Shown here: positions 1-64,000 of the stretch, one piece after another | Layout: each line of letters opens with the position of its first letter | Numbering within the stretch: the stretch's first letter is position 1 | Source of the DNA: a virus | Taxonomy: Duplodnaviria; Heunggongvirae; Uroviricota; Caudoviricetes | Length of the DNA: 64,000 nucleotides | IMG/VR virus record: IMGVR_UViG_2910903598_000005 | Location: 69,058-133,057 of that record | Direction: 5' to 3' (one strand) | Program-made: the position numbers and the translations under genes | Notes under the pieces: generated by a model | Databases searched by the model: none | What the model was told of the DNA's origin: nothing | What the model saw: the letters and a program-made list of their open reading frames with translations, nothing else

Positions 1-35
1 CTTTCTTTCTTCATTTTCTTTTTAAGCATATTGGT

Positions 36-73
36 ATTTTAACATACTTTTTGCACCTTGTCAACGGGTGCAA
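36..73 (-). promoter_or_regulatory. Leftward sigma70-like promoter embedded in palindromic operator TTGCACC-N9-GGTGCAA
   Basis: Minus strand reads TTGACA (rc of 59-64), a 17-nt spacer, then TAAAAT (rc of 36-41). The element is flanked by the inverted repeat TTGCACC (51-57) / GGTGCAA (67-73). It is nearly identical to the operator-promoter at 22794-22831. It transcribes out of the window start. Confidence 0.45.
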
Positions 74-119
74 TGAGGGAAGTTAGTCATATTTTTATCT
101 GGGTAGAATGTAATTTTCT

Positions 120-800
120 TTATACTGGATTCTGTACATTTAGAAGAGCTTTTCGTGGGGGAATTTCCATTCTATTGGTAAATTGGTATTGTTGGTAGTG
201 GAAAGGTATAAAATTGATTTATGATCTCTCAGGTGTATTTTTTCATAGGAAATACCATTGTACTTTTTCACGTACAATATATGCTGGCGCAGATAATGGT
301 CTTTTCAATGTAAAGTGTACCCCCTATGCGGTATGAGTGTGTGATATAGGTCATGTGTGCAATTACTTAGTGTACATTTTCAATGTTTAGATGAGAAATC
401 TGGTACTAATTTCCATTTTATATGTTTTGGCGATAACTTGTTAGGGTACGATAGTAGAATTAAAATTTGCTCTCTCAGAGTACATTTTTTAAGGGTATAA
501 TGAAGAGATATTTTTGTCTTAGATCTAAGATGTGTTGTGGCAGATATCTGATTTGGGAATCTGCTGCATGATGGTAGGTGTTGATTATATGTGATTCTCA
601 ATGTTTAGAAGAGTATATCCGTCAAATATGGATTTTGTGGTATGTTATGGAGAGTTGTTAAGGTAGACAGGTAAAATGGATTTATGATTTGTAGAGTGCG
701 ATTTTTTATAGGGTTGAATGAGAGATAAATTTTTGCATAAAAATAATCCCTGCTTACAAGGCTGAGTGTCTGATTGATAGATTGCTTGTGTTCACTATCT
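120..800. repeat. Three degenerate direct repeats of about 220-230 bp (approx 120-340, 375-600, 598-800)
   Basis: Blocks recur: aatgtttagA(a/t)GAG..., then ggta(t/a)aaa(t)tgatttatgat.t.t.agagtg..tttttt.atAGGg, then atgaagagata. The region has no ORF with a ribosome-binding site. Confidence 0.45.
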
Positions 801-1601
801 GTCACAAATCTGGTTGATAGCTCAAGGGATTCCATCTTATAAAATGTTTTGCCTTGCGAGGGATTGTTTTTATTGATACATGGAATACATTGAATGTTCT
901 TGTTCAATGCCATATATATGATTATATCATGTAAGATATTTTATTGCAATGAGAGATTGTTAGTTGTAAAAAATATGCCCAGAGAAATTTCCCTGAGTAT
1001 AAATTCTAATAATGCATTTGCCGATACATTATCTGGGAGTGTCAACTTGAACCCATTAATATCTTTTGTTGTGTCTGTTTTGGCATAGATGCCGAGGGTT
1101 GCCTAATCTCTCAATGGAAGTATAACATGATCTGCTAAGAAATGGAAGCGTGTAAGTGATATTACCTGCGGTAGCAATGTCGAGAAGGAACGCTGACGCT
1201 TATCCTGTCTCTCCTAAACTGCGCAATAAATTGCTTGTTTACTTGGGATAAGAGAGAAGAGGTAATTGTTGTTTTCTTTAGTGTTTATATGTGGTTTCTT
1301 GTAATTTATATATTTTTGTGCATGTCTTTGTTGAGAACCTTCGATATAGGGTGTCACCAATTTCGTAGGCAAAATGGTTAAAGGTATAGTGATTATAAAG
1401 AAAAAGTGACGATTATTTTGTGCGATTGATTGTGGAGATAAAATCGGTTTCGGGCATGATTGATTGAATTTATACATTTTTCTGGGAGTAATTTTGTGCA
1501 AAGGTTGAGATGTGATTTGTGTAGGGATTTACTGGGATTTGTGAGGGTATTAATTGTCAAAATCGTGCTTCGAGAAGAGCCAAAAATCATGTTTCGATAA
1601 A

Positions 1602-1636
1602 TTGTGTAAAACTGTGTAAAATCTGATGTGAAAAAT
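1602..1636. promoter_or_regulatory. Tandem TGTGTAAAA motif (ttgtgtaaaactgtgtaaaat plus a degenerate third copy), a putative regulator site
   Basis: The same twin motif, ttgtgtaaaaagtgtgtaaaat, recurs at 12565-12586 immediately upstream of the hicA promoter. Confidence 0.3.
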
Positions 1637-2049
1637 ATAAGGAATTACTTAGGTTTTTGAGGGCAAAACTTGCATGAAATGGCGCAAAACAAAAACGTGT
1701 CGTCGAGAGAATTGGGGAAAATAAAGGGGAAAATGGGGCTGATTTTTTGAAAAAGTGCGATTTTTGAAAGAAGGGGTTCTGAGAGCGTTGAAAAAAGAGT
1801 AGTAAAATAAACGATTCGCTCGACGACGCCTCCGAAGACATGTTTTCAATTAGCAGAAAGTGTTTATCTAGGAAAGTGTAGGAAATTGCTTGGGAAAGTG
1901 ATGATTTTGTGACAGTGGGTCGAAAAATTTTAGTTGACACGGTGATTGAACACGTCTGTCTAAAATGACAGTTATTTCCAATTATGTAAATGTAAACCTA
2001 CCCCCGCTTTTTGATCTGGTGGTATAAAAATTACATGGTTAAAATTGTA

Positions 2050-2090
2050 AAAATCTATTTGAAATACTATAATTTTATCAAATAGATTTT
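2050..2090. repeat. Perfect 13-bp inverted repeat AAAATCTATTTGA / TCAAATAGATTTT with a 15-nt spacer
   Basis: Read directly: arms at 2050-2062 and 2078-2090. Confidence 0.6.
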
Positions 2091-2259
2091 GTAAATGATT
2101 GTAAATAATTTATAGACAGATCAGGATCAGGAGTGCAAATAATTTCCAACTATTTCCATATAGTATTCAAAACTACATGATAGTGTATCAGATGCTGTAT
2201 AATGTAATATGGTTTACGACGTGTCGTAGTATTCCAAAATAGGACTACTACTTTGCGAC

Positions 2260-2940
2260 TATTTACACAACAGTTGTTGTTTATCATACACTTGTCTATT
2301 ATCCAACACTTTTACATAATGTGTTGGATAGTCTATCCACGCCATCAATACAAAATAAAACTTCACACCACACCACACTAGCAAAACAATATTTTCTTTA
2401 TCACTCACAACAAACCTATAACTTAACTCTATACCAAACCATCCACCCATAGCTTTTATCTATACCACTTGACAGCACAGCCAAACCATGCTACACTACT
2501 AAGCAAACAAGTGTTCGATGTTTGGCAGACTTCCAGCACTTGCAACAAATACACAAATTAAAATATAAACTAAACAAATTAATATATAGCAATCATACAA
2601 GATCAAGCTATCATACATAAATAAATACATATACAAACATAACACGATAGTATATCTTATACTACCACATTAAACTAGATCCAAACTACTATAACTATAC
2701 AAGTGCATATAATAGCATAACATATAACTATACACCATATACACCTATGACATAATATAGATATAGTACATATACATAATACTATATAAGTACACCTACG
2801 GCATAGACAATCATTATATACCAAACTATATCACATATACTCATATATTATATTAATAATACTGTTATATACGTGTTCCTTCTATATAATACAAATAATC
2901 TTTGCATACTTATATTCTAAAGCATTTAAACGACTGTATA
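2260..2940. other. G-depleted, C+A+T-rich tract of about 650 bp with strong strand skew, rich in ATAC/ACATA repeats. Candidate replication origin, terminal region or non-coding RNA locus.
   Basis: The top strand is almost free of G over several hundred bases (for example ccacaccacactagcaaaacaatattttctttatcactcacaacaaacc). Only short spurious ORFs occur. Confidence 0.4.
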
Positions 2941-2975
2941 AGTGTTTATAGGTGCATACGGCAGAGTAAACAGCA

Positions 2976-3227
2976 TTATTGATCTTTGCTGGTGTTATCT
3001 GTATTATCTTTTTGTTTTGGTATAATGTCTAATACTATCTGACCATCAACAGCATTTACATAGTTTAAAAGGGTATTTATAGTCATACTGTTTTTTCCTT
3101 TTAATGTACGACTTACTCCGCTATCTTTTAAATTTAATGCTTTACAAATATCTACTTGTGTATGCTTAGTATTTTTCATATACATTTTAAATAGTGTTAA
3201 GATATCATCTTGTGTATTAATAATCAT
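2976..3227 (-). CDS. XRE-family helix-turn-helix transcriptional regulator (CI/Cro-like repressor)
   Basis: 83 aa. Classic HTH stretch QVDICKALNLKDSGVSRTLKG. Minus-strand ribosome-binding site AAAGGAAG 9 nt upstream. Divergent from operator-bearing promoters. Confidence 0.7.
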   Translation of the reverse strand: MIINTQDDILTLFKMYMKNTKHTQVDICKALNLKDSGVSRTLKGKNSMTINTLLNYVNAVDGQIVLDIIPKQKDNTDNTSKDQ

Positions 3228-3246
3228 ATATTTTTACTTCCTTTTC

Positions 3247-3277
3247 TATATAATAAGTAGCTAACAAAAATGTTAAG
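3247..3277 (-). promoter_or_regulatory. Promoter of the repressor gene (minus strand: TTAACA, 18 nt, TATATA), overlapped by operator copy O1 ctAACAaaaaTGTTaag
   Basis: The -10 is the rc of 3247-3252 and the -35 is the rc of 3271-3276. The operator at 3261-3277 shares the CTAACA-N4/5-TGTTAA half-sites with O2 and O3. Confidence 0.45.
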
Positions 3278-3284
3278 ATTTTTC

Positions 3285-3313
3285 TTGACTTATCCTAACA
3301 AATATGTTAATAT
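3285..3313 (+). promoter_or_regulatory. Rightward promoter P1 (TTGACT, 17 nt, TAATAT) with operator O2 cCTAACAaataTGTTAAt in its spacer
   Basis: TTGACT at 3285-3290, TAATAT at 3308-3313. The imperfect palindrome CTAACA-N4-TGTTAA lies at 3294-3311. Confidence 0.55.
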
Positions 3314-3402
3314 AATAACTGTGATAAGGATATCACATAAATAAATATTGATTATATCTTAACACAAGATATAAAAGGTTTCAAGATAAAACAAAAAAGT
3401 TC

Positions 3403-3431
3403 TTGACAAAACCTAACAAATATGTTAAGAT
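3403..3431 (+). promoter_or_regulatory. Rightward promoter P2 (TTGACA, 17 nt, TAAGAT) with operator O3 cCTAACAaataTGTTAAg in its spacer
   Basis: TTGACA at 3403-3408, TAAGAT at 3426-3431. The flanking sequence ttcttgac...cctaacaaatatgttaa is a near-exact duplicate of P1. Confidence 0.55.
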
Positions 3432-3439
3432 ATAAACAA

Positions 3440-4239
3440 GTTAAGAGATAAGCCACTAAGGGCAAGGATAACAACCGATACTTGAAACCTTGACTTAACC
3501 GCTAATCAATTAACAAGTAACTTATAATCAGACTTTCAAAGGAGTTGAAAAAAATCTATACAATTTAATACATCACTCATTAAGATATGAGTTACTTAAG
3601 TAAAGAAAAAAGAAGATTGCTACAGTCGTGATGATTGCAACAACCTTCATAAGATATTGATATACCTTTACTTCGCAACTAAAGTATATCAAAAATCATT
3701 CTTTGGTGTCAAGTTTCTTTTGGCACATTTCCCAAACGGCTATACACAATTTCAAAGGCTGGTTACGCAAGAAGTAACCAGGGTTGGTTGCATCACCCTA
3801 AAGAGTGAAGCGAAATACGTGTGAACCCTATGATTAATTAGTTGGATCTAAGCCAAAGTATTAACGGCATTCATAGTTCGTTTGAGAAAATCACGCCACG
3901 TTGAAAAAGTAGACACTTATTAGAAGCAACATAGACTTAACATTGTACGGAATGACTAAGCACATAATAACAAGACTTTATACACCTTGTATGTGCTGAT
4001 TAAATCTTTTTTGAATAAAACATCATAGCCAAAGATTAACAATGAATCAACCAGTTATAAAGCTGGTTAAGATATCATAATTCTTTTATAGGTCGATGAT
4101 GGGGTACAAATTAACGCCTTGCATGGTATGCACTCGAAAGACAAGCCACTGTCCATGACACTGTTATTTGTATCCATTCATGAACTTATAAAAAATCCAG
4201 CCTTGAAAAGCTGGTCGTAGTGATAGGAGGTAAACAACT
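3440..4239 (+). ncRNA. Long leader or candidate non-coding RNA region downstream of P1/P2, carrying three ACCAG/CTGGT stem-loops
   Basis: No ORF of 60 aa or more with a ribosome-binding site. Hairpins: CTGGTTACgcaagaaGTAACCAG (3749-3773), AACCAGttataaagCTGGTT (4049-4070), CCAGCcttgaaaaGCTGG (4196-4215). Confidence 0.25.
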
Positions 4240-4422
4240 ATGAAAAGAATGAAATACTATATTGATTATGTCGATAAAAAAACAAATGTGGAACATTCGA
4301 CTAGTTTTGAAACAAAAATTGAATGTTGGGCTTTTATTCGAAAGAATGAAAAGGATATTCATTTAACTAAAAAACCATATACAAGTGAGTTTCTTGATTG
4401 GTTTTTTAGTGAAGGAATATAG
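4240..4422 (+). CDS. hypothetical protein (60 aa)
   Basis: ATG with ribosome-binding site GGAGGT 8 nt upstream. Confidence 0.5.
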   Translation: MKRMKYYIDYVDKKTNVEHSTSFETKIECWAFIRKNEKDIHLTKKPYTSEFLDWFFSEGI

Positions 4423-4527
4423 CGTAAACCACAAAGGCACGATCTAAAAAGATTGTGTCTTTTTTATTTGTAACTATTTAAAATCCCGCTTTTATGTAGG
4501 GTAACTTAAGAAAGAAGGTATATTATT

Positions 4528-4890
4528 ATGAAAAAACTAACAATCGCAGAAAGAAGAGAAAAAGAACTAGATATATTAATTAGTTATAAAACTAGCAACC
4601 CAACACCAGCGGATTATAAAGAAGCACGTAAAATAATGAATTCTTATTATCGTTTGTGTGGATTAGCCAATAGGAATTTAATGCTTACAAACAATGAAAA
4701 TACTTATAATCGAGTAAGCACTCATAAGAGTGAAGAACGAGAAAGTAAATGGTTTAAACGATTACAAAAAACTTTCAAAGAAATCTATGGACTAGATCTT
4801 TTTTATGTGTCATGGTATCCATTAATTGGTGCAAAAGATACAACAAATGGAGGCATACAAGAATTAGTTCATGCTATTTTCTATAATTAG
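4528..4890 (+). CDS. hypothetical protein (120 aa)
   Basis: Ribosome-binding site AGAAAGAAGG. Gene packing with neighbours. Confidence 0.55.
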   Translation: MKKLTIAERREKELDILISYKTSNPTPADYKEARKIMNSYYRLCGLANRNLMLTNNENTYNRVSTHKSEERESKWFKRLQKTFKEIYGLDLFYVSWYPLIGAKDTTNGGIQELVHAIFYN

Positions 4891-4910
4891 ATTTAGAAAG
4901 AAGGTATATT

Positions 4911-5309
4911 ATGAGTATTACATATAACAAAGAAATCAACAAAAAAATCAGAATCTATTTAACGGAATCAATCAAAGATTGGTTAGAAGCACACGAGTAT
5001 GATAAAAAGGACTGTGAAAACAGTCCTTTTCTTACTTACTGGAATATCATAACAGATGAAATCAACGGCGGTATTTATGATAAATACACCAACTTTGAAA
5101 AGTGGAAACATTTCCACATGGGGTTGCGTGGTTTTGGTGCTGATATTTATTGTCTATACAAAGATGATGAAAGAGTATCAAGTATTATCATGAAAGACTG
5201 GACTGGAAGAGAAGTTGTTGACGTGGAAGAAACGGCAAACTTAATGGATTATCTTTGCTTTAGGGAGTTTAGAAAGCTACTTAAAAAAGAAAGTAATATT
5301 ATTATTTAG
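4911..5309 (+). CDS. hypothetical protein (132 aa)
   Basis: Ribosome-binding site AGAAAGAAGG. Confidence 0.55.
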   Translation: MSITYNKEINKKIRIYLTESIKDWLEAHEYDKKDCENSPFLTYWNIITDEINGGIYDKYTNFEKWKHFHMGLRGFGADIYCLYKDDERVSSIIMKDWTGREVVDVEETANLMDYLCFREFRKLLKKESNIII

Positions 5310-5322
5310 GAGGTTATTAATC

Positions 5323-5538
5323 ATGAAAATAATACATACAAACAACGATAGTTTATTTACAATCAAAGAAACGCCAAACGGGATTTTTGTTAAAGGGTTT
5401 GGTAATGACGATAATGAAATGTGTATACCCGATCATGAAATAGTAATGTTGTTAAATTATTACCATAATTGTAAAGAAGGGTTAGAATCACAAGATTATA
5501 TTAACGATAAACCATATACACTAAACGATATTAAATAA
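5323..5538 (+). CDS. hypothetical protein (71 aa)
   Basis: Ribosome-binding site AGGAGG. Confidence 0.5.
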   Translation: MKIIHTNNDSLFTIKETPNGIFVKGFGNDDNEMCIPDHEIVMLLNYYHNCKEGLESQDYINDKPYTLNDIK

Positions 5539-5554
5539 AAGGAGTGTTTGAACG

Positions 5555-5917
5555 ATGGAACAATACTTATATGCTGATGAATACGACGACAATGAGATTA
5601 AAATTCTAACGGTTGGACAACTGTTGGAATTTTTTAATAAATCGGATGATAAAAAGAACGGTTCAAGTTTGGAAAGTTATATTCAAGATAACATAAGAAT
5701 GGATCTTATTGAACCGTTTTGCCCACATAAAGAAGCAGAAACGGTTGTTTGTGATTTACAGCCTTTAGCAAAACAGTATATCTTACAAGAAGCCGAAAAG
5801 GTTTTCAATGGTATATCGTGGGTTGACACTCAAGAAGAACTTGATAACGTGTATCATGAGAAAATCAAGAACTTATATGATACGGTTGATTTTTCAGAGT
5901 TTGTGGCGTATTTATAG
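5555..5917 (+). CDS. hypothetical acidic protein (120 aa)
   Basis: Ribosome-binding site AAAGGAG. Confidence 0.55.
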   Translation: MEQYLYADEYDDNEIKILTVGQLLEFFNKSDDKKNGSSLESYIQDNIRMDLIEPFCPHKEAETVVCDLQPLAKQYILQEAEKVFNGISWVDTQEELDNVYHEKIKNLYDTVDFSEFVAYL

Positions 5918-6012
5918 ATTGAATATTATAGACAAGTCAAAACACGGCTTGTCTATTTTGTTGAACTTATAAATAGAAAGAAAGTCCCGTAAAGGGCAGA
6001 AAGAAGGAAATT

Positions 6013-6264
6013 ATGACGAAATACAGAGTGATTTTTGGTTATTTCAGCGAACTTGTAACAGTTGACGAACCTACAACGGACTACGGCACAATTTTAGATC
6101 TTGCAATCGATCAACTAGAATCTGATGGAAATATGGGTGTATTTGTTTCAGATGAAGATATAGAACGTGATGGGATCACTGATGATATGTACATTACTGG
6201 TGGAAATCACGGACTCAATTTATATCATGGTGGTAATTTTATGATAGAAAGAGTTGACGAGTAG
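6013..6264 (+). CDS. hypothetical protein (83 aa)
   Basis: Ribosome-binding site AGAAGGAA. Confidence 0.5.
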   Translation: MTKYRVIFGYFSELVTVDEPTTDYGTILDLAIDQLESDGNMGVFVSDEDIERDGITDDMYITGGNHGLNLYHGGNFMIERVDE

Positions 6265-6279
6265 GAGGAGGAAAGAACA

Positions 6280-6471
6280 ATGGAAAAAATACAATTACAT
6301 AAACCACAACCGATAGATATAGCCGTTGCGATTGTAGGAATTGCAACGGCTATTATTGCGTTTATAAAGATCCCGCAAGCCTTTATATTAGAAGCGTTGT
6401 TGGTAATGATTACCGCTGTCTATATGCTTGCTTGCGTTGGATTTTTTGATGATGATACAGATACAGAATAA
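6280..6471 (+). CDS. small membrane protein (63 aa, two predicted transmembrane helices)
   Basis: Ribosome-binding site AGGAGGAGG. Hydrophobic core IDIAVAIVGIATAIIAF...LLVMITAVYMLACVGFF. Confidence 0.5.
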   Translation: MEKIQLHKPQPIDIAVAIVGIATAIIAFIKIPQAFILEALLVMITAVYMLACVGFFDDDTDTE

Positions 6472-6490
6472 GAAAGAAGGTAAAAACACA

Positions 6491-7105
6491 ATGAGAACAA
6501 AACAGAACAAAACAATCAAGATCTTATTAGCCGTAGCACTCATGTTTACAGCTTTTTTAATGCTGGGAAATACAGTACACGCAAAGACAAAAAAGAAACA
6601 CGTCACGTACAGAACTATAAACGGCATTTATAACAGTGACGGTACAATTGATACGGCAGATGGTTATTGCTGGAAAGTTCGCAAGGAATCATATGCCTAT
6701 CCAGGGACAACGCCCGTAACTGTAAAATTCAATACTCATAGAACAAAAGATAAGCTCGATGATAGCATTATAAAGATCGTAGCAAAGAATAGAAATATCC
6801 AGCTTGTAAACGATTATATACGCAGAAATTACGATCTAAACGCCTATAAGGTAAAGTATATCAACACTAGAAAATTAACGGATAAAATGATCCGTGAACG
6901 TGCTGTAAAGCATACTATTTACGTGGAAATTATCAAAAGTGTTTCTGCTGGTGGTAGACATGGAACGTATGGAAAAAACTACTACATTGCCTATAACAAA
7001 CGTGTACGCAAAGGAAAGCACGTAACAAGCTATTGTGTATGGAATCCTTGCAATAGTTACTGCGATGACGTAGAAGCCGTGGCAGATAATGGAAAAATCA
7101 GATAA
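6491..7105 (+). CDS. secreted protein with N-terminal signal peptide and Cys-rich C-terminus (204 aa)
   Basis: Start MRTKQNKTIKILLAVALMFTAFLMLGNTVHA. Ribosome-binding site AGAAGG. The longer ORF in the track begins inside the upstream gene. Confidence 0.55.
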   Translation: MRTKQNKTIKILLAVALMFTAFLMLGNTVHAKTKKKHVTYRTINGIYNSDGTIDTADGYCWKVRKESYAYPGTTPVTVKFNTHRTKDKLDDSIIKIVAKNRNIQLVNDYIRRNYDLNAYKVKYINTRKLTDKMIRERAVKHTIYVEIIKSVSAGGRHGTYGKNYYIAYNKRVRKGKHVTSYCVWNPCNSYCDDVEAVADNGKIR

Positions 7106-7123
7106 GAAGGAAGGTTGGAAATC

Positions 7124-7435
7124 ATGAAAGATTATAGAACGATTATTGATAATGATACACTAGAAATGTTTTGCACGATCTTAGATGATTACTTAGAAGA
7201 TAGTTTTGAAGGCTGTATGTTAGATAACTATTTCTTTGATATTGGAAATAATAACATGAGATGGGGCAGAATCAAGCTAAGAAAGTATGTCATGATCTTA
7301 GAAAAGGGCTTGAATGAATGGTCTAGTGTCAACGAATTGTATATGACAGATAGCTATGAAAAATATAAAGAACTCTATGATGCTTACTATAAGGATCGTG
7401 AAGAGTATGAGAAAGAAGAATTAGAAACGGCATAG
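7124..7435 (+). CDS. hypothetical protein
   Basis: ATG after ribosome-binding site AAGGAAGG. The TTG at 7115 is an alternative start. Confidence 0.5.
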   Translation: MKDYRTIIDNDTLEMFCTILDDYLEDSFEGCMLDNYFFDIGNNNMRWGRIKLRKYVMILEKGLNEWSSVNELYMTDSYEKYKELYDAYYKDREEYEKEELETA

Positions 7436-7452
7436 AATAGGAGTGTTGGAAA

Positions 7453-7791
7453 ATGAAAGAAAGAGAATTAAGAACTGCAAAGAAGTTTGGCATTTTAGAT
7501 AAATGTAAATCGTTGGAAAAAGATCTTTTACAAATTAATAGAGTTGAAGCGATAGAATTTGATCTTAACGGATTTTACAGCGATATATATCAAGTAATTA
7601 TCTTAGCAAGATATGATATTCCAATAACTTTAGAAAACTATTTTGAAACACGAAAAGAAGTTGTGAAAAATATTATCAAGGTTGCTGGGAATTATGGATT
7701 AACAAGAACAGAAGATTCTATAGAGGACTACGGAACGACATTTTATTTTGTGTTTCGTTGTTCTAAAGAATGGAAAAATAAAGAAAACTAA
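7453..7791 (+). CDS. hypothetical protein (112 aa)
   Basis: Ribosome-binding site TAGGAGTG. Confidence 0.5.
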   Translation: MKERELRTAKKFGILDKCKSLEKDLLQINRVEAIEFDLNGFYSDIYQVIILARYDIPITLENYFETRKEVVKNIIKVAGNYGLTRTEDSIEDYGTTFYFVFRCSKEWKNKEN

Positions 7792-7812
7792 GAAAAAAGG
7801 AAGGTACACAAA

Positions 7813-8049
7813 ATGGAAATTTCAAAGAAACAAACTTATGAACAGTATCAGTTACAATGGATGATTGATCACGGTTTTTCATTAAAAGATTTAATGGAAT
7901 CTATGGACAGATATTTTATGAACGATGGAGATTCTATCCAGGAATTGTTTGAGGATTGGGAGTGTAACTGTGGATTTGGCGGTATATTGTATGCTTGTAA
8001 AGATGAAGCAATAGATTGTGGCGAATGTATAGAAGATGAGGAAGAATAG
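7813..8049 (+). CDS. hypothetical acidic Cys-containing protein (78 aa)
   Basis: Ribosome-binding site AAGGAAGG. Confidence 0.5.
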   Translation: MEISKKQTYEQYQLQWMIDHGFSLKDLMESMDRYFMNDGDSIQELFEDWECNCGFGGILYACKDEAIDCGECIEDEEE

Positions 8050-8059
8050 GAGAATAATT

Positions 8060-8332
8060 ATGGAAATTTTAAAGATGACAAGAACAAACATGGTAGTGAT
8101 TCAGACAGTGGAAAAGGAAGAACGTAACACTTTTGACATTGGAAAAATCAGAGTCGCAGCCTTGCCACCGATCGCAAAGAAAGATCTTATCGCAGAACTT
8201 AAAAGCAAGGGCTTCTGCGATGGAATGATCCATACGGTATTACAATGCAAGCTGGAAGATCTAAACGGATATGTGAACGTATGGAAGTATGTAGCGTATA
8301 TCTTAGCCGTAGAACTGATGGAAAGATTATAG
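8060..8332 (+). CDS. hypothetical protein
   Basis: ATG after ribosome-binding site TAGGAGAA. The upstream ATG at 8036 overlaps the preceding gene. Confidence 0.45.
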   Translation: MEILKMTRTNMVVIQTVEKEERNTFDIGKIRVAALPPIAKKDLIAELKSKGFCDGMIHTVLQCKLEDLNGYVNVWKYVAYILAVELMERL

Positions 8333-8347
8333 AAGGGAGCTGGAAAT

Positions 8348-8467
8348 ATGGGAACTTCTTTTAAATTTGTAGATAGTGTAGGCAATATTTATTGGTATAA
8401 ATTTAATTCAGTTGACAAAGCTCGTCATTTTGCATATGTTCATGGTTTATGTTTCTTAGGTAGTTAG
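8348..8467 (+). CDS. small hypothetical protein (39 aa)
   Basis: Ribosome-binding site GAAGGGAG. Below the ORF-track cutoff. Confidence 0.3.
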   Translation: MGTSFKFVDSVGNIYWYKFNSVDKARHFAYVHGLCFLGS

Positions 8468-8494
8468 CAATGGCATAGAAGGAAGGTGGAAATT

Positions 8495-8683
8495 ATGATA
8501 ACAAGAAATACATATCCCGATGGTAGAACGGAAATTTTCTGTACAAATCCAGATGAATACTGGGATCTTAGTATTGAGTACGATCTTGAAGATTGCGGGA
8601 TGAGTGGAAAATATTATGGGTGGGGCTGGAGTCGTGATAACAAACGTAATGTTGATGTTTATTCTAAAAATTTAGAAGAATAG
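8495..8683 (+). CDS. hypothetical protein
   Basis: ATG in the recurring context AAGGTGGAAATTATG. Confidence 0.5.
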   Translation: MITRNTYPDGRTEIFCTNPDEYWDLSIEYDLEDCGMSGKYYGWGWSRDNKRNVDVYSKNLEE

Positions 8684-8699
8684 AAAGTAGGTGGAAAGA

Positions 8700-8954
8700 A
8701 TGAGTCGTAGAACGACAATGACAGCATTAGCGTGCCACGTAGAACGAAAGTATAATACTTTATACTTCACAGAAAATCCTCCGAACGCTGGAATTGATGA
8801 TAGCTTGCATGGATATAGATATTTCTTATTATATAAGAATACGTTCGGAATTTTTCGGAAATATAGAACGCAAGAAGAAGCAATTAACGGCATGACGGAA
8901 ATTTTAAGAGAAGATCCAACTAATCTATTCAATTTCTCTATGTGTCGTGCATAG
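8700..8954 (+). CDS. hypothetical protein
   Basis: ATG after AGGTGGAAAGA. Confidence 0.5.
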   Translation: MSRRTTMTALACHVERKYNTLYFTENPPNAGIDDSLHGYRYFLLYKNTFGIFRKYRTQEEAINGMTEILREDPTNLFNFSMCRA

Positions 8955-9250
8955 CTTATTACATAGCCAATTAAAGGCTTTTACTGTCTGTAATGAAGCA
9001 GACTACACCTTAACGGAAAGACTCGACTATTGAAGCTAATAGTTACGTTAAACGAACGGAATGACTGTACTATTGATTGCTAGTAGTGACGTATTGGAAC
9101 GGAAAAACGGTGGCGTATGGTAGATAAAAGAGTGCTTTTATCGGTGGGTTCAATTTCCACTCCGCCACTTCACACGATGGAAATTATCGTGTATAATATA
9201 AGAGAACAGTTAACTTAAAATCTGACCGCAAGGCAGTCAGTTCCTAAAAA
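8955..9250 (+). ncRNA. Structured intergenic region or possible small RNA, with an extended -10 promoter for the next gene
   Basis: Several stem-loops: CTATTgaagctAATAG, GATAAAAGagtgCTTTTATC (9123-9142), CTGACcgcaaggcaGTCAG. A TGTATAAT extended -10 at about 9191-9199. Confidence 0.25.
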
Positions 9251-9264
9251 GGATGGTGGAAATT

Positions 9265-10017
9265 ATGAAGTACAAAGAACTTATTATGACAGAACAATCT
9301 ACTGGAAAGAAAACGGTGCTTTATGAGAATGAAGAGTTCAAGAACTTTGATTATCTAAGTAATCTTATGATGAAGTATGGGTATAGCGAGAATGATTATG
9401 AAAACCTTAATGATGATATTATGAGTGGAATTGATCACTTTGATGTTATGGAATATGGAAACACAATCGAAACACTTTTATTTGAATATATTAAATATCC
9501 TGAGTGCTTTGAGATCCATAAGATTCCTGAAATGCCTGATGGATTTACAAAAATCACTTATCATGGTTATACAATCAAATTAAATCAATATAACTGTGAT
9601 TGGTACTACGGGAAGAGTTCTGACGGAAGTTTATGTGTGACAAGCACTAAGTACGATTGGAAAAAATACGACAAGATCAAGATACTAGTACAACGTGATT
9701 ATTACGGAAAATTTGAAGAAGAATGGTGGAATATTGTTGACGACAACGGAAATCTTATAGTAAAAATCATGGATGATGATATGGAAAAAGCTGTCGCAGA
9801 TATTAAAGATAATCGTGATCATGCAATGGATTTTGAAGATTGGCTATTATCAACCGATGCAGAAAAGTGGGACGTTGAATGGACTCAAGAAAATTATGAT
9901 AAAGATAGGGCAGATGAGATTATCAGAAATGCTTATAATGACTACCTTAATATGCACTGGAAATATTCATGGTTGGTTAGAATAGTAGCGGAAAATATGA
10001 TCAAGAAGGGAATGTAG
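9265..10017 (+). CDS. hypothetical protein (about 250 aa)
   Basis: ATG in context GGATGGTGGAAATTATG. Long ORF. Confidence 0.6.
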   Translation: MKYKELIMTEQSTGKKTVLYENEEFKNFDYLSNLMMKYGYSENDYENLNDDIMSGIDHFDVMEYGNTIETLLFEYIKYPECFEIHKIPEMPDGFTKITYHGYTIKLNQYNCDWYYGKSSDGSLCVTSTKYDWKKYDKIKILVQRDYYGKFEEEWWNIVDDNGNLIVKIMDDDMEKAVADIKDNRDHAMDFEDWLLSTDAEKWDVEWTQENYDKDRADEIIRNAYNDYLNMHWKYSWLVRIVAENMIKKGM

Positions 10018-10027
10018 GTGGTAAATT

Positions 10028-10306
10028 ATGTTTGATTATGAAAGAAAAGAATTTGAAAAGAATGTGGAAATTTTAATGGAAGATCGTTGTACACGAAAAG
10101 AAGCGGAACGATTGTTAAAAAATAGCACAGTAGTATATGAATTGAAAGATTTTACAGAACATTTTGGTCAGTTTATGGAAGATTGGCAAGAAGACAAGGA
10201 AGGAATTGAAGCATATAAGAAGATGCTTGAAACTAAAAAACCGATGAGTGGATATAGTTTTGTAGAATATAATGGAAAAGAATATTTGATTAATTATTGT
10301 TTATAG
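10028..10306 (+). CDS. hypothetical protein (92 aa)
   Basis: Ribosome-binding site GTAGGTGG. Confidence 0.5.
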   Translation: MFDYERKEFEKNVEILMEDRCTRKEAERLLKNSTVVYELKDFTEHFGQFMEDWQEDKEGIEAYKKMLETKKPMSGYSFVEYNGKEYLINYCL

Positions 10307-10341
10307 ACTAACGGAAAATTAAATAAAAACAAAGTAATCTA

Positions 10342-10371
10342 GGAAGATGCAGAAATGTATCTTCCTTTTTT
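10342..10371 (+). terminator. rho-independent terminator
   Basis: GGAAGATgcagaaatgtATCTTCC followed by TTTTTT. Confidence 0.7.
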
Positions 10372-10397
10372 GATGGAAAGAAACGAGGTAAGAACGA

Positions 10398-10685
10398 ATG
10401 AAAGTTAGTAAAGAAGAGTACGAAAGATTAGATTTTGAGGACTTTGTGGAAAAATTAAAACCACAATATGACACATTATGTAGCTTAGAAGATATGAAGA
10501 ACGCTTGCGTTGATGCAGTTAACGTGATGGAAGTTAGCCTTGCAATTCATATACTGGAACCGATTGAAGAGTACGGAGTGTGGTATTACGACTATGATCG
10601 AGAAAAGGGTATGCAGTATGTACCGCAACCACTATCACAAAAAGAAGATCTTGTGAAAGCTGGATACTTAGAACTGGTCGGATAA
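10398..10685 (+). CDS. hypothetical protein (95 aa)
   Basis: Ribosome-binding site AACGAGGTAAG. Confidence 0.5.
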   Translation: MKVSKEEYERLDFEDFVEKLKPQYDTLCSLEDMKNACVDAVNVMEVSLAIHILEPIEEYGVWYYDYDREKGMQYVPQPLSQKEDLVKAGYLELVG

Positions 10686-10727
10686 TAAAATGCAGATTTA
10701 ATTACTTTAAAATAATTAAAAAAGTTA

Positions 10728-10756
10728 TTGACGAGCAATTAAAAAAGTGATATTAT
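10728..10756 (+). promoter_or_regulatory. sigma70-like promoter (TTGACG, 17 nt, TATTAT)
   Basis: Read directly upstream of the RHH gene. Confidence 0.45.
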
Positions 10757-10778
10757 ATCATTGTAAGGAGTGAGAGAA

Positions 10779-10961
10779 ATGGCAAGAAAACCAATGTCGA
10801 TCCAAATCGAAGAAACCTTACAAGAAAGTTTTAAGCTGAAATGCAAGTGTAATTCATTAAAATATAGTGATGTTGCAGAAGCATTATTGCAGTCGTATGT
10901 TGATGGAAAAATTGACGTTCGAGTAGAAATGAAATACACTGTAACGCCTAAAACCTTGTAA
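10779..10961 (+). CDS. ribbon-helix-helix (CopG/Arc-like) DNA-binding protein
   Basis: MARKPMSIQIEETLQESFKLKCKCNSLKYSDVAEALLQSYVDG fits a beta-strand then two-helix RHH pattern. Ribosome-binding site AAGGAGTGAGAG. Confidence 0.5.
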   Translation: MARKPMSIQIEETLQESFKLKCKCNSLKYSDVAEALLQSYVDGKIDVRVEMKYTVTPKTL

Positions 10962-11258
10962 AACAAAAAAGGTGGCAAGCTGGAACTTACCACCAAAGAA
11001 TGTGTAAGATATCTTCCACGAATGGAAAGATATATACCCAATCCGAACAAATTGAGTATATATCAAATTATCAATTCTTTCAAGTGGAAATATTCATTTT
11101 CACATATTCCAATTTGTTTTAATAGCACATTGAGAATTGAATATCTTGTATTTAGTAGGTACCTGAGAACGGAAGCTACGAAAAGCCGAAACATCTAAAA
11201 GCTGTGAAGTATACAAGAGTGATGGAAATTATATTTTTACAGAAAGGACTTAGATAAG

Positions 11259-11972
11259 ATGGAAACAAACAGTATTAAGATCGGAGAAAATGATTTACAA
11301 GTCAAAGAATGGAATGGGCAGAGAGTTGTTACATTCAAAGATATTGACAGAGTTCATCAAAGACCTGACGGAACGGCAGGGAGAAACTTTAGAAAGAATA
11401 GAAATCATTTAATTGAGAACGAGGATTACTTTAAAGTTTGTCCCGACGAAATTCGTCGACACAACATCATGTATGTGTCAGAAAGATTACATCAAGATAT
11501 TGTGCTTTTAACAGAAAGTGGTTATCTGTTAATCGTGAAATCATTTACGGATGATCTTGCATGGGATGTGCAACGGAAATTAGTTAATACATATTTTAAG
11601 TTCAAAGAAACAATGGAAAACTTACAGCCTGTTGAGAATGGAATGGTTTTATCAACTGGAAAATTTGAAGAAGCTGTAGAGAGTATTGTATCTTGTGCAG
11701 ACACATTCAAATCTATGATTGATTATTCAACGATCAATTATAAGCAACAGCAGATTTTGCTTAAGACAGCCAGAATGAGAGTTGCGGATCTTTTAGGTGG
11801 TGCTAAATCACCTGAGTATAAGGAAAAGAGCCGAACATATTTTAAAAACTTATGGCAGAACTTTTGTTATAAGTTTGGATGTGGTTCTTATAAAGACCTT
11901 AATCCGCAATATATGGTTGGTGGAATTGCAGAGTTATGGATTTTACAATGGGAATATAAAGAACATAAGTAG
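11259..11972 (+). CDS. KilA-N/ORF6N-domain protein (Bro-like DNA-binding)
   Basis: WNGQRVVTFKDIDRVHQRPDGTAGRNFRKNRNHLIENEDYFKV matches the ORF6N/KilA-N N-terminal pattern. Confidence 0.55.
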   Translation: METNSIKIGENDLQVKEWNGQRVVTFKDIDRVHQRPDGTAGRNFRKNRNHLIENEDYFKVCPDEIRRHNIMYVSERLHQDIVLLTESGYLLIVKSFTDDLAWDVQRKLVNTYFKFKETMENLQPVENGMVLSTGKFEEAVESIVSCADTFKSMIDYSTINYKQQQILLKTARMRVADLLGGAKSPEYKEKSRTYFKNLWQNFCYKFGCGSYKDLNPQYMVGGIAELWILQWEYKEHK

Positions 11973-12002
11973 AATCGGAAACAATTAAATAAAAATACTT
12001 AG

Positions 12003-12034
12003 AAAGCGATATCTATTATAGGTATCGCTTTTTG
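12003..12034 (+). terminator. rho-independent terminator
   Basis: AAAGCGATAtctattataggTATCGCTTT followed by TTG. Confidence 0.6.
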
Positions 12035-12076
12035 AGTTAAAAGAAAAGTTTTATCACAGAACAGGAGTGAGAGATT

Positions 12077-12271
12077 ATGAATACAGAAACAAAACAGGAA
12101 ATTATCGGAATCGTTATGTGTCACGGAGAGAATGATTATGGATACTGGGGAGGATTTTCTCTAACAGAGGAAGAAGAAGAACAGATTTACGAGATCCTGA
12201 TGCGACATGATACAGAAGGATGCTCTATTAGAGGCACAAGAAATGACATTGCAAACGAGATTAGGGAATAG
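12077..12271 (+). CDS. hypothetical protein (64 aa)
   Basis: Ribosome-binding site CAGGAGTGAGAG. Confidence 0.5.
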   Translation: MNTETKQEIIGIVMCHGENDYGYWGGFSLTEEEEEQIYEILMRHDTEGCSIRGTRNDIANEIRE

Positions 12272-12285
12272 GAGATTGATTAGTT

Positions 12286-12537
12286 ATGGAAAATAACGAA
12301 GTAAAAAGAATTGCAAACATCTTATTCAATATGTCTTTGGGAATGGACTATGACACGTTCGTAGATGATTGTAAAGAAGATATGAAAATGTTAACTGAAA
12401 GCATTGGAAATTTATCTAAGGCAATCGGAAAATTGTCTAAAGCGGATGATTCTCTGTTTTATGTATTGCAGAATATTGCAGATAACAACGCAGATATGGA
12501 AAATAGATTGGTCAATGCAGATGGATCTATTAATTAA
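12286..12537 (+). CDS. hypothetical protein (83 aa)
   Basis: Ribosome-binding site TAGGAGATTG. Confidence 0.5.
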   Translation: MENNEVKRIANILFNMSLGMDYDTFVDDCKEDMKMLTESIGNLSKAIGKLSKADDSLFYVLQNIADNNADMENRLVNADGSIN

Positions 12538-12590
12538 TAGAATGTCAATTTTATTAAAATAATATTGTGTAAAAAGTGTGTAAAATATTA

Positions 12591-12618
12591 TTGACAGTGT
12601 GTAGATATTGTGTATAAT
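12591..12618 (+). promoter_or_regulatory. Near-consensus sigma70 promoter for hicAB (TTGACA, 16 nt, TATAAT), preceded by the tandem TGTGTAAAA motif at 12565-12586
   Basis: TTGACA at 12591-12596, TATAAT at 12613-12618. Confidence 0.6.
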
Positions 12619-12643
12619 ATAAGTAAGTAAAGGAGACAATACA

Positions 12644-12817
12644 ATGAAGCAGAAAGATTTAATCAAGAAGCTCAAAGCAGGCGGATTTGTCTTTGACAGA
12701 CATGGCGGTAACCATGATATCTACATCAAAGGAAACAAAGTTGAATCAGTTCCACGGCACAAGGAAGTTGATGAAAGACTTGCTAAAGAGATTCTAAGAA
12801 GGAACGGGCTGTTATAA
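12644..12817 (+). CDS. hicA: HicA-family toxin (mRNA interferase)
   Basis: 57 aa: MKQKDLIKKLKAGGFVFDRHGGNHDIYIKGNKVESVPRHKEVDERLAKEILRRNGLL, with the HicA motif G.H....G....VP.H. Ribosome-binding site AAAGGAGA. Missing from the ORF track because it is shorter than 60 aa. Confidence 0.75.
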   Translation: MKQKDLIKKLKAGGFVFDRHGGNHDIYIKGNKVESVPRHKEVDERLAKEILRRNGLL

Positions 12818-12875
12818 TACAGCCTGCCCTTGGAAAATCTTGTTTGCAATCATATATAAGAATAGAGGTGAAAAT

Positions 12876-13310
12876 ATGAAAGCAGTATATCCTGTACTAT
12901 TTACAAAAACCGATGACGGAAAATATTTAATTGAGGCACCAGATTTAAATGTATTAACGGAAGGAAAAGATATGTCGGATGCTATTAAAATGGCACGAGA
13001 CGCAATGGAATTAACTTGTGTTTCTATGGAAGATAGAGAGGTGGAAATTCCTAAACCAACAAATATTACAGATATCGATATTGCGAAAAGCACATTTTTT
13101 GATGAAGGAGAAACTATTATTTCATTGGTTGATATTGATTCAACAGAATATCGAAGAAAAATTGATACAAAATCTGTAAGAAGAAATGTTGCATTACCTA
13201 GTTGGTTAAATTATGAAGCAGAACATTCTGGAATTAATGTTTCTAAAGTGTTACAAGATGCACTTATTCAAGTATTGAATGTTACTGATAGACCAAATTA
13301 TAATAAATAA
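12876..13310 (+). CDS. hicB: HicB-family antitoxin (N-terminal HicB/UPF0150 fold plus C-terminal RHH-like DNA-binding tail)
   Basis: MKAVYPVLFTKTDDGKYLIEAPDLNVLTEGKDMSDAIKMARDAMEL, plus C-terminal RRNVALPSWLNYEAEHSGINVSKVLQDAL. Ribosome-binding site AGAGGTG. Confidence 0.75.
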   Translation: MKAVYPVLFTKTDDGKYLIEAPDLNVLTEGKDMSDAIKMARDAMELTCVSMEDREVEIPKPTNITDIDIAKSTFFDEGETIISLVDIDSTEYRRKIDTKSVRRNVALPSWLNYEAEHSGINVSKVLQDALIQVLNVTDRPNYNK

Positions 13311-13338
13311 TATATATAAAAACGATTAATTTATTGTC

Positions 13339-13368
13339 AATAGGCACTTTTAATAGTGCCTATTTTTT
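13339..13368 (+). terminator. rho-independent terminator after hicB
   Basis: AATAGGCACTtttaatAGTGCCTATT followed by TTTT. Confidence 0.7.
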
Positions 13369-13387
13369 AGCAAAGGAGAGTAAAATT

Positions 13388-13558
13388 ATGCCATTGGTTT
13401 TATTATTAATAATTATATTTATCGTTCCAGAGGATAGTTTGGAATATATGTTAGGAGCTATCTTAGGTGGTGGCTATGGAATTTTAATGGTTATAGCATT
13501 TGTTGCTATTCTGTATGGAATTTATAAGTTCTTTTCCGATCTTTGGAACGGAAGATAG
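13388..13558 (+). CDS. small membrane protein (56 aa)
   Basis: Ribosome-binding site AAAGGAGAG. Hydrophobic protein MPLVLLLIIIFIV...GILMVIAFVAILYGI. Confidence 0.45.
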   Translation: MPLVLLLIIIFIVPEDSLEYMLGAILGGGYGILMVIAFVAILYGIYKFFSDLWNGR

Positions 13559-13719
13559 AATGGAAAATATCATTTGATATGAATCATTCTGACACACCAG
13601 AAATTGACGAACTAGAATTAGAGTGAATACAAATTAATATAGGTAACTAGGACACTTATGGAAAATTCCAGAGTGTCTTTTTTAATACAAATTTTTACAT
13701 AAGAAAGGTGGAATTGATT

Positions 13720-15072
13720 ATGAATTTAAACGAAATGGAAATTCCTTGCGATCCAATTTTGGATAAAGCAAAGAGAGATGAACTGGTACAGAACACAGAA
13801 CTTTTGAAACAGGTTACAATCAAGCCGATCCCGTGGCTTCCTGGACGAGATTATATTACTACAGAACAGGTAGCACGATTTTTTGATGGAGATGTTGACG
13901 AGGTTAAGAGATTGTGTACGAAGTATCGCAAAGAGTTTTTAGACGATGGAATGGAAGTTAAGACAATACAAGAAATCATTGACGGTCAGGACGCAACAAC
14001 GGAAAAACAGAAGGGAAGAATCATTGTAACGTATCCGAACGGATTGAATATCTCATTCGGCTATAAGGGTGCTAAGGTGTTTACTCTTAAATGTTTGATC
14101 AGATTGTCTTTACTGATGGAAACTTCAAGCCTTGCTGAGAACGTAAGACATTATGTTTTTATTAATGAGTACATCACGATGGAAGAGCAGAGAGAACAAG
14201 AGCAGGTAGAGGCAGGTGTGCAGCTTGTAGACACAACGGAAATTTTAGGTAGAAGAATTGACTTATACAGAAGCATTGAAGATCCGTTATTCTTGGCAAG
14301 AGATGTTGCAGAATGGATTGATTATAGTAAACGTCCTGATGGAAGTTATAAAACAGATATGATGTTACAGGCGATTGATTCAGAGGAAAAATATAAGACC
14401 AAAATCTTAACCGCCAATAATGTTGGCGGGTCAAATTTAGGTCAGATTGATTCTACGGGAAAGACTATTAATCCATTTTGGTTTCTGACAGAAGATGGAC
14501 TCTATGAAGTATGTATGCAGTCACGCAAACCGATTGCAAAGCAGATGAAGAAACAGATTAAAGAATATCTTAGAAACATTCGTAAGACAGGCGGTGCGGT
14601 TGACTTTGGAAAAGAGTCACAGTTCATTGAACACTACTTCCCGTCATTTTCTGAGGATGTCAAGCTTGCTATGGTAACCGATCTGCGAACACAAAACAAA
14701 GAACTCAAAGAAGAGAATCAGAAGTTACAGAATGATAATAAGCTATTAGCAGCGGAAATTTTGACGTGGGATGATCGCAATAAGATGAACGCTGGAATTA
14801 GGAAGTTGGCTGCCGTTACAGGAACACAATTCTCTGTTATGTGGAACGAGCTTTATAAGAACTTGCAATACAAATATCAGATTGATGTTAAGAAACGTGG
14901 TAAGAAACCATTTCTTCAGTGGATTCAAGAACATGAATGGGATAAGGTAATGAAAGTCTTTTGTGCAATGTGTGAAGCTAGAAACCTATCTCCAACAGAT
15001 ATGTTCCAACAGACAGCACCAGTGGAAAATTTATATGATAATGAAGATGAGGATGATGAAGTATGGAATTAA
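13720..15072 (+). CDS. Bro-N/KilA-N-domain protein (antirepressor-like), about 450 aa
   Basis: Contains ARDVAEWIDYS...EDGLYEVCMQSRKPIAKQMKKQIKEYLRNIRKTGG (Bro-N pattern) and an N-terminal ORF6N-like segment. ATG in context AAAGGTGGAATTGATTATG. Confidence 0.55.
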   Translation: MNLNEMEIPCDPILDKAKRDELVQNTELLKQVTIKPIPWLPGRDYITTEQVARFFDGDVDEVKRLCTKYRKEFLDDGMEVKTIQEIIDGQDATTEKQKGRIIVTYPNGLNISFGYKGAKVFTLKCLIRLSLLMETSSLAENVRHYVFINEYITMEEQREQEQVEAGVQLVDTTEILGRRIDLYRSIEDPLFLARDVAEWIDYSKRPDGSYKTDMMLQAIDSEEKYKTKILTANNVGGSNLGQIDSTGKTINPFWFLTEDGLYEVCMQSRKPIAKQMKKQIKEYLRNIRKTGGAVDFGKESQFIEHYFPSFSEDVKLAMVTDLRTQNKELKEENQKLQNDNKLLAAEILTWDDRNKMNAGIRKLAAVTGTQFSVMWNELYKNLQYKYQIDVKKRGKKPFLQWIQEHEWDKVMKVFCAMCEARNLSPTDMFQQTAPVENLYDNEDEDDEVWN

Positions 15073-15308
15073 AACAGATTATTCATTTCTTTGAACAGTT
15101 CTGCGGAATATCTTTTGTGTTATATGTGATTGTTTTCCTAGCTTGGTTATCGCTAAGAAAAATTGATCGTGAACATAATAAGGTATATTTAAGCAAATAT
15201 ATAGACGTATTAGAGGAAATATTAGAAGCTATTATGAAGCCTATGAAAGCAATTACGACATTATGGGTTATCGTAGCTTTCGGAATGCTTATTTATCAGC
15301 TGATTTAA
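15063..15308 (+). CDS. small membrane protein (81 aa)
   Basis: Two hydrophobic segments. Overlaps the upstream gene end. Confidence 0.4.
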   Translation: MELKQIIHFFEQFCGISFVLYVIVFLAWLSLRKIDREHNKVYLSKYIDVLEEILEAIMKPMKAITTLWVIVAFGMLIYQLI

Positions 15309-15328
15309 TTCCATATAATAATTTTGGC

Positions 15329-15359
15329 AAAGAACCGAACGGAAGGTTCTTTTTATTTT
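15329..15359 (+). terminator. rho-independent terminator
   Basis: AAAGAACCgaacggaaGGTTCTTT followed by TTATTTT. Confidence 0.65.
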
Positions 15360-15368
15360 ACGGAAATA

Positions 15369-15412
15369 TTTGACAGGAACCGATTTGGCAGGTCGGTTCT
15401 TTGTCAAATTTA
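15369..15412 (+). terminator. Second long imperfect inverted repeat (TTTGACAGGAACCGA / TCGGTTCTTTGTCAAA), forming a tandem terminator or regulatory hairpin
   Basis: Read directly. Followed by an A/T-rich stretch. Confidence 0.4.
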
Positions 15413-15630
15413 TTATACACAAACTAATGATTAACTAAACATAGAATTGTTAATAGGTAAGGTGTTGATTACATAGAGAGCTAATAGGAATAGAATAGGT
15501 TTCTATTAGGATTGGCACACTAATAGTTGGAATTAAATGTTGATTTTATTTCTATTGGTTTACGGAATACAGTTATACAAAAATAATGAGTGTAGAGAAA
15601 AATAAGACAGTTTAGAAAGGAAGATGAAGA

Positions 15631-16725
15631 ATGAACCTACAGTTAGTAAAAACGGAAAATTTTAACGATATATCGTGTGATTTTTATAGTGCTGAGGACG
15701 ATATTTGGATGACAAGAAAGCAGATCGGAGAGGCACTGGAATATGGAGATCCACAGAAAGCAATTGATAATTTGCACAATAGATATAGAGATAGACTGGA
15801 TAAATATTCAGTTACCCTCAAACTGGGGGCTACTGATAACAAGAAGTATGACACTACACTCTATAATGAACGTGGCGTGATGGAAATTTGTAGATGGAGC
15901 AGACAGCCAAAGGCAAACGCCTTCATGGATTGGGTTTGGGACGTGATTTCCTCTTATCGTCATGGAAATTTAAAAACAGGAACTCCTGTAACAACAGTAG
16001 AACAGTTTCTTACAGAACAGACAGAACTTATGAAGCAGATGGAAAAGAATAATGAACGTCTGTATAAAGTTACTATTAAGGGTTTCAATCAGTTAGCAGA
16101 CATTGTGAAAGAGATGAAAGCCGAACGGAAAGAATTGTATAAGCAGATCAGCAAACCAACAAAAGATATTCCAGTAGTAGATACTGAAAGTGTTATCGCA
16201 GAATATAAGCTCAATGAATGGAAGTCCAATGTCTATTCAATCATTGATGATATTCTAAAAGAATCTGATGAATTAGGGACTACTACAAGAGATATTCTCA
16301 GAGAAGCATACAGGTATCTTACTAACACATATGGAATTGTGTGGGAGCAGGATCGGAAAGAATACAAAGAGAAATATAATATCGGGGAAAGAGGTAATGT
16401 ACCAACGATTGATCTTTGCTATGACAAGTATCCTGATCTGCTAGTCAATTCATTGGAAAAACTTCTGCGACAGTTCAGGAAAGAAAATGCACAGCCTGAT
16501 TGGGAAGAAATGAAGATCAAAATTACCAATTATGCCAATCATATTGGAAATAAATCTAAAGGTGGAACGTCTGTTTATCGGAAAATCTACACTAAGATGA
16601 CAGAGAATGGAGTTAACTGGGATGAATATGCTCATGGCTTGTCTAAATCTCAGCTTATTAAAACTAATGCAACTTTGTACAACAGATTTTACGAAGCAGC
16701 GGTGGAAATTATTTCAGAAGAATAG
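15631..16725 (+). CDS. Bro-N/AntA-like antirepressor-family protein (364 aa)
   Basis: N-terminus NFNDISCDFYSAEDDIWMTRKQIGEALEYGDPQKAI...NERGVMEICRWSRQPKANAFMDWVWDVI matches the Bro-N pattern. Ribosome-binding site AAAGGAAG. Confidence 0.6.
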   Translation: MNLQLVKTENFNDISCDFYSAEDDIWMTRKQIGEALEYGDPQKAIDNLHNRYRDRLDKYSVTLKLGATDNKKYDTTLYNERGVMEICRWSRQPKANAFMDWVWDVISSYRHGNLKTGTPVTTVEQFLTEQTELMKQMEKNNERLYKVTIKGFNQLADIVKEMKAERKELYKQISKPTKDIPVVDTESVIAEYKLNEWKSNVYSIIDDILKESDELGTTTRDILREAYRYLTNTYGIVWEQDRKEYKEKYNIGERGNVPTIDLCYDKYPDLLVNSLEKLLRQFRKENAQPDWEEMKIKITNYANHIGNKSKGGTSVYRKIYTKMTENGVNWDEYAHGLSKSQLIKTNATLYNRFYEAAVEIISEE

Positions 16726-16742
16726 AGAGGTATGATATAATT

Positions 16743-17045
16743 ATGACACAAAACGAAAAAGGAGTTGTCTCAAAAATGAATAAATTGGAAAACCGAAAAG
16801 AAGAAGCTAAAGAATATAGGAAATTAGTTGATAAATGTTTAGCTTTAATGGATAAATACGTTGGAGTAACATTTGGAATTCCTGTATGGGTAGATCGTGG
16901 CTCTCATACACTAGAGTTTAAAAAGAATGGAACTGATGAATGGAGACTCCTAACAAAAGAAGAAGTGTCTAATATTATTGAAAAATATGAGATGTTAGAT
17001 TCTGTAGCAGCAAAGATTACAAAAGAAACTAATATGGGATATTGA
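16743..17045 (+). CDS. hypothetical protein (100 aa)
   Basis: Ribosome-binding site GAGAGGTATG. Confidence 0.5.
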   Translation: MTQNEKGVVSKMNKLENRKEEAKEYRKLVDKCLALMDKYVGVTFGIPVWVDRGSHTLEFKKNGTDEWRLLTKEEVSNIIEKYEMLDSVAAKITKETNMGY

Positions 17046-17083
17046 AATGAAACAAATATTCGATCAGAAGGAGTGATGGAAAA

Positions 17084-17440
17084 ATGAATATATTAACATT
17101 AAAAGGGAACGGAAAATCTAAATTTCTCAGTGATTTTATTGATAGTTCTCGATCAGAAAAATGTTTTGTAATCATATTTGAAGATGAAAATATTTCTCGC
17201 AGTCTGTTTTCAAGATGTGATAATTTTATTTTAGATGATTCGCAGAGCATTAAAGAGGAAATGGAAAAATATTTAGGAATTGTTGAGAATTGGAGTGACA
17301 AACTGGAATATTTAATAATATATAGTATAGATAAATCCGAAAAAGATATGATCAATTTGGATGTATATTATTTATTAAATCAGGTTAAAGATCAACCGTT
17401 CTTTAAAGAGCTAACTTGCATTGTAGCTTGTAAGAAATAA
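17084..17440 (+). CDS. hypothetical protein (118 aa)
   Basis: Ribosome-binding site GAAGGAGTG. Confidence 0.5.
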   Translation: MNILTLKGNGKSKFLSDFIDSSRSEKCFVIIFEDENISRSLFSRCDNFILDDSQSIKEEMEKYLGIVENWSDKLEYLIIYSIDKSEKDMINLDVYYLLNQVKDQPFFKELTCIVACKK

Positions 17441-17464
17441 AGGAATTAAAAAGGAGTGTTTAAA

Positions 17465-17959
17465 ATGGAAAAATCTAAAGCATATACATCAGAAAAACCA
17501 TATATGTGTGTTTATGAAACAAAAGAGGATGGAATTGGTTATGCGACATTTGACAACGAAGAGGCTTTAATGGAATTGTTAAATGAGTGCAGAGAAAACG
17601 GAGATAAGATTTTAGATGCCTGCAAGGTTGAGGATCGTTATGAATTCAAAGATGGAAAATTTGAGTCTAAATATCAAAGAATGTATGAATATGCAGTCAT
17701 TAAAGCGATCAAAGATAAGCATAAGGAATTATGTAATAAATTAAGAAAAGTAATTAATGAAAGGATCGCTATAGAAGAAAAACTAGCAGATACAAACATG
17801 CCGTATCAAAAATATATGCATTTATTGCGTGAGAAAGAGGATATTGAAAAAAAAGAAGAAAAGTTAAGTCAGAGGAAACAAATCGTAAGAGATATGTTAG
17901 ATGTCTGCTATGAAGCGGTATGGGAATGTGATGATCATATAGATAAAATGAAACTTTGA
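17465..17959 (+). CDS. hypothetical coiled-coil protein
   Basis: ATG after AAAAGGAGTG. The GTG at 17456 is an alternative start. Confidence 0.5.
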   Translation: MEKSKAYTSEKPYMCVYETKEDGIGYATFDNEEALMELLNECRENGDKILDACKVEDRYEFKDGKFESKYQRMYEYAVIKAIKDKHKELCNKLRKVINERIAIEEKLADTNMPYQKYMHLLREKEDIEKKEEKLSQRKQIVRDMLDVCYEAVWECDDHIDKMKL

Positions 17960-17979
17960 TAGAAAGGAAGAGGAAATAA

Positions 17980-18708
17980 ATGGAAAAAAATATTAGAAAA
18001 GAAGGAGATTATGAAATCTCAGAAAATGCACTTGGGACATCATATAAACACCCATCATTTGGTATGTTGTCATTTAGCCGTACTCATGGTGGACATAGTA
18101 ATTTATTTGGTAGTAGTATTCAGCATAATGATACAATTCATATGGTGTTGAGAGAAGGAAAGGTCACTAGAGGATTAAATGATGATTGGTATGTTGGAGA
18201 AGATGAGATTCTGGAAGTAGAAATGTCGCAATCACAATTTGCGGAATTAATTACTTCTATGAATGTTGGAACAGGTACTCCATGTACTATTAAATATTTA
18301 CGTGGTAAAGGACGTATTAACGAAGCGGATTTTATCAATAAAAGACAGCAGATAACAAATGAATTTAAAGAGTCTATGAACGAGCGTATGAGCGATGCAA
18401 AAGAATTTTATGATGAAGTCAAGGAGCTTTTTACTACGAAGAAATCTATTGGAAAAGGCGATCGAGAAATGATTCTGAGAAGACTTGCCAACGTGACTCA
18501 AGGTATGGAATCTAGTTCAAAATTTATCTTTGATCAATTCCAAAATCAGATAGACAAAACAATTACAGAAGCTAAAGGAGAAATCGAGGCTTTTGCACAG
18601 AATAAAATTAATGCAATAGCTCAACAGGCTCTTGTAGAACAGAAAGAAGATATTTTAAAATTAGAGAATCCTGTTGATGTAAATCATATGGAACTTGATG
18701 AAGAATAA
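17980..18708 (+). CDS. hypothetical protein (242 aa)
   Basis: Ribosome-binding site GAAAGGAAGAGG. Confidence 0.55.
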   Translation: MEKNIRKEGDYEISENALGTSYKHPSFGMLSFSRTHGGHSNLFGSSIQHNDTIHMVLREGKVTRGLNDDWYVGEDEILEVEMSQSQFAELITSMNVGTGTPCTIKYLRGKGRINEADFINKRQQITNEFKESMNERMSDAKEFYDEVKELFTTKKSIGKGDREMILRRLANVTQGMESSSKFIFDQFQNQIDKTITEAKGEIEAFAQNKINAIAQQALVEQKEDILKLENPVDVNHMELDEE

Positions 18709-18735
18709 AACGAAAATTTGATAGGTGGTTAATAT

Positions 18736-18951
18736 ATGCGAAAAAAAATCAAATGTCCTCATTGTGGAAGTGAGTCAGGTTTAGAGCACAGAATTTATAT
18801 GAAAGGATACGATTTATATACAGGCAATGGAGAGCTGGAAGAAGAAGGTGTTACAGAGTACAACTATAGAAAGACTATGACTTGTAGAAACTGTGGGAAA
18901 CGTGTTATGACTTATGAAGAGTTTAAACGTGATTATTATGTTGACGAATAA
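18736..18951 (+). CDS. zinc-ribbon protein (CPHCG...CRNCG)
   Basis: Two CxxC pairs. Ribosome-binding site TAGGTGG. Confidence 0.5.
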   Translation: MRKKIKCPHCGSESGLEHRIYMKGYDLYTGNGELEEEGVTEYNYRKTMTCRNCGKRVMTYEEFKRDYYVDE

Positions 18952-19010
18952 TAAATATATGTAGGTATTAAAGGAGAATTTTATCTCCATATATAGAGGG
19001 GAGTGATGCC

Positions 19011-19733
19011 ATGAGTAACACAGGATGGATCAAACTCCATCGGAAAATTACAGATCATTGGCTATGGGAAGACAAACCATTTGCCAGAGGACAAGCAATG
19101 ATTGACTTACTTATTCTCGCAGGTTATAATAATCAACCTAAGTATATTGATGGAAACTTAGAAACAGTCGAGCGAGGATCGATGGTTACTTCGATCAGAA
19201 GATTGTGTGATCGATGGGGGTGGAGTAATTCAAAGGTTATCAAATTTTTAAAGACACTGGGAAACGACAGTATCATACATGTAAAAAGCGACACTAAAAA
19301 GACGGTCATAACCATAGTAAATTACAGTGTTTATCAAGGTTTTGTAGACGAACAAGCTACACAGAAACGACACCAAAACGACGCAGAAGCGACACATAAA
19401 AAGAAAGTAAAGAATAATAATAAATATAATAATAATAATATAAAGCGATTCACACCGCCTGATTGCGAGCAAGTCTCCAGATATTGTCAACAAAGAAACA
19501 ATGGGATTGATCCAGAAGAGTTTGTGGATTATTACACAGCCAAAGATTGGATGATGGGCAATAGCAAGATGCAAGACTGGAAGGCAGCAGTACGAAACTG
19601 GGAACGAAATCAGGCTAAGAAGAACGCTAAACAAAAGCCAAAGGTAACGAACCTTGCACACTTGGAATGTGATCGTGATTATGATTTTGGTGCGTTGGAA
19701 AGACAGTTGTTTGAGAAGCAGATGACAGGATAA
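19011..19733 (+). CDS. phage replisome-organiser / replication-initiator-like protein (winged-helix N-terminus, conserved phage C-terminal domain)
   Basis: N-terminus GWIKLHRKITDHWLWEDKPFARGQAMIDLLILA resembles the Phage_rep_org_N pattern. The C-terminus (FVDYYTAKDWMMGNSKMQDWKAAVRNWERNQ) resembles the conserved DnaD-like phage C-terminus. Confidence 0.55.
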   Translation: MSNTGWIKLHRKITDHWLWEDKPFARGQAMIDLLILAGYNNQPKYIDGNLETVERGSMVTSIRRLCDRWGWSNSKVIKFLKTLGNDSIIHVKSDTKKTVITIVNYSVYQGFVDEQATQKRHQNDAEATHKKKVKNNNKYNNNNIKRFTPPDCEQVSRYCQQRNNGIDPEEFVDYYTAKDWMMGNSKMQDWKAAVRNWERNQAKKNAKQKPKVTNLAHLECDRDYDFGALERQLFEKQMTG

Positions 19734-19754
19734 GTTTGACGAAAGGATGGAAAA

Positions 19755-20219
19755 ATGTCAGAAAATATTTATATTCACTACGGAAGTGATAAGTTTGAGA
19801 AAGAGTTGTTTATGTCAATTGTGAACAGAAACATGATTAACAAACCATTTGGAGGTTTATGGGCATCGGATATAAAGGCGGATCAGCCGTGGGAGAAATG
19901 GTGTATTGATAATGATTTTAGAATTGATAAACTAGACAAAAACTTTAAATTTACATTGGATGATTCGGCAAATATTGTTGAATGGACAGCGAAAGCCGAT
20001 TTAAAGCAGGTTCCAACGCAAGATCTATCGGGATATCTCCCAGAATATTTATTTGATACAATGGGCGTTGTGCCAGATTTTGAGAAGATGGTCGAAGATG
20101 GAGTTGATGCAATTAAGCTTAATTTATCCAAAGGTGATTATGAGTTATATTATGAGCTTTACGGTTGGGATTGTGATAGTATTCTGATCATGAATCCTGA
20201 TATTATTAGACCATTGTAG
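19755..20219 (+). CDS. hypothetical protein (154 aa)
   Basis: Ribosome-binding site AAAGGATGG. Confidence 0.5.
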   Translation: MSENIYIHYGSDKFEKELFMSIVNRNMINKPFGGLWASDIKADQPWEKWCIDNDFRIDKLDKNFKFTLDDSANIVEWTAKADLKQVPTQDLSGYLPEYLFDTMGVVPDFEKMVEDGVDAIKLNLSKGDYELYYELYGWDCDSILIMNPDIIRPL

Positions 20220-20372
20220 AAATTGAATAACAGAATGAGATTGAGAAGCTTATGGCTTCTTTTTATTTTGCCTAAATTTAGAGAATAGGAGTAAGAATTA
20301 TGGAATTAATCGAAGTAGAAATTAGACCAGAAGTACGTGAACAGTGCAATAATTAGAGAGGAGATTGGAACA

Positions 20373-20669
20373 ATGAAATTATACGGAACAGTGAATACAG
20401 AGGTTGATGTGAGTAAATATAATATATTAATAGCTGCGGCTCAAATACTATACGATGGACATCTATATGATAGTTGGGGAATTCATACAGAGTTATTGGA
20501 GTCAGATCATAGAGAAAATAACACTGGTAAAAGAGCATTATTTAAGGTTGAAGATATATCATATCATGGTTCCCCAGTATGGAAATATACATTGATTACT
20601 GACGATGAAAATGCAATAAATGATTTTCTGTTGGCACAGGAAATAGAAAAAGTAATTAAGAGAGTGTAA
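20373..20669 (+). CDS. hypothetical protein (98 aa)
   Basis: ATG after AGAGGAGATTGG. The track ORF begins at an upstream ATG without a ribosome-binding site. Confidence 0.45.
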   Translation: MKLYGTVNTEVDVSKYNILIAAAQILYDGHLYDSWGIHTELLESDHRENNTGKRALFKVEDISYHGSPVWKYTLITDDENAINDFLLAQEIEKVIKRV

Positions 20670-20695
20670 GAATAATTAAGAGAGGAGAGATTATC

Positions 20696-21646
20696 ATGGC
20701 AGCAACACAGTTTGAAGTTATTAAAACAGCAAACAATAATAACGCAGAAGAACCTGAAGCAAAGATCAAAAGACGTAAGGACGGAAATCCTAAATGGACT
20801 CGATCTAATAAACAAAAAGGCGTATCATCTTTAGTGTATCCAATTAAGAACAAAGAAAAATTTGCAGCCTTTAATGCATATTTTAGAGACCAGATTGATA
20901 AATCGTACACAGAGTACAAACGATATGTAGCTGCCAGAAACAATCTTTTGGTTGCAGTTGGAAACAATACAGCATATCGTATCTCTGATATCGTCAGACT
21001 CAAATGGGGCGATTTATTAGACGATAAGACTCGTAAGCAGGAAAAGAAAACAAAGAAATTCAGAACTGTATACTTTAACGATTTGGTAACTGAAGCAGTG
21101 GATATTTTCTTTGAAGCTGTTGCAGGAACTAAATATGATGTCAAGATTGATGGCGAAGTGCCAATGGATGATTATGTTTTTGGAACATGTAAGTCTGGAT
21201 CAGGACACATGACTGAAGCAAATGCTTTGGATTTTGTTAAAAAAGGTGCTAAAGCAGTTGGAATTGAGGACAATATTGGTACGCATACATTACGAAAGAA
21301 CTTTGTGTATTGGACACTTGTCGATCATAAAGATGATCAGAACGTATTGTATACACTTATGAGATTATTGAATCATAGTAGCCCTGCAATGACGTTTTTA
21401 TATGCTACAATTACAGAAGAGGAAACTCATGTGTTATTTGATGATATTGCTCAGACGTACAAGGATATTATCAGCGGAGCATTTAACGGATTAAAGGAAA
21501 ATGTTATTAATGTGAGTTATGATAGAGTTATGGAGATTATCAAGTGTGCTTATGAGACTGGTAAGGATGATGCAGATCAAAATGATAGGGTACATGAGGA
21601 CAATATGCAGGCACTAAAAGAGCTGCTGGAAGGAGTTATTTTATGA
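20696..21646 (+). CDS. tyrosine site-specific recombinase (XerC/D-like phage integrase family)
   Basis: Catalytic-domain motifs present: Arg in YRISDIVRLKWGDL, HxxR in GTHTLRKNF, and LLNHSSPAMTFLY with the Tyr nucleophile. Ribosome-binding site GAGAGGAGAG. Confidence 0.7.
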   Translation: MAATQFEVIKTANNNNAEEPEAKIKRRKDGNPKWTRSNKQKGVSSLVYPIKNKEKFAAFNAYFRDQIDKSYTEYKRYVAARNNLLVAVGNNTAYRISDIVRLKWGDLLDDKTRKQEKKTKKFRTVYFNDLVTEAVDIFFEAVAGTKYDVKIDGEVPMDDYVFGTCKSGSGHMTEANALDFVKKGAKAVGIEDNIGTHTLRKNFVYWTLVDHKDDQNVLYTLMRLLNHSSPAMTFLYATITEEETHVLFDDIAQTYKDIISGAFNGLKENVINVSYDRVMEIIKCAYETGKDDADQNDRVHEDNMQALKELLEGVIL

Positions 21647-22389
21647 TATTTGTAACAGGAGATACGCATGGGGATTGGATGACTCGATTAAACAGTCATT
21701 CTTTCCCAGAAGGAGTAGAGTTGACTAAAGATGATTACGTGATCATTTGCGGAGATTTTGGATTGTGGCATGACACAAAAGAAGAACGACATAATCTGGA
21801 ATGGTTGGACAACAAACCATTTACTACTTTGTTTGTATGTGGGAACCATGAAAATTATGATCGGCTGTACGAATATCCTGTAGAAGAATGGAATGGAGGA
21901 AAGATTCATAAGATTCGTGATTCTACCTTCCATCTCATGCGAGGACAGGTATTTGATATTCAAGGCAAGAAATTCTTTACGTTTGGCGGAGCAAGTTCCC
22001 ATGATGTTCAGGATGGAATTTTAAAACAAGACGATCCAAGAATTAATGAATGGTACAGAGATTACGACAAAATGTTTAGGATCAATCATACGTCATGGTG
22101 GAAAGAAGAGCTTCCTTCAGAGGAGGAAATGACAGAAGGTATGATGAATCTGAAGCAGAATGGATTGCAAGTGGATTATATAATTACACATAGTCCATAC
22201 GCATCTGTATTATGTCAAATGGATCAAGGATCAGGAGTGTATAAAACAGATATATTGACGGATTATTTGCAAGAGATTAAAGAATCTGTTGAATATAAAA
22301 AGTGGTTCTTTGGACATATGCATGTGAACCAGAACTTTCCAGGAGATAATGCGATTGCAATTTACGAACAAATTATTAGGATTTTATAG
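21643..22389 (+). CDS. calcineurin-like metallophosphoesterase (phage Ser/Thr phosphatase-like)
   Basis: Motifs VTGDTHG, ICGDFG and CGNHEN. Start overlaps the recombinase stop (ATGA). Confidence 0.7.
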   Translation: MIFVTGDTHGDWMTRLNSHSFPEGVELTKDDYVIICGDFGLWHDTKEERHNLEWLDNKPFTTLFVCGNHENYDRLYEYPVEEWNGGKIHKIRDSTFHLMRGQVFDIQGKKFFTFGGASSHDVQDGILKQDDPRINEWYRDYDKMFRINHTSWWKEELPSEEEMTEGMMNLKQNGLQVDYIITHSPYASVLCQMDQGSGVYKTDILTDYLQEIKESVEYKKWFFGHMHVNQNFPGDNAIAIYEQIIRIL

Positions 22390-22400
22390 GAGAATTTTGT

Positions 22401-22721
22401 ATGAAGATAAATACGATTAGACAAAATAAGGAAGAAAAGAAAGCAAACCAGAATCTTATGTGGATTTCAGCAGAGATTCCACCACTAAAACCAGATAACG
22501 CATCACGTTATATGAGATATAAAACATATCCTGTAATCGTGGATTACAAATATAATGATGGATGTGTAGACGAAGTGCTTGATTTCTGTGACTATGATTT
22601 TGAAGAAAAGAAATGGAAACTGGATAATTCTCATAAAGTTAGACAGTATTTCCCACTTCCAAGTAAGCACAAAGTAAAGTGTTCGAACAAAAAGAGAACA
22701 TTTGTTCGAAAAATATCTTGA
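22401..22721 (+). CDS. hypothetical basic protein (106 aa)
   Basis: Ribosome-binding site TAGGAGAA. Confidence 0.45.
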   Translation: MKINTIRQNKEEKKANQNLMWISAEIPPLKPDNASRYMRYKTYPVIVDYKYNDGCVDEVLDFCDYDFEEKKWKLDNSHKVRQYFPLPSKHKVKCSNKKRTFVRKIS

Positions 22722-22793
22722 TTTTGTTCTATGGTAGCATTATAATAAGAAATGTAGAGATTCTTTGTTCACAATAAAAATTAACTTTCTTTC

Positions 22794-22831
22794 TTGCACC
22801 TATTGACAGGGTGCAAACAGTATGGTATATT
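22794..22831 (+). promoter_or_regulatory. Promoter (TTGACA, 16 nt, TATATT) inside palindromic operator TTGCACC-N9-GGTGCAA. Second copy of the cassette seen at 36-73.
   Basis: ttgcacctattgacagggtgcaaacagtatggtatatt, compared with the rc of 36-73: ttgcacccgttgacaaggtgcaaaaagtatgttaaaat. Confidence 0.55.
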
Positions 22832-22881
22832 TAATTCATGAAAATAAAAAATGCAACTGGGGAAAGTTGAGGGACGTAAAA

Positions 22882-23331
22882 ATGAACGGATATACTAACA
22901 AAGAAAGAAAAGGAAACGATAACAGAAAAAGAAAAGACTATGTATATGGCAAATATCAAAATCCTCAAGTTTGGGGAATATATTTTGCAGATTTGCCGAA
23001 AATTGAAGGTAGTCACATCTTGCATGGAAAAAGACCAGTTATTGTATATTCTAATAATATTTGTAACAATACGAGTACAGAGATTAACGTGTATCCAATT
23101 ACAAAAAAATTAAGGAACTGGATACCGACACATGTAACCATTTATCCAAATACCAGTAATGGATTAAAAATGGTATCACAGGTGTATTTAGAGCAAGGAA
23201 GAACAATTCCAAAGAATAATCTTTTAGAGTATTGGGGAAGAATATCTGATCTATCTTTAATGTTAAAAATAGGACATGGCATTTTAATACAAAACGGCAT
23301 GTTATCGTACATGAATGCAATGGCATCCTAG
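22882..23331 (+). CDS. MazF/PemK-like endoribonuclease toxin with a 50-aa basic N-terminal extension. No adjacent MazE-like antitoxin was detected.
   Basis: GIYFADLPKIEGSHILHGKRPVIVYSNN...INVYPITKK...GLKMVSQVYLEQGRTI matches the PemK/MazF core pattern (G.i..v.l.p..G.E..k.RPvvVls...........vvPiTs). Ribosome-binding site GAGGGACG. Confidence 0.6.
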   Translation: MNGYTNKERKGNDNRKRKDYVYGKYQNPQVWGIYFADLPKIEGSHILHGKRPVIVYSNNICNNTSTEINVYPITKKLRNWIPTHVTIYPNTSNGLKMVSQVYLEQGRTIPKNNLLEYWGRISDLSLMLKIGHGILIQNGMLSYMNAMAS

Positions 23332-23333
23332 AA

Positions 23334-24362
23334 ATGGAGAATATTATGAATAATAAAGAATTGATACAAAATTATATAGATTCTCACGTATCAGAATCAC
23401 GTCGCCCAACATGGAATTGGTTATTAGATTCTGATATTGCGGACGACAATGAATCTGGGTTAACGTATGCACCAGGTACAATCCAAGAGGCTATATTATC
23501 AGATACTAGAGGTAAAAAAACCAAAAGTATGAATTCTATTAAAAAAAGATATGACCAGCTCGTTAAACTATATACTTATGCATATGAACAAAATTACATT
23601 AAATATAATCCATTTGTTAATGATAAATTTATAAACTTGCAATTAGCAGTTGATATATATTTTTCAAATAGAGTTAATGTTAATTATGTTACACCAGATA
23701 AAATAAATGCGTTTATTTCGAATCTGATGTCGTGCAATGCATCAGCCGATACCAAATTGAATACTAGATTTCACATTGTGAGTTTATATAATGGGATAAA
23801 TGGAAAGGAGTTAAGAAATCTAAAATTCTCAGATATTAATCAAAATGATTTAACAATTTTTGGGAAACCAGTCTCCAAAGATTTTATCGAGACATTGAAT
23901 GAATATAAATTGAAAATGGGAGATACGAATATATATGATGATTTTGTATTAATACCACGAAAAAAATGTAATAATATAGAAGAATATCAAGCAGAGCAAA
24001 AGAGGATATATAATAATGTGCAGTCTCAATTAGAATTAACTGGTAACACTTTATCTTATGAAAAATTGACAACCATTGATGTTATTAATTCTGGTTTTAT
24101 ACAATATTTAAAATCTAAAATGGATATCAAGGCAATTGCAGATTTATATTATATTAAATCAAAAGAAGGAATCGCACGATCTGTAATCGCACGTCAATTT
24201 AGTGATATTGCAATTGATTTTTATTATAATTATTATATATCATATAGAATAAAAAAGAAACAATTTAGCGATCGTCAAACGGTAATCGGTAAAAGTATTG
24301 GTTACCTATATAAAGACGAGGACTATAAGAATTATCGTGCACATCAAATAATGGCAGAATAA
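23334..24362 (+). CDS. hypothetical 342-aa protein. The N-terminus weakly resembles an integrase core-binding (SAM-like) domain, but no catalytic RHRY residues are evident.
   Basis: Starts 3 nt after the MazF-like stop (operon). KRYDQLVKLYTYAYEQNYIKYNPFVND resembles the recombinase N-domain pattern. Confidence 0.5.
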   Translation: MENIMNNKELIQNYIDSHVSESRRPTWNWLLDSDIADDNESGLTYAPGTIQEAILSDTRGKKTKSMNSIKKRYDQLVKLYTYAYEQNYIKYNPFVNDKFINLQLAVDIYFSNRVNVNYVTPDKINAFISNLMSCNASADTKLNTRFHIVSLYNGINGKELRNLKFSDINQNDLTIFGKPVSKDFIETLNEYKLKMGDTNIYDDFVLIPRKKCNNIEEYQAEQKRIYNNVQSQLELTGNTLSYEKLTTIDVINSGFIQYLKSKMDIKAIADLYYIKSKEGIARSVIARQFSDIAIDFYYNYYISYRIKKKQFSDRQTVIGKSIGYLYKDEDYKNYRAHQIMAE

Positions 24363-24376
24363 AGGAAGGTATATGT

Positions 24377-24742
24377 ATGGACAATCAAATATTAGAAATG
24401 TTAGCAGCGAATCAATCAAATCAAATGCATATTGATGTACTTGATTTACACTCATCAGAAATGTCATCGTGGTTTCTGAGCGAATATAAGATTCGAGCAG
24501 ATGATAGAAAGATGAAGATCTATGGCAAAGATAAAGATCTTTCATATCATTGGATCGAATTTATTCAAGATGAGAATTTGTTCTCTCATATTAGGCAGGA
24601 CGACATATTTGACATAATCAAATGCCTGCAATTTACATACAAAGAGAGATACAATGTTGGCATAAAAATACAGACAATAAAAAAGAAAGCAGAAGTCTTT
24701 GGTAAAACTTCTACTTTCACACAAACTAAAAATTTCAACTAA
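24377..24742 (+). CDS. hypothetical protein (121 aa)
   Basis: Ribosome-binding site AAGGAAGG. Confidence 0.5.
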   Translation: MDNQILEMLAANQSNQMHIDVLDLHSSEMSSWFLSEYKIRADDRKMKIYGKDKDLSYHWIEFIQDENLFSHIRQDDIFDIIKCLQFTYKERYNVGIKIQTIKKKAEVFGKTSTFTQTKNFN

Positions 24743-24818
24743 ACAAATCATAGATAACAAAAAAAGATTTTTTGAATCTACCGTGTTGGCAGCACGATAG
24801 AAAATCGAATTTGATATT

Positions 24819-24876
24819 TAGAATTGTTTAATCTGAAAGGATAATAATATCCTTTAAATCATTATAACAATTCTAA
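24819..24876. repeat. Nested inverted repeats (TAGAATTGTT...AACAATTCTA around AAAGGATAataaTATCCTTT) forming a long hairpin or cruciform
   Basis: Read directly in the 190-bp intergenic region. Confidence 0.5.
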
Positions 24877-24934
24877 ACATGTTCGTCAACATGAAATTTT
24901 TTCCAAAAAATACAACTAAATATAGGAGTGATGT

Positions 24935-25585
24935 ATGAAATACATAATTACGAATGAAGAGTTCTATGTGAAAAGAGATCATGCAAGAAATAAATACGTT
25001 CGTGATAATCGTAAGTCTGAAGCTACTCAGTTTACCTCCAAGCAAGCAAAGCACATTTTAGGTTTGAAGCATAAATATACGTGGATGAAAGACGGATTTT
25101 ATGCCAGAGAAATTGAACTAGGTAAAGTTGGAAAACCTATGGAATCTAGTGAAATAATGCGTAAAGGTAATGGAAATTGCTTTATGGATTGGGAATGCGA
25201 TAATACATTGATCGACAATATAGAGACTGAGGAAAGAGCTATAGTAGGACTTCTAGCATATGACTCAGATCAATTAGGAGAAAAGAAGTTTGAATTAGAG
25301 CAGGCATTATCATATGCCGATTCTGCCAGAAGTGATATTCTTCATGCGATTGAGTTTAAAAAGATTGATGCTGCGAAACGTGCAGTGATTATTGGGTATC
25401 TTAAAACCTTACAAGAATTACACAGAAAAATCAAGAATTGTATTCGATACATAGAAGTGATGCAGAATTGCATGGATAATCAGAAAGATATATGTACTTT
25501 GAAGAAAGAATTAAAAGATGCAGAACATAAGTCGTATGTCGGCAGGACAAAGTATTATGAGCTGATCCAGAATATAATTGGGTAG
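24935..25585 (+). CDS. hypothetical protein (216 aa)
   Basis: Ribosome-binding site TAGGAGTG. Confidence 0.5.
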   Translation: MKYIITNEEFYVKRDHARNKYVRDNRKSEATQFTSKQAKHILGLKHKYTWMKDGFYAREIELGKVGKPMESSEIMRKGNGNCFMDWECDNTLIDNIETEERAIVGLLAYDSDQLGEKKFELEQALSYADSARSDILHAIEFKKIDAAKRAVIIGYLKTLQELHRKIKNCIRYIEVMQNCMDNQKDICTLKKELKDAEHKSYVGRTKYYELIQNIIG

Positions 25586-25668
25586 AGTTTCTTCCTTATT
25601 ATATATGATGACTCGCACAGGAATTTGTGCAAAATTAAAATGTAAAATTATAACTTAGGAGGTATTTA

Positions 25669-26493
25669 ATGACAGAAGAAAAGAATGGTGTAAATGAAGC
25701 ATTGAATACGTTAGTGTTTAATAATGATGAGTTTGGAAATATTCGCACAGTGATTTTAGATAATAATCCGTGGTTTGTAGGGAAAGACGTAGCCAGTTGC
25801 CTTGGGTATGTAGATACGGTAAATGCATTAAAGAAACATATTGATGCCGAAGATAAGCGATTATTTCTAAGGTGTCAAATCGCCACCTTAGAAAATGTAC
25901 CAAACAGAGGACTTACATTTATTAATGAATCTGGTCTATATGCTTTAATTTTTGGAAGCAAGCTTGATAGTGCGAAAGAATTTAAACATTGGGTGACATC
26001 CGAAGTTCTTCCACAGATCCGTAAGACAGGTGGTTATATCCCAATTGATAAAGAAGATGATGATTTAACTATCATGGCGAAAGCATTGAATATTATGCAA
26101 AACACTTTGGTACAAAAGGATGAACTATTAGCCCAAAAAGAAGAAGTTATCAATCAGCAGAAACCACTTGTTGATTTTGCCAATACAGTCAGTGCCACAG
26201 AAACAATGGTTGACATGAAAACAATGGCAAAGCTTCTTGAGAAAGAAAATCAAGATATTCATATGGGCAGAAACAAATTATTTGCGTGGTTAAGAAAAGA
26301 AGGGTATCTCATGTCAGATAATACCCCATATGAAAGATATGTTAAGCAGGGCATTTTCAAATTAACAGAAAGTGAAGTTGAAACTAAGAATGGAAACAAG
26401 TTGATCACCAAAACATATGTGACTGGCAAAGGGCAATTATACTTGGCAAAGAAATTAGCACAATACTTTGCCTCACAGAGTGCATCAGCTTAG
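25669..26493 (+). CDS. Bro-N / KilAC-domain phage antirepressor
   Basis: IRTVILDNNPWFVGKDVASCLGY...NESGLYALIFGSKLDSAKEFKHWVTSEVLPQIRKTGGY is a canonical Bro-N domain. Ribosome-binding site TAGGAGG. Confidence 0.75.
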   Translation: MTEEKNGVNEALNTLVFNNDEFGNIRTVILDNNPWFVGKDVASCLGYVDTVNALKKHIDAEDKRLFLRCQIATLENVPNRGLTFINESGLYALIFGSKLDSAKEFKHWVTSEVLPQIRKTGGYIPIDKEDDDLTIMAKALNIMQNTLVQKDELLAQKEEVINQQKPLVDFANTVSATETMVDMKTMAKLLEKENQDIHMGRNKLFAWLRKEGYLMSDNTPYERYVKQGIFKLTESEVETKNGNKLITKTYVTGKGQLYLAKKLAQYFASQSASA

Positions 26494-26507
26494 AGAGGAG
26501 ACAAAGA

Positions 26508-27833
26508 ATGGAAGAAAATAAAACGGGCGTTTGGATACGGACTAAAAATGGACAAGAACTTAAATATAATTCACGTATGATGAAATTATTTGATGTAGGA
26601 GATATTGTCGAAGTAGATAATGATGATGTATATGCAAAATTTAAAATTGAGATTGTTGAATTAAAAAATGCTTCACGAATTGTTGCTACTTACACAATAA
26701 AACCTCAAGGTAAGATTATTAGAACAACACATCCTTGGCGATATGTTGCACTTCATGATGCTGAATCAATCGAAATGGATGTGTACATCAATGATAAGAT
26801 ATTGGTTATTGTTCCACCATGGTATAAAAAAGAACAGTATAGAAATCAGTGCATACGATCAACAGAAGCGAGCATTACTATAACAAGAAAGGAATCAGTA
26901 AGAACAATGAATGAGGATCTTGAGATTCATACAGGTACGATTTTAGCTGACGAAATAAAAATTGGAACATTAGCCCCACCACCACTTTCAGAAAGAAGAG
27001 TGTCTGTTCTGCCACACTATCAGCAAAAACCAATTACCGCAACGTCAGAAGCAGAAAAGAATTGGTGGAAAGAATGTTGTGGAGGATCCGAAACTGAACG
27101 TGGATTACGAGCAGACGCACCAACACTTGATGATTGGAATGGTGAAATGAGTGCAACTTTAACATTTGCGTCAGAAAAATTGGATGAAATCATGAGTGAA
27201 CTTACAGGAAACGAAGAGGAGAAAGATATGAATATAAAAAATCTAAAAGAAATGATTAAGAGACCGATTTATGTTGATAAAGAAATTACAGTAAAAGAAC
27301 CAATGTTAGACAATAACGGTAAACAGATTGAAAAAGATGGCGAACCAGTGTTTAAAGTAAAACATTATCATGGAATGGTTAAAATCTTATGGACTTCTGG
27401 AGCGGAAACTGTTGCGTATGTAGAAGGAAATGATGTGTATGACAGAGAAAATGGCTTCAAAACCTGTGTATTAAAATACCTTTGCGGCAACGCAGGGGCT
27501 TATGATGCAGTTGATTTCTGGACAAACAAATATGTGAAATATCCAAGCAGCTGTATTGAAGTGACAGAAAACTTATGTAAATTGGAAAAGATTCTGGAGA
27601 AAGATAAGTATAGAAAAGATGATCAGAAAGGTTTACCTCATGCGAAGTTCTTAAGAAGAATAGGTTTGCTTTCAGGTGGTTCTGTTGCTGGTAAACTGAT
27701 TTACAAAAACTGTGATATGAAGTATGTTAATGAATTCAAAAAACTTGCCAAGAAATATTTTCCAGAACTTCAGGGTAAAGAAATTTATGTGAATGGTAAC
27801 AAGAACGATGAAATTTTTGTAGCAATTAAATAA
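26508..27833 (+). CDS. hypothetical protein (441 aa)
   Basis: Ribosome-binding site AGAGGAGA. Long ORF. Confidence 0.6.
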   Translation: MEENKTGVWIRTKNGQELKYNSRMMKLFDVGDIVEVDNDDVYAKFKIEIVELKNASRIVATYTIKPQGKIIRTTHPWRYVALHDAESIEMDVYINDKILVIVPPWYKKEQYRNQCIRSTEASITITRKESVRTMNEDLEIHTGTILADEIKIGTLAPPPLSERRVSVLPHYQQKPITATSEAEKNWWKECCGGSETERGLRADAPTLDDWNGEMSATLTFASEKLDEIMSELTGNEEEKDMNIKNLKEMIKRPIYVDKEITVKEPMLDNNGKQIEKDGEPVFKVKHYHGMVKILWTSGAETVAYVEGNDVYDRENGFKTCVLKYLCGNAGAYDAVDFWTNKYVKYPSSCIEVTENLCKLEKILEKDKYRKDDQKGLPHAKFLRRIGLLSGGSVAGKLIYKNCDMKYVNEFKKLAKKYFPELQGKEIYVNGNKNDEIFVAIK

Positions 27834-27854
27834 TACATAAAAAGGAGATAAAGT

Positions 27855-29924
27855 ATGTGTACACCAATGAATGAAAGCTGGAGTAACTTTTTAAGCAAAT
27901 TGTCAGAGCGTTTAAATAAAATGCTCGACTATGTAGAGAAAAACAATTCTACATTGTATGAAACCGATATTGATAAGGATGAACTTTGGGAAGTATATCT
28001 GAGTAGTTTCCCTGAAGGAACTAACAAAATGTATCGCAAGCGAAGAGAATATGACTGTGGTCATTGTCGAAATTTTATTAAAACAATCGGTGGAGCTGTG
28101 ACAATTGTTGACGGTAAGATTCATACGATCTGGGAGATTGACACTGAGGATGTCGTATTTCAGCCAGTAGTTGATGCTCTGAGAACATATGTAGAATCTA
28201 AACCAATCAAAGATATTTGGAGACATTTTACAAATACAGTTGGTACAAAAACCACAAATGAGTATACAGAAGATAAGCAGATTATCAAATGGACTCATAT
28301 GTATACACCGATTCCAGAGAGATTACTAGAAAGAAAATCCGATATTCCTACAGCAAAAGCAAAAGTTAGAGATCGAAAGAGCGTGTTCAAAAGATCGCTT
28401 GATGAAATCACAGAAGAAGCTGTTGATACGGTATTAGAACTGATCGCTTCAAATACTCTTTATAGAGGACAGGAATGGGAAAGAATCTTAAAGGACTTTA
28501 GAAAATATCAGCGAGAATACAATAGTTTATCCGATGAAGAGAAAGATACATACACATGGGCAAAAGCCATGACGATCGGAGATGTAATTGGTCGTATTAG
28601 AAACCATAGTATTGGTACATTGCTTGTAAATATCAGTGAGGATATGGACTTAGATAATGCGGTTAAGGCTTATGAAAATGTTGTAGCTCCTGCGAATTAC
28701 AAACGACCAAAGGCAATTTTTACAAAGAAAATGCTTGAGGATGCAAAGAAAACTGTGACTGATTTAGGATATATGGATTCATTACAGCGTAGATTTGCGA
28801 AACTTGATGATATTACAGTCAACAATATCCTGTTTTGTAATCGTGATGCAGCACCACGTATTCAGGGCGGTTTAGATATTTTCGATGAGATGAGTAAGGA
28901 AGTTGCTGTAAATCCTAAGAAGTTCTCTAAAGTCGAAGAAATCAGTGCAGAGAAATTCGTATCAGATGTACTTCCAACGGCAAAAGAATTAGAAGTTCTG
29001 TTTGAAAATCGTCACAAGAAGAATATGGTTTCACTGATCGCACCTGTAAATAAAGATGCTAAGAACATGATGAAGTGGAGTAATCCTTTCAGTTGGGCAT
29101 ACACAGGAAATATGACAGATAGCGAAATGAAAGAAAGAGTTAAGAACGCAGGTGGAGCAGTCGATGGAGTCTTAAGATTTTCAATTCAGTGGAATGCAGG
29201 AAAAGATTGGAATAGGGATGATTTTGATGCACATTGTAAAACACCTTGTCAGCATATTTTCTTTAGCCATATGGTTGATCACGTGACACGAGGCAGACTT
29301 GATGTTGATGTAATCAATCCAGAAAAAGGAAAACCTGCTGTAGAAAATATTACATGGGCGGATAAATCTGAAATGGTTGATGGAGATTATGAATTTTTCG
29401 TACATAATTATTGCCATAGCAACGGTACATCAGGATTTACAGCAGAGATTGAATTTGATGGTCAGATTTACGAATTTGAATATGATAAACCTTTAAGACA
29501 GGGACAGAACGTACCAGTGGCTACAGTTACATTAAAAGATGGAGTATTCACAATCAAAGAGAAACTTCCATCAACAACATCTTCAAGAGAAATCTGGGGA
29601 ATCAATACAAATCAGTTTGTGCCAGTAACAGTAATGTGTTATTCACCTAACTATTGGGACGAGCAGACAGGTATTGGACATAAACATTATCTGTTTATGT
29701 TAAACGGATGTGTAAATGAAGATACTCCAAATGGATTCTTCAATGAGTTTTTGAAGCAGGAATTAGTACAGCACAAGAGAGTATTCGAGGCTTTAGGAAG
29801 CAAGATGCATGTCGCAGATGATCCAAACCAGTTATCAGGAATTGGCTTCAGTTCTACAAAACGAGATGATGTGATCGTTAAAGTCAAGGGTGCAACAGAA
29901 AGAGTTCTTAAAATTAAATTTTAA
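27855..29924 (+). CDS. large hypothetical protein (689 aa), Cys/His-containing (YDCGHCRNF), no recognisable catalytic motif by eye
   Basis: Ribosome-binding site AAAAGGAGA. Longest ORF in the accessory block. Confidence 0.6.
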   Translation: MCTPMNESWSNFLSKLSERLNKMLDYVEKNNSTLYETDIDKDELWEVYLSSFPEGTNKMYRKRREYDCGHCRNFIKTIGGAVTIVDGKIHTIWEIDTEDVVFQPVVDALRTYVESKPIKDIWRHFTNTVGTKTTNEYTEDKQIIKWTHMYTPIPERLLERKSDIPTAKAKVRDRKSVFKRSLDEITEEAVDTVLELIASNTLYRGQEWERILKDFRKYQREYNSLSDEEKDTYTWAKAMTIGDVIGRIRNHSIGTLLVNISEDMDLDNAVKAYENVVAPANYKRPKAIFTKKMLEDAKKTVTDLGYMDSLQRRFAKLDDITVNNILFCNRDAAPRIQGGLDIFDEMSKEVAVNPKKFSKVEEISAEKFVSDVLPTAKELEVLFENRHKKNMVSLIAPVNKDAKNMMKWSNPFSWAYTGNMTDSEMKERVKNAGGAVDGVLRFSIQWNAGKDWNRDDFDAHCKTPCQHIFFSHMVDHVTRGRLDVDVINPEKGKPAVENITWADKSEMVDGDYEFFVHNYCHSNGTSGFTAEIEFDGQIYEFEYDKPLRQGQNVPVATVTLKDGVFTIKEKLPSTTSSREIWGINTNQFVPVTVMCYSPNYWDEQTGIGHKHYLFMLNGCVNEDTPNGFFNEFLKQELVQHKRVFEALGSKMHVADDPNQLSGIGFSSTKRDDVIVKVKGATERVLKIKF

Positions 29925-29944
29925 TATAAAAAGGAGATTAAATT

Positions 29945-30334
29945 ATGACAACAGAAAAGTTATTCGAAATGGCAACAAGAAGCAAATTGAGATTCCCATC
30001 AACAAAGGGAGAATTATCCGTAGAAGATTTATGGGATTTATCTGATAAAGATTTAGACGTGGTTTATAAAAATCTGAAAGATCAGGAAGTTAAATCTTCA
30101 GAAGAAAGTCTGTTGGATGATGCAAATGTTGATCCAAAATTAACGGCTGCGATTGGTATTGTGAAGTATATCTTTACAACAAAACGTAATGAGAGACTTG
30201 CTGAAAAGGAACGTATTAATAAGAAACTGACACAGAGAAAATATATTGATGCTCTTTCCAAGAAACAGGATGAGGCTATTGAGAAGATGTCAGAAGCAGA
30301 ATTACGTGCAATGATTGATTCGTTAGAAGATTAA
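29945..30334 (+). CDS. hypothetical protein (129 aa)
   Basis: Ribosome-binding site AAAAGGAGA. Confidence 0.55.
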   Translation: MTTEKLFEMATRSKLRFPSTKGELSVEDLWDLSDKDLDVVYKNLKDQEVKSSEESLLDDANVDPKLTAAIGIVKYIFTTKRNERLAEKERINKKLTQRKYIDALSKKQDEAIEKMSEAELRAMIDSLED

Positions 30335-30391
30335 GATAATACACCTTCCCGTCAAATTTGACGGGTGGGTGCTTAAAGAAAGGAGACTGGA

Positions 30392-30859
30392 ATGATTTAT
30401 AAATTAGAATTAGGCGACTGGTCGGAAGATGGGCATAAAATATCAGAAAGTTTTTTATTTGATTGTAACTATGATATTCATAAAATTCGACAAGCGTATA
30501 AAGACAGTTGTAAAAAGCTAGGAGTAGCTTTTAATTACAATGAAGATTATACGGGTCTAGGTCTTGGTTATAGAAGTGAGAGACTGATTTGGACAGAGTA
30601 TCAAGAATCAGAAATGAGCGAAACAGCATTTGAAATTTTAAATAATTCTGGGTGTTTTAAAGAGGTTGATTTCTATAAAGAAGATGGCGTGTATTATATT
30701 GAAGAAAGGAAAGATTGTGCAAAACTTATTATGAATTTTATCGCACTGTCTATGCCTGAAGATTTTCGATATAAGCTTGTCCAAGAGCCAAAAGTTGAAT
30801 CGATTAATAGTTGGAATGATGAACTGAGACAGCACTTTGGGTATGGATTATTTGATTAA
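30392..30859 (+). CDS. hypothetical protein (155 aa)
   Basis: Ribosome-binding site AAAGGAGA. Confidence 0.55.
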   Translation: MIYKLELGDWSEDGHKISESFLFDCNYDIHKIRQAYKDSCKKLGVAFNYNEDYTGLGLGYRSERLIWTEYQESEMSETAFEILNNSGCFKEVDFYKEDGVYYIEERKDCAKLIMNFIALSMPEDFRYKLVQEPKVESINSWNDELRQHFGYGLFD

Positions 30860-30887
30860 TAAAACAGTAATTTAAAGGAAGAGAAAT

Positions 30888-31220
30888 ATGGAAGTTAAAG
30901 CAAAATGGACAGGTCGTGGTTTTGCACTCTGTATTGGAGAATGGAAGCTTTATGTTGATGGTAAAGATGTTACCGATAAGATTCCAGAAGACTTACGCAC
31001 AGAACCTATGAATACATATAAAAGATATGAGCGATGGTATTTTAAGGACTGGGTTGAAGAATGGGAATCATATTATGACGGACTGAAACAAGATGAGTGG
31101 ATTGAGTCTAATAAATATTGGTTAGATGAAATTACAACAGATATTGATGTTCAGCGCCAGATTTTCAAGGCAATCAACGAAGAGGATTTTCGCACTAATT
31201 CTTGTGGCGGATGTATTTAG
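30888..31220 (+). CDS. hypothetical protein (110 aa)
   Basis: Ribosome-binding site AAAGGAAGAG. Confidence 0.5.
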   Translation: MEVKAKWTGRGFALCIGEWKLYVDGKDVTDKIPEDLRTEPMNTYKRYERWYFKDWVEEWESYYDGLKQDEWIESNKYWLDEITTDIDVQRQIFKAINEEDFRTNSCGGCI

Positions 31221-31285
31221 TAACTAGATTATGACATCTGTATATGGTGTTGTGATAAATAAATTTTATAACAAAGGAGATATTT

Positions 31286-32746
31286 ATGATTGAAGTAATT
31301 GGAACAGTGGTACCAGTGGTTGTTGCGGTAGGTGGCGTAGGAGCTATTATCGGTAGCGGCTATGTCAAAGCAAGTCCAGATAAAGCTTATATTATTTCTG
31401 GACTTAGAAAGACACCTAAGACATTAATTGGTAAGGCAGGGTTAAAAATCCCATTCTTTGAAAAAGCAGATCATCTTAATCTTGAGTTAATTCCAATTGA
31501 TGTTAAGACATCAAGTTCTGTGCCTACAGCAGATTATATCAATATCAATGTAGATGCAGCGGTCAATGTAAAGGTTAGCAGTAATCCAGAAAGATTAAAA
31601 CTTGCAGCAGAAAACTTCTTAAATAAGCCAGTAGGCGATATTGGACAGGTCGCAAGAGAAGTCCTTGAAGGTAATATGCGAGAGATCGTTGGAAAGATGA
31701 GCCTCGAAGAAATGGTTTCTGATCGTCAGAAATTTGCACAGCTTGTTACAGAAAATGCGAAGCCAGACCTTGCTGCAATGGGATTAGATATCATCAGTTT
31801 TAATGTGCAGAATTTTATGGATGATAATGATGTTATTGAAAATCTTGGTGTAGATAATGTTGTTAAAATTCAGAAGAAGGCTGCAATTTCCAGAGCTGAA
31901 AGCGAAAGAGATATTGAAAAAGCAAAAGCAATGGCTGAAAAAGAAGCGAATGATGCAAGGGTTGAGTCAGAAACAGCGATCGCAGAAAAGAATAACAATC
32001 TGGAAATTAAAAAATCTGAACTTGAGAAGATTTCAAAAGCAAAGAAGGCTGAGGCAGATGCAGCATACAAGATTCAGGAAGAAAAATCACGTAAAGAAAT
32101 TGAAGTTGTAACTGCGGATGCTAATATTATGCGTCAGGAAAAGGAAATTGAACTGAAGCGTAAAGACGTTGAGGTAACAGAGCAGACATTAGATGCGCAG
32201 ATTAAGAAACAAGCAGAAGCTGAAAAATATGCTTCTCAGCAGAGAGCAGATGCAGACTTATACAAGAGACAGAAAGAATCTGAAGCTAATAAATATGCTA
32301 AAGAAAAAGAAGCTGAATCTACAAAATATGCTATGGAACAGGAAGCTGAAGGTATTCGTGCAAAGGGTGTAGCAGAAGCCGAGGCAATCAAAGCTAAAGG
32401 TATTGCTGAAGCAGAAGCAATCGAAAAGAAAGCAGAAGCTATGAAACAGATGGGTAAAGCTTCTATTGTAGAAATGATGTGCCAGATGTTCCCAGAAGCA
32501 GTTAAAAATGCAGCCGCACCATTAGGAAATGTAGGAAGTATCACTATGTATGGAGAAGGAAACACAACAAAATTAACAAAAGATATTATGAATGTTGTGA
32601 ATCAGGTATCAGATGGTGTTAAAGGATCTACAGGTGTTGATCTTGCAAAGATGCTAAAAGATTTTGTTTCTGAAGATAAAGAAGTAGAATCTACAGATAA
32701 TGAAAATCTTGGAACACCAGAGCCAGCAGATTACCGTGAGTTCTAA
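31286..32746 (+). CDS. flotillin-like SPFH/Band-7 membrane protein (FloT/YqiK-like)
   Basis: N-terminal transmembrane helix, an SPFH core (LIGKAGLKIPFFEKADHLNLELIPIDVKT...), and a long Ala/Glu/Lys-rich coiled coil with EA repeats (AEAEAIKAKGIAEAEAIEKKAEA). Ribosome-binding site AAAGGAGA. Confidence 0.8.
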   Translation: MIEVIGTVVPVVVAVGGVGAIIGSGYVKASPDKAYIISGLRKTPKTLIGKAGLKIPFFEKADHLNLELIPIDVKTSSSVPTADYININVDAAVNVKVSSNPERLKLAAENFLNKPVGDIGQVAREVLEGNMREIVGKMSLEEMVSDRQKFAQLVTENAKPDLAAMGLDIISFNVQNFMDDNDVIENLGVDNVVKIQKKAAISRAESERDIEKAKAMAEKEANDARVESETAIAEKNNNLEIKKSELEKISKAKKAEADAAYKIQEEKSRKEIEVVTADANIMRQEKEIELKRKDVEVTEQTLDAQIKKQAEAEKYASQQRADADLYKRQKESEANKYAKEKEAESTKYAMEQEAEGIRAKGVAEAEAIKAKGIAEAEAIEKKAEAMKQMGKASIVEMMCQMFPEAVKNAAAPLGNVGSITMYGEGNTTKLTKDIMNVVNQVSDGVKGSTGVDLAKMLKDFVSEDKEVESTDNENLGTPEPADYREF

Positions 32747-32760
32747 TAGGAGAAATTATT

Positions 32761-33495
32761 ATGACAATTATTATTATTTGTGTAATTGTAGCGATTATCG
32801 CATATTTACAATTTACTAAAAACGGAAAGCAGATTAAAAATGTGGCATCTGGAACAGTTACAGAAAAGATCAAAGAAAATGCAATGACTCCAGAGGGAGC
32901 AAGAGCCAGATATAATACTGCAATTAAAGAGAAACAAGACTTTTATAAGAAAACAATGGGTACATACACAACGGTAGCTGGTAGATTGGCAACAATGGAA
33001 GATGATCTCAAAGAAACAAAAGAAGAAATTTCTAAAACCGAGGCAATGATCAACCAGTACATTGATAATCATGATGATAAAAAAGCAATGTATTATGCTC
33101 AAAAATTAGCCACGCTAAAGGCACAGAAATCAGTGTACGAAAAGAAAATCCCAGAGTTGCAAACCACAAAGGATAAACAGGAAGAAATTAAAAACCAGGC
33201 ATATGATCAGCTCATTAAGTTAAAAGGCGAAAAAGATACTGTAGTTCTCCAGATGGAGGCAGATCAGCAGATTGCAGAATTACAGAAAAATTTAGATCAA
33301 TATAATAGTTCAAATGTTGCTCAGGAAGGTTTGGAAGAGGTTCGAGAAGGAGCAAAGAAACTTAGCGAACAAGCCAAAGGCGTTGCTATTGCGTATGAAT
33401 CTAGTGCAGAAACATTAGATTATCGTATGGAGCAGGATGAACGACAGCAGGAAGCTCAGGCTATCTTAGATCAGATGAAAAACGCTCGTAAATAG
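32761..33495 (+). CDS. membrane-anchored coiled-coil protein, PspA/IM30-like helical-hairpin candidate
   Basis: Single N-terminal transmembrane helix MTIIIICVIVAIIAYLQF, then about 200 aa of heptad-like coiled coil loosely alignable to PspA. Ribosome-binding site TAGGAGAA, 14 nt after the flotillin stop. Confidence 0.45.
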   Translation: MTIIIICVIVAIIAYLQFTKNGKQIKNVASGTVTEKIKENAMTPEGARARYNTAIKEKQDFYKKTMGTYTTVAGRLATMEDDLKETKEEISKTEAMINQYIDNHDDKKAMYYAQKLATLKAQKSVYEKKIPELQTTKDKQEEIKNQAYDQLIKLKGEKDTVVLQMEADQQIAELQKNLDQYNSSNVAQEGLEEVREGAKKLSEQAKGVAIAYESSAETLDYRMEQDERQQEAQAILDQMKNARK

Positions 33496-33536
33496 CAGAT
33501 AAATTCATCTACAAAAATTAATTTCACAAACATAAA

Positions 33537-33622
33537 ACTGGCATTTTATGACTCTATAAAACACAATATATAGTGATTATCCAATTATTGAACCACTATA
33601 TATAGTTGTATAAAGTGCCAGT
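33537..33622 (+). other. Long imperfect hairpin (ACTGGCA...TGCCAGT with inner ATATATAGTG / CACTATATAT) ending 4 nt before the tRNA 5' end
   Basis: Read directly. A possible precursor or leader structure, or a small RNA. Confidence 0.35.
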
Positions 33623-33625
33623 CAT

Positions 33626-33763
33626 GGAAACATAGCTCAGTTGGTAGAGCAGGCAATACATAAACATTCATTTTTCTACCTCCATATAAGTATTTTTATT
33701 TATTTACATTTAATTTTCATCACATATAAATTGCCGACACAGGTTCGATTCCTGTTGTTTCCA
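33626..33763 (+). tRNA. tRNA-like gene interrupted by an insertion of about 75 nt in the anticodon loop (identity undetermined)
   Basis: Perfect 7-bp acceptor stem GGAAACA/TGTTTCC. D-arm GCTC-AGTTGGTA-GAGC. Anticodon stem GGCAA ... TTGCC separated by about 74 nt. T-arm ACAGG-TTCGATT-CCTGT. Discriminator A. Terminator immediately downstream. Confidence 0.55.
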
Positions 33764-33765
33764 CT

Positions 33766-33805
33766 AAAAAAGACCTCAACCTAAATGGTTAAAGTCTTTT
33801 TGGTT
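33766..33805. terminator. bidirectional rho-independent terminator between the tRNA (+) and the HTH gene (-)
   Basis: AAAAAGACC...GGTtaAAGTCTTTTT, with A-run and T-run on both sides. Confidence 0.6.
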
Positions 33806-34007
33806 AATCGTTTGGTATGACCTCGATAACATCTTCAACTTTGCAATCAAGATATAAGCAAATTTTGTCAATGTTTTCGAGACTGATATACTGATTCTTT
33901 GCCATCTTGGCAATTGTACCAGACCCCATATTTAAAGCGGTTCGTAAATCAGATTTTGTCATACCCTTTTTCGCTAAAGTTACGAAAAGCGGTTTATAAC
34001 TTATCAT
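33804..34007 (-). CDS. small XRE/Cro-like helix-turn-helix DNA-binding protein (67 aa)
   Basis: MISYKPLFVTLAKKGMTKSDLRTALNMGSGTIAKMAKNQ... has an HTH pattern. Minus-strand ribosome-binding site GGAGGT 6 nt upstream. The longer track ORF lacks a ribosome-binding site. Confidence 0.6.
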   Translation of the reverse strand: MISYKPLFVTLAKKGMTKSDLRTALNMGSGTIAKMAKNQYISLENIDKICLYLDCKVEDVIEVIPND

Positions 34008-34088
34008 ATGATATACCTCCACATCTATATTGTAACATATTATATACAGGATGTAAAATAAAATATTCAAGAAGTTGAAGATTTTGTA

Positions 34089-34117
34089 TTGACACTATGT
34101 GCAAGAAGTGGTATATT
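34089..34117 (+). promoter_or_regulatory. sigma70-like promoter (TTGACA, 17 nt, TATATT) divergent from the HTH gene
   Basis: TTGACA at 34089-34094, TATATT at 34112-34117. A minus-strand TTGAAT/TATATA pair also lies in this intergenic region. Confidence 0.5.
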
Positions 34118-34173
34118 ATATTCAACAAATGAAAGGTAAACTTCAAGAAAATGAAATATGAAGGAGTGAGAAA

Positions 34174-34581
34174 ATGTCAAATAAAATTTACAGATATTAT
34201 CAACCAAACGATAAAGATACAAAAGACAATCATTCAGATTGCGTGATCAGAGCATTAACAAAAGTGCTTGATAAAGAATGGTTAACAACATTTGATGATT
34301 TGTTACCATACGCAAGGGATATGCAGTGTATGCCATCAGAGCGAAAATGTTACGAAGAATATTTATTCGATAATGGGTTTGCTTATCAAGGTATTAGCAA
34401 CCGAAAAGGATCTAAACGACCAACAGTTGAAAGTTTTGCAAAAGATCATAAACAAGGCAATTACTTGGTAAATGTTGCGAATCATGTAGTTGCAATTTCA
34501 GACGGTTGTTATTACGACACATGGGATTCTGGAGATTGTTGCTTGTATGGATATTACTATAAGGAAGAAGGAGAGAAATAA
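34174..34581 (+). CDS. hypothetical Cys-rich protein (135 aa)
   Basis: Ribosome-binding site GAAGGAGTGAG. Confidence 0.55.
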   Translation: MSNKIYRYYQPNDKDTKDNHSDCVIRALTKVLDKEWLTTFDDLLPYARDMQCMPSERKCYEEYLFDNGFAYQGISNRKGSKRPTVESFAKDHKQGNYLVNVANHVVAISDGCYYDTWDSGDCCLYGYYYKEEGEK

Positions 34582-34869
34582 ATGAGAAAGAAAATTTTGG
34601 CAACGGTTCTAGGAACAACGATTTGCTTAGGATCAATGACAGGATGTACCGCAGGATTCAAAAGAGGAGTTGTTGATATGAAAAGCAATTGGAATGGTGG
34701 TATGAATAGAGTCATTACAGTATACACGGCAGACGGTAAGAAGATTGCTGAATATAAAGGAAAAATTGATATTGATACAAATGATGGTGGATATGTCAAG
34801 TTTGACTACAAAGGTAAGAGATATATTTATTATAACTGTTTTGTAGAGAGTATCGCAGATATTGATTAG
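34582..34869 (+). CDS. small lipoprotein (signal peptide plus lipobox-like MTGC)
   Basis: MRKKILATVLGTTICLGSMTGCTAG. Ribosome-binding site GGAGAGAAATAAATG. Confidence 0.5.
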   Translation: MRKKILATVLGTTICLGSMTGCTAGFKRGVVDMKSNWNGGMNRVITVYTADGKKIAEYKGKIDIDTNDGGYVKFDYKGKRYIYYNCFVESIADID

Positions 34870-34884
34870 AGAGGAGAGAAACAA

Positions 34885-35277
34885 ATGAATTTAGAAGAAA
34901 CTATCAAATGCGCAAATGATATGACAACAAAGAAATACACAGAAGCCATGTTGTGTCATGCGAATCCAGACGATGAAGAACTTGATGGATTGATTGACTG
35001 TGCCTTAAATCATGAGCAACTTGCGAAGTGGCTGGGAGAATTGAAAGAGTTAAAAGAATATAAAGAAAAGTATAGATGGCATGACTTAAGAAAGAATCCT
35101 GATGATCTGCCAGAAGATATTAAGTACGTTTGGGTTTTTATAAAAGGTGAATGCACTCATAGGTCATGGCACGATTCTCATGGATGGAGAAGGCGTAACA
35201 GTAACATTTTATACTATAACGACGAAAGTGTTTTGGCGTGGAGAGAGATTGAAGAGTTTAAAAGTGAGGGGAAATAA
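34885..35277 (+). CDS. hypothetical protein (130 aa)
   Basis: Ribosome-binding site GAGAGGAGAG. Confidence 0.5.
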   Translation: MNLEETIKCANDMTTKKYTEAMLCHANPDDEELDGLIDCALNHEQLAKWLGELKELKEYKEKYRWHDLRKNPDDLPEDIKYVWVFIKGECTHRSWHDSHGWRRRNSNILYYNDESVLAWREIEEFKSEGK

Positions 35278-35790
35278 ATGAGTACAACAAAAACAATTGA
35301 TATTTCAGTGCTGCCAGAGGCAGAACAGGATCTAATAAAAGCATTATTTGATAAATGTTGTGAAAGAGCGAAACCAAAAGAAAAAACTAATTCAGGGTCT
35401 AAAGTTTGGAAACCAAAATACGGTGAAAGATATCATTACATTGATGGTAGCGGATCTATTTATAGTGCAATATGGTTTAATAGCATTGTCGATAACGGTA
35501 GATGGGTATTAGGCAACGTATTTAAAACACAAGAAGAAGCAGTATTTGCAAGAAAGAAAAGAAAAGTAGAAGTTGAACTTGAGCGGTATGCAAAGGAACA
35601 CAATGGCACAGAATTTGCCAATCGTTGTTATTGTATTCGATGTGAAGAAGACGGAAAAAGACTTCTTTGCGATACATGGGCTACAACAAAAATACAGGGT
35701 ACAGTTATGTTTACATCAAAAGATGTTTTAGTTGATGCAATTGAAGCAATCGGAAGAGACAGAATCATTAAATACATCTTTGGAGCATAA
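35278..35790 (+). CDS. hypothetical protein, paralog A of a tandem pair
   Basis: The N-terminus KTIDISVLPEAEQDLIKALFDKCCER matches the next ORF (KTIDISKLSEAQQNLFKSLFEQFCER). Both share LGNVFKT and RIIKYIFG/RIIKYLFD. Confidence 0.55.
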   Translation: MSTTKTIDISVLPEAEQDLIKALFDKCCERAKPKEKTNSGSKVWKPKYGERYHYIDGSGSIYSAIWFNSIVDNGRWVLGNVFKTQEEAVFARKKRKVEVELERYAKEHNGTEFANRCYCIRCEEDGKRLLCDTWATTKIQGTVMFTSKDVLVDAIEAIGRDRIIKYIFGA

Positions 35791-35806
35791 AGTGAGGTGA
35801 AAGAAA

Positions 35807-36340
35807 ATGGGTATAGCAAAGACAATTGATATTTCAAAATTATCTGAAGCACAACAGAATTTATTCAAATCATTATTTGAGCAATTTTGTGAAAGATCAG
35901 AAAAAGAAGAAAAAGCTAATTCATGTGGTTTAAAGAATGGGGATACGTATTATTTCATCACTGATGATGGGCATATCTGTATGGCAAAATGGCAAGGTAG
36001 AGCATCAGATTTTAGAAGATTAGCTTTAGGTAATGTATTTAAGACTGAAAAGGATACAGAGTTTGCTATTGAAAAGCAGAAGGTTAGGGTTGAATTGCAA
36101 ATATATGCTGATGAACATAATGATCCTGATCAAGAAGAATGGGATGGAGCGAATTTTCATTATTATATTGGATATGATGTGACTGAGGATGATTTGGCAA
36201 AAATCCCTGCCGTACAACTTAGACGCCTAAATGAGGTATATTTTTCTTCTAAAGAAATCGCTGAGGATGCCGCCAACAAGGTTGGAGCAAAACGCATCAT
36301 AAAATATCTATTTGATGTTGATTGTGAGGTGGATGAATAG
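35807..36340 (+). CDS. hypothetical protein, paralog B of the tandem pair
   Basis: See 35278. Ribosome-binding site AGTGAGGTG. Confidence 0.55.
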   Translation: MGIAKTIDISKLSEAQQNLFKSLFEQFCERSEKEEKANSCGLKNGDTYYFITDDGHICMAKWQGRASDFRRLALGNVFKTEKDTEFAIEKQKVRVELQIYADEHNDPDQEEWDGANFHYYIGYDVTEDDLAKIPAVQLRRLNEVYFSSKEIAEDAANKVGAKRIIKYLFDVDCEVDE

Positions 36341-36341
36341 T

Positions 36342-36545
36342 ATGAAAGTTTTATATAGAGGTAAGCCATACAAAGTGTATGGAACACATACAAAACATAC
36401 TGGGAGAGATCTTGCCAACGTAGAGGGGGAAGCAGTTGCATCGTTCTTAATATATATAGATGATAGATGGTTGTGGGTTTATGCTGGTGATTGTATACCA
36501 TACAAAAAGAAAAAACATAAGAAGGAAAAGGATAAACGATATTAG
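36342..36545 (+). CDS. hypothetical basic protein (67 aa)
   Basis: ATG after GAGGTGGATG. The track ORF starts at an upstream ATG. Confidence 0.4.
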   Translation: MKVLYRGKPYKVYGTHTKHTGRDLANVEGEAVASFLIYIDDRWLWVYAGDCIPYKKKKHKKEKDKRY

Positions 36546-36639
36546 ATACGCACTTAGAGATGTTTCGCTATTTGCACTTACAAATTGTGTTGATGATGAA
36601 GAAAAAATAATATTTACAATTCAAGGGAGCAAGGCTGAT

Positions 36640-36960
36640 ATGAATTACAATCTAACATTCCCTGTCGTAGTTCTGAAAGATGAAAATGACTCAGTTCCAT
36701 ATATGGCATATATCCCATATTTTGATGTGATGACGCAGGGATATGATGAAGAAGAATTGCAGATGATGATCAAAGATTTGTTGAATCTCTGCTTAGAAGA
36801 TAAGGAATCTTACACAATTCCAGGTTGGGCATATCATTATTTCAATGAAGACGATGTCAAAGAACGAGGCAGAAAATATTTTAAAGAACTTGATGACGGA
36901 GACGATACATATTTTCAAAAGAATTTTTACACAGTATGGTGGTTCGATTTCAGGCGATAG
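36640..36960 (+). CDS. HicB-like (UPF0150) domain protein with no adjacent HicA
   Basis: MNYNLTFPVVVLKDENDSVPYMAYIPYFDVMTQGYDEEELQMMIKDLLNLCLED matches the HicB N-domain pattern. Ribosome-binding site AAGGGAGCAAGG. Confidence 0.5.
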   Translation: MNYNLTFPVVVLKDENDSVPYMAYIPYFDVMTQGYDEEELQMMIKDLLNLCLEDKESYTIPGWAYHYFNEDDVKERGRKYFKELDDGDDTYFQKNFYTVWWFDFRR

Positions 36961-36987
36961 TAGTAGATAGAAAAGGAGAAAGATAAA

Positions 36988-37167
36988 ATGGACGTTTTGT
37001 TTTACATAATTTGGGTATTGGCGTTTATTGTAATCGTAGCAATTGGTGTTGGAGTACCATACATGACTTATTACAATTACAAAAGGATTAAGGCAATGGA
37101 TAAGAAACTTACGGGTATGTGCACAGGTCTTGGCATTATGTTAAGACCAGAAGAGGATGATGAATAA
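36988..37167 (+). CDS. small membrane protein (59 aa)
   Basis: Ribosome-binding site AAAAGGAGAAAG. Hydrophobic N-terminus. Stop overlaps the next start. Confidence 0.45.
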   Translation: MDVLFYIIWVLAFIVIVAIGVGVPYMTYYNYKRIKAMDKKLTGMCTGLGIMLRPEEDDE

Positions 37168-37829
37168 TGAGAGAGCTAAAAAACTATGAAGTTCTGATTA
37201 GTGGCGTTGTCACAGTTAGCGTTGTTGGTAGGACACAACCAGAAAAACGATATATTTTAGAGACTGTTTTAGATCATTTGCCAGAAATACGTGCTTCTTT
37301 TGGTGGTTGTATGAAAACCCATATCATTGAAAAAAATGGCATAACAGATCGTTCGTATCAAAATGAATTTGGACAGAATATCGATAAAAGCTATTCTACG
37401 CAAGATTCTTATATGATAGTTATTGAAGGAAAATATCGAGATGCACTGTATACCATTAATGAAGTCTACAGAGGTTTTCAAAAATGGATATGTAGATTGG
37501 CAAAAAGATTGTATGTTGAAGACACCTTAGTTAAGTTGACCCAATGCTGTGATAAATGGATTAAAAAAGAAAAAATTATCACAAATGCAAATAATCAATA
37601 TCAGAATATGTTTGAAGAATATTCATGGGTTGATTCAAGAAGTATGAATTGGACTGAATACTTATTATGGGATCGCACAGAGTTTCCACATATGCCAAAT
37701 GGCGTGAAAGAATATTATCAACACGGAAATGAATCTCATGAATGTACACATCATTGGCACAAGCTAATAGAAGAATCTCATCCACATGCTGTAACTCCGT
37801 ACATCAAAAAAAGGTTTATCGATGTTTAA
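37167..37829 (+). CDS. hypothetical protein (220 aa), His/Cys-rich C-terminus
   Basis: Long ORF. Translationally coupled to the upstream gene. Confidence 0.5.
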   Translation: MRELKNYEVLISGVVTVSVVGRTQPEKRYILETVLDHLPEIRASFGGCMKTHIIEKNGITDRSYQNEFGQNIDKSYSTQDSYMIVIEGKYRDALYTINEVYRGFQKWICRLAKRLYVEDTLVKLTQCCDKWIKKEKIITNANNQYQNMFEEYSWVDSRSMNWTEYLLWDRTEFPHMPNGVKEYYQHGNESHECTHHWHKLIEESHPHAVTPYIKKRFIDV

Positions 37830-37884
37830 AATGTCGGAATATGAAACAAATTAAGATATCTTTGAAAGATGGGAGAATAATTAA

Positions 37885-38052
37885 ATGAGAAGATTAATTT
37901 GGTATATCAGGTCTTGTTTCTGCAAACATGATTGGGAACAGATATTTGATTCAGATATATATTGGAGCAATAAATCAACTAAGCCTTATAAGTGTGAAAA
38001 AGTTTATCGCTGCAAGAAATGTGGTTGTGAGAAAAGATATGTAATAGAGTAA
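37885..38052 (+). CDS. small zinc-ribbon protein (55 aa)
   Basis: CxxC motifs (CFCKH ... CEKVYRCKKCGCEK). Ribosome-binding site GGGAGAA. Confidence 0.35.
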   Translation: MRRLIWYIRSCFCKHDWEQIFDSDIYWSNKSTKPYKCEKVYRCKKCGCEKRYVIE

Positions 38053-38085
38053 AATCTGAGTTTTATTTACGGGAGGTGATTAGAC

Positions 38086-38397
38086 ATGGGAGCAAATATT
38101 GAGTTTGTCATTGGCTATGCGATTGGATTTTGTATCGTTGGAGCGATTGTATTTCTGAGATACGAAAGAAAGTTAGATCGGATGAGGCAGGCAAATGTAA
38201 GTTTGATCTTAGATAAGATGTCGTTTATGGCTGATGCTAACAACAAAGAAAATGATACATATAATAAGGAAGAAACTCGTTCAGATGTTAAGGACGCAGT
38301 GAAGTATGCAATGAAGAAAAGTCATCCAGATAATGGTGGCAGTGCAGATGATTTTAGAAAATTTAGAGAGCTTTATGAAGAAATGGAAGGTAAGTAA
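38086..38397 (+). CDS. membrane-anchored J-domain protein (DnaJ-like co-chaperone fragment with HPD motif)
   Basis: N-terminal transmembrane helix IEFVIGYAIGFCIVGAIVFL. C-terminal DVKDAVKYAMKKSHPDNGGSADDFRKFRELYEEM matches J-domain helices II-III with the invariant HPD. Ribosome-binding site GGGAGGTG. Confidence 0.6.
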   Translation: MGANIEFVIGYAIGFCIVGAIVFLRYERKLDRMRQANVSLILDKMSFMADANNKENDTYNKEETRSDVKDAVKYAMKKSHPDNGGSADDFRKFRELYEEMEGK

Positions 38398-38679
38398 ATG
38401 CTAAAGGTCGGAGATAGAGTTTATATTTATAGAATGAAGCCAGCGGCTAAAGGAGGTTTGGTTAGAAATAACGACAAAGGTACAATTACTCGCATCGGAA
38501 CAGATGAGATTGGTCGCAGATATGGGTATAGATATATGACCGTTAAATTTGACAAACCAGTAAATACCTCTAATCGTGATATTTACTCTTTAGAATTTTT
38601 TGAAAACAAGGATGATCGTAAGATAGGTAGAATACGAGATATTGGATTCTTACTATATGGTAGAAAATGTGAGGAATAA
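38398..38679 (+). CDS. hypothetical protein (93 aa)
   Basis: Start overlaps the upstream stop (TAAATG). Confidence 0.5.
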   Translation: MLKVGDRVYIYRMKPAAKGGLVRNNDKGTITRIGTDEIGRRYGYRYMTVKFDKPVNTSNRDIYSLEFFENKDDRKIGRIRDIGFLLYGRKCEE

Positions 38680-38684
38680 GACTC

Positions 38685-38870
38685 ATGAGTAAACAAGAAT
38701 CATTGAAGTTTTTGCAAGGTTTGATTGACGAAGTAGAAAATTGGACAAAAGAAGATATTGAGCGAGGTCGGAAGTTGATGGAGAAAATATATAAAGAAGA
38801 ACCAAAAGAAGTTGAAAATAGTGATGGGTATTGGGAATTTATAATGCCAGATGGTAAGGTAGTGAAGTAG
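38685..38870 (+). CDS. hypothetical protein (61 aa)
   Basis: Ribosome-binding site GAGGAATAAG. Confidence 0.45.
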   Translation: MSKQESLKFLQGLIDEVENWTKEDIERGRKLMEKIYKEEPKEVENSDGYWEFIMPDGKVVK

Positions 38871-39079
38871 ATATGGCTAAGAAACAAAATAAAAATTTTA
38901 AAATATTTGGTGTGTTTTTGGAATATAAAAATATTCTGCTCAAATAGTTTTTGAGTACGCCAAAAGTGAGGTTTGTTATAGCACTCACTAAAATCTATGT
39001 TATTTTGTCGGATTTATGTTATTTGTGGGTTTGGCAACTATAAAAAATAACAGAACTAAAGGAATTTAAACAAAAAAAA

Positions 39080-39247
39080 ATGAAAACAAGACAAGAACGT
39101 AAACAGGAAATAAAACGATTCTTTGATCGGCTGAGTCCCAGTGAATTGGACAGGCTGTTAGAAAGAAATGGAATTAATGATAAAGAGTCTGATGAGGCTC
39201 TTGCATATAGAATTATTAAAGAAGAAATTGAGAAAGGAGAGATATAA
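39080..39247 (+). CDS. small hypothetical protein (55 aa)
   Basis: Weak ribosome-binding site. Stop overlaps the next start. Confidence 0.3.
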   Translation: MKTRQERKQEIKRFFDRLSPSELDRLLERNGINDKESDEALAYRIIKEEIEKGEI

Positions 39248-39552
39248 TGAACAACTTCTTATATATTGAATCACGGGAAGAAGAGAATACATCCCTCGAT
39301 TCTAAACGTGTTTTATTGAATGAAGAAAATTACAAACATATTATTTCATCATTAGATCATTATCCACCGACGGCAGACGAAGTTAAGAAAGCAATTTGTA
39401 TTTTGACTGGACGATTGATCTACAGAAGCGTTTGGAATATGGAATCTGATATTGATAGTTTAAATATGAGTTTATCACCGCCAAAAGAAATGACGGTTGC
39501 AGAAATTGAAAAGGAACTTGGTTATAAAGTTAAGATTGTAAAGGAGAAATAA
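39247..39552 (+). CDS. hypothetical protein (101 aa)
   Basis: Ribosome-binding site AAAGGAGAG. Confidence 0.5.
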   Translation: MNNFLYIESREEENTSLDSKRVLLNEENYKHIISSLDHYPPTADEVKKAICILTGRLIYRSVWNMESDIDSLNMSLSPPKEMTVAEIEKELGYKVKIVKEK

Positions 39553-39863
39553 TGCCAATGGCAAAAAAGAAACAAGGAATGTCGTTTGAAATGATGATGC
39601 AAAATATGGAAATTAATCCAAGGCAATTGTATCGTCGTAGTTCGTGGAAGAAGACACGAACAACTTATGATTATGTGTTTATGATGTGCGAAGAAGAATT
39701 AAATGAGATTATTCCATTTGATAAAAAATATAAAATGAAACCACTCTTATGTAGAGACCAAAATGGAGTTATAACATTGGGATGGTTGCCTACACAAGAG
39801 GATATTTTCGCAAATGATTGGGTTGAGCAAGGATGGGATTTTAACAGTAAAAGGAAGAGGTGA
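39552..39863 (+). CDS. hypothetical protein (103 aa)
   Basis: Ribosome-binding site AAGGAGAA. Confidence 0.5.
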   Translation: MPMAKKKQGMSFEMMMQNMEINPRQLYRRSSWKKTRTTYDYVFMMCEEELNEIIPFDKKYKMKPLLCRDQNGVITLGWLPTQEDIFANDWVEQGWDFNSKRKR

Positions 39864-39871
39864 ATAATTAA

Positions 39872-40171
39872 TTGAATTTTATAAAAGCAATGATCGCAAT
39901 AAAAAAAGACAAAACTACTATAAGAAGAGGCATTTGGGGAAAGGAAAAGTATTTGAAAATTTATTCGTCAGAATTAACTAATGTTTATTTTGAGTGTAAT
40001 GATATGGGTGAATATAAGCCAGATTCAATTATTTTTTTATTTGATAAAGAAAACGCAGAAGTTTGGATACCTCTTGCGGAAGATGTATATGCAGATGACT
40101 GGGAAATATATGTTGAATCGGTTAAAAAGCCAAATCAATCAAAAGCAAAGGTGAAGGAGAAAGAAGAATGA
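39872..40171 (+). CDS. hypothetical protein (TTG start)
   Basis: Ribosome-binding site AAGGAAGAGGTG upstream of TTG. Confidence 0.4.
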   Translation: MNFIKAMIAIKKDKTTIRRGIWGKEKYLKIYSSELTNVYFECNDMGEYKPDSIIFLFDKENAEVWIPLAEDVYADDWEIYVESVKKPNQSKAKVKEKEE

Positions 40172-40581
40172 AAGTGTTTTTAGGCGGAACATGCTCTGGA
40201 TGGAAGTGGAGAGACCAGCTACAGAAGATGTTGGATTGTGATTATTATAATCCAATCGTAAAAAATTGGAGTGAAGAAGACCGACTGCGGGAAGTCAAGG
40301 AAAGAGAAGAATCTGACTATGTTCTGTATGGCATTACGAATGGTATTAAAGGAGTATACAGTATTGCAGAAGTAGTTGATGATTCTCATAAGCGACCAGA
40401 TAAAGTGATCTTTCTTAATCTCTATCAGGAACAAAAGAATAAAGAATCTAAGCAGATGAGCCACAGTTTAAAAGCAGTCGAAAATTTATTGAAAGAAAAT
40501 CGTATTAAAGTATATTCTGGCGTACATGCTATGCAGGATGTTGCAGATTTTCTTAACTTAATGAATAAACGAAAGGGGTAA
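40168..40581 (+). CDS. nucleoside 2-deoxyribosyltransferase / DNPH1(Rcl)-like Rossmann protein, copy 1
   Basis: MKVFLGGTCSGWKWRDQL...YNPI resembles the N-terminal pattern (iYlAG...W) of PF05014-like proteins. Ribosome-binding site AAGGAGAAAG. Confidence 0.4.
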   Translation: MKVFLGGTCSGWKWRDQLQKMLDCDYYNPIVKNWSEEDRLREVKEREESDYVLYGITNGIKGVYSIAEVVDDSHKRPDKVIFLNLYQEQKNKESKQMSHSLKAVENLLKENRIKVYSGVHAMQDVADFLNLMNKRKG

Positions 40582-40587
40582 AGAAGA

Positions 40588-41541
40588 ATGAAATGTTTTT
40601 ATCATGTTGATCAGGACGGCATCGTATCTGGTTTCTATGTCAGAAAAGCTTGCGAACAGCGAGGTTTAGAGTTTAAACCAGAAGACTTCCGAAAAATTAA
40701 TTACGGCATGAAATTCCCGTTTCATGACATTAAACAGGATGAATTTGTATTCATTGTAGACTACAGCATTGAGCCAGAAGAAATGTGGCAGTTGCTTAGT
40801 ATTACAAAGAATGTATTTTGGATCGACCATCATCAGTCTACGATTGAAGCGTATAAAGATTTCAAGTGTGATGTAAAAGGAATCAGAATTACTGGAGCGG
40901 GTATTTCAGGAGCGAATTTGACATGGTTATATTTTAAATATATGTGTGATGAAAATTGGGAGCAAATTGAGAGGACGGATGAGAAAAATGTAAAAAGATT
41001 ACTCAATATATATAAATATAAAGCAGATTATCCAAAACTGGCAGAATATACAGCCATGTGGGATACATTTTATTTTGGTGAAACGTCAAAACAATTCGTA
41101 AAAGCATTTCACTATGCATTTGAATCGTATGATTTTGATGCGTTAAGTCCATTGCTAAACACGTTAAATAAAGATCAAGGAATTTATGAAGCAGCAAAAA
41201 TTATTGGTGATATGATAGCAGATGGCTTATCAATTATTGAGTATTTAGCAGCAAATGCAGAACAATATCTTAGAGCATATGGTTTTGAAACCATATTTGA
41301 GGGACATAAAGTCTATGCAATCAACAGAGCGTTAATCAATTCTGATTTCTTCGAATCTATTGATGCTTCAAAATATGATATGTTTATTGGTTTCTCATTC
41401 AATGGTAGTATGTGGGAATATCAGTTACGATCAGCAGAACAGGATAAAGTAAATGTATATGAACTTGCTGTGAAATATGGTGGTGGCGGTCATCCGAATG
41501 CAGCTGGATTTAGAAGTGAGAAATATGTGTTAGGAGTGTGA
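40588..41541 (+). CDS. DHH-DHHA1 family phosphoesterase (NrnA-like nanoRNase / pAp phosphatase)
   Basis: Motifs HVDQDGIVSG, WIDHHQS and C-terminal GGGGHPNAAGF. Ribosome-binding site AAAGGGGTAAAG. Confidence 0.7.
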   Translation: MKCFYHVDQDGIVSGFYVRKACEQRGLEFKPEDFRKINYGMKFPFHDIKQDEFVFIVDYSIEPEEMWQLLSITKNVFWIDHHQSTIEAYKDFKCDVKGIRITGAGISGANLTWLYFKYMCDENWEQIERTDEKNVKRLLNIYKYKADYPKLAEYTAMWDTFYFGETSKQFVKAFHYAFESYDFDALSPLLNTLNKDQGIYEAAKIIGDMIADGLSIIEYLAANAEQYLRAYGFETIFEGHKVYAINRALINSDFFESIDASKYDMFIGFSFNGSMWEYQLRSAEQDKVNVYELAVKYGGGGHPNAAGFRSEKYVLGV

Positions 41542-41544
41542 TGT

Positions 41545-42330
41545 ATGTCAAAGAAAAATACAAGAGAAATTGAACGTGCTTTTAGTAAAAGCAGAGATCC
41601 AGATTGGGAAGCCGATGTAGAAATTTATGGAAAAAGGATTTTAAAAACAGTACGTGGTATTTGTCTTGGTGATGAATGGACAGAAATTAATTCATTGAGA
41701 AATAAGGATCGGATTGAGTTAGCGGAGATGTTTTGTAATTTTGACGATCATAATCCACATTTTAATCTTAGCCCTCAATATGTTTTATTGGATAAGTTTT
41801 CTATAACATCTCCTGCGATATTGTGTAGCAATGAAATAGTTATGAAAAATGGCAAAGTTTTGAGTGTTGATAATATATCAGCAAATCTATCAGGCGAAAA
41901 TGAGGTATACAAGATTTATTCAAATACGAAATATGATGATTATACATATTATGATGAATCAAAAAATTTAGTATTTGAATTAGCATCAAAAGATGTTGAT
42001 AAGATAATCCGATTTATGAGAGATTTTATGGATGTATTGCGTGACAGTAAGTTAACAAAGTATAGAAATAGTAGTTTTTTATGGAGACTATTTAACACTC
42101 TTGATATGCCATATTTTAAACAAACATATTCCATGAATGATTTGAAAAAATATACAAACACATTTAGATCTGAGGTTTGTGGTCAACTAGAAGAAACTAT
42201 TCCTAATTTTAAATATACTGGAGTTCCAATGGGCGGGTATATTGAAAGATATTTTGAATTAAGTTATGTAGAGGAAGTACAAAAATTTATTAAAGAACAG
42301 GAGGCTAAGAAATGTGAAGAAACTAAATGA
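41545..42330 (+). CDS. hypothetical protein (261 aa)
   Basis: Coupled to the upstream gene. Confidence 0.5.
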   Translation: MSKKNTREIERAFSKSRDPDWEADVEIYGKRILKTVRGICLGDEWTEINSLRNKDRIELAEMFCNFDDHNPHFNLSPQYVLLDKFSITSPAILCSNEIVMKNGKVLSVDNISANLSGENEVYKIYSNTKYDDYTYYDESKNLVFELASKDVDKIIRFMRDFMDVLRDSKLTKYRNSSFLWRLFNTLDMPYFKQTYSMNDLKKYTNTFRSEVCGQLEETIPNFKYTGVPMGGYIERYFELSYVEEVQKFIKEQEAKKCEETK

Positions 42331-42865
42331 TGAACAGCGAAAGCTGATTGAAGATAATTATTCTTTGATTTGGCATTTGCATGAGAAGTATTTTACAAAA
42401 TTTAAAGATTTTGATACATATATGGATCTTGGTCGTATGGCAATTTGCAAAGCAGCATTAAAATGGGATGAGTCTAAAGGTAATTTTGGGACGTATTTTA
42501 GATGGGTATTACAGTCAGAAATTAATAAATATTATATAAAATGGCATAGCCCAACAGAGAAAATGAACAGAAATGCGGAATCATTGGATGCACCTGTTGA
42601 CGAAAGAGTTGACGCAGAAGAATTAACAATTGGTAGTTTGCTTGTGAGTAACGATGACATAGAGAGTCAAGCACTAACAACAGTATATTATCAAGGAGAA
42701 TTTAACAAATTATCAGACAAGCAGAAGAAAATTATATATATGTTACTTGATGATATTGAGCATAAATACATAGCCAAAGAATTTGGAAAGAGTATTCAAT
42801 GGGTAAGTTGGCAACTTGGTAATATTAAAAAAATAATGCATAGGGCAAAGGCGGTGAGATCATGA
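42314..42865 (+). CDS. sigma-70 family RNA polymerase sigma factor, copy 1
   Basis: Region 2-like YMDLGRMAICKAALKWDESKGNFGTYFRWVLQSEINKY and region 4 HTH LSDKQKKIIYMLLDD...YIAKEFGKSIQWVSWQ. GTG start after GGAGG. Confidence 0.65.
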   Translation: MKKLNDEQRKLIEDNYSLIWHLHEKYFTKFKDFDTYMDLGRMAICKAALKWDESKGNFGTYFRWVLQSEINKYYIKWHSPTEKMNRNAESLDAPVDERVDAEELTIGSLLVSNDDIESQALTTVYYQGEFNKLSDKQKKIIYMLLDDIEHKYIAKEFGKSIQWVSWQLGNIKKIMHRAKAVRS

Positions 42866-43695
42866 CAATTGAAGAAGTGAAAGATTACATAAACTCGTCT
42901 ACAGAGTATGATTTTTTGCGAGATTATCCTCATAAAATCGCTTTTCTCACACTAGGTGGAAGTTATGCTTACGGAACAAATACAGAGGATTCTGACATTG
43001 ATTTACGTGGTGTTTTCCTTAGTGATAAAAGAGAGATTTTGTTGAATAATAATCCAAATAATCTTGAAAAGACAGACGATCATAAAGATGTTGATACTGT
43101 GTTACATTCGCATATTAAGATGATCAATATGCTTGCAAAGGGTAATCCTACGTTTTTAGAGCTGTTATATTTTGCACCAGACCGCTATTTATATATATCT
43201 GATATTGGTATGGAACTGATCAAAAATAGAGATATGTTTTTATCTAAGAGAGTTTATCATGCATATAAAGGATATATATGTGATTGCCTGACTCGAACGA
43301 GTTTTAAGTATTATAAAAATAAAGATTCAGAGAAAGAAAAGCAAAAGGCGGAACGATACGCTAATAAATCAATGATGCACGCAGTTCGATTATTGTTACA
43401 GGGCATTGAATTATTGCATAACGGAACAATGTTAGGATCTATGGATGACATAGGAAAAGATCTTGTAAAGATCAAAGAAGGATATAATAGTACGCATAAA
43501 ACATATAGATTTAGCAAACACAATGAGCATACAGAATATTTCCCAAATCAGTCATACGATGTTTTTATTGAAGGATTACTTTATCAATTTGATTATGATT
43601 ATATGAATACTGATTTGCCAGACGAACCAGACTGGGATCGTATCAATAACTTCTTGATGACAACAAATGAACGAATTGTGAGAGGAATGGTGTAA
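42862..43695 (+). CDS. Pol-beta-superfamily nucleotidyltransferase (RlaP-like)
   Basis: GGSYAYGTNTEDSDIDLRGVF (G-S...SD.D) and a helical region KSMMHAVRLLLQGIELLHNGTM. Confidence 0.55.
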   Translation: MTIEEVKDYINSSTEYDFLRDYPHKIAFLTLGGSYAYGTNTEDSDIDLRGVFLSDKREILLNNNPNNLEKTDDHKDVDTVLHSHIKMINMLAKGNPTFLELLYFAPDRYLYISDIGMELIKNRDMFLSKRVYHAYKGYICDCLTRTSFKYYKNKDSEKEKQKAERYANKSMMHAVRLLLQGIELLHNGTMLGSMDDIGKDLVKIKEGYNSTHKTYRFSKHNEHTEYFPNQSYDVFIEGLLYQFDYDYMNTDLPDEPDWDRINNFLMTTNERIVRGMV

Positions 43696-43697
43696 AA

Positions 43698-43967
43698 ATG
43701 TATGTAAAGATTGGAGACGAAATTGCTTTTCATCCTGGCGAATGCTTAGAAGAATTTGTTGAATCTTGCAGGATGACTCCTTATCAGCTTGCGAGTCAAA
43801 TCGGCATGGATGTTGATTATGTGCAAGGGCTGATTAACGGATCACAAAGTGTTACAAAAGAATTTGCGAAAACAATGGCAGACCATTATGGGTTTGCTGA
43901 TGATGGACAGTTCTGGTTAAATTTACAAGAAACATTTAATAAGAAAGTGGGTGGTAGAGATGTTTAA
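43698..43967 (+). CDS. HigA-family antitoxin-like helix-turn-helix protein (orphan)
   Basis: HPGECLEEFVESCRMTPYQLASQIGMDVDYVQGLINGSQSVTKEFAKTMADHYGF...WLNLQ matches the HigA/VapI pattern. No HigB-like ORF upstream. Confidence 0.6.
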   Translation: MYVKIGDEIAFHPGECLEEFVESCRMTPYQLASQIGMDVDYVQGLINGSQSVTKEFAKTMADHYGFADDGQFWLNLQETFNKKVGGRDV

Positions 43968-44493
43968 ATTAATAAAACGCCCACGTTCTGATAACGATAA
44001 ATGTACTAAATATGATGTTGTGCTTGATAAAGAGTATACTGTAGAAGAATTTATTGATGCGATTGCAGATGGAAGAAATGGAACGCATGGTCAAATCACA
44101 ATAAAAAATGATAAAGAAGCCATTGAATCACTTGTCTATAATATCGAGAGTATTGATTATAGACATTGTATACTTCAAAATGCTGAAGAAAAAATTAAAC
44201 AAGTATGGGCAGATGGTAGCTGGTTAAAAATCAATTATACTATCTTGCTTGAAAACAAAAAGGAAACACAAAAAGGTGCGCTCAGATTCATTGTTAAGAA
44301 ACCAAATGGAGAAGAATCAGTGGTTGTTATTTTTAAGAACAAGTCAGATGGCACATATTCATTTGTTAATTTGACCAAAGAGCATATTTGTTCATGTAAA
44401 TTTAAAACAATCGAGGAAGCGATTCAGGATATGAATGATCGACTAAGGAAAGGATTGATTGAGTCATATGTTATGAAAGGAGAAAGAAAATAA
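43951..44493 (+). CDS. hypothetical protein (180 aa)
   Basis: Overlapping start. Long ORF. Confidence 0.5.
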   Translation: MVEMFKLIKRPRSDNDKCTKYDVVLDKEYTVEEFIDAIADGRNGTHGQITIKNDKEAIESLVYNIESIDYRHCILQNAEEKIKQVWADGSWLKINYTILLENKKETQKGALRFIVKKPNGEESVVVIFKNKSDGTYSFVNLTKEHICSCKFKTIEEAIQDMNDRLRKGLIESYVMKGERK

Positions 44494-44831
44494 TGGATGT
44501 ACATATTGGAGATTTTTGGCAGAGTAAATGTAATCCAAAAGTAATTCAACATGTGGTTAATTTTTCATTTAGAATGGGTGGATTTCCAAGTAGTAAAGAT
44601 ATGCTACTGATCTGTGAAGAATTTCATTATACAAAGATAGGTGAGAATCCTGCCTCTGTCAAAGAAGATTCCAGATTCTTTTCACATATTACAGTGGATA
44701 ATTTTAAAAAGATGAATCAATGTATTCTAAGTGCTGAGAGGATTATGAAAGATACTCAGGCATTTAAAACAGATAAAGATATTTTGGATTATTTAACAAA
44801 GAAAGTGGAGGAGAAATTAAATGCAAAATAA
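44493..44831 (+). CDS. hypothetical protein (112 aa)
   Basis: Ribosome-binding site AAAGGAGAAAG. Confidence 0.5.
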   Translation: MDVHIGDFWQSKCNPKVIQHVVNFSFRMGGFPSSKDMLLICEEFHYTKIGENPASVKEDSRFFSHITVDNFKKMNQCILSAERIMKDTQAFKTDKDILDYLTKKVEEKLNAK

Positions 44832-45294
44832 TGTATTTCAGATTTATCTTGCAGGCGGTATGCAGGATTTATCATTTGAAGAGCAGAATACTTGGAGAGA
44901 AAGAATTTGCAATCAAATTATTGCTATGCGTAGAATACTTAATGTTAATATGAAAGAAGTCAACATTATTAACCCCGTTGATTATTACAATTTTCAAACA
45001 GAGTTACATGATACAGAAAAAGAAGTAATGAGATTTGATACAAATTTTGTTAGAAATAGTGATCTTGTTGTGGTAAATGCGAATGATCCGAAGAGCATTG
45101 GTACATCTATGGAGATTGCAATTGCATATGAACGTCATATTCCTGTACTGATTTTGAATACAGAAAAGAAAAGATTGCATGCTTGGTGGGTGCAAATGTC
45201 TGACAAGATATTTGACGATGAGAAAAAATTATGTACATATATATATGACTTTTATCTCAGGATGAATCATAGTAGTATTCGAGCATGGGTGTAA
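44821..45294 (+). CDS. nucleoside 2-deoxyribosyltransferase / DNPH1-like protein, copy 2
   Basis: IYLAGGMQ...W...NPVDY...SDLVVVNANDPKSIGTSMEIAIAYERHIPVLIL matches the PF05014 pattern. Ribosome-binding site GGAGGAG. Confidence 0.6.
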   Translation: MQNNVFQIYLAGGMQDLSFEEQNTWRERICNQIIAMRRILNVNMKEVNIINPVDYYNFQTELHDTEKEVMRFDTNFVRNSDLVVVNANDPKSIGTSMEIAIAYERHIPVLILNTEKKRLHAWWVQMSDKIFDDEKKLCTYIYDFYLRMNHSSIRAWV

Positions 45295-45332
45295 ATGCAA
45301 TGATATAAAATAGGAATTTGATGTTAAAAATA

Positions 45333-45381
45333 ACCACAATATATAGTATGTCTATAAATATTATATACTATATATTGTGGT
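45333..45381. repeat. perfect 17-bp inverted repeat ACCACAATATATAGTAT / ATACTATATATTGTGGT with a 15-nt loop
   Basis: Read directly. Not followed by a T-run on the + strand. Confidence 0.55.
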
Positions 45382-45509
45382 AGAAAAGGAGTTGAAACAC
45401 TATTACAGCAGAAAAACAAGGCAAGTTTATTATTTTCCATCTGGATGATGATAAAACTTGCAAATATGATTTATCAAATGGTGATTGCTATGGCAAGAGC
45501 GGCAAGAAA

Positions 45510-46544
45510 GTGAAAGCTTTGAACAATATTCTGTCTGGACATTCAGCTGATGAATTGGATAAATTGTTTGTGTCCGATCCACATTATGCAGAGTTTCTAA
45601 AATATGTAAATTGGCGAAGAAATTGTGAAATGGGAAGAACTACATGGGGCTTCATTGATTATAATTTAGGAACTTTGTTTGAATATGCAAGTAAGTATTC
45701 TATGTGCGAGCAGTTCTTTGCTATAGGTTTTACACACAAACAAGTCACAGAAGATTTTAAATATTCAATTAATGAAGTACCAAAATGGTTGAGAAATTAT
45801 TGTCTTGGTGTGAAGAATAGACGATTGTTAAGTAATGATTTTGTTGATTTTTATAAGATGTATCCAGATTATGTACAAACGATTTTACAGACAGAGTATA
45901 TGACATTAACTAAAGAATATTTAATAAATTTCTTTGAGGATAATCATAGATATCGTTTTACGAAAATTTTGGAGGCTTTAAATCAGGATTATGGCTATAA
46001 TCTTGCAGATGTGTTTGTTTATATAGATAGAATAATTACATTTGAAGCTGTTACCAATAGTATAAATTGGTTACTCGGAGAATTGCGTGATTATGCCCGT
46101 ATGATGGACGCAATCAGTCATAAATTTGATAGATATCCAAGACATTTCAAAACAACAATGGATATTGTCACAAGAAATTACAAAAGATTACAAAAAGAAT
46201 TTTCGGAAGAAGTCTTTAAGAGCCGTATTAATAAAGAATACGAATTTACATATAAAGGACTGAGATTCTTTTATCCAGACTCCACTCAAGACATTAAAGA
46301 CGAAGCGGTGCAGCAAAATAATTGTGTGGCAAGTTACATAGATCGAGTCATTGATGGCGAATGCCATATCATGTTTTTGAGAAACGCAAAAGAACCAAAC
46401 AAATCCTTAGTGACGATTGAAATACAAAATGGACGAATCGTACAAGCACTGCAAAGATTCAATGATCCTCTAACTGCCGATCAACAAGAAGCGGTCGATG
46501 CATGGAATGAACATTTTAGTAAGAAAGGTAAGGTGGCAGCATGA
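45510..46544 (+). CDS. hypothetical protein (344 aa or longer). The reading frame is open and protein-like from 45396 with ribosome-binding site AAAAGGAG at 45383-45390 but no ATG, so it may start at ATT 45402.
   Basis: The track start is GTG 45510. Upstream in-frame text ...TITAEKQGKFIIFHLDDDKTCKYDLSNGDCYGKSGKK looks coding. Confidence 0.5.
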   Translation: MKALNNILSGHSADELDKLFVSDPHYAEFLKYVNWRRNCEMGRTTWGFIDYNLGTLFEYASKYSMCEQFFAIGFTHKQVTEDFKYSINEVPKWLRNYCLGVKNRRLLSNDFVDFYKMYPDYVQTILQTEYMTLTKEYLINFFEDNHRYRFTKILEALNQDYGYNLADVFVYIDRIITFEAVTNSINWLLGELRDYARMMDAISHKFDRYPRHFKTTMDIVTRNYKRLQKEFSEEVFKSRINKEYEFTYKGLRFFYPDSTQDIKDEAVQQNNCVASYIDRVIDGECHIMFLRNAKEPNKSLVTIEIQNGRIVQALQRFNDPLTADQQEAVDAWNEHFSKKGKVAA

Positions 46545-47086
46545 TTAATATTAATGAATTGACTATAGATCATAAGATTAAATTAAAGAAGCCAATGGGA
46601 TGCTTTGATAATCTTGGAGAGGTATGCGAGATTGTTAAGATTGATACAGATGAAAATGTTATCAATTTTAGATTTGATGTAGATGGAGTGCATCTTGGTG
46701 TGATGTCTGGAGATGAATTAGAAAAATATTTTGATGTTATTGAACCTGCTGTTGTACCAGATGATTATGAGTGGCATCCGTATGGGTTTATTGACGGATA
46801 TCAGGTTGAATATCAGGCGCTTAAGAATGGTGGTATTTTGATGGAGACTGCATACGATAGAGATGATGGAACAATTTCTGTGGAGTATTGTCATCCTGAA
46901 AATCCTTATCGGCAAATTAAAAATGGGCAAAGAGGTAAGTTTTATGAAGATGATTTAAAAATGGCATTTTTCAAATTAAAGAAAATGTATTATGGCACAT
47001 TATACGAAGGTATGCAAAAAGAAGTCATGTTAGATTTTGTTAAAAATAAAGACAAATTAGAGCCAGTTGAAGCAGATGAATGGTAG
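46541..47086 (+). CDS. hypothetical protein (181 aa)
   Basis: Overlapping start (ATGA). Confidence 0.5.
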   Translation: MININELTIDHKIKLKKPMGCFDNLGEVCEIVKIDTDENVINFRFDVDGVHLGVMSGDELEKYFDVIEPAVVPDDYEWHPYGFIDGYQVEYQALKNGGILMETAYDRDDGTISVEYCHPENPYRQIKNGQRGKFYEDDLKMAFFKLKKMYYGTLYEGMQKEVMLDFVKNKDKLEPVEADEW

Positions 47087-47092
47087 GATGCG

Positions 47093-47296
47093 ATGATAGA
47101 TAATGTCAAACTAGCAATTAGAATATTTTCAATTACTATGTGCGTATTGGTATATGTAATTGTTTGGGTTTGGTTCATAGTTACTGGTTGTGATGATTCA
47201 TATAATTGGGATTTAACTGAATATAGGATATTTTTCTTATGGGTTATGCTCCATGTATCATGCTTAATTGGAGTAATTTTGTGGGCTTGGTGTTAG
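47093..47296 (+). CDS. small membrane protein (two predicted transmembrane helices)
   Basis: Hydrophobic: ITMCVLVYVIVWVWFIV ... VMLHVSCLIGVILWAWC. Confidence 0.45.
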   Translation: MIDNVKLAIRIFSITMCVLVYVIVWVWFIVTGCDDSYNWDLTEYRIFFLWVMLHVSCLIGVILWAWC

Positions 47297-47311
47297 AAAG
47301 AGGTGATAAAG

Positions 47312-47698
47312 ATGGGCAATGTCAAAGTTGGAGACGAAGTGTATTTTGCTTGGTACGATGAACCATATACTGTTAAGTCTGGAATTATTACCGAGATTAA
47401 ATGTCTTGGCGATCTAACATATATAATGATACAAGATAGTATAACGCATGGTTTATATATGGTTCTTTTAGAAGAGATATATCGCACTGAATCAGAAATA
47501 AAAGCGGTTCTAAAACGAGAGTTTTATGCCAAGGTAAATGAAGTCAAAAAAGATATTCATACCTTAGAAGAGTTACTAAAATTCATGTACAATAATGATC
47601 TTACAATTGATGAAGATGATGGATATTGTGTTTGTGAAGAACGTGTTGCGGTAAGAGAACTGGCGAAAGAAATTTGTGGGATTGAGTTAGGAGAGTAA
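47312..47698 (+). CDS. hypothetical protein
   Basis: ATG after GAAAGAGGTG. The GTG at 47303 is an alternative start. Confidence 0.5.
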   Translation: MGNVKVGDEVYFAWYDEPYTVKSGIITEIKCLGDLTYIMIQDSITHGLYMVLLEEIYRTESEIKAVLKREFYAKVNEVKKDIHTLEELLKFMYNNDLTIDEDDGYCVCEERVAVRELAKEICGIELGE

Positions 47699-47703
47699 TG
47701 TAG

Positions 47704-48345
47704 ATGGAGAAGAAACTTTTGTGCGCATATTGTCGAAAGCTAGTTGATTATGAACTTGAAACAAGGTTTACAATTGTTCCAATGATAGGTGAAAGAATTT
47801 CGTTTGCAGAGACATATGGTATTTGTAAGATTTGTGGAAGGGAAATTTTTATTCCAGAGGTACATGATCATAACATGGAAGCTATGGACAGAGTATATCG
47901 GATTACAAAAGAGCGAAAGGGGAATTTAGCAATGAATCAAACCTATCAAAATTGTGGTATATACTGCAAGGCACAGAATTATGATACTAATAAGTGGATT
48001 ACTGGGACATACATCGGTAAAGGATGGTTATTATTCCCAAGATGTGAACCAGCAGACCATAGTGGTATGTATGGGTGTCAAGTAAAAGAAGATACCATTT
48101 GTCAATCAACTGGCAGAGAAAATGAATTTGAATATGATGTTGTACAATTGGTTGATGATGACGAAGACGTATATTTGATTATTTATAATGATGAAGATTT
48201 GGCGTGGCAGATGTTATCTGTTTATGGTTCTGATATGATTGATTTAGGAGAAATTAAACCAGATCAATATGTGAAACTTGGCAATATCAAAGAAGATGAT
48301 TATTGGAGAAAGGAATGGGAAAGACAGAGTGAAAAAAGAAAATAA
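47704..48345 (+). CDS. hypothetical zinc-ribbon protein (213 aa)
   Basis: CAYCRK...CKICGR pairs. Confidence 0.5.
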   Translation: MEKKLLCAYCRKLVDYELETRFTIVPMIGERISFAETYGICKICGREIFIPEVHDHNMEAMDRVYRITKERKGNLAMNQTYQNCGIYCKAQNYDTNKWITGTYIGKGWLLFPRCEPADHSGMYGCQVKEDTICQSTGRENEFEYDVVQLVDDDEDVYLIIYNDEDLAWQMLSVYGSDMIDLGEIKPDQYVKLGNIKEDDYWRKEWERQSEKRK

Positions 48346-48787
48346 TAAAGTATTTACATACGGGCAGTTAGAAGAATTAAGAAATAGTTTAGCACTTTCA
48401 ATAGGCGAGGTTGAATCATCAAATAAGCAAGATCATATACTTCGAAAATATTATAATATATGTAGTTTTCTTGATACGTTTCAACTGACGAAACCGCTAG
48501 TTGATGAACTAAAACGTCATCCGATTGCAGCGAGATATTTTGTTTTGTCGTTATGGAACGAATTGGTGGATTCGTGTCTTAATGCGTGCGATACATTGAC
48601 TGTGAATGATATAGAGAATCGAGATTCCGAAAAGCTACTATCTACTAAAACCAATGCGGCACAGTACATCCATGTATTAAATGATATGATTTCCATAAAT
48701 GATTATACAACAATTCAAGATGAGGCGTTGCAGTTTGCAATTGATACAATTAAGGAGAAATATAATGGAGAAAGAAAAGAAAAGTAA
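48296..48787 (+). CDS. hypothetical protein (start uncertain: TTG 48278, ATG 48296 or GTG 48326)
   Basis: The ORF overlaps the upstream gene end and has a weak ribosome-binding site. Confidence 0.35.
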   Translation: MIIGERNGKDRVKKENNKVFTYGQLEELRNSLALSIGEVESSNKQDHILRKYYNICSFLDTFQLTKPLVDELKRHPIAARYFVLSLWNELVDSCLNACDTLTVNDIENRDSEKLLSTKTNAAQYIHVLNDMISINDYTTIQDEALQFAIDTIKEKYNGERKEK

Positions 48788-48998
48788 ATTACATACGCCA
48801 AAAGAAATTTTAAATGCACTGCATGTGATTCAGGATACGTGCGAATACCATCTTGATGGAGCAGACGAAGATTGTAAAGCCTGTCCTTTATGCACGATGA
48901 TGGGCGAAGCCCCGACTTGTACACCTAGAGACCTTGACCCTTGTAATTGGGAAATTGATGATGATCCAGATACTATATGGCGAGCATTCAAGAAGTAG
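48765..48998 (+). CDS. small Cys-rich protein, paralog 1
   Basis: Ribosome-binding site TAAGGAGAA. TPKEILNALHVIQDTCE...C..C matches the next ORF. Confidence 0.5.
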   Translation: MEKEKKSKLHTPKEILNALHVIQDTCEYHLDGADEDCKACPLCTMMGEAPTCTPRDLDPCNWEIDDDPDTIWRAFKK

Positions 48999-49009
48999 GA
49001 GGTGATATT

Positions 49010-49252
49010 GTGAGCGAGAAAAATTATAAAGAGTATACACCTGATGAGATATATGATGCTTTAAGCGTAGTTCAAAATATCTGTAAGGCAAACAGAGTTC
49101 ATGATATGGGAAGTAGAAGTGTCGATTATGAGAATTGCTTAAATTGTGATTTTTATAATGTAGTTAGAGGTTGCAGGGTAAGAGTTTCATTACCGAAATA
49201 TTGGAAGCTAAATGCTCCACCCAGAGAATGGGAACCATTTGTTCATGATTAA
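49010..49252 (+). CDS. small Cys-rich protein, paralog 2 (GTG start)
   Basis: Ribosome-binding site AGGAGG 7 nt before GTG. TPDEIYDALSVVQNICK...C..C. Confidence 0.45.
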   Translation: MSEKNYKEYTPDEIYDALSVVQNICKANRVHDMGSRSVDYENCLNCDFYNVVRGCRVRVSLPKYWKLNAPPREWEPFVHD

Positions 49253-49281
49253 CACATAAACACAAGTAAATAAAGGAGAAA

Positions 49282-49824
49282 ATGTCGTTGAAATTAAATG
49301 ACGAACAGAGAAAATTGGTAGAACAAAATCATAATTTGATTTACTCTGCTATGACAAAATGCGGTATCCGCAGACAAGATTTTGATGACTATTATGGATT
49401 CGCTGCTATTGGGTTGTGTAAGGCAGCAATTGATTATGATGAAACACGATCTAAATCATTTTCGACATATGCGTATTTATGTATACAAAATGAAATAACG
49501 GTATATAACAAATACAGATTTCGGCAGAGAAGAAAGGGCGATATGAATACTATTTCATATAATCATATGTTAGATGATTGGGATGAAGACAAAAATGAAA
49601 ATTCATTTCTTTTAAAGGATGAAGAAAATTTTGAAAAAAATATTATTTTCAAGTTGAATTTTCAAGATAAATGTTACACACTAAATAATAAGGACAGAAT
49701 GATTGTTGATTTAAAATCAAAAGGTTATACATATCAAGAAATCGCAAAAATGTTTGGTACATCATTTCAAGCGATACAACAAAAGATTAAAAGAATGCGA
49801 TCAACAACATTTTCCAGATTATAA
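49282..49824 (+). CDS. sigma-70 family sigma factor, copy 2
   Basis: LNDEQRKLVEQNHNLIY...GFAAIGLCKAAIDYDETRSKSFSTYAYLCIQNEI, and C-terminal HTH MIVDLKSKGYTYQEIAKMFGTSFQAIQQKIKRMR. Paralogous to 42314. Confidence 0.65.
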   Translation: MSLKLNDEQRKLVEQNHNLIYSAMTKCGIRRQDFDDYYGFAAIGLCKAAIDYDETRSKSFSTYAYLCIQNEITVYNKYRFRQRRKGDMNTISYNHMLDDWDEDKNENSFLLKDEENFEKNIIFKLNFQDKCYTLNNKDRMIVDLKSKGYTYQEIAKMFGTSFQAIQQKIKRMRSTTFSRL

Positions 49825-49861
49825 AAGTTGAATAACGCAAACAACTTTTATTATTTTTTTT
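49823..49861 (+). terminator. rho-independent terminator
   Basis: AAAAGTTGaataacgcaaaCAACTTTT followed by ATTATTTTTTTT. Confidence 0.7.
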
Positions 49862-50036
49862 GACGCATTTGTTATAAACGTAATAGAACGATTATAACAA
49901 TATAAGCCGATCAGATAAAATTATTTTTTGTTCCTGTTGGCTTTGGCAGAGTTGACAGTGGATATAAATTGATGACTTATTTACAAACTAAAAACTAACT
50001 AAACAAATTTAATAACAAGAGGAGGAATTCTATTTA

Positions 50037-51281
50037 ATGAATTTTGAAATGACAGGAAAGCTCAGCATTAGCAAGGACACAGAAAAATTTCACCCTTACA
50101 GTGAGACAAAATATGAAAAGTCAGGCTGGGTACGAAGAAGACTGTTATTTAATGTGACATGCGGTGACAGTAGACATATGTTAACTGTTGACGCAGGAAG
50201 TTTCGAAGATGGACACGGTGATGTCTATACATATTCCAAACCAGAATACGACCCAAGTGGTAAGAAAATCAAAGATGGAGAAAAAATTCAGATTCCTTTT
50301 AAAGACAGATTAACATCTCCAAAACTGGAAGAAGTATCAGATTTCAGAAAATTTGTTTTTGACCTAGAAAAACCAGGAAGAAGATACAAATTAAAAAATG
50401 ACTTAGAAAAAATTAAAGAAGGTAAAGATGTTACGGATAAAGATCTTGCCGAAGTTGGATTAACGTCCGTAGATGAGCTTGAAAAAGAGTACGAAAAGAG
50501 CAAAAAGAGACATCATGAGTTTATCTCTGAATGGGATTACGCAGAATTTATCAAAAAAGTCATTGATAGTGGCAAATATGATGATTGCAATTTTCATATC
50601 AGGGGGCGTGGAGATTATTCATATTCTGATGACAAAGAAAGATTTTATGAGAATCTAATTCCTAACAGAATTTATCTCGCAGCAGATGATGATGAACCAT
50701 ATTCTACAGCAACAATGAGTTTTGTATTTGGAGCTGAGAGCTTAGACGAAACAAGTGTTGAGGAAGACGGTAAATATTACGTTAATGGATTTGTCTTTGA
50801 ATACATCCAGAGCAGAAAGAAAAAATTAGCCGTTCCAACAACAGTTGTTATTCCAGTTCCTGATAAAGAAAAAGACGAAAGCGGATACAAGAAGGCTAAT
50901 GGCTTAAAGAGAAAATTCATTGTCGACGATGAAGACAAATACATGGAATACGGCATTGTCGTAGATATGATCAATGGTTCTCAGCGTGTAGAACTTACAG
51001 AGGACATGCTCTCAGAAGAACAGAGAGATGATCTTGAATGTGGAATCATTACTATGGAAGAGATTCAAAAGGCGATTGGCGGAAGTGCTTATGGAGATAA
51101 AGTCAAAGAGTATCAGTTAATTAAACCATCACGCAACGGTATTAAAGAGGGCGTTCAGGACACGGTTTATACAGCAGAAGATATGGAAATACCTGCATTA
51201 GAGATTGACGAGAACGAAGATTTATTCTCAGAAGAATCAATCGATAACGATAATGATGACGACGATGACTTATTCGATTAG
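50037..51281 (+). CDS. SSB-like OB-fold protein with an acidic C-terminal tail (414 aa)
   Basis: N-terminus NFEMTGKLSISKDTEKFHPYSETKYEKSGWVRRRLLFNV follows the SSB OB pattern. The C-terminus ...DNDNDDDDDLFD resembles the SSB acidic tip. Ribosome-binding site AAGAGGAGG. Confidence 0.5.
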   Translation: MNFEMTGKLSISKDTEKFHPYSETKYEKSGWVRRRLLFNVTCGDSRHMLTVDAGSFEDGHGDVYTYSKPEYDPSGKKIKDGEKIQIPFKDRLTSPKLEEVSDFRKFVFDLEKPGRRYKLKNDLEKIKEGKDVTDKDLAEVGLTSVDELEKEYEKSKKRHHEFISEWDYAEFIKKVIDSGKYDDCNFHIRGRGDYSYSDDKERFYENLIPNRIYLAADDDEPYSTATMSFVFGAESLDETSVEEDGKYYVNGFVFEYIQSRKKKLAVPTTVVIPVPDKEKDESGYKKANGLKRKFIVDDEDKYMEYGIVVDMINGSQRVELTEDMLSEEQRDDLECGIITMEEIQKAIGGSAYGDKVKEYQLIKPSRNGIKEGVQDTVYTAEDMEIPALEIDENEDLFSEESIDNDNDDDDDLFD

Positions 51282-51286
51282 AGTTT

Positions 51287-51303
51287 AGAGCTTTTAGCTC
51301 TTT
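51287..51303 (+). terminator. weak hairpin terminator (AGAGCttttAGCTCTTT)
   Basis: Short stem with a short T-run. Confidence 0.3.
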
Positions 51304-51359
51304 ACTCGCTTGATGATTTATAAAACAAAATACTGTCTTTAAAAGGAGAAATTATACAT

Positions 51360-52568
51360 ATGGAATTACCAGTAATTAACGAAATTAAACCAGATATTAA
51401 AAACCTGTCAATCTATCTTAGATCAATTAAAAAGTTTGGAAAGACTACATTATTCAGAGATGTAATTATTGCAAAATATGGAGATCCGTCATGTGGACTT
51501 CTCGTACAGTGTGGATTTGAAAAAGGAACAAAGATGTTAGATAACATCAACACTCTGCGTATTACATCTTATGAAGATGCGATCGAACTTAAAGAATACT
51601 TAATTAACAAAAGGGTATTTAAAAGAGATAAATCTGGCAAGATTGTTCGCAATGAAAAGAGAAAACCAGAATACGTTCCAGTAAAACATAATATTCAGAT
51701 GGTCTGCTTTGATACAGTCGATGAAATTTGCCCACTGTTTGAGGAAGAAACAATCAGAATCAGCAATAAAGAAGGACAGAAAAAATGTAAAACTATCAAC
51801 GCTGCAATGGGTGGTTATCAGGCAGGACAGAGATACACAGCTGATATGATCAAAGCCTACATGGGTGATATTGAAGATGCTGGTATCGGTGTTTGGGGAA
51901 TTGCTCATACAAAATTCAAGACTATCAGAGAAAAAGGTGGCTTAGAAGAAGATGGATATCAGCAGTTAACATCTAATCTTGTAAGTGCTTATGAATCTGC
52001 TTTTGGTGATATCTTTGATGTAACTTTCACTGGTGTAATTGACAGAAATGTTGAAGTCAGAGGTGAAGGTGATAAAGCTAAGAGATATGCTACAGATGAA
52101 ATTAGAAAACTTTATTTCCGTGGAACAACATTAATTGATGCTGGTGGTAGATTTGCTTCCGATGCAGTTCCTGAATATATGGTATTTGACAAAGGAAATA
52201 TGGGAGAAGATTTCATTGAAGTGGTAGAAGACGGAATGGAGAAATCTAAAACAGTTCTTTCTAAAAAAACTAAAAAGCCAACTCCTCAGCCAGAGCCAGA
52301 AGATGAGATCGAGGAAGACATCGATGATATTATTGAAGACGATATTACAGAAGCTGACGAAGATTTAATGGAAGATGTTATTGATGATATTGATGAAGAT
52401 ATATCAGACGACTATCCAGAAGATTTAAGAGAACATGTAAAAGAGTTGTGTAAAACTTGTGAAGACGCAGAATTAAAAACAAAAGTCAAAGGAATCATTA
52501 AGCAGTATGGAAAACTTAGTGAAGTCGACGATGATGGATTAAAAGAAATGTATGATCTGCTGAAATAG
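51360..52568 (+). CDS. putative RecA-fold ATPase or recombination mediator (Sak4/AAA_24-like?) with a long poly-acidic C-terminus
   Basis: Degenerate P-loop SIKKFGKTTLF, a DTVDE-type Walker B candidate (VCFDTVDEI), and a C-terminal E/D-rich tail of about 90 aa. Ribosome-binding site AAAAGGAGAA. Confidence 0.35.
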   Translation: MELPVINEIKPDIKNLSIYLRSIKKFGKTTLFRDVIIAKYGDPSCGLLVQCGFEKGTKMLDNINTLRITSYEDAIELKEYLINKRVFKRDKSGKIVRNEKRKPEYVPVKHNIQMVCFDTVDEICPLFEEETIRISNKEGQKKCKTINAAMGGYQAGQRYTADMIKAYMGDIEDAGIGVWGIAHTKFKTIREKGGLEEDGYQQLTSNLVSAYESAFGDIFDVTFTGVIDRNVEVRGEGDKAKRYATDEIRKLYFRGTTLIDAGGRFASDAVPEYMVFDKGNMGEDFIEVVEDGMEKSKTVLSKKTKKPTPQPEPEDEIEEDIDDIIEDDITEADEDLMEDVIDDIDEDISDDYPEDLREHVKELCKTCEDAELKTKVKGIIKQYGKLSEVDDDGLKEMYDLLK

Positions 52569-52579
52569 GAGTCTGAGCA

Positions 52580-53116
52580 ATGCTTGTAAAATGTAGAATT
52601 TGCGGCAAAAAAGTAGACAGAAACGAAGCTTTTAAAGTAGCAGTAGAAGGTAAACCAAATGCCTACTACTGCTCAGAAGCTGAGTATAACAAAATGATGG
52701 AAAACCGCAAAAATAGGAATGATACATATTATTGTATTTATGATATTTTCGGATATACGGTGACGAATACTGTATTAAATAAGGAAGTAAATGCCCTCGG
52801 CAAAATCTACGGATTTAAATTGATATTAGAATACTTGCATGACAATCAAGAATATTTAACAAGAATTGTTGGGAGAGAATACAATAGCGAATTTGCTAAG
52901 ATTAAATATTTTTCAGCAATTTTAAAAAATAGTCTGGTTGATTATAGGGACTCAGACGATGGAGTTCCACAGAGACAACAGGCTATTGTTAAACATCATG
53001 TTGTAAGCAAGCAGATCAATGAAAATATCGGAGCTGAAAAAACTAAATACAAGAAGAAAAAGAAATCTCGTAGATGTATTAACGATATTTTGACGGAAGT
53101 TGGTGAGAAAGAATAG
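52580..53116 (+). CDS. hypothetical zinc-finger protein (178 aa)
   Basis: CRICGKK...YYCSE. Ribosome-binding site TAGGAGTCTG. Confidence 0.5.
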   Translation: MLVKCRICGKKVDRNEAFKVAVEGKPNAYYCSEAEYNKMMENRKNRNDTYYCIYDIFGYTVTNTVLNKEVNALGKIYGFKLILEYLHDNQEYLTRIVGREYNSEFAKIKYFSAILKNSLVDYRDSDDGVPQRQQAIVKHHVVSKQINENIGAEKTKYKKKKKSRRCINDILTEVGEKE

Positions 53117-53172
53117 CAGATTTTGTTGCAGGAGTTAAAGACAAATATCCGTCAAAATTATTAAAAGGTCGT

Positions 53173-54663
53173 ATGGAGGCAGAGGGAAATGTAATCAGTT
53201 GTTTCTTTAAAGATATGTTGCTTTTGGATGACACTACATTCGAACAACACGATTTCATTACAAAAGATGGGCTTTTTTACTTTTCTATGCTCAAAAAATT
53301 ACGTGAACAGGGCTTCTATTCTCTGGATGAAATCACGATTTTATCCAACCTGTCTGAGAACGCTATAAAAAGATACACTGACATGGGAGGATGGGATTCT
53401 ATTCAACATCAGATAGATATTATCAACACACAGAATTTTGATGTGTATATCGACATTCTGTATAGAGAAAACACTATGCTGAAGATGTATGATGATGGAT
53501 TTAACCTGTTCAAAGAGATAGACATTGACGGCAAGAAAATCGTACCAGTAACACTTTTCAGAAGAATGACCGCCGAGGAAGTTACGGATTGGTATGATGC
53601 AAGACTAAGTACATATGGTACGGGATATTCCAGTAAGATTCTGGAAGAAGAAGAAATTGATTTTGATGATGATTTTATTGATTCCTGCGTGGAAGGTGAA
53701 GAAAATGGAGTTCCATTTGATGTGGCAGGGATTGATATTAATGGCGAAGAAATGAACTGCTTTCCGTTCTTATCCAGACAGATCATGGGTATTCTTGAGG
53801 GAACACTTACTATGATGGGTGGATTCAGTAGTGCAGGTAAATCAACATGGTTTATCACTTTGCTTATGGCATTGCTGAATTATGATAGGAAAGTATTGAT
53901 CATTTCAAACGAAGAAAAAGTAAAGAAATTTAAAGTCAAGTTTATGATTTGGCTTTTGGCGAAGCATAATCGTTATTTTAAGTTGACAAAAAAGAAAATG
54001 ATGTCTGGACAGATTGATGATGCAAGCCGAAGAGAACTAAAAGACGTGCAACAGTTATGGCGAGAACGGTATAAGGGTAGAGTGAAATTCTTACTTATCA
54101 ACGATGCTGATATGACTGTTGTCAAGAAGAAAATTAGAGAACATGTACTTCGCTACGGATATGACACAGTGTTGTATGACACTTTTAAGATTCAAGAAGG
54201 AGATTTTAAAGGTAATCGTACTGATTTATCTTTGGTTCATGACAGTCGAGAGTTAGATAAACTTGCAAAAAAATACAACATTATCATGCTGGCATCTGTG
54301 CAGTTAGCAGAGTATATGAGAGGAAGGCTATTTCTTGATAGCTCTGTTCTTTCAAACTCTAAACAGATCAAAGAAGTATTAGAGAATCTTTTCTTGATGA
54401 GGACTGTATATGACGAAGAACTTGATGAAAAGAGTAAATTCTATTGTCGTCCATTTAGGCTAAAAAAAGTTAATGATAAATGGATTGAGGAAGAATATCA
54501 TCCTGATCGTACTGCGGTGTGGAGAGCTTTATTTGTTGAGAAATGTCGAAGCGGTTCAAACTCATCAGATACAGGAGTTGGTTATCTACTTAAATTCGAT
54601 GGTGATCATTGTATCTTTAGAGAGGTTGCGCAGGCAAGATTTAAACATGGAGAAATCAAATAA
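53173..54663 (+). CDS. DnaB-like replicative DNA helicase
   Basis: Walker A GGFSSAGKST. LLINDADMTV... and MLASVQLAEYMRGR match the DnaB C-terminal RecA-like domain. Confidence 0.7.
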   Translation: MEAEGNVISCFFKDMLLLDDTTFEQHDFITKDGLFYFSMLKKLREQGFYSLDEITILSNLSENAIKRYTDMGGWDSIQHQIDIINTQNFDVYIDILYRENTMLKMYDDGFNLFKEIDIDGKKIVPVTLFRRMTAEEVTDWYDARLSTYGTGYSSKILEEEEIDFDDDFIDSCVEGEENGVPFDVAGIDINGEEMNCFPFLSRQIMGILEGTLTMMGGFSSAGKSTWFITLLMALLNYDRKVLIISNEEKVKKFKVKFMIWLLAKHNRYFKLTKKKMMSGQIDDASRRELKDVQQLWRERYKGRVKFLLINDADMTVVKKKIREHVLRYGYDTVLYDTFKIQEGDFKGNRTDLSLVHDSRELDKLAKKYNIIMLASVQLAEYMRGRLFLDSSVLSNSKQIKEVLENLFLMRTVYDEELDEKSKFYCRPFRLKKVNDKWIEEEYHPDRTAVWRALFVEKCRSGSNSSDTGVGYLLKFDGDHCIFREVAQARFKHGEIK

Positions 54664-54684
54664 TTAAAATGTGCGGTGTGATAT

Positions 54685-55713
54685 ATGTTAGACAATATAA
54701 AAAAAGAACTATTGTCTAATCCTGAAAAAATAAGAGAAGTCTTGGAGCATTTTGATTATTGTCATGTAGTGATCAGAAACACATATATGTCATTTGGTCG
54801 AGATGAGGTCTCTTCAAAGAAGTCCATAGTAATCAATCTGAAAAATAACAAAGCGTTGTTTGTGCATGATTATGCTAGAGCAATCCAAAAAGATTTGTTC
54901 TCATATATTATGCAGCAACGTGGAGTTGATTTTGCAGAGGTTTTAGGAGTTGTTAAAAACATCTTAGGGATTACTGATTACTATGATTTCTTTGATAGAC
55001 AAGGTATTTTTGGCGGATTTTATGAAAGGATTAGAAATCACAATGTAGTTCGAATCCAAACTTATGATGAATCTATATTAGATAAATACAATAATGTAGG
55101 GAATTTAAGATTCCTTAAAGATAATATATCACTTGAAGCACAAAGAACTTTTGGCATTCGGTTTGATACATCATCTCAAGGGATCGCAATTCCGATTAGA
55201 AATCAATTAGGACAACTAATTGGTGTAAAAGAAAGATTTAACTATGATGTTGAAGATGGTGAAATGAAATATTTCTACGATGTTCCGTGTCAAATGTCTC
55301 AAACATTATATGGATATTCTCAGAATTATCAGTATTTAGCCAACGGTGTTGTGTTGATATTTGAGGCAGAGAAATCTGTAATGCAGTGTTTTACATATGG
55401 AATTAGAAACTGTGTGGCACTTGGCAGTGGAACAATCAGCAAGAAACAGGTGCAATTATTATTGGAATTAAATCCTAAAAAAGTAATATTTATGCATGAT
55501 GTTGGCTATGATATTGAGAATATTATGAGAAATATTGACATGGTAAAAGGATACTCAAGATTTGCTGAGATTGAGTTAGGATACTGGGACTTTAATTTAA
55601 GTGAGTATTCCAATAAGGTATCACCGTCCGATATGGGAAAAGAAAAGTTAAATTACATATTAGAAAACGAAATAAAAATGATAGGGGATGAAGACGTCGA
55701 AGAAGAAATATAA
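54685..55713 (+). CDS. DNA primase (DnaG-like, Toprim domain)
   Basis: Toprim region FEAEKSVMQCFTYGIRNCVALGSGTIS...VIFMHDVGYD (E ... DxD). Confidence 0.6.
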   Translation: MLDNIKKELLSNPEKIREVLEHFDYCHVVIRNTYMSFGRDEVSSKKSIVINLKNNKALFVHDYARAIQKDLFSYIMQQRGVDFAEVLGVVKNILGITDYYDFFDRQGIFGGFYERIRNHNVVRIQTYDESILDKYNNVGNLRFLKDNISLEAQRTFGIRFDTSSQGIAIPIRNQLGQLIGVKERFNYDVEDGEMKYFYDVPCQMSQTLYGYSQNYQYLANGVVLIFEAEKSVMQCFTYGIRNCVALGSGTISKKQVQLLLELNPKKVIFMHDVGYDIENIMRNIDMVKGYSRFAEIELGYWDFNLSEYSNKVSPSDMGKEKLNYILENEIKMIGDEDVEEEI

Positions 55714-57307
55714 CATTTTGAACGATTGCAGAGGACTTTTTGAAGATGAGGTGTTTGAAATTATCATGCAGGAGCGTGGTATTGACGATCCAGAGCATTT
55801 TCTAAATCCTACGGAAGATGATTTACTTTCTCTTGATGACTTAAAAAATATTGATAAAGCATATAAGCTTTTGGTAGATGCAGTATACAAAGATAAACGT
55901 ATTGCAGTACATTTTGACACAGATACTGACGGAGTTGCAGCGGGAACTATTATTACACGACATTTAAAAAACATGACAGAAAATCCAGTAGATGTATACA
56001 TTAACCGAGGCAAACAGCATGGATTAGCAAATCAGGACATTGCTAAGTTTTATGGGTATGATTTACTGATTGTCGTTGATAGTTTGGATAAAGACGAGAC
56101 TCAGTATAAGGATTTAAAAGAAACAGGAGTTGATGTGATTGTGTTAGACCACCATGCCATCGATCCAGATGTTCCTTATGACAACTATTGCACATTAGTT
56201 TCTTCTCAGAGAGAATATGAAAATCCACAGCTATCTGGCGCAGGTGTTGTTTGGAAGTTTTGCAAGTATATTGATGAGCAGAATGGTACAGATTATGCAG
56301 ATGATTTGGTCGATCTAGCAGGTGTTGGGCTGATTGCAGATATGATGGATATGAGAGTAATGGAGAATCGTTACATTGTATCCGAAGCTTTGAAAGAAAT
56401 TAGAAATCCTGCGATTAAGAAGATTATTGGTGGATTTGAATTCAACAGCACAGCAGTTGCTTTTAGTATTGCACCGTTGGTTAATGCTGCAAACAGAATG
56501 GATCAGAATGAAATTGCCCTAAATGCTTTCCTTGAAGACGACAATAAAAAGTTACGAGGATATATTAAACAGTTAAAGCAATGCAAAGAAGACCAAAATG
56601 AAGAGGTCGCACAGCTGATGCCAATGATTGTGGAACAGTGTGAAGCTCAGAGTTATAAAAAGATGATCACAACTTTTATCGACACTGATTATGGTATTTC
56701 TGGGTTAATTGGAAACAAATTGCTTGAAAAATACCAGAAGCCGATTCTTGTGCTAAAGAAAAATGAAGATACATATGCAGGATCTATGCGAGCAGTTGGT
56801 GTAAAAGACTTCCGACAGATGTGTAATAACAGTCAGTTGGCTGAAGCAAATGGACATGAACTTGCCAGTGGTATTGAAATTCCTAGAAAGAACTTCGCTG
56901 AGTTCACCTCTTATATAGAAGAAACTCTTTCAGATAAGCCAGAAGATACAACAGTTGATGTCGATATTATGCTTGATATTTCAGACATCACAAGAAAAAT
57001 GGTTGACATGATTAAGAAAATTGATCGTATTTCTGGACAAGGATTTAAACCTGTAAGAGTTTATATTGAAGAGATTGACGACTATGACATTGGTCAGATG
57101 AGCAATTATAAACATCTTGTCCTGAAACCATGTAACAATGATAAATTGTGGATCATTAAATGGAACTACGATGGATCATTTGAGGATATGGAAGACCACT
57201 CTATGATGAATGATGAATTTTGTGCTGTAACTACTCTTGATTGTGGATTCTTTGGCAGAAAGTTTGTGCTGAAAGCAGTGTGTGATTCACTTGAAGAGGT
57301 GGGATGA
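55688..57307 (+). CDS. RecJ-like single-strand DNA exonuclease (DHH/DHHA1)
   Basis: Motifs IAVHFDTDTDGVAAG, VIVLDHH and distal GSMRAVGV/ANGHELASG. Confidence 0.7.
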   Translation: MKTSKKKYNILNDCRGLFEDEVFEIIMQERGIDDPEHFLNPTEDDLLSLDDLKNIDKAYKLLVDAVYKDKRIAVHFDTDTDGVAAGTIITRHLKNMTENPVDVYINRGKQHGLANQDIAKFYGYDLLIVVDSLDKDETQYKDLKETGVDVIVLDHHAIDPDVPYDNYCTLVSSQREYENPQLSGAGVVWKFCKYIDEQNGTDYADDLVDLAGVGLIADMMDMRVMENRYIVSEALKEIRNPAIKKIIGGFEFNSTAVAFSIAPLVNAANRMDQNEIALNAFLEDDNKKLRGYIKQLKQCKEDQNEEVAQLMPMIVEQCEAQSYKKMITTFIDTDYGISGLIGNKLLEKYQKPILVLKKNEDTYAGSMRAVGVKDFRQMCNNSQLAEANGHELASGIEIPRKNFAEFTSYIEETLSDKPEDTTVDVDIMLDISDITRKMVDMIKKIDRISGQGFKPVRVYIEEIDDYDIGQMSNYKHLVLKPCNNDKLWIIKWNYDGSFEDMEDHSMMNDEFCAVTTLDCGFFGRKFVLKAVCDSLEEVG

Positions 57308-58575
57308 TTATGTATGAAGATTTAATTGCAAAAATTATCCCAACATTAAAATTTAAATTTCCATATTCTGTTGAAGATTATGGAAGAAATCTATATCTTG
57401 AAAACTACCATTGTCATAAAGATTTTAGTAATACATCAACTCCAGATTGTGCAGAATCAATTGAAAATTATGCAAAACGTATTCATGAATTTGGTGCAAA
57501 ATGTCTTTATTCAGGGGAGCATGGGTCACAAGGAAACCAGTTTGAAGTATATAAAGTGGCTGAAAAGGAGCATTTGAAATATATTCATTCTGCTGAAGCC
57601 TACTGGGTGAAAGATAGAAAAGAAAAAGACAAAGCAAACTGTCATATGATGATACTTGCGAAAAATGCTGAAGGGAGAGAAGATATTAACTTCGCCCTTT
57701 CTATGGCAAATATTGATGGATATTATTACAAACCAAGAATTGACTTAGAATTACTTTTTAATATTCCAAAAGAGAATGTAATTGTTACATCAGCTTGCTT
57801 ATCTGGTTGGCATTATAAAGATGCAGAGGACATTTGGTTAAAAATACATGACTATTTTGGCGATAATTTCTTTTTAGAAGTGCAGGCTCATAATACTGAT
57901 CCACAAAAAAGACTTAACAGAAAAATCTTAAAACTTGCAAAAGAACACAATATTCAGATCATTTGTGGGCTTGATAGTCATTACATTGATGATAAGACGG
58001 CAGTAAAAAGGGATCAGATTTTAAAGTACAAGCATATTGAATATCCAGAAGAATTTGGATGGTATATGGATTATCCAGACACAACAACGGTTATAGAGCG
58101 ATTTCAAGAGCAAGGAGTTCTTTCTGATGAAGAAGTCTTAACTGCTATTATGAACACAAACGTGTTCATGTCAGAATGCGAAGAAATTGTTTTTGACAGA
58201 AAATTTAAAATTCCAAGCGTTCATAAAGATAAAACATATGAAGGCAAATGTGCTATTTATAAGAAAATATTAAACAAAGCCTATGCTAAAGAAAAAGAAA
58301 AATCAAAAGAAAAAGCAGATGGAATTAGGTATGAAGCAAAACAAGTCATGGATTCAGGAGTTGTAGATTACTTTTTAACAAGTAAAGCAATTGTAGATGA
58401 TGCAGTAAATTGCGAAGGTGGAATATTAACTACTACGTCAAGAGGTAGCGCTGCATCATTCATTACAAATAAGTTGCTAGGATTAACAACGGTAGATAGA
58501 TTCAATGCAGATATTCCTATTTATCCAGAACGCTTTTTAACAAAAGACCGTGTTTTAGCAGGTCAGATGCCCGAT
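57304..58575 (+). CDS. DNA polymerase III alpha subunit, exon 1 (PHP domain), ending at the conserved MPD of the MPDxDxDF motif
   Basis: ENYHCHKDFSNTSTPDCAESIENYAKRIHEFGAKCLYSGEHGSQGNQFEVYKVAEKEHLKYIHSAEAYW is a PHP domain. The last residues are ...ERFLTKDRVLAGQMPD, then an in-frame stop. Confidence 0.65.
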
Positions 58576-59717
58576 TAAAACAATAGTGCATATAAACCAG
58601 TAAAGGAGGAATTTTTATTACAGGTATTTACTGTATTGAAAATATTGTAAATCATAAAAAATATGTTGGACAAAGTGTAGATATAAATGATCGATGGAAA
58701 CATCATCTAAATAGTTTAAGAAGAAACGATCATGCAAATTGTTATTTGCAACGTAGTTTTAATAAATATGGTGAAGAAAGTTTTAAACATTATATTTTAG
58801 AAGAGTGTAAAAGAGAAGATCTTGATGAGAAAGAGAAGAGTTGGATTAAAAAATTAAACACATATAAAAATGGCTACAATATGAATGGTGGTGGATCTGG
58901 ATGTTATATCCCAAATCCTACAGATGAATATAGAGAAAAAATGCGAAGAATGGTTATGGGGACGAATAACCCAAATTATGGGCATAAATGGACTGAAGAA
59001 ATGAAAAGAAATTTATCTCAAAAAAAGATTGGGAAAAATTTAAATGAAAATAACCCAAATGCCAAGTCTGTAATATGTGTTGAAACTCTAAAAATATATA
59101 AGACACAAAAGGATGCTGCAAAAGAATTACATATTAAAAATACATCATCAATATCAAGGTGCTTATTAAATAAACAAAATTTAGCTTATGGTTATCATTT
59201 TGTTTTATATACAAAAGAAATGTATGAATATTTATTAAACAATCAATTTGAGTATTTGTGCGAATGTAATGTCGGACGAAAAATCTATGCAGATATGACT
59301 AATAAAAGATTTTATTTGTTGAAAGATATGATGAAAAAATTGTATCCACTACTAAATTGCACTCAACGAGAACTAAAACAATTTCTTAAACAAGAAAAGT
59401 TCAATGTAAATAACGTAGAATATGTACTGTTATAATAGTCGCTATATGTAGTGATATATATAGAAAACCCAGAATATCAGGGGAAGTCCTAAAACCTTGT
59501 CCACCAAGCATTAGAGAAATCAAAATGTGGCATTGTTAACTGCAATGATATGGTAACAGCGGCAAGGATTGGATAATCCTGAGAGATAGCCCTAAGTTGT
59601 TTAAATATACAATATGGGAAGCTCGCAACGACTACCAATGGGAATCCGAGATAATATCGACGATTATGGTATAGTCTACTCCCCTATTAAAATATCGGGA
59701 AACCGAGGGTATCAAGG
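58576..59717 (+). mobile_element. Putative group I intron carrying a GIY-YIG homing-endonuclease ORF, inserted in the Pol III alpha gene
   Basis: Lies between conserved polymerase segments. The 3' ~280 nt has group-I-like core elements: R-like GCAACGACTACC (59625-59636) pairing with S-like TATAGTCTAC (59672-59681) through GACTA/TAGTC, and a P4-like AGGATT/AATCCT (59565-59580). Boundaries are approximate, not confirmed. Confidence 0.5.
58617..59435 (+). CDS. GIY-YIG homing endonuclease (I-TevI-like), probable non-AUG (ATT) start
   Basis: GIYCIENIVNHKKYVGQSVDINDRWKHH is a GIY-YIG motif. The frame is open from 58596. Ribosome-binding site AAAGGAGGA at 58602-58610. There is no ATG, GTG or TTG before the GIY motif; ATT at 58617 has 7-nt spacing. 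Confidence 0.55.
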   Translation: MTGIYCIENIVNHKKYVGQSVDINDRWKHHLNSLRRNDHANCYLQRSFNKYGEESFKHYILEECKREDLDEKEKSWIKKLNTYKNGYNMNGGGSGCYIPNPTDEYREKMRRMVMGTNNPNYGHKWTEEMKRNLSQKKIGKNLNENNPNAKSVICVETLKIYKTQKDAAKELHIKNTSSISRCLLNKQNLAYGYHFVLYTKEMYEYLLNNQFEYLCECNVGRKIYADMTNKRFYLLKDMMKKLYPLLNCTQRELKQFLKQEKFNVNNVEYVLL

Positions 59718-61745
59718 ATTGACCTAAATGTAGCTACTCAGGAGCCATTTGTGAAAGCTGCAAAAAAACTTCTTGGAGAGCATGGATGTTATCCGTTAAT
59801 GGCTATAGAAAAGTTAAAAGAGAAAGCAGCATGGCAATTATATGCTGGAGCTAATGATGTTAGTTCAGAAGATGCAAATAGAATTTCAAAATATCTTGAT
59901 GATTATAATAAAGCATTGAAATATGCTGATGAAGAAGATAAAGATTTTATTCATGTTGAAGACTACATTCCAGAAGAATATGTTGATTTATTTAAACAAA
60001 GCAATGAGTACCAAGGAATCACTATCAATCTAAAAGTACATGCTTGTGGACATTTTATATTCGACGGAGATATTCGTAGAGAAGTAGGATTAATTAGTGC
60101 TGTTTCAGAAACGACTGGGAAAAGAACAATTTGTGCCGCCATTGAAGGTGGCTATCTTGATGAATTTGGATATGTAAAAGAAGATTTTCTTATTGTAGAT
60201 AGTGTTTATCTTACATATAAATTTTTTCACAGTATAGGAATGGAGGTTCCTACATCTGAAGAACTGAGAGAGATGATAGAAGGAGATCATAAAACATGGG
60301 ATATTTATGCAAAAGGAATTACTTGTTGTGTTAACCAATGTGAAAAAGAAGCGACAACAAATAGAGCAAAGAAATATAAGCCACAAAATTTAGCAGAATT
60401 AAGTAGTTTCATTGCTGCAATTAGACCAGGATTTGCATCTTTATTAAATACTTTTTTAAATCGTGAACCATATTCAACAGGCGAAAAGAAAATTGATGAG
60501 TTGTTACAAGATACAGCACATTTTATGATTTATCAAGAGTCAATTATGAAGGTATTATCTTTCCTGCAATTGAAGATGGGCGAAACGTATGGAGTTATTA
60601 AAAATATCTCGAAAAAAAAATATAAAGCTCATCCTGAAAAGTTAAAAGAACTGAAAGAAAGATTAAAAGATGGTTGGCAAATTGAAATTGGAGAACTTAA
60701 TAATTTCAATAATATATGGGAAGTTATAGACTCATCAGCTTCGTACGCCTTCAACTCTCCGCATGCTTGGTCGATGGCTGAGGATTCTGCCTATCAGGCA
60801 TGGTTTAAAGCTCATTATACGAAAATGTTCTATGAAGTAGCAATTAATCATTACCAAGAAAAAAATAAGAAAGATAAAATTGATGCTCTAGTAAAAGAAG
60901 CCATTAAATTTTGGGGATATAAATTGGGAGATTATCGGTTTGGAGCAGACAATAGAAAAGTCACGATTGATGAAGAACATAAAATTATATATCCCAATTT
61001 ATCAAGCATTAAAGGATTTGGAGAAGGTGTCGCCAATTCACTATATGATTTAGGACAGGCTAAATACAGCTCATTCATAGAAGTAATCAATGTATTAAAG
61101 CAGAATCATCTCAATAAAACAGTGATAGACAAATTAATTAAAATTAATTATTTTGTAGAGTTCGGAGATGCGAATACCTTATTAGAAACAGTTAAATATT
61201 ATGAATTATTAAATGGGAAAAAGCAATTGTCCAAAGAAAAGGCGATAGAATATCACATTTCTTCTGATTTACTTTTGAAGTATGGTCATGAGACAAAAAC
61301 ACTTTATAATCAATTAGATTCAGAACAATTACTTATTGAATCTATAAAAAATATTCCATACAGAGAATTGTCTTTGAAAGAAAAATTAGACAATCAGAGA
61401 AATGTTCTCGGAATTGTAAGCTATGCTAACGTAAAAGTTAATAAACGATTATATTATGTTTCAGATCTTGATGTTAAAAAATCCATCGTTAACATTCAGT
61501 TATATGAAATTTACTCTGGAAAAACACAGAAAGTAAAAATGTGGACAAACCAATATAAGAAGAACCCATTCGATGAAGGAGATATTCTATATCTGAAATC
61601 AGTTGAGAAGAAACATAAAAAAGAACCAACTGGGGAGATCAATACAAAAACAGGAAAGAAAATCTACAAAGATGTGCCAGATAAATTTGAGTTTTGGCTT
61701 AAGAATTTCACTATTAAAAATGACGTAGAGGAGGAATTAGTATAA
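59718..61745 (+). CDS. DNA polymerase III alpha subunit, exon 2 (palm/fingers core); the 5' boundary is a hypothesis
   Basis: ASYAFNSPHAWSMAEDSAYQAWFKAHYTKMF matches the Pol III alpha FNKSHAAAY...LKAHYP motif. The frame is open from 59691 (IDLNVATQ... could continue MPD-IDL). The track start is GTG 59751. Confidence 0.6.
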   Translation: MDLNVATQEPFVKAAKKLLGEHGCYPLMAIEKLKEKAAWQLYAGANDVSSEDANRISKYLDDYNKALKYADEEDKDFIHVEDYIPEEYVDLFKQSNEYQGITINLKVHACGHFIFDGDIRREVGLISAVSETTGKRTICAAIEGGYLDEFGYVKEDFLIVDSVYLTYKFFHSIGMEVPTSEELREMIEGDHKTWDIYAKGITCCVNQCEKEATTNRAKKYKPQNLAELSSFIAAIRPGFASLLNTFLNREPYSTGEKKIDELLQDTAHFMIYQESIMKVLSFLQLKMGETYGVIKNISKKKYKAHPEKLKELKERLKDGWQIEIGELNNFNNIWEVIDSSASYAFNSPHAWSMAEDSAYQAWFKAHYTKMFYEVAINHYQEKNKKDKIDALVKEAIKFWGYKLGDYRFGADNRKVTIDEEHKIIYPNLSSIKGFGEGVANSLYDLGQAKYSSFIEVINVLKQNHLNKTVIDKLIKINYFVEFGDANTLLETVKYYELLNGKKQLSKEKAIEYHISSDLLLKYGHETKTLYNQLDSEQLLIESIKNIPYRELSLKEKLDNQRNVLGIVSYANVKVNKRLYYVSDLDVKKSIVNIQLYEIYSGKTQKVKMWTNQYKKNPFDEGDILYLKSVEKKHKKEPTGEINTKTGKKIYKDVPDKFEFWLKNFTIKNDVEEELV

Positions 61746-61795
61746 TTCAATTTTACAAATATACCGACAAGGAAATCAAAGAACTCATCAGCTCG

Positions 61796-62278
61796 ATGAC
61801 AATCCTGGTCGACACAAGGGAGCAAAAGGCTGATCATATCATAGGTTACTTCGATAGAAAAAGCGTAAATCATAAAAAGAAAGCATTGAATTATGGAGAC
61901 TACAGTTTCATGATTCCTGCAAATGAGAAGCTTGGTATTCAGAGAGATATTTATTTTGACAGCAAAGTATGTATTGAACGCAAAGGAAGTCTTGAAGAAA
62001 TCAGTGGCAATTTATCAAAAGATCGTGCCAGATTCGAAAAAGAGCTAAGTCTTGCACCAGAGACAAAAGTTATTCTGCTTGAAAACGCCAATTACTCAGA
62101 TATTGCAGATGGCAATTATAACACGCAGTATAACAAGAAATCATTCATTGGATCATTGCACAGCTTTTGGTTTAAATACAATGTGCCGATATTCTTCATG
62201 CCAGATAATAAATATTCTGGGCTGTTTATTCGATTGTATTTTGAATATTACTTTAAAAATTATTTAAAAGGGAAATGA
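61796..62278 (+). CDS. ERCC4-type (XPF/Mus81/Hef-like) nuclease-domain protein
   Basis: ILVDTREQK ... NYGDYSF ... IERKGSLEE match the ERCC4 motifs (VDxRE, GDY, ERKx3E). The upstream frame is open from 61724 with GAGGAGGA at 61727-61734, so the start may lie earlier. Confidence 0.5.
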   Translation: MTILVDTREQKADHIIGYFDRKSVNHKKKALNYGDYSFMIPANEKLGIQRDIYFDSKVCIERKGSLEEISGNLSKDRARFEKELSLAPETKVILLENANYSDIADGNYNTQYNKKSFIGSLHSFWFKYNVPIFFMPDNKYSGLFIRLYFEYYFKNYLKGK

Positions 62279-62294
62279 GGTGCTGCCTAAATAA

Positions 62295-64000
62295 TGGAGA
62301 GTCAGACATGCGGAAAGGTATGCGAGTTTGAAATGATTCCTACATATCAGATATTTTATAATGAAGAATCAATGTTTGGTATCTATGCGTTTTGTACAAA
62401 AGACCAGATACCACAATTCAGTCCATACAATGATAATAAATTTGATGACTCAGGAGATAAAGAATATGTTGCAAGTAAACTTGTTGGAGAAGTTCAACAG
62501 TTATATATTGGGACAAAGTATAATGTAAAAGCGACATGTATTTATTCTCAAAAATATCACGAATATCAATATAAGCCGATTTCGGTTGTTGCAGATGTTC
62601 CAAAAACACAGACCGATCAGCTAATGTTTTTAAAAACACAAGCGAAAGAATCAATTGCTGAAAGCTTGCTTGCTGAATATCCAAATATCATTGAGGATGT
62701 TATGGCAGGAAAATGCAAGACTATCGATACATCTATGATTAAAGGACTTGGCAACAAGACATGGGCGAAGCTCAGAGAGAAGATCATTAATAATTATGTG
62801 ATTTCCGAGGTTGTAATTATGCTACAGCCTCATGGGATTACTTTTAATATGATTAAGAAATTGGTAGAAGCTGAGCCAGATTCAGAAAAGTTAAAGTATA
62901 AAATCAACACAAATCCTTACATTTTAACTAAGATCAGAGGTCTTGGATTTAAGAAAGTTGATGATATTGCTTTAAAGATCCGTCCAGAATTGAGAGATTC
63001 CAAGTATCGACTTGATTATTTTATGACGTATTATTTAACGAATCTTGGCGAAAGTGACGGACATACATATATGGCGATTGCCACATTGCGATCAGAAGTT
63101 AGTACAACAGTTGGAGAGTGTCTGCATATATTTGACGATTATGTTGAAAATGATTTTCCTCCAGACATCTATGTTAGTGGCGAACTAATTGGTTTGAAAA
63201 AGTACCATGACACAGAAATGAATATACTGGCATTGTTGCAAGAACGCAGAGATACTAATTCTACCAAGAAGAAAGAGATAATCACTGTAAACGAAATTGG
63301 ACAAGTTATTGCCGAAGTTGAAAAAGAAGAAGGATTTACTTTTAGTGAAGAACAAAACAAAGGTATTTATACTGCATTACAAACAAATGTCGTCTTGATT
63401 AGTGGTGAAGCTGGAACTGGTAAAACTACCTTATTAAAGCCGATCATCAGATGTTATAAGAAAAGAAATTACAGCATTGCTGCATGTGCATTATCTGCGA
63501 AAGCAGCACAGAGAATCCAAGAAGCAACAGGATTAGAAGCAAAAACTATTCATAGATTGCTTGAGGCACAAGGCGTAGATTCATTTATGCACGATGCCAA
63601 CAATCCGTTGCCAATAGATGTAGTTCTTTTAGATGAGGCAAGTATGGTTAATGCAGGGTTGTTCTATCAATTACTTTTGGCAATTCGTCCAGGTACAAAG
63701 ATTATTATTAGCGGAGATCATATGCAGTTACCACCAATTGGCTATGGCAATATTTTTTCTGATCTGCTCAAAATGGATGAGTTGGCTTCTGTGAAATTAA
63801 CGAAGCCAATGAGACAAGCAGAAAAGTCTGGTATTCTTAGTGATGCTAGAAAAGTGCGTAGAGCGATTTCACCAATTGAGGATTTTAGTGCTAAACAAGT
63901 TCATGGAGAACTGCATGATATGTTTTACATCTTCAGAAATAATCGTGAGAATATTTTTAATTTGGTTGTAAAGCAGTTCATGACGTGTGTTAAACAAGAC
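62295..64000 (+). CDS. RecD2/Dda-like SF1 DNA helicase (partial, runs off the window end)
   Basis: Open frame to 64000. HhH-like LTKIRGLGFKKVDDIALKI, Walker A GEAGTGKTT, Walker B VVLLDEASMV, motif III ISGDHMQLPPIG. Not in the ORF track because it has no stop. Confidence 0.7.

Follow-up and report, generated by a model that had tools for sequence, protein, structure and literature searches.

Several described systems set a gene for a nucleotidyltransferase (NTase) of the Pol-beta fold beside a small gene for a helix-turn-helix (HTH) protein, among them AbiE (AbiEii/AbiEi), MenAT and MNT-HEPN. The same arrangement occurs in the phage DNA analysed here, a stretch of 64 kb referred to as the window, and a preliminary description had read it either as a free antitoxin against a chromosomal HigB-like toxin or as a possible NTase toxin with an HTH antitoxin, following the logic of AbiEii/AbiEi.

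RlaP is a biochemically characterised RNA 3′-end repair family that adds one or two NMP to RNA 3′-OH ends in a reaction that needs three strictly conserved Asp residues, and RlaP protein has been over-expressed in and purified from E. coli (PMC12776372). RlaP function is also treated in PMC7824862. Phage-borne members include NrdC.11 of phage T4 and those of jumbo phages.

HigA is the antitoxin of the type II HigBA systems (TIGR02607/COG3093), with solved members that include Coxiella VapI (3trb), P. vulgaris HigA (4mct/6chv), P. aeruginosa HigA (7csv) and GraA (6f8h). Orphan antitoxins carried without a toxin have precedents on phages and plasmids (PMC11257639, PMC11541004), namely the AdfN/DarG-like NADAR proteins that counter DarTG1 and, as a proposal, orphan antitoxins of plasmid leading regions. 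Those whose protective function has been demonstrated are enzymatic (type IV) antitoxins.

Results

The NTase is a member of the RlaP family

The gene at 42862–43695 (+ strand) encodes a Pol-beta NTase of 277 aa that is a member of the RlaP family (PF10127). Its translation carries GGSYAYGTNTEDSDIDLRG and matched Pfam RlaP at 85.5 bits (E = 6.1e-24; gathering cutoff, 23 bits) over profile positions 14–248 of 249, exceeding the family threshold as do P. fluorescens PfRlaP and T4 NrdC.11. It was also matched by phrog_388 'nucleotidyltransferase' (6e-42) and had 4086 homologues. The earlier statement that a Pol-beta-fold NTase precedes the HigA-type reading frame was confirmed, and both frames lie on the + strand at exactly the coordinates given before.

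The GS...DxD...D signature shared with PfRlaP and NrdC.11 was located at 42958–43095 (+ strand) and comprises G33-S34 (42958–42963), D45-x-D47 (42994–43002) and a third acidic residue, D78 (43093–43095). When 21 and 24 members of the family were aligned, the columns of G33-S34, D45, D47 and D78 proved invariant or at least 90% conserved. In the AF2 model (pLDDT 85.9) the predicted NTase domain is followed by a helical domain and a last helix, with elements in the expected order (two N-terminal helices, beta core, long helices, C-terminal helix); this may correspond to the two-domain layout of RlaP members such as PfRlaP and NrdC.11, in which the last helix packs on the N-terminal helices. The best PDB neighbours of the model were the two-domain NTases ANT(4′), HalB and LinB, at a TM of only 0.36–0.40 and in a PDB set that held no RlaP structure; the NTase sequence itself gave no significant match in the PDB. 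Judged by homology, this particular RlaP would add nucleotides to RNA 3′ ends.

No AbiEii/DUF1814 match was obtained for the NTase, whose only Pfam matches at E ≤ 0.01 were RlaP, NTP_transf_2 and Polbeta, and PADLOC returned no AbiE match, only weak matches to PDC-S09. The MntA_antitoxin profile scored 22.2 bits against a cutoff of 60 and covered the Pol-beta core only, and no HEPN family was found among the neighbouring genes. The window NTase therefore differs from those of AbiE, MenAT and MNT-HEPN in being an RlaP rather than a DUF1814 protein or a minimal NTase, and it belongs to a repair family, not to AbiEii or MenT.

RlaP genes outside the clade are not linked to a HigA-like gene

RlaP is common across lytic phages: homologues were present in 458 phage records, strictly lytic Herelleviridae among them, and also in bacterial RNA-repair operons, in both settings without an HTH partner, which argues against an NTase–HTH module. 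The gene that follows RlaP in Herelleviridae is a small non-HTH ORF; the small ORFs 3′ of RlaP in Bcp1, LeBron and MarvelLand were considered as HTH proteins and rejected.

The genes immediately downstream of distant RlaP genes were tallied, 95 in all once redundancy had been removed. CCA-adding-type tRNA nucleotidyltransferases made up about 30 of these and a second RlaP 8, RtcB and T4 Rnl1 (a T4-type RNA ligase) occurred once each, and HTH_3 accounted for only 2. At 128 distant RlaP loci, each scanned for 3 kb to either side, the HigA profile had zero matches, so that outside the clade of related phages the two genes were not linked. The proposal of a two-gene module was contradicted by this company of CCA-adding enzymes and RNA ligases, and also by the intact NTase that remains after deletion or frameshift of the HTH gene, described below.

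The RtcB, Rnl, PNK and CCA-adding families were not found among the approximately 118 ORFs of the window. Unlike known and distant members of the family, which have such an RNA-repair context, the window RlaP is accompanied neither at adjacent positions nor elsewhere in the 64 kb by an RNA ligase, an RtcB, a kinase-phosphatase or a CCA-adding enzyme.

The HTH gene encodes a stand-alone HigA-type protein

The gene at 43698–43967 (+ strand) encodes a stand-alone HigA/VapI-type HTH protein of 89 aa, modelled with an N-terminal beta-hairpin and five helices. Both hallmarks named in the preliminary description were recovered, HPGE at residues 12–15 (43731–43742) and WLNLQ at residues 73–77 (43914–43928), and both fell in near-invariant family columns when the protein was aligned with 33 relatives. 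TIGR02607 (antidote_HigA) matched at 42.3 bits (E = 4.9e-11), just below its trusted cutoff of 47.7, and the Pfam HTH_31 score was 26.8 against a cutoff of 27. Solved VapI/HigA structures were matched by sequence (3trb, E = 1.5e-8), and the top 38 PDB neighbours of the AF2 model (pLDDT 88) in a Foldseek search were all HigA-family antitoxins, at TM values of about 0.7–0.8. These data establish that the HTH protein is of HigA ancestry, descended from the antitoxins of toxin-antitoxin systems.

Compared with the HigA antitoxins, the phage protein has a similar size, the same two motifs and a predicted five-helix fold that superposes at a TM of about 0.8 and an rmsd of about 1–1.4 Å. It differs in lying slightly under the equivalog cutoff, in having two residues inserted ahead of the WLNLQ helix, and in the N-terminal beta-hairpin, which is common to one subfamily only. 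It differs also from the HTH component of AbiE, being HigA-type and not AbiEi/COG5340. Its pI was 4.5, against a median of 5.0 for its relatives, about 20% of which are equally acidic; because this acidity is not unusual in the family, it does not point to a loss of DNA binding. The charge and pI of the protein and its recognition helix were for the same reason dropped as a test of DNA binding against protein binding.

The HTH protein is an orphan within the window

Of the approximately 118 ORFs in the window, none matched the HigB, RelE, ParE or YoeB families. A profile built from the HigB-like ORF that accompanies the closest relatives, which gave 13 hits in a positive control, likewise detected nothing in the window or in 125 loci of the clade. 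The earlier statement that no HigB toxin is present was thus borne out, and the HTH protein is a true orphan within 64 kb of a genome of about 160 kb. The downstream genes for proteins of 180 and 112 aa were considered as toxins in canonical order and rejected, since they matched no family and their presence varied independently of the HTH.

The closest relatives outside the clade were HigA-HTH/Peptidase_M78 (ImmA/IrrE) fusions preceded by a HigB-like ORF of 112 aa. They were 35–39% identical to the phage protein over residues 3–85 and share its N-terminal hairpin; they occur in Streptococcus, Lactococcus and gut metagenomes and are annotated as 'HigA family addiction module antitoxin'. In contrast to these fusions, the phage protein consists of the HTH domain alone, without the metallopeptidase domain and without an upstream toxin-like gene. 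Among relatives in viral contigs, 10 of 22 had a HigB/YoeB-like upstream ORF. Gut-metagenome relatives were collected with a narrow subfamily alignment: in 50 of the 63 the HTH was contained in a 361-aa HTH-Peptidase_M78 fusion, and at 47 of the 63 loci an ORF of 90–125 aa lay upstream with an overlap of a few nt. Four variants of this upstream ORF were tested, and all were weakly HigB-like.

The two genes lie in a packed single-strand array

The NTase gene is directly preceded by a gene for a phage sigma-70/ECF-type sigma factor (42314–42865, + strand; TIGR02937, 45.1 bits against a cutoff of 42.9; phrog_351, 1e-17), whose stop shares ATGA with the NTase start ATG and which is probably co-transcribed with it. 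A gap of 2 nt separates the NTase stop from the HTH gene, the last 17 nt of which are shared with the next gene, which encodes a 180-aa protein with no family match (43951–44493, + strand). The 2-nt spacing, with the NTase in the position usually held by HigB, would suit a two-gene module; however, there is no intergenic space, the pair probably lacks a promoter of its own, and equally tight packing is common to all genes of the array. The 180-aa gene was present where the HTH gene is deleted (L044, L050) and absent in a genome with the HTH (L109), and because its presence does not track the HTH it is not the HTH partner.

Consensus scans for promoters and terminators at the locus, which are weak evidence, gave motif counts equal to the shuffled expectation. 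Co-transcription of the HTH gene with the array would account for its expression. A perfect 17-nt inverted repeat at 45333–45381 was considered as an HTH operator and rejected as a variable insert: it was present in the HTH-less L044 and in genomes with the frameshift, and absent from many genomes with an intact HTH.

The array also holds two Tad2-like (anti-Thoeris) genes, DHH phosphoesterases and nucleoside deoxyribosyltransferase-like genes. A genuine toxin-antitoxin pair of the phage, HicA/HicB, has its two genes adjacent. A megablast search of INPHARED phages with the region returned no match. The phage, of about 160 kb, is one of human-gut Firmicutes; Anaerostipes, the sole organism named in connection with the clade, is the presumed host.

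The HTH gene has been lost repeatedly while the NTase was retained

The clade is collinear throughout, and the NTase directly precedes the HTH in 55 of the 55 genomes in which the HTH is intact. This strict adjacency favours a module, and the finding that the HTH never occurs in the clade without the NTase counts against independence of the two genes, although collinearity is general there. The HTH has nevertheless been lost three independent times, by two deletions (L044, L050) and by one common frameshift, and the NTase was intact each time. The frameshift resulted from a 1-nt deletion in a run of four T (43727–43730, + strand) that is intact in the window, giving the allele MYVKIGDEIAFILANA* in L048 and L274–L276. 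Its remnant is a 64-aa ORF (cluster P0018, indexed in 167 blocks of the collection), the product of which might retain some function. The HTH is therefore dispensable to the phage, and no neighbouring gene in the clade co-varied with its presence.

Intact HTH alleles are nevertheless under purifying selection (median pairwise dN/dS 0.165 for 33 alleles). The protein is 89–99% conserved across the clade while neighbouring genes diverge to 35–65%, and a distant relative retains, in the corresponding place, a divergent homologue with 62% identity.

Alleles of every array gene reassort independently among the phages of the clade. Block-wise comparison of the NTase alleles showed 100% identity in the first 60 and the last 20–25 residues and 5–60% between, which marks an exchangeable internal part at residues 62–250 or thereabouts (approximately 43045–43610, + strand), mostly helical domain; the NTase of L107 is a chimaera of two allele classes.

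Discussion

The explanation we hold to be likely is that the RlaP and the orphan HigA-like HTH are independent accessory genes that became neighbours through lineage history in a packed single-strand array. The RlaP would add one or two nucleotides to damaged RNA 3′-OH ends and so would let tRNAs trimmed by host ribotoxins, such as RloC-type anticodon nucleases and similar enzymes, be restored, a role in counter-defence or repair and not that of a toxin. The HTH protein would be expressed as a member of the array, without a HigB-like toxin and without the peptidase domain of its nearest relatives. For its role we favour an action in trans on a HigB/HigA-type module of the host: it would bind the toxin or occupy the operator of the module and thereby blunt an RNase-based abortive-infection response. 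A purely phage-internal role in transcription regulation is nearly as likely. Against this explanation stand the 55 of 55 co-occurrence, the restriction of the three HTH losses to one NTase allele class and the lack of an RNA ligase, RtcB or CCA-adding enzyme around the RlaP.

A serious possibility, though short of probable, is that the HTH is a plain Xre/HigA-class transcription regulator of phage or host promoters, unrelated to toxins and incidentally placed after RlaP. The solved HigA relatives all bind DNA operators (PDB 6chv, 9chn, 7csy, 6jpi, 6fix), the locus directly follows a phage sigma-factor gene within an early or middle array, the window contains no toxin, no close host homologue was found, and the protein scores below the HigA equivalog cutoff. 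Two deletions and a frameshift in a common lineage would, however, be unexpected for a key regulator. The proteins most closely related to the HTH are antitoxin components of HigB-like modules, and the search for an operator yielded no candidate, the sole strong palindrome nearby being the variable insert unrelated to HTH status.

More tentatively, the HTH may be a type II orphan antitoxin that neutralises, or silences at the level of transcription, a host HigB/RelE-fold RNase module, for example one of the HigB-like/HigA-M78 type of its closest relatives. The HTH and RlaP would then make up an anti-ribotoxin cassette with two lines of action, in which the HTH blocks the RNase and RlaP repairs the RNA ends that the RNase damages. 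The free antitoxin against a host HigB-like toxin that the preliminary description had offered would be of this kind, and a plain role in transcription regulation fits equally well. The HTH lies in an accessory array that includes the Tad2-like genes, and its relatives normally have HigB-like partners. Like the AdfN/DarG-like and plasmid orphan antitoxins, it is a toxin-less antitoxin-type protein on a mobile element, lies in an accessory, anti-defence-like neighbourhood and is polymorphic for presence or inactivation among related phages, but it is HigA-type (type II) whereas the demonstrated cases are type IV. To our knowledge, protection of a phage by a HigA-type orphan of type II is without a demonstrated example, and neutralisation of a host RelE-fold toxin by the HTH would make it the first antitoxin of that type known to us in phage counter-defence. 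A counter-defence role is made less probable by the finding of no homologue with at least 50% identity outside the clade among 1.84 billion representatives. The closest module-bearing relatives also come from Lactobacillales and not from the presumed host; a host link through them was rejected on this ground and for their identity of only 35–39%.

It is improbable that the HTH is a decaying remnant of a captured HigB/HigA(-M78) module, with toxin and peptidase lost and no current function: neither of the two elements that accompany its closest relatives is present and the gene has been lost repeatedly, but its conservation beside diverging neighbours, its dN/dS and the homologue kept in a distant relative all speak against decay.

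Least probable is a non-canonical two-gene toxin-antitoxin or regulator–effector module in which the HTH would hold the NTase in check or regulate it. MenT-type toxins likewise add nucleotides to RNA 3′ ends, and the HTH losses are confined to one allele class of the NTase. Yet RlaP is a repair enzyme that could be over-expressed in E. coli and purified, the NTase stays intact in genomes that have lost the HTH, and the pair lacks the obligate co-occurrence, and probably also the autoregulated operon, of AbiE, MenAT and MNT-HEPN. The pair does not warrant an entry as a new toxin-antitoxin type, and the main value of the analysis is this negative one: what appeared to be an NTase toxin with an HTH antitoxin is a known RNA-repair enzyme next to an unrelated orphan HTH.

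One oddity concerns the NTase alleles. All three HTH losses occurred on the 276-aa allele class, which is carried by 26% of the clade genomes (P about 0.018), and the window-type allele could conceivably depend somewhat on the HTH. If the two genes do work together against ribotoxins, both the exchange of RlaP helical-domain cassettes and the allele-restricted loss of the HTH would reflect matching to different host ribotoxin repertoires. The occurrence of the helical domain as several exchangeable cassettes among near-identical phages distinguishes the window NTase from RlaP members described elsewhere, and these cassettes provide a natural variant series for studies of substrate recognition in a newly characterised RNA-repair family.

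The gene pair encodes an RlaP nucleotidyltransferase and a HigA-type protein

The two open reading frames named in the preliminary description were confirmed in position, and both products are of known kinds: an RNA-repair nucleotidyltransferase of the RlaP family (NTase, 277 aa; 42862-43695, plus strand) and a HigA-type HTH protein (HTH, 89 aa; 43698-43967, plus strand). The stop of an upstream sigma-70/ECF-type sigma factor gene overlaps the NTase start, HTH starts 2 nt past the NTase stop, and its last 17 nt are shared with the next gene. Every real gene in the window is on the plus strand, GC content is ~33%, and no tRNA genes were found in the window.

The NTase carries the Pol-beta signature GGSYAYGTNTEDSDIDLRG and matched Pfam RlaP (PF10127) at 85.5 bits (cutoff 23) and phrog_388 'nucleotidyltransferase' at 6e-42. 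Family alignments showed conservation of G33-S34, D45, D47 and D78, and the AF2 model (pLDDT 85.9) placed NTase core, helical domain and terminal helix in the order expected for RlaP. The best PDB matches in a fold search were generic two-domain NTases with low TM, the searched PDB being without an RlaP structure. Deposited phage genomes with a homologue number 458 and include those of strictly lytic Herelleviridae, where the gene adjoins ribonucleotide reductase genes. Three aspartates are strictly conserved in the RlaP family, of which T4 NrdC.11 is a member; two Pseudomonas RlaPs add 1 or 2 NMPs to RNA 3′-OH ends and prefer damaged RNA, and they are required if over-trimmed, repaired tRNA is to be aminoacylated again (PMC12776372). 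Among the repair NTases of jumbo phages, RlaP is the most prevalent and is predicted to restore nucleotides cut off by RloC-type anticodon nucleases (PMC7824862).

The NTase gene is an internal mosaic. Its first 60 aa (catalytic core) and last ~25 aa show 100% identity between phages, and the helical, putatively RNA-binding domain (43045-43610) comes in at least three exchangeable cassettes with overall identities of 77%, 65% and 53-55% (compared at loci L032, L040, L043, L107 and L109; the L107 NTase is a chimaera). Such a pattern points to diversifying exchange among substrate-recognition modules.

HTH is a stand-alone domain of antitoxin ancestry

The motifs HPGE (residues 12-15) and WLNLQ (73-77), previously proposed as HigA/VapI hallmarks, proved genuine: H12, P13, G14, W73, L76 and Q77 form the near-invariant columns when HTH is aligned with 33 relatives. 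HTH scored 42.3 bits against TIGR02607 antidote_HigA, slightly below the trusted cutoff of 47.7, and matched solved VapI/HigA proteins (3trb, E=1.5e-8). The top 38 PDB neighbours of its AF2 model (pLDDT 88) were HigA-family antitoxins (TM ~0.7-0.8, rmsd down to ~1 Å), and JGI already labels the protein of one related phage 'addiction module HigA family antidote'. The reported absence of a HigB toxin also held, as the HigB, RelE, ParE and YoeB families had no match among ~118 window ORFs. On other viral contigs, 10 of 22 non-redundant genes directly upstream of a HigA-like HTH were HigB-like or YoeB-like.

A phmmer search, run exhaustively against 1.84 billion representatives, returned 799 relatives. 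Identity of at least 50% was reached only within the clade of related phages (~160 kb, human gut) that share the region, and the next matches were 25-44% identical (E>=1.5e-12); a recent capture from a host is therefore not indicated. The closest subfamily (35-39% identity) has the N-terminal hairpin in common with HTH and, at 50 of 63 gut-metagenome loci, forms the N-terminal domain of a 361-aa fusion with Peptidase_M78 (ImmA/IrrE, HEIGH motif). Such fusions are named 'HigA family addiction module antitoxin' at NCBI in Streptococcus, Lactococcus and Companilactobacillus. Directly upstream, overlapping by a few nt, 47 of the 63 loci carried an ORF of 90-125 aa, most often 112 aa, and all four variants tested scored 17-22 bits on a HigB-like model (cutoff 27). 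A profile of this 112-aa partner had no hit across the window and 125 clade loci (best E=3.6) and gave 13 positives at control loci. The phage HTH is thus a HigA-type domain of antitoxin descent that stands alone, lacking both the toxin and the peptidase.

The two-gene module, a 112-aa weakly HigB-like ORF overlapping the 361-aa fusion by 8 nt, is itself widespread in Streptococcus, Lactococcus and gut metagenomes (L370-L436, e.g. L408 2155-3580; protein clusters P0297-P0416), and a single cluster holds 3456 member sequences. An antitoxin with its own metallopeptidase domain is an architecture of interest.

HTH is conserved but dispensable

HTH was lost three independent times within the clade, each time with the NTase intact. 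At one locus (L050), an internal deletion has spared only ~6 nt at the start and ~35 nt at the end of the gene; a second (L044) has a deletion with a different junction and no remnant. The third loss (L048 5834-6102; L274-L276 2927-3193) is a shared 1-nt deletion in the T-run of the HPGE codons, which yields MYVKIGDEIAFILANA followed by a stop. This frameshift allele is frequent: its 64-aa remnant ORF (P0018), starting at Met26, is indexed in 167 collection blocks and turns up in independent samples. Since gene finders call this ORF, many truncated 'HTH' database entries are really pseudogene remnants; alternatively, the 64-aa product is possibly a shortened but functional protein. No other neighbouring gene co-varied with HTH presence.

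Intact HTH genes are under purifying selection (median pairwise dN/dS 0.165, 33 alleles), and their conservation of 89-99% exceeds that of the mosaic neighbours, indicating a functional but dispensable accessory gene. All three losses fell on the 276-aa NTase allele class (53-55% identity), which is present in 26% of sampled genomes (chance of three losses there ~0.018). This may reflect lineage structure, with a small possibility that the window-type NTase allele depends on HTH.

Two readings of HTH cannot be separated computationally. In one, which is possible, HTH would be a counter-defence 'orphan antitoxin' that binds the toxin of a host HigB/RelE-type module or occupies the module's operator. 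Its antitoxin ancestry, its accessory, anti-defence-like neighbourhood and a presence/absence polymorphism typical of counter-defence genes favour such a role, which has a phage precedent in the enzymatic DarG-like AdfN (PMC11257639) and has also been proposed for plasmid leading regions (PMC11541004). In the other, HTH would be an ordinary Xre/HigA-class transcription regulator; in its favour, all solved relatives bind DNA, no close host homologue was present among the 1.84 billion representatives, and the gene lies downstream of a sigma factor. HTH acidity is typical for the family, and the sole strong palindrome in the vicinity is a variable insert unrelated to HTH status; neither distinguishes the two readings.

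RlaP genes outside the clade pair with RNA repair rather than with a HigA-like HTH

The pair is adjacent throughout the clade, which carries little information because the whole clade is collinear; loci outside it were therefore examined. The immediate downstream gene was taken at 128 distant RlaP loci (80 bacterial genomes and 48 viral contigs), and 95 non-redundant ones were scanned against Pfam. About 30 of the 95 encoded CCA-adding-type tRNA nucleotidyltransferases (PolyA_pol head, HD and tRNA_NucTran2_2) of 445-457 aa, usually with an 8-14-nt overlap between their start and the RlaP stop. These loci (L118, L126, L130, L133, L136, L138, L151, L235-L272 and others) come from gut Firmicutes/Bacteroidales genomes and viral contigs. 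The remaining neighbours included a second RlaP (8), RtcB (1), a T4-type RNA ligase (1) and AAA_33 kinase-like proteins (2); HTH_3 occurred in only 2. The small gene that follows RlaP in Bcp1, LeBron and MarvelLand encodes no HTH. RNA or tRNA repair machinery is thus the real conserved partner of RlaP, and HTH adjacency is specific to one phage lineage. Among these 95 neighbours, pairing of RlaP with the CCA-adding-type enzyme was far commoner than pairing with RNA ligase.

Within the clade, loss of HTH with the NTase kept is not what an obligate antitoxin of an NTase toxin would show. No ORF within ±3 kb of the 128 distant loci matched a HigA-like HTH profile. The earlier suggestion of an AbiE-like NTase-toxin/HTH-antitoxin module is not supported.

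The surrounding region

The window had no nucleotide match to deposited phages. About 50 IMG/VR contigs, reaching 169 kb in length, share the region; most are from one human-gut data set, and further copies are present in ENA, Logan and NCBI assemblies. The clade bears a single organism name, Anaerostipes sp. Marseille-Q3525. Mosaicism is strong in this region: the genes around the pair each have several allele classes, which reassort independently.

A few kb upstream of the pair are two tandem Tad2-like (Thoeris anti-defence 2, anti-Thoeris) genes (39247-39552 and 39552-39863, plus strand), inferred from position relative to annotated homologous loci. Past them lie nucleoside 2-deoxyribosyltransferase-like genes (40168-40581 and 44821-45294, plus strand) and a DHH/DHHA1 phosphoesterase (40588-41541, plus strand). 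The array looks like an anti-defence or nucleotide-signal-handling island. In all, the window holds two DHH phosphoesterases, several nucleoside 2-deoxyribosyltransferase-like genes, PcfJ, two sigma factors, an integrase, Bro-N/ANT antirepressor-type genes and Lar; the integrase, three Bro-N genes, ANT/KilAC and Lar all lie within 1-33 kb. Toxin-related genes comprise an adjacent HicA (57 aa, 12644-12817) and HicB (156 aa, 12840-13310) toxin-antitoxin pair and a MazF/PemK-like domain (Pfam PemK_toxin, 2.3e-15) in an unusually long 169-aa protein (22822-23331), all on the plus strand; the 106-aa gene directly upstream of the latter (22401-22721) could be a candidate antitoxin.

A perfect 17-nt inverted repeat, ACCACAATATATAGTAT, with a 15-nt spacer (45333-45381) occupies part of the 215-nt gap that precedes the PcfJ-like gene. 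It was rejected as an HTH-linked element, being a variable insert found in only about one third of related phages with no relation to HTH status. Another intergenic gap, at ~33.6 kb, holds two similar half-sites in direct orientation (33560-33576 and 33592-33608), and half-sites gave 4 matches against 0.42 expected; candidate explanations for the repeat are a mobile hairpin element and a phage-specific promoter/operator motif.

Orientation and GC skew flip at ~2-4 kb, and an Xre-like HTH on the minus strand (2976-3227) faces the start of the long plus-strand array, so that positions 1-4500 look like a divergent regulatory or lysogeny-type switch. At ~50000-62300, where mapping is imprecise, two separate ORFs matched DNA_pol3_alpha, together with PHP, finger, HHH_6 and NUMOD3 motifs, suggesting that a homing-endonuclease-type insertion splits, or adjoins, a gene for DNA polymerase III alpha.

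What the first reader, a model, noticed from the sequence alone, without database searches (positions are those of the whole stretch)
57304..61745. Pol III alpha (PHP + core) gene split exactly at the conserved MPD|xDxDF motif by a ~1.14-kb insert with a GIY-YIG endonuclease and group-I-like core
What the sequence shows:
- Exon 1 (PHP domain) terminates with ...GQMPD followed by a stop.
- Exon-2-like polymerase motifs resume in an open frame from about 59691 (IDLNVATQ... then ...FNSPHAWSMAEDSAYQAWFKAHY).
- The intervening DNA holds a GIY-YIG ORF.
- The 3' ~280 nt has R-like (GCAACGACTACC) and S-like (TATAGTCTAC) elements able to form a P7 (GACTA/TAGTC) and a P4-like AGGATT/AATCCT hairpin, typical of group I intron cores.
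- A self-splicing intron ending at G59717 would join gaT|att, giving MPD-IDL.

Alternative: a genuinely split two-polypeptide polymerase with a free-standing homing endonuclease between the halves.

Established knowledge: group I introns with GIY-YIG homing endonuclease genes are common in phage DNA polymerase and nucleotide-metabolism genes and insert at highly conserved motifs.
Basis: partly seen in the sequence, partly recalled or inferred. Interest (0 to 1): 0.6.

Follow-up and report, generated by a model that had tools for sequence, protein, structure and literature searches.

The report
Group I intron splitting phage polymerase gene
A phage DNA polymerase III alpha gene is interrupted, exactly between the codons of its two catalytic aspartates, by a 1142-base group I intron that carries its own GIY-YIG homing endonuclease gene; this is a well-supported new example of a well-known kind of mobile element.

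Summary
The insert is exactly window 58576-59717 (1142 nt). A 98-99% identical intronless relative (L003) is colinear up to T58575 and again from A59718, so the insert follows a U and ends in G.

Pfam places exon 1 at positions 11-103 and exon 2 at 106-259 of one DNA_pol3_alpha domain. All 120 best homologs read GQMPDID[LM]N without a break.

The last ~280 nt match Rfam Intron_gpI (50.1 bits, gathering 50), but only in a 361-nt scan; whole-window scans miss it. Fourteen related cores support P2-P9, including the P3/P7 pseudoknot: 98.2% of cells paired and 37 of 66 pairs with compensatory changes.

The GIY-YIG + NUMOD3 ORF lies in the P1 loop, closed by a covarying long-range helix. An ORF-less relative has a compact P1 hairpin at the same site.

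The same PD|ID site is occupied in polymerases only 36-58% identical. Splicing and endonuclease activity are inferred, not shown.

Verdict: real, a new member of a known kind, of modest interest. Curiosities are a conserved non-canonical AUU/AUA/AUC start for the endonuclease and a CCC codon linked to intron presence.

The parts
57304..58575 (+). Exon 1 of the Pol III alpha (DnaE/YorL-like) gene. It holds the PHP domain and the first part of the palm. The last codon, GAT, encodes the first catalytic Asp (..GQMPD). The ATG at 57304 overlaps the stop of the upstream RecJ-like gene; relatives are called from ATG 57310.
   Evidence: (PHP; DNA_pol3_alpha profile 11-103).
58576..59717 (+). Group I intron, 1142 nt. 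It begins right after U58575 and ends with the terminal G59717. Its first three bases, UAA, are an in-frame stop for exon 1.
   Evidence: colinearity with the intronless L003 breaks exactly here; RF00028, 50.1 bits; same boundaries in L091, L093, L099, L096, L105.
58572..58577 (+). P1 5' strand, CGAU|UA, containing the 5' splice site. U58575 forms the U.G wobble with G59438.
   Evidence: Read from the sequence. The ORF-less L105 folds the same bases into a local hairpin, CGAUUA-ACUUA-UAGUCG. C58572 is found in all intron-bearing alleles but in only 5 of 75 intronless ones.
58582..58593 (+). 5' strand of the P1 extension. This long-range helix closes the loop that holds the ORF; it pairs with 59420-59431.
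   Evidence: duplex energy -16.5 kcal/mol against shuffles at -8.0 +/- 2.4 (1/500). Four relatives give -22 to -25.6 (0/500) with different sequences, i.e. compensatory changes.
58602..58609 (+). Shine-Dalgarno-like AAAGGAGG upstream of the endonuclease ORF.
   Evidence: AAGGAG or GGAG occupies the same place in L091, L093 and L099.
58617..59435 (+). GIY-YIG + NUMOD3 homing endonuclease ORF (272 codons plus stop). The likely start is AUU 58617. Its last codons (..YVLL-stop) lie within the P1 extension.
   Evidence: (I-TevI catalytic domain, E=2e-17, aligned from residue 2; GIY, YVG, Arg, Glu and Asn retained).
59420..59431 (+). 3' strand of the P1 extension.
59436..59441 (+). Internal guide sequence UAGUCG (P1 3' strand).
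   Evidence: Read from the sequence. AGUCG is conserved in all introns at the dnaE site.
59442..59463 (+). P2 hairpin (59442-49 with 59456-63).
   Evidence: helix 1: 7 of 8 pairs have compensatory changes.
59468..59642 (+). P3 (59468-71 with 59639-42) enclosing P4 (59477-82 / 59577-82), P5 (59486-89 / 59571-74), the extended P5a-c domain (59495-59567, with a GAAA hairpin), P6 (59583-85 / 59622-24), P6a (59590-92 / 59616-18) and the 5' strand of P7 (59630-34).
   Evidence: helices 2-11. The P3 pair at columns 41/222 is C-G in 8 sequences and U-A in 6. (RNAalifold).
59644..59664 (+). P8 hairpin.
   Evidence: helix 13, invariant pairs, so the comparison says nothing for or against; alignment.
59672..59676 (+). 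P7 3' strand, UAGUC (S element). It pairs with GACUA 59630-34 (R element).
   Evidence: helix 12, invariant in all 14 sequences.
59681..59709 (+). P9 (59681-83 with 59707-09) enclosing the hairpin UCGG-GAAA-CCGA (59695-59706).
   Evidence: helices 14-15 (compensatory changes in 1 of 3 and 3 of 4 pairs).
59718..61745 (+). Exon 2 of the Pol III alpha gene. It starts with ATT GAC (Ile, then the second catalytic Asp) and holds the rest of the palm, the fingers and the HhH domain.
   Evidence: (DNA_pol3_alpha profile 106-259, finger, HHH_6).

Best explanation
Window 58576-59717 is a mobile group I intron inside the Pol III alpha (DnaE/YorL-type) polymerase gene of a large SPbeta-like phage or prophage of gut Lachnospiraceae.

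Proposed mechanism:
1. The gene is transcribed as one pre-mRNA.
2. A ribosome translating exon 1 stops at the UAA formed by the first three intron bases.
3. The RNA folds so that the last exon bases CGAU plus UA pair with the guide sequence UAGUCG 860 nt downstream (P1, with U58575.G59438 at the splice site). A 12-bp extension helix brings the two together and loops out the endonuclease ORF.
4. The P3-P9 core then carries out the two guanosine-initiated transesterifications and joins ..CCC GAU to AUU GAC...
5. This restores the motif MPD-IDLN, and so both catalytic aspartates, in one 1099-residue polymerase.
6. The looped-out ORF encodes an I-TevI-like GIY-YIG endonuclease. It would cut intronless alleles of the same conserved site during mixed infection and so copy the intron in (homing).
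7. The ORF appears to start at a weak AUU codon and its 3' end is part of the P1 extension. This should keep its translation low and stop it competing with ribozyme folding.

Shown here: the exact boundaries, ribozyme homology, covariation-supported structure, intact endonuclease motifs, an intronless allele, and occupation of the same site in distant homologs.

Inferred: splicing in vivo, endonuclease activity and target, use of the AUU start, and the role of the stop codon.
For: Boundaries and exon context:
- blastn against the intronless L003 gives window 54001-58575 = L003 6692-11266 and window 59718-64000 = L003 11267-15550.
- All 120 best homologs are contiguous GQMPDID[LM]N. 77 of 80 viral-contig relatives match across the site without a break.
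- One Pfam domain is cut at profile positions 103|106.
- MPD|IDLNV aligns to Thermus aquaticus Pol III alpha S-M-P-D463-I-D465.

Ribozyme:
- RF00028 scores 50.1 bits, E=5e-12.
- The core is 76% identical to the annotated phiCD211 Intron_gpI and partly similar to intron-rich Staphylococcus, Listeria, Enterococcus and SPbeta-like phages.
- RNAalifold on 14 related cores gives 65 pairs, 35 with compensatory changes.
- My P2-P9 model with the P3/P7 pseudoknot gives 98.2% of cells paired and 37 of 66 pairs with double changes. Slid controls give 26-40% paired and 7-9 such pairs; 0 of 500 shuffles reach the observed values.

P1:
- The ORF-less L105 has a local P1 hairpin at the same site.
- The long-range P1 extension is significant in 5 of 5 ORF-bearing relatives.

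Selection:
- Exon dN/dS is 0.05-0.08 between intron-bearing lineages, with dS 1.5-3.3.
- Over the same lineages the ribozyme core stays about 93-95% identical (by eye from the alignment).

Endonuclease:
- GIY-YIG + NUMOD3; I-TevI catalytic residues are retained; dN/dS is 0.24.

Mobility signatures:
- The same site is occupied in DnaE homologs 36-58% identical.
- Relatives include a version with a premature stop (L093, identical to the Eubacterium segne BX4 copy L112), a frameshifted one (L095), a truncated one (L096) and an ORF-less one (L105).
- Window and L004 differ at 1 intron position against 38 in the 4.7 kb of flanks. L004's 3' exon carries the alleles of the intronless L003 from 27 nt downstream of the site.
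- No terminator-like site lies between the exons.

Background: in-frame stops at intron starts and tight control of ORFs that overlap core structure are described for bacterial and phage group I introns in PMC3984707.
Against: - No RNA data: splicing has not been observed.
- The Rfam score is only at threshold, and standard whole-window scans do not report the intron.
- Single-sequence folding energies are not exceptional (z = -1.4 and -1.6).
- P1 is short (5-6 bp), and I could not establish a convincing P10 (at most about 4 bp by eye).
- P7 and P8 are invariant, so covariation says nothing about them.
- The endonuclease ORF lacks a canonical start codon, so it may be poorly expressed or not expressed at all.
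- The 14 cores were collected with a pattern taken from this intron's own P7 region, so they are a biased sample of close relatives.
Confidence: 0.9

Rival explanations
1. Genes in pieces: the polymerase is truly split into two polypeptides (PHP/N-palm and C-palm/fingers) by a free-standing GIY-YIG endonuclease gene, and the two pieces assemble without RNA splicing. The model is the Aeromonas phage Aeh1 nrdA gene split by mobE.
For: - Exon 1 ends with a stop codon.
- An AGGAG lies 6 nt upstream of GTG 59751 in the window, so a second polypeptide could in principle initiate there.
- Free-standing endonucleases that split phage genes are known (from my own knowledge; not looked up here).
Against: - A product starting at 59751 lacks IDLNVATQEPF, including the Asp aligned to Taq D465.
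- The AGGAG is not conserved: L004, which carries the intron, has A at 59744 like the intronless L003.
- The roughly 285 nt between the endonuclease stop and exon 2 match a group I model and show pervasive compensatory changes. This model does not explain that.
- An ORF-less relative (L105) has the 265-nt ribozyme alone at the same site, so the ribozyme alone accounts for the interruption there.
Confidence: 0.04
2. Decaying element: the insert is a group I intron that no longer splices, or splices too poorly. The polymerase gene in this phage is then a pseudogene and the prophage is replication-defective or relies on host polymerase.
For: - There is no experimental splicing data.
- The endonuclease lacks a canonical start.
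- Relatives carry degenerate endonuclease genes.
- The Rfam score is at threshold.
Against: - Both exons are under strong purifying selection between intron-bearing lineages (dN/dS 0.05-0.08).
- The ribozyme core is far better conserved than neighbouring synonymous sites, and every tested helix keeps its pairing.
- The window's own sequence forms all the modelled pairs.
Confidence: 0.05
3. An intein or other protein-level element: the interruption is removed after translation.
For: Inteins are common in replication proteins, including DnaE (PMC4760082 and PMC2677866, listed).
Against: - The insert begins with an in-frame stop, and the endonuclease ORF is in another frame (41 nt offset).
- No intein or Hint domain appears in Pfam.
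- The insert has RNA structure, not a continuous ORF.
Confidence: 0.005

Closest known systems
Phage group I introns with GIY-YIG endonucleases, archetype T4 td intron / I-TevI
   Same: - A self-splicing group I ribozyme sits in a conserved nucleotide-metabolism or replication gene.
- It encodes an endonuclease with an I-TevI-type catalytic domain (E=2e-17) plus a NUMOD3 linker motif.
- An in-frame stop lies at or near the intron start.
- The ORF's ends touch ribozyme structure, which implies restrained translation (PMC3984707).
   Different: - The host gene is a C-family (DnaE-type) polymerase, not td, nrdB or sunY.
- The ORF is looped out of P1. In T4 td it is in P6a (from memory).
- The endonuclease is only about 30-35% identical to any phage GIY-YIG protein in GenBank phages.
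- The start appears to be AUU/AUA/AUC rather than AUG.
Clostridium (Clostridioides) phage phiCD211 / phiCDIF1296T Intron_gpI
   Same: This is the closest ribozyme in annotated phages: 76% identity over about 285 nt. It has the same P2-P9 architecture and is part of alignment A1.
   Different: - It sits between ORFs annotated 'minor tail protein' and 'tail tape measure protein', not in a polymerase.
- It has a different guide sequence (AGCCCC against AGUCGC).
- No endonuclease is annotated upstream of the core in that record.
Group I introns in phage DNA polymerase genes (Bacillus phages SPO1/SP82 with I-HmuI/II; cyanophage Pf-WMP3 with I-PfoP3I)
   Same: A mobile group I intron interrupts the phage's own replicative polymerase at a conserved motif (PMC3428280 and the SPO1/SP82 reference listed).
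   Different: - Those polymerases are family A (Pol I-like) and their endonucleases are HNH nickases.
- Here the polymerase is family C and the endonuclease is GIY-YIG.
SPbeta-group prophage introns (bnrdE/bnrdF; split yonO in vB_BsuS-Goe11)
   Same: - The phage type is the same: the replication module has yorH/yorI/yorK/yorL-like synteny.
- A 53-nt stretch at the 3' end of the split yonO insert in Goe11 is 89% identical to this intron.
- Introns in SPbeta ribonucleotide reductase genes are documented (PMC8270828).
   Different: My literature searches found no description of an intron in yorL/dnaE of SPbeta-like phages. The hosts here are Lachnospiraceae, not Bacillus.

Membership tests
Group I intron (Rfam RF00028) | Match to the covariance model at or above the gathering score | tested here: met
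   50.1 bits against a gathering score of 50, E=5.4e-12, at window 59422-59699 in a 361-nt scan. The 1.5-kb and 64-kb scans miss it, which I attribute to the speed filters.
Group I intron (Rfam RF00028) | Conserved core helices P3-P8, including the P3/P7 pseudoknot, supported by comparative data | tested here: met
   66 pairs, 98.2% of cells paired, 37 pairs with compensatory changes, 0 of 500 shuffles as high, slid controls 26-40%. P3 covaries (C-G in 8 sequences, U-A in 6). P7 and P8 are invariant, so uninformative.
Group I intron (Rfam RF00028) | 5' splice site after a U that forms a U.G wobble in P1 with an internal guide sequence; the intron ends in G | tested here: met
   The boundaries from the intronless allele put U58575 before the intron and G59717 at its end. 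CGAU|UA pairs with UAGUCG 59436-41. A local P1 hairpin of the same bases occurs in the ORF-less L105. Six of six dnaE-site relatives share U...G boundaries.
Group I intron (Rfam RF00028) | P10 pairing between the guide sequence and the 3' exon | tested here: inconclusive
   By eye there is at most a 4-bp AUUG/UAAU pairing in the window, and it is not conserved in L105. P10 is weak or dispensable in many introns (from my own knowledge).
Group I intron (Rfam RF00028) | Guanosine-dependent self-splicing | not testable with these tools
   Needs an in vitro transcript with GTP and Mg2+, or RNA-seq.
GIY-YIG homing endonuclease, I-TevI type | N-terminal GIY-YIG catalytic domain with the GIY and YxG motifs and the conserved Arg, Glu and Asn | tested here: met
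   PF01541, E=1.9e-11. The alignment to I-TevI 1MK0/1LN0 (E=2e-17) shows GIY, YVG, the Arg of DRWK, the Glu of EKEKSW and NGYN aligned.
GIY-YIG homing endonuclease, I-TevI type | Linker and C-terminal DNA-binding modules (NUMOD-type motifs) | tested here: met
   NUMOD3 (PF07460, E=1.3e-6) at residues 104-136 of the 274-residue translation from 58611. The C-terminal ~130 residues have no Pfam match, so the DNA-binding domain is not identified.
GIY-YIG homing endonuclease, I-TevI type | Cleaves the intronless allele near the insertion site and promotes homing | not testable with these tools
   Only indirect signs. The same site is occupied in distant homologs. The flanks are mosaic around a nearly identical intron. 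The CCC codon is linked to intron presence.
C-family DNA polymerase (Pol III alpha / DnaE) | PHP domain, palm with three catalytic Asp residues, fingers and HhH, in one polypeptide | tested here: met
   Met only for the conceptually spliced product. PHP, DNA_pol3_alpha (11-103 plus 106-259), finger and HHH_6 are present. MPDIDLNV aligns to Taq MPD463-I-D465, and KEDFL aligns to KMDFL. D463/D465 follow from residue counting in the alignment; I did not count the third Asp, which I recall as D618.
Genes-in-pieces with a free-standing endonuclease | No ribozyme between the pieces, and each piece has its own translation start and complete motifs | tested here: not met
   A ribozyme is present. The second piece could start only at GTG 59751, after the second catalytic Asp.
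Intein | In-frame insertion translated with the host protein, with Hint-domain motifs | tested here: not met
   An in-frame stop occupies the first intron codon, the ORF is in a different frame, and there is no Hint or intein Pfam hit.

The most novel reading that the evidence does not exclude
This intron lineage reconciles splicing with endonuclease expression in an unusual, conserved way. The GIY-YIG ORF sits in the P1 loop. Its last codons form one strand of a 12-22 bp helix that builds P1. It is started from a near-cognate AUU/AUA/AUC codon behind a good Shine-Dalgarno sequence (window, L091, L093 and L099 all lack ATG/GTG/TTG). Ribosomes would then rarely enter the ORF and unwind P1. The endonuclease might be made mainly by re-initiation after termination at the UAA that is the intron's first codon. 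The intron-linked CCC codon (6 of 6 intron-bearing lineages against 5 of 75 intronless alleles) would be an exon change selected to strengthen P1.
Probability: 0.35. Interest if true: 0.45.

Novelty: new member of a known kind. Interest (0 to 1): 0.35.

Why it matters
**Annotation.** The polymerase of this phage group would otherwise be called as two truncated genes, or as a pseudogene with a stray endonuclease. The correct product is one 1099-residue enzyme.

**Mobile-element biology.**
- It extends the list of phage genes colonised by group I introns to a C-family (DnaE-type) replicative polymerase.
- The insertion is precisely between the two catalytic aspartate codons. This is a textbook case of a homing endonuclease site chosen because the host cannot mutate it.
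- The relatives found here give a compact natural series for studying the homing cycle and exon-guide co-evolution: an intact endonuclease, one with a premature stop, one frameshifted, one truncated, an ORF-less intron, and the same ribozyme scaffold with LAGLIDADG-type or other ORFs.

**Method.** A standard Infernal/Rfam pass over the contig misses this intron, so such elements are probably under-counted in metagenomic phage genomes.

Tried and rejected
- **Rfam scans of 1.5 kb and of the whole window** found no group I hit. I put this down to the speed filters, because a 361-nt scan gives 50.1 bits.
- **ARAGORN on the window** found nothing. It was relevant only to the tRNA side observation.
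- **A guide sequence near the intron's 5' end** (by eye): none pairs with CGAU. This led to the long-range P1.
rejected by covariation.
- **RNAalifold's pairing of ACCC 59467-70 with GGGU 59707-10**: rejected in favour of canonical P3. The P3 partner covaries on both sides (C-G in 8, U-A in 6), whereas the alternative changes on one side only. The GGG is also needed for P9, which has its own compensatory change in L096.
- **Predicting the 5' exon ends of related introns in other genes from their guide sequences**: no clean result, so dropped.
- **Single-sequence MFE z-scores**: weak (-1.4, -1.6) and given little weight.
- **Promoter and terminator scan**: nothing above chance.
- **Literature searches for a described dnaE/yorL group I intron**: none found. 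The library is incomplete, so this is weak evidence of novelty.
- **Subgroup assignment (IA2, IB, IC)**: not attempted rigorously. Only one hairpin fits between P3' and P7', and P5 is extended, so I leave the subgroup open.
- **No covariance model was built from A1**, because I judged 311 columns likely to exceed the calibration limit. I used nhmmer with A1 instead; it finds only this one copy in the window and none in L003.

Full report
**1. The observation**

The ORF table and sequence show the following.
- An ORF at 57304-58578 ends ...LAGQMPD-TAA.
- A second frame is open from 59691. It reads IDLNVATQEPFVKAAKK from 59718, and its first canonical start is GTG 59751.
- Between them lies an ORF with a GIY...YVG motif.

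Pfam assigns these parts as follows.
- Exon 1 holds PHP plus positions 11-103 of the DNA_pol3_alpha model.
- Exon 2 holds positions 106-259 of the same model, then the finger and HhH domains.
- The middle ORF holds GIY-YIG and NUMOD3.

A single protein domain is therefore cut in two.

**2. Exact boundaries**

A search with the conceptually spliced protein returned 2325 homologs. The best 120 are all full-length (1075-1109 aa) and all read GQMPDID[LM]N without a break.

The best hit, P0001, is 99% identical. It is encoded on a 129.7-kb contig (L003). blastn gives window 54001-58575 = L003 6692-11266 and window 59718-64000 = L003 11267-15550.
- The insert is therefore exactly 58576-59717 (1142 nt), with no ambiguity of register.
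- It follows a U and ends in G, as a group I intron should.

**3. The insertion site in the protein**

The spliced protein aligns with Thermus aquaticus Pol III alpha (2HPI, 3E0D). MPDIDLNV lies on S-M-P-D463-I-D465-T-D-F, by residue counting in the alignment. KEDFL lies on KMDFL.

D463, D465 and D618 are the catalytic carboxylates as I recall from the published Taq Pol III alpha structures; I did not look this up here. On that basis the intron lies between the codons of the first two catalytic aspartates. Only the spliced product has all three.

**4. The RNA**

*Rfam.* Scans of 1.5 kb and of the whole window found no intron. A 361-nt scan, where the filters are laxer, gives RF00028 Intron_gpI at 59422-59699 with 50.1 bits (gathering score 50) and E=5e-12.

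*Similar sequences.*
- The region is 76% identical to the annotated Intron_gpI of Clostridium phage phiCD211.
- Its 3' third resembles sequences in hundreds of Staphylococcus, Listeria, Enterococcus and Bacillus phages.
- These include the 3' end of the insert that splits yonO in SPbeta-like phage Goe11.

*Comparative structure.* A pattern from the P7 region retrieved 18 viral contigs, giving 14 distinct cores.
- RNAalifold on the alignment A1 predicts 65 pairs, 35 with compensatory changes.
- I wrote a full P2-P9 model including the P3/P7 pseudoknot and counted it.
- 98.2% of cells are paired, against 85.4% in shuffles and 26-40% when the partners are slid.
- 37 of 66 pairs have double changes, against 7-9 in the slid controls. 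None of 500 shuffles reaches any observed measure.
- P3 covaries cleanly (C-G in 8 sequences, U-A in 6).

Those bases are the 3' strands of P5a, P5 and P4.

**5. P1 and the position of the ORF**

No guide sequence lies near the 5' splice site. The bases CGAU|UA (58572-77) are instead complementary to UAGUCG (59436-41), immediately upstream of P2. U58575 is opposite G59438.

Two lines of evidence support this long-range P1.
- The ORF-less relative L105 has a 265-nt intron at the same site of a DnaE only about 37% identical. There the same bases form a local hairpin, CGAUUA-ACUUA-UAGUCG, and the minimum-energy fold recovers it.
- In all five ORF-bearing relatives, the first ~50 nt of the intron pair with the ~45 nt before the guide sequence far better than shuffled sequences do. 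The values are -16.5 to -25.6 kcal/mol against about -7.7 +/- 2.4, with 0-1 of 500 shuffles as good. The helix sequences differ between relatives, for example ACAAUAAUAC/GUAUUAUUGU in L091 and GUAAUUGAAU/AUUCAAUUAC in L099.

In the window this helix is 58582-93 with 59420-31. The endonuclease ORF is thus looped out of an extended P1, and its last codons (..YVLL-stop) are one strand of that helix.

**6. The endonuclease**
- Its N-terminal 90 residues align to the I-TevI catalytic domain (1MK0, 1LN0; E=2e-17). GIY, YVG and the conserved Arg, Glu and Asn are in place. NUMOD3 follows.
- The nearest proteins in GenBank phages are only about 30-35% identical.
- No ATG, GTG or TTG lies upstream of the GIY motif. 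The first (TTG 58746) would delete the GIY, YVG and conserved Arg motifs.
- An AAAGGAGG at 58602-09 is followed 7 nt later by AUU 58617, which aligns with residue 2 of I-TevI.
- The same arrangement recurs in the relatives. L093 has AUU, directly preceded by TAA. L091 has AUC-AUA. L099 has AUA, with TGA three codons upstream.
- I infer a weak, non-canonical start. This has not been shown.
- Between the window and L091 the ORF has dN/dS 0.24.

**7. Signs of function and of mobility**

*Function.*
- Exon dN/dS between intron-bearing lineages is 0.05-0.08, with synonymous sites saturated (dS 1.5-3.3).
- Over the same lineages the ribozyme core stays about 93-95% identical (by eye from the alignment).
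- Together with the covariation, this argues that the RNA is needed.

*Mobility.*
- 77 of 80 related viral contigs match across the site without a break. Three carry the intron there: the L004/L080 contig, L091 and L093.
- L093 is identical to a prophage in Eubacterium segne BX4 (L112). This places the hosts in Lachnospiraceae.
- The same PD|ID site is also occupied in polymerases only 36-58% identical: L095, L096, L098, L099 and L105.
- A related intron sits at a second site of another DnaE (L107).
- Endonuclease states span the whole cycle. The window, L091 and L099 have intact ORFs. L093 has a premature TGA, L095 a frameshift and L096 a truncation, and L105 has no ORF.
- The same ribozyme scaffold carries LAGLIDADG-like or other ORFs elsewhere (L110, L107).
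- The window and L004 differ at one position in the intron but at 38 in the 4.7 kb of flanks. From 27 nt downstream of the site, L004 carries the alleles of the intronless L003. This mosaic fits recombination or co-conversion around the intron.

*A linked exon change.* The Pro codon before GAU is CCC in the window, L004 and the five relatives whose 5' junction is held (L091, L093, L096, L099, L105). In 75 intronless alleles it is CCA in 43, CCT in 25, CCC in 5 and CCG in 2. That C pairs with G59441 in P1. The link could reflect selection for P1 stability, co-conversion from the donor, or protection from the endonuclease. I cannot tell which.

**8. Rival explanations**
- **A truly split polymerase.** This is unlikely. 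The second piece would lack the second catalytic Asp. The AGGAG before GTG 59751 is not conserved even in L004. The model also leaves the conserved, covarying 285 nt unexplained.
- **A dead intron.** Purifying selection on both exons and on the core argues against it.
- **An intein.** The reading frames exclude it.

**9. What is known**

Group I introns with GIY-YIG or HNH endonucleases in phage polymerase, ribonucleotide reductase and terminase genes are textbook material. So are their in-frame stops and the control of ORFs that overlap ribozyme structure (PMC3984707; PMC3428280; PMC8270828).

My searches found no description of one in a phage dnaE/yorL gene. The library is partial, so I rate this a new member of a known kind.

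**10. Context**

The neighbours in L003 are DnaB-type helicase, a YorH-like protein, a RecJ-like DHH protein, an ERCC4 nuclease, RecD2-like helicases, a ligase and NrdD. This matches an SPbeta-like replication module. No terminator-like site separates the exons.

Noticed in passing
window 33626-33763 (+): A tRNA-like gene (Rfam tRNA, 46.4 bits) has intact acceptor, D and T arms and an anticodon stem GGCAA/UUGCC, but about 70 nt where the 7-nt anticodon loop should be. ARAGORN does not call it. The interrupted form is conserved, with small indels, in about 45 related viral contigs. In one of them (L135) the same spot instead holds a HEARO RNA (RF02033, 98.9 bits), which I recall as the IscB-associated omega RNA. 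I do not know whether the 67-nt insert is a short intron, a transposon scar or something functional.
   Followed up: partly
window 58602-58619; L091, L093, L099 equivalents: The GIY-YIG endonuclease ORF has no ATG, GTG or TTG before its catalytic motif in four diverged relatives. Each has a Shine-Dalgarno sequence followed by AUU, AUA or AUC two codons before the Gly of GIY. In L093 a TAA directly precedes the AUU; in L099 a TGA lies three codons upstream of the AUA.
   Followed up: partly
window 58570-58572 (codon CCC): The Pro codon before the splice site is CCC in every intron-bearing allele seen (window, L004, L091, L093, L096, L099, L105) but in only 5 of 75 intronless alleles (CCA 43, CCT 25, CCG 2). 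Its third base pairs with the guide sequence in P1.
   Followed up: partly
L107 ~7963-9269 (IMGVR_UViG_3300044534_000199): A related ribozyme core, with a different ATG-started ORF, interrupts a distant DnaE homolog at a second site, between residues aligned to exon-2 positions 292 and 345. The PD|ID site of that gene is uninterrupted.
   Followed up: partly
L002 (Bacillus phage vB_BsuS-Goe11, yonO_1 / hypothetical protein / yonO_2): The phage RNA polymerase gene yonO is annotated as two pieces around a hypothetical ORF. The 53 nt just before yonO_2 are 89% identical to the 3' end of this intron. This suggests an unannotated group I intron of the same family.
   Followed up: no
window 59422-59699 against whole-window scans: Method point: the group I intron reaches the Rfam gathering score only when a few hundred bases are scanned. 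Gathering and E-value scans of the 64-kb window, and a 1.5-kb scan, return nothing.
   Followed up: yes
L001 3692-4275 (Clostridium phage phiCD211): The annotated Intron_gpI lies between ORFs called 'minor tail protein' and 'tail tape measure protein'. These are probably two exons of one tape-measure gene. I did not check the exon junction.
   Followed up: no

What the first reader, a model, noticed from the sequence alone, without database searches (positions are those of the whole stretch)
58596..58625. Homing-endonuclease ORF appears to initiate at a non-AUG codon (ATT) after a strong Shine-Dalgarno
What the sequence shows: the GIY-YIG frame opens at 58596 (after TAA at 58593-58595). A perfect ribosome-binding site AAAGGAGGA lies at 58602-58610. 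The first conserved residues (GIYCIEN) begin at 58623. No ATG, GTG or TTG exists in between. ATT at 58617, 7 nt after GGAGGA, would give M-T-G-I-Y..., matching the usual 2-4 residues that precede GIY in I-TevI-like enzymes.

Two other ORFs in this window show the same signature of a good ribosome-binding site, an open protein-like frame and no canonical start near it: the gene at 45396-45510 and the ERCC4 gene at 61724-61796.

Inference: this is attenuated, possibly regulated, translation initiation at AUU, as known for infC. It may keep endonuclease levels low.
Basis: partly seen in the sequence, partly recalled or inferred. Interest (0 to 1): 0.5.

Follow-up and report, generated by a model that had tools for sequence, protein, structure and literature searches.

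The report
Phage genes that start at AUU/AUA
The intron-encoded homing endonuclease in this gut phage almost certainly starts at an AUU codon behind a strong ribosome-binding site, and three other genes of the replication region also start at AUU or AUA, so standard gene finders truncate all four.

Summary
TAA lies at 58593-95, AAAGGAGGA at 58602-10 and an in-frame ATT at 58617. No in-frame ATG, GTG or TTG occurs before codon 50.

Comparative data show that ATT is the start codon. In homologous introns at the same site of the phage DnaE-type polymerase, the codon two places before G-I-Y is ATT, ATA, ATC or ATG, always after a Shine-Dalgarno (SD) motif. In one intact 272-codon relative (L302) a TAA stop sits directly before the ATT.

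The PcfJ-like gene starts at ATT 45402 and the ERCC4 nuclease at ATA 61742. I found a fourth case, the DnaB-like helicase at ATA 53113. Across dozens of related phage contigs these aligned positions hold only ATA, ATT, ATC, ATG, GTG or TTG.

The endonuclease ORF lies in the P1 loop of a 1142-nt group I intron (58576-59717), and its stop codon abuts the internal guide sequence.

Attenuation by a weak start codon is inferred from published work on Firmicutes, where AUU or AUA gives about 10-30% of AUG. I did not test it here. This is a new member of a known mechanism. The clustering in a phage replication region is unusual, and it has practical consequences for annotation.

The parts
58602..58610 (+). 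Shine-Dalgarno sequence AAAGGAGGA of the homing endonuclease gene
   Evidence: Read directly. Duplex energy with the anti-SD is -12.5 kcal/mol. An SD is present at the same relative place in all same-site relatives.
58617..58619 (+). ATT, proposed initiation codon of the homing endonuclease
   Evidence: It lies 6 nt after GGAGGA. It aligns with ATG of L296, L298 and L300, with ATT of L003, L012 and L302, and with ATA/ATC of L004 and L008. In L302 a TAA directly precedes it.
58617..59435 (+). GIY-YIG + NUMOD3 homing endonuclease CDS (272 codons plus TAA)
   Evidence: Pfam GIY-YIG 2e-11 and NUMOD3 1.3e-6. I-TevI catalytic domain 1MK0 at E 1.9e-17. Intact 272-codon orthologues at 51-64% identity.
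58576..59717 (+). Group I intron (1142 nt) in the DnaE-type polymerase gene
   Evidence: The junction QMPD|IDLNV restores one 1097-aa ORF and is contiguous in intronless phage DnaE genes. The 3' part is 76% identical to the intron annotated in phiCD211. The consensus fold has 75 pairs, 21 with compensatory changes.
58572..58577 (+). P1 5' strand (CGAU|UA) with the 5' splice site after U58575
   Evidence: It pairs with UAGUCG 59436-59441, including a U-G wobble at the splice site. The phiCD211 intron has GGU|UA / UAGCC at the homologous place. AGUCG is kept in all relatives.
59436..59441 (+). Internal guide sequence UAGUCG (P1 3' strand), directly after the HEG stop codon
57304..58575 (+). Polymerase exon 1 (PHP and N-terminal DnaE domains; start ATG 57304 or 57310)
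   Evidence: Pfam PHP and DNA_pol3_alpha. SD spacing favours 57310.
59718..61745 (+). Polymerase exon 2
   Evidence: Pfam DNA_pol3_alpha C-terminal part, finger and HHH_6 domains. Junction confirmed.
45402..46544 (+). PcfJ-like gene starting at ATT 45402 (SD AAAAGGAG 45384-45391; in-frame TGA 45393-95)
   Evidence: Relatives carry ATT or ATC (88-99% identity) or ATA (45% identity), always with a stop 1-3 codons upstream. The N-terminus is conserved and changes after the start are synonymous.
53113..54663 (+). DnaB-like helicase gene starting at ATA 53113 (SD GGTGA 53102-53106)
   Evidence: The aligned codon is ATA in most relatives, ATC in two, ATG in eight contexts and TTG in one. ATG 53173 of the window is Ile in most relatives.
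61742..62278 (+). ERCC4-type nuclease gene starting at ATA 61742 (SD GGAGGA 61730-61735), overlapping the polymerase stop TAA 61743-45
   Evidence: The aligned codon is ATA, ATT, ATG, GTG or TTG in relatives. The N-terminal segment xxxFKYTDKExxELISS is conserved upstream of the non-conserved ATG 61796.

Best explanation
The homing endonuclease is translated from AUU 58617. The strong SD AAAGGAGGA places the 30S subunit so that initiator tRNA reads the near-cognate AUU, giving (f)Met-Thr-Gly-Ile-Tyr....

This is a conserved property of a phage lineage, not a lesion. Same-site introns in related phages use AUU, AUA, AUC or AUG at this codon. Three other genes of the same replication region start at AUU or AUA: the PcfJ-like gene (AUU 45402), the DnaB-like helicase (AUA 53113) and the ERCC4 nuclease (AUA 61742).

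The inferred consequence is lower translation than from AUG. For the endonuclease this limits a DNA-cutting enzyme. The ORF also fills the P1 loop and ends at the internal guide sequence, so a weak start limits ribosome traffic that would disrupt P1 and splicing of the essential polymerase mRNA.

Shown here: the position and conservation of the start codons, the intron boundaries and the P1 pairing. Inferred: the reduced efficiency and the benefit for splicing.
For: 1. Only AUU 58617 is usable. The open frame upstream of GIY has nine codons with no ATG, GTG or TTG, and the other ATT (58611) abuts the SD.

2. Homologues begin M-x-G-I-Y exactly where the window has I-T-G-I-Y. At DNA level the same-site introns show ATG (L296, L298, L300), ATT (window, L003, L012/L302), ATT/ATA (L004) and ATC/ATA (L008), each after an SD.

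3. L302 is an intact 272-codon ORF with TAA directly before ATT.

4. The I-TevI structure sequence aligns from residue 2.

5. Three other genes show the same signature, with large comparative sets. The aligned codons are restricted to initiation-competent triplets. Where Val or Leu codons occur they are only GTG and TTG, despite an AT-rich genome. Neither the window's ATG 61796 nor L003's upstream ATG is conserved in the other.

6. About 90 other + strand genes in the window have ATG, GTG or TTG with an SD. The four cases are therefore exceptions, not a failure of the SD model.

7. Published reporter data exist for Firmicutes. S. aureus AUU and AUA starts with extended SDs give about 10-30% of AUG (PMC13009471). 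In Listeria the order is ATG > ATA > ATT (PMC13068326).

8. Phage homing endonucleases are known to be translationally restrained. [quoted passage not shown]

9. The ORF lies in the P1 loop with its stop next to the internal guide sequence.
Against: - There is no protein or ribosome-profiling evidence. Everything is comparative.
- ATT, ATA and ATC are also the synonymous Ile codons, so their interchange alone would fit an internal Ile. This is countered by upstream stops and by ATG, GTG and TTG at the same positions.
- In L003 and L008 an in-frame GTG lies inside the SD. It has no SD of its own but cannot be formally excluded as the start in those two lineages.
- AUC, seen in some relatives, is a very poor initiator in E. 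coli (my own recollection of the literature, not checked here).
- The SDs of the four genes are strong (-9.8 to -12.5 kcal/mol) but not stronger than those of many ATG genes.
- The host is unknown, so its initiation stringency is unknown.
Confidence: 0.8

Rival explanations
1. AUU 58617 is used mainly by re-initiation. Ribosomes translating polymerase exon 1 on unspliced RNA stop at the intron's in-frame TAA (58576-78), 38 nt upstream, then restart at the SD-AUU. Endonuclease synthesis would then be coupled to translation of unspliced pre-mRNA. By analogy, the ERCC4 and helicase AUA starts overlap the upstream stops (ATAA, ATAG) and would be coupled starts.
For: TAA 58576-78 lies in the exon frame at the first intron codon in the window and in most relatives; two lineages have TAG there. 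ATA 61742 overlaps the polymerase stop TAA 61743-45, and ATA 53113 overlaps the upstream TAG 53114-16. These genes are tightly packed.
Against: The PcfJ-like gene follows a roughly 100-nt intergenic gap, so it has no upstream ORF to couple to. Many relatives with ATA starts do not overlap the upstream stop. All four sites have a full SD at the right spacing, which is enough for de novo initiation. The two mechanisms are not exclusive.
Confidence: 0.12
2. The endonuclease gene is a decaying pseudogene that lost its ATG and is no longer translated.
For: Homing endonuclease genes do cycle through decay. L012 carries TGG-to-TGA at the invariant Trp. Gene callers report only truncated products (P0001 229 aa; P0004 and P0007 263 aa).
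Against: Intact 272-codon ORFs persist in at least five non-ATG lineages at 51-64% protein identity, with 38 invariant alignment columns and the GIY and YVG motifs kept. The SD is kept at the right spacing in all of them. The same start-codon pattern occurs in a replicative helicase that is unlikely to be dispensable.
Confidence: 0.05
3. Translation starts at the first canonical codon, TTG 58746, as automatic annotation assumes, giving a 229-aa protein without the N-terminal GIY segment.
For: This is the ORF that the ORF listing and the public gene call P0001 report.
Against: There is no SD before 58746 (0.0 kcal/mol). The product would lack the first 43 residues of the catalytic domain that align to I-TevI. 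Those residues are conserved at protein level in all relatives.
Confidence: 0.02
4. The endonuclease is made as a fusion with, or by readthrough or frameshift from, polymerase exon 1.
For: The ORF starts only 41 nt into the intron.
Against: The exon frame ends at TAA 58576-78. The endonuclease frame is a different frame and is itself closed by TAA 58593-95, so both a readthrough and a frameshift would be needed within 20 nt. L302 has a stop directly before the ATT.
Confidence: 0.01

Closest known systems
Translation attenuation by AUU/AUA start codons in bacteria (E. coli infC and pcnB; S. aureus infC, cvfC1, ccpN, citZ; Listeria rsbW variants)
   Same: A near-cognate AUH start sits behind a strong or extended SD at optimal spacing. 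The start codon is conserved across relatives and interchanges with ATG. Expression is expected to be lower than from AUG (PMC13009471, PMC13068326).
   Different: Here the genes are phage genes, four of them within 17 kb of one replication region. In S. aureus four such starts were found in the whole genome. One of the four is an intron-encoded homing endonuclease. No autoregulatory logic like that of infC and IF3 is evident.
[quoted passage not shown]
   Same: A GIY-YIG (I-TevI-like) endonuclease is encoded inside a self-splicing group I intron of a phage replication or nucleotide-metabolism gene, with an in-frame stop at the start of the intron. Endonuclease translation needs restraint so that the intron can fold (PMC2988022; Gibb & Edgell 2010, as cited there).
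   Different: The T4 enzymes use AUG, and the ribosome-binding site is hidden in a stable hairpin with a late promoter to release it. Here I found no conserved hairpin over the SD; the weak element is the start codon. The ORF lies in the P1 loop rather than in P6 or P9 loops.
Group I intron of Clostridioides phage phiCD211 (annotated Intron_gpI)
   Same: The ribozyme core is 76% identical, and P1 and P2 have the same layout, with covariation in P1.
   Different: The phiCD211 intron is ORF-less, about 275 nt long, and sits in a tail-gene region rather than in the polymerase. The window intron carries an 860-nt insertion (leader plus endonuclease ORF) in the P1 loop.

Membership tests
GIY-YIG homing endonuclease (I-TevI-like) | N-terminal GIY-YIG catalytic domain with the GIY and YxG motifs and conserved Arg, Glu and Asn | tested here: met
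   Pfam PF01541 at 2e-11, covering profile positions 3-78 of 78. I-TevI 1MK0 at E 1.9e-17, aligned over residues 2-90. GIY and YVG are present. I did not map the Arg, Glu and Asn catalytic residues individually.
GIY-YIG homing endonuclease (I-TevI-like) | C-terminal DNA-binding modules (NUMOD-type) joined by a linker | tested here: met
   NUMOD3 PF07460 at 1.3e-6, residues 109-141. The conserved C-terminal region is shared with orthologues.
GIY-YIG homing endonuclease (I-TevI-like) | Site-specific cleavage of the intronless allele and intron homing | not testable with these tools
   This needs a biochemical or genetic assay. Indirect support: intronless and intron-containing alleles of the same polymerase site both exist.
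Group I self-splicing intron | 5' splice site after a U paired to G in P1; intron ends in G; removal restores the host ORF | tested here: met
   U58575-G59438 wobble in P1. The terminal G is 59717. The spliced ORF is 1097 aa and the junction is contiguous in intronless homologues.
Group I self-splicing intron | Conserved core helices supported by covariation | tested here: inconclusive
   RNAalifold gives 75 pairs, 21 with compensatory changes, over 7 sequences, and the core is 76% identical to an intron annotated in phiCD211. However, Rfam 15 gives no match for the window or for phiCD211, and I did not assign P3-P9 or the G-binding site individually.
Non-AUG (AUU/AUA) initiated bacterial-type genes | No canonical start is available in the conserved N-terminal coding region, and a stop closes the frame upstream | tested here: met
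   Shown for all four genes. L302 has a stop directly before the ATT.
Non-AUG (AUU/AUA) initiated bacterial-type genes | SD at functional spacing, and the aligned codon is restricted to initiation-competent triplets among homologues | tested here: met
   Spacers are 6 nt after GGAGGA or GGTGA in three genes and 10 nt after GGAG in the PcfJ-like gene. Only ATA, ATT, ATC, ATG, GTG and TTG occur at the aligned positions.
Non-AUG (AUU/AUA) initiated bacterial-type genes | Experimental mapping of the initiation site and reduced efficiency relative to AUG | not testable with these tools
   Only literature precedent is available (PMC13009471, PMC13068326).

The most novel reading that the evidence does not exclude
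The AUH starts form a deliberate 'weak-start' set in the replication region of a widespread family of large gut Firmicutes phages related to SPbeta and phiCD211. The set comprises the helicase, the PcfJ-like protein, the ERCC4 nuclease and the intron endonuclease. Their output would depend on initiation fidelity, that is on IF3 activity relative to ribosome and mRNA load. Their translation would then rise or fall with host physiological state or with the progress of infection, giving a translational timing or dosage programme that needs no dedicated regulator.
Probability: 0.15. Interest if true: 0.7.

Novelty: new member of a known kind. Interest (0 to 1): 0.5.

Why it matters
1. Annotation. 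Standard gene callers do not use ATT, ATA or ATC as starts, so they truncate these proteins.
- The endonuclease loses its GIY motif in P0001, P0004 and P0007.
- The helicase, the PcfJ-like protein and the ERCC4 nuclease lose about 18-38 N-terminal residues.
- The deposited phiCD211 helicase appears to be cut by about 55 codons.
The error is systematic across hundreds of public gut-phage contigs.

2. Biology. This shows a second way for a mobile intron to restrain its endonuclease. The T4 introns use a hairpin over the ribosome-binding site; here a weak start codon does the job, in an unusual layout with the ORF in the P1 loop and its stop at the guide sequence.

3. Frequency. Four AUH starts within 17 kb is far denser than the handful known per bacterial genome. 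That makes this phage family a convenient natural system to study near-cognate initiation in Firmicutes.

Tried and rejected
- Rfam scans of the window (permissive E-value threshold, 57000-64000) and of the phiCD211 intron locus found no family. Intron identity therefore rests on splice-junction logic, homology and covariation.
- A hairpin sequestering the SD, as in I-TevI, was tested by folding the leader in five lineages. The folds differ and z-scores run from -0.1 to -2.5, so nothing conserved was found. I rejected this idea.
- A phage-encoded special initiator tRNA was considered. ARAGORN finds no tRNA in the window. The rest of the phage genome was not available.
- Alternative genetic code (TGA as Trp) was considered because L012 has TGA at an invariant Trp. 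Its near-identical relative L302 has TGG, so this is a nonsense mutation.
- I looked for a lineage-level link between start types of the ERCC4 and helicase genes on the same contigs. My automatic SD-based start picker mis-assigned some obvious ATG starts, so I draw no conclusion from that table and rely on the aligned-position listings.
- No close cultured relative exists in the phage collection; the helicase is at most 29% identical. The host remains unknown.
- Literature searches found no report of an AUU- or AUA-initiated homing endonuclease or of clustered AUH starts in a phage. The library is limited to open-access papers, so this is not proof of absence.

Full report
**Context**

The window is AT-rich (33% G+C) and almost all genes lie on the + strand. 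Positions 45-64 kb form a replication region laid out like that of SPbeta/phiCD211-type phages (the layout comparison is from my own recollection, not a test here). Its genes are:
- a PcfJ-like protein;
- a DnaB-like helicase;
- a DHH/RecJ-like exonuclease;
- a DnaE-type polymerase;
- an ERCC4 nuclease;
- a RecD/PIF1-type helicase.

No cultured phage is close. The helicase is at most 29% identical to those of C. difficile, Bacillus and Lactococcus phages. Many IMG/VR and metagenome contigs of 80-280 kb are near-identical or 45-80% identical.

**The observation**

- TAA at 58593-95.
- The frame opens at 58596.
- AAAGGAGGA at 58602-10.
- In-frame ATT at 58617, after a 6-nt spacer.
- GIYCIEN from 58623.
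- No in-frame ATG, GTG or TTG until TTG 58746 at codon 50.

That TTG has no SD (0.0 against -12.5 kcal/mol). Starting there would delete the first 43 residues of the catalytic domain, which align to I-TevI (1MK0; query residue 2 aligns to I-TevI residue 3). The second in-frame ATT (58611) abuts the SD and is unusable.

**The gene's setting**

The polymerase is split by an intron.
- Exon 1 ends ...CAG ATG CCC GAT (58575) and exon 2 begins ATT GAC CTA (59718).
- Joining them gives QMPD|IDLNV and one 1097-aa ORF.
- The junction peptide is contiguous in intronless DnaE genes of phiCD211, phage c-st, Lactococcus phages and a 77%-identical faecal phage contig.

The intron is therefore 58576-59717 (1142 nt). 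It starts after a U and ends in G.

Its last 280 nt are 76% identical to the intron annotated in phiCD211. With five same-site relatives they fold into a consensus of 75 pairs, 21 of which have compensatory changes. Rfam 15 recognises neither this intron nor the phiCD211 one.

P1 is CGAU|UA (58572-77) paired with UAGUCG (59436-41). phiCD211 has GGU|UA paired with UAGCC at the homologous place. AGUCG follows the endonuclease stop codon within 0-3 nt in every relative.

So the endonuclease leader and ORF (58578-59435) form a giant P1 loop, and a terminating ribosome would sit on the internal guide sequence.

**Is ATT the start?**

Ten homologues at 45-99% identity were aligned.
- Four begin M-x-G-I-Y-C-I-E-N exactly where the window reads I-T-G-I-Y-C-I-E-N.
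- Three are visibly mis-called: P0001 starts at the internal TTG, and P0004 and P0007 start at an internal Met after GIYCIEN.

At DNA level, introns at the identical polymerase site show the following:

| Lineage | SD, spacer and first codons |
|---|---|
| window, L002, L011, L301 | AAAGGAGGA-N6-ATT ACA GGT |
| L003 | AAAGGTGG-N8-ATT ACT GGA |
| L012, L302 | AAAGGAG-attg-TAA-ATT ACA GGA |
| L004-7, L303 | AAAGGAG-N6-ATT ATA GTA GGG |
| L008-10, L013 | TAAGGAGTGAT-atat-ATC ATA GGA |
| L296, L298, L300 | SD then ATG (ATA/GTT) GG(A/T) |

L302 is decisive. It is an intact 272-codon ORF whose frame opens exactly at ATT, because TAA is the preceding codon. Its near-twin L012 has TGG-to-TGA at the invariant Trp, an example of ordinary endonuclease decay.

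Among more distant GIY-YIG genes, most have a canonical start within a few codons of GIY.

An SD-energy scan of all long + strand frames shows ATG, GTG or TTG with a good SD for about 90 genes. There are four clear exceptions: 45402 ATT, 53113 ATA, 58617 ATT and 61742 ATA.

- **PcfJ-like gene.** The frame opens after TGA 45393-95. Relatives at 88-99% identity have ATT or ATC. Relatives at 45% identity have ATA directly after a TAG. The following residues are conserved, and changes begin as synonymous third-position differences right after the start.
- **ERCC4 nuclease.** The aligned codon is ATA in many lineages. It is ATT in L202/L204; ATG in L171-175, L177, L211 and L214; GTG in L167/168, L188 and L210; and TTG in L181 and L212. 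It is followed by a conserved xxxFKYTDKExxELISS segment. The window's ATG 61796 is Ile in many relatives. L003's own upstream ATG is ATC in the window.
- **DnaB-like helicase.** The aligned codon is ATA in most relatives, ATC in L252/253, ATG in eight contexts and TTG in L290. The window's ATG 53173 is Ile in most.

Only initiation-competent triplets occur at these positions. Where a Val or Leu codon appears it is always GTG or TTG, although the genome is AT-rich. That is the signature of a start codon, not of an internal Ile.

The deposited phiCD211 helicase shows the same anomaly. The homology begins 55 codons upstream of the annotated ATG, in a frame that opens after TGA with ATC.

**Mechanism**

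What is shown: the position and conservation of the AUH starts, the SDs at functional spacing, the intron boundaries and the P1 geometry.

What is inferred:
- AUH starts lower output relative to AUG. In S. aureus, AUU and AUA starts with extended SDs were mapped by Ribo-Ret and gave about 10-30% of AUG in reporters. Only four such starts were found genome-wide (PMC13009471).
- In Listeria the efficiency order is ATG > ATA > ATT (PMC13068326).
- T4 intron endonucleases are restrained differently, by hairpins over the ribosome-binding site. Premature I-TevI translation impairs splicing (PMC2988022 and the Gibb & Edgell 2010 paper cited there).

I found no conserved hairpin here. The weak codon appears to play that role, which fits an ORF whose end overlaps the guide sequence.

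A contribution from re-initiation is possible but cannot explain the PcfJ-like gene. The candidates are restart after the exon-frame TAA 38 nt upstream, and the ATAA and ATAG start/stop overlaps at the ERCC4 and helicase genes.

**Rivals**

- Pseudogene: rejected because of intact ORFs in five or more non-ATG lineages and conserved SDs.
- Start at TTG 58746: rejected because there is no SD and the catalytic N-terminus would be lost.
- Fusion with or readthrough from exon 1: excluded by two stops in two frames.

**Verdict**

The mechanism class is known, so this is a new member of it. Three points go beyond the known cases:
- this is the first case I could find of an AUU-initiated intron endonuclease;
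- four conserved AUH starts cluster in one phage replication region;
- public annotations of this phage family are systematically truncated as a result.

Noticed in passing
window 58576-59717 (P1: 58572-58577 with 59436-59441): The endonuclease ORF with its leader (about 860 nt) lies in the P1 loop of the group I intron. Its stop codon TAA 59433-35 directly abuts the internal guide sequence UAGUCG. Rfam 15 detects neither this intron nor the homologous intron annotated in phiCD211.
   Followed up: partly
L003 3841-6828 (metagenome contig ERZ27237438 k141_481316): A relative with the same polymerase intron also carries an intein in polymerase exon 2, according to the precomputed Pfam hits (Intein_splicing unmarked, Hint_2 weak, LAGLIDADG_3 faint). 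The product is 995 aa against 664 aa in the window, so one gene would host two kinds of mobile element.
   Followed up: no
L012 about 3373-3375 (IMGVR_UViG_2920951204_000001): The endonuclease has TGA in place of the invariant Trp codon (YGHR*TNEMK). The near-identical L302 has TGG, so this is a recent nonsense mutation, a snapshot of endonuclease decay rather than stop-codon recoding.
   Followed up: yes
window 45334-45349 and 45365-45380: A perfect 16-bp inverted repeat (CCACAATATATAGTAT ... ATACTATATATTGTGG, 15-nt loop) ends 4 nt before the SD of the ATT-started PcfJ-like gene. Relatives carry either this element or an unrelated upstream sequence. It could be an operator or an RNA hairpin near the ribosome-binding site.
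   Followed up: no
L295 391-570 (Clostridium phage phiCD211, LN681537.2, helicase PHICD211_20069): Homology to the window's helicase begins about 55 codons upstream of the annotated ATG. The frame opens after TGA and has no canonical start near the AAAGGAG motif; an ATC lies 3 nt after it. The deposited annotation is probably N-terminally truncated, and this cultured phage may share the non-AUG start habit.
   Followed up: partly
L044 3001-3030 (IMGVR_UViG_3300045988_135736): A more distant GIY-YIG endonuclease (41% identical) from the same metagenome also lacks a canonical start before G-V-Y. It has ATT ATT ATA ATC after GAAGGA, so AUH starts may occur in other endonuclease genes of these phages.
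   Followed up: no
window 61742-61745 and 53113-53116: The AUA starts of the ERCC4 and helicase genes overlap the stop codons of the upstream genes as ATAA and ATAG. These are the AUA counterparts of the classic ATGA start/stop overlap, and a single G-to-A change would convert ATGA to ATAA.
   Followed up: partly
window 53104-53106, 45393-45395, 61721-61723: In all three non-endonuclease AUH genes the in-frame stop that closes the frame upstream is a TGA within or just beside the SD region.
   Followed up: no
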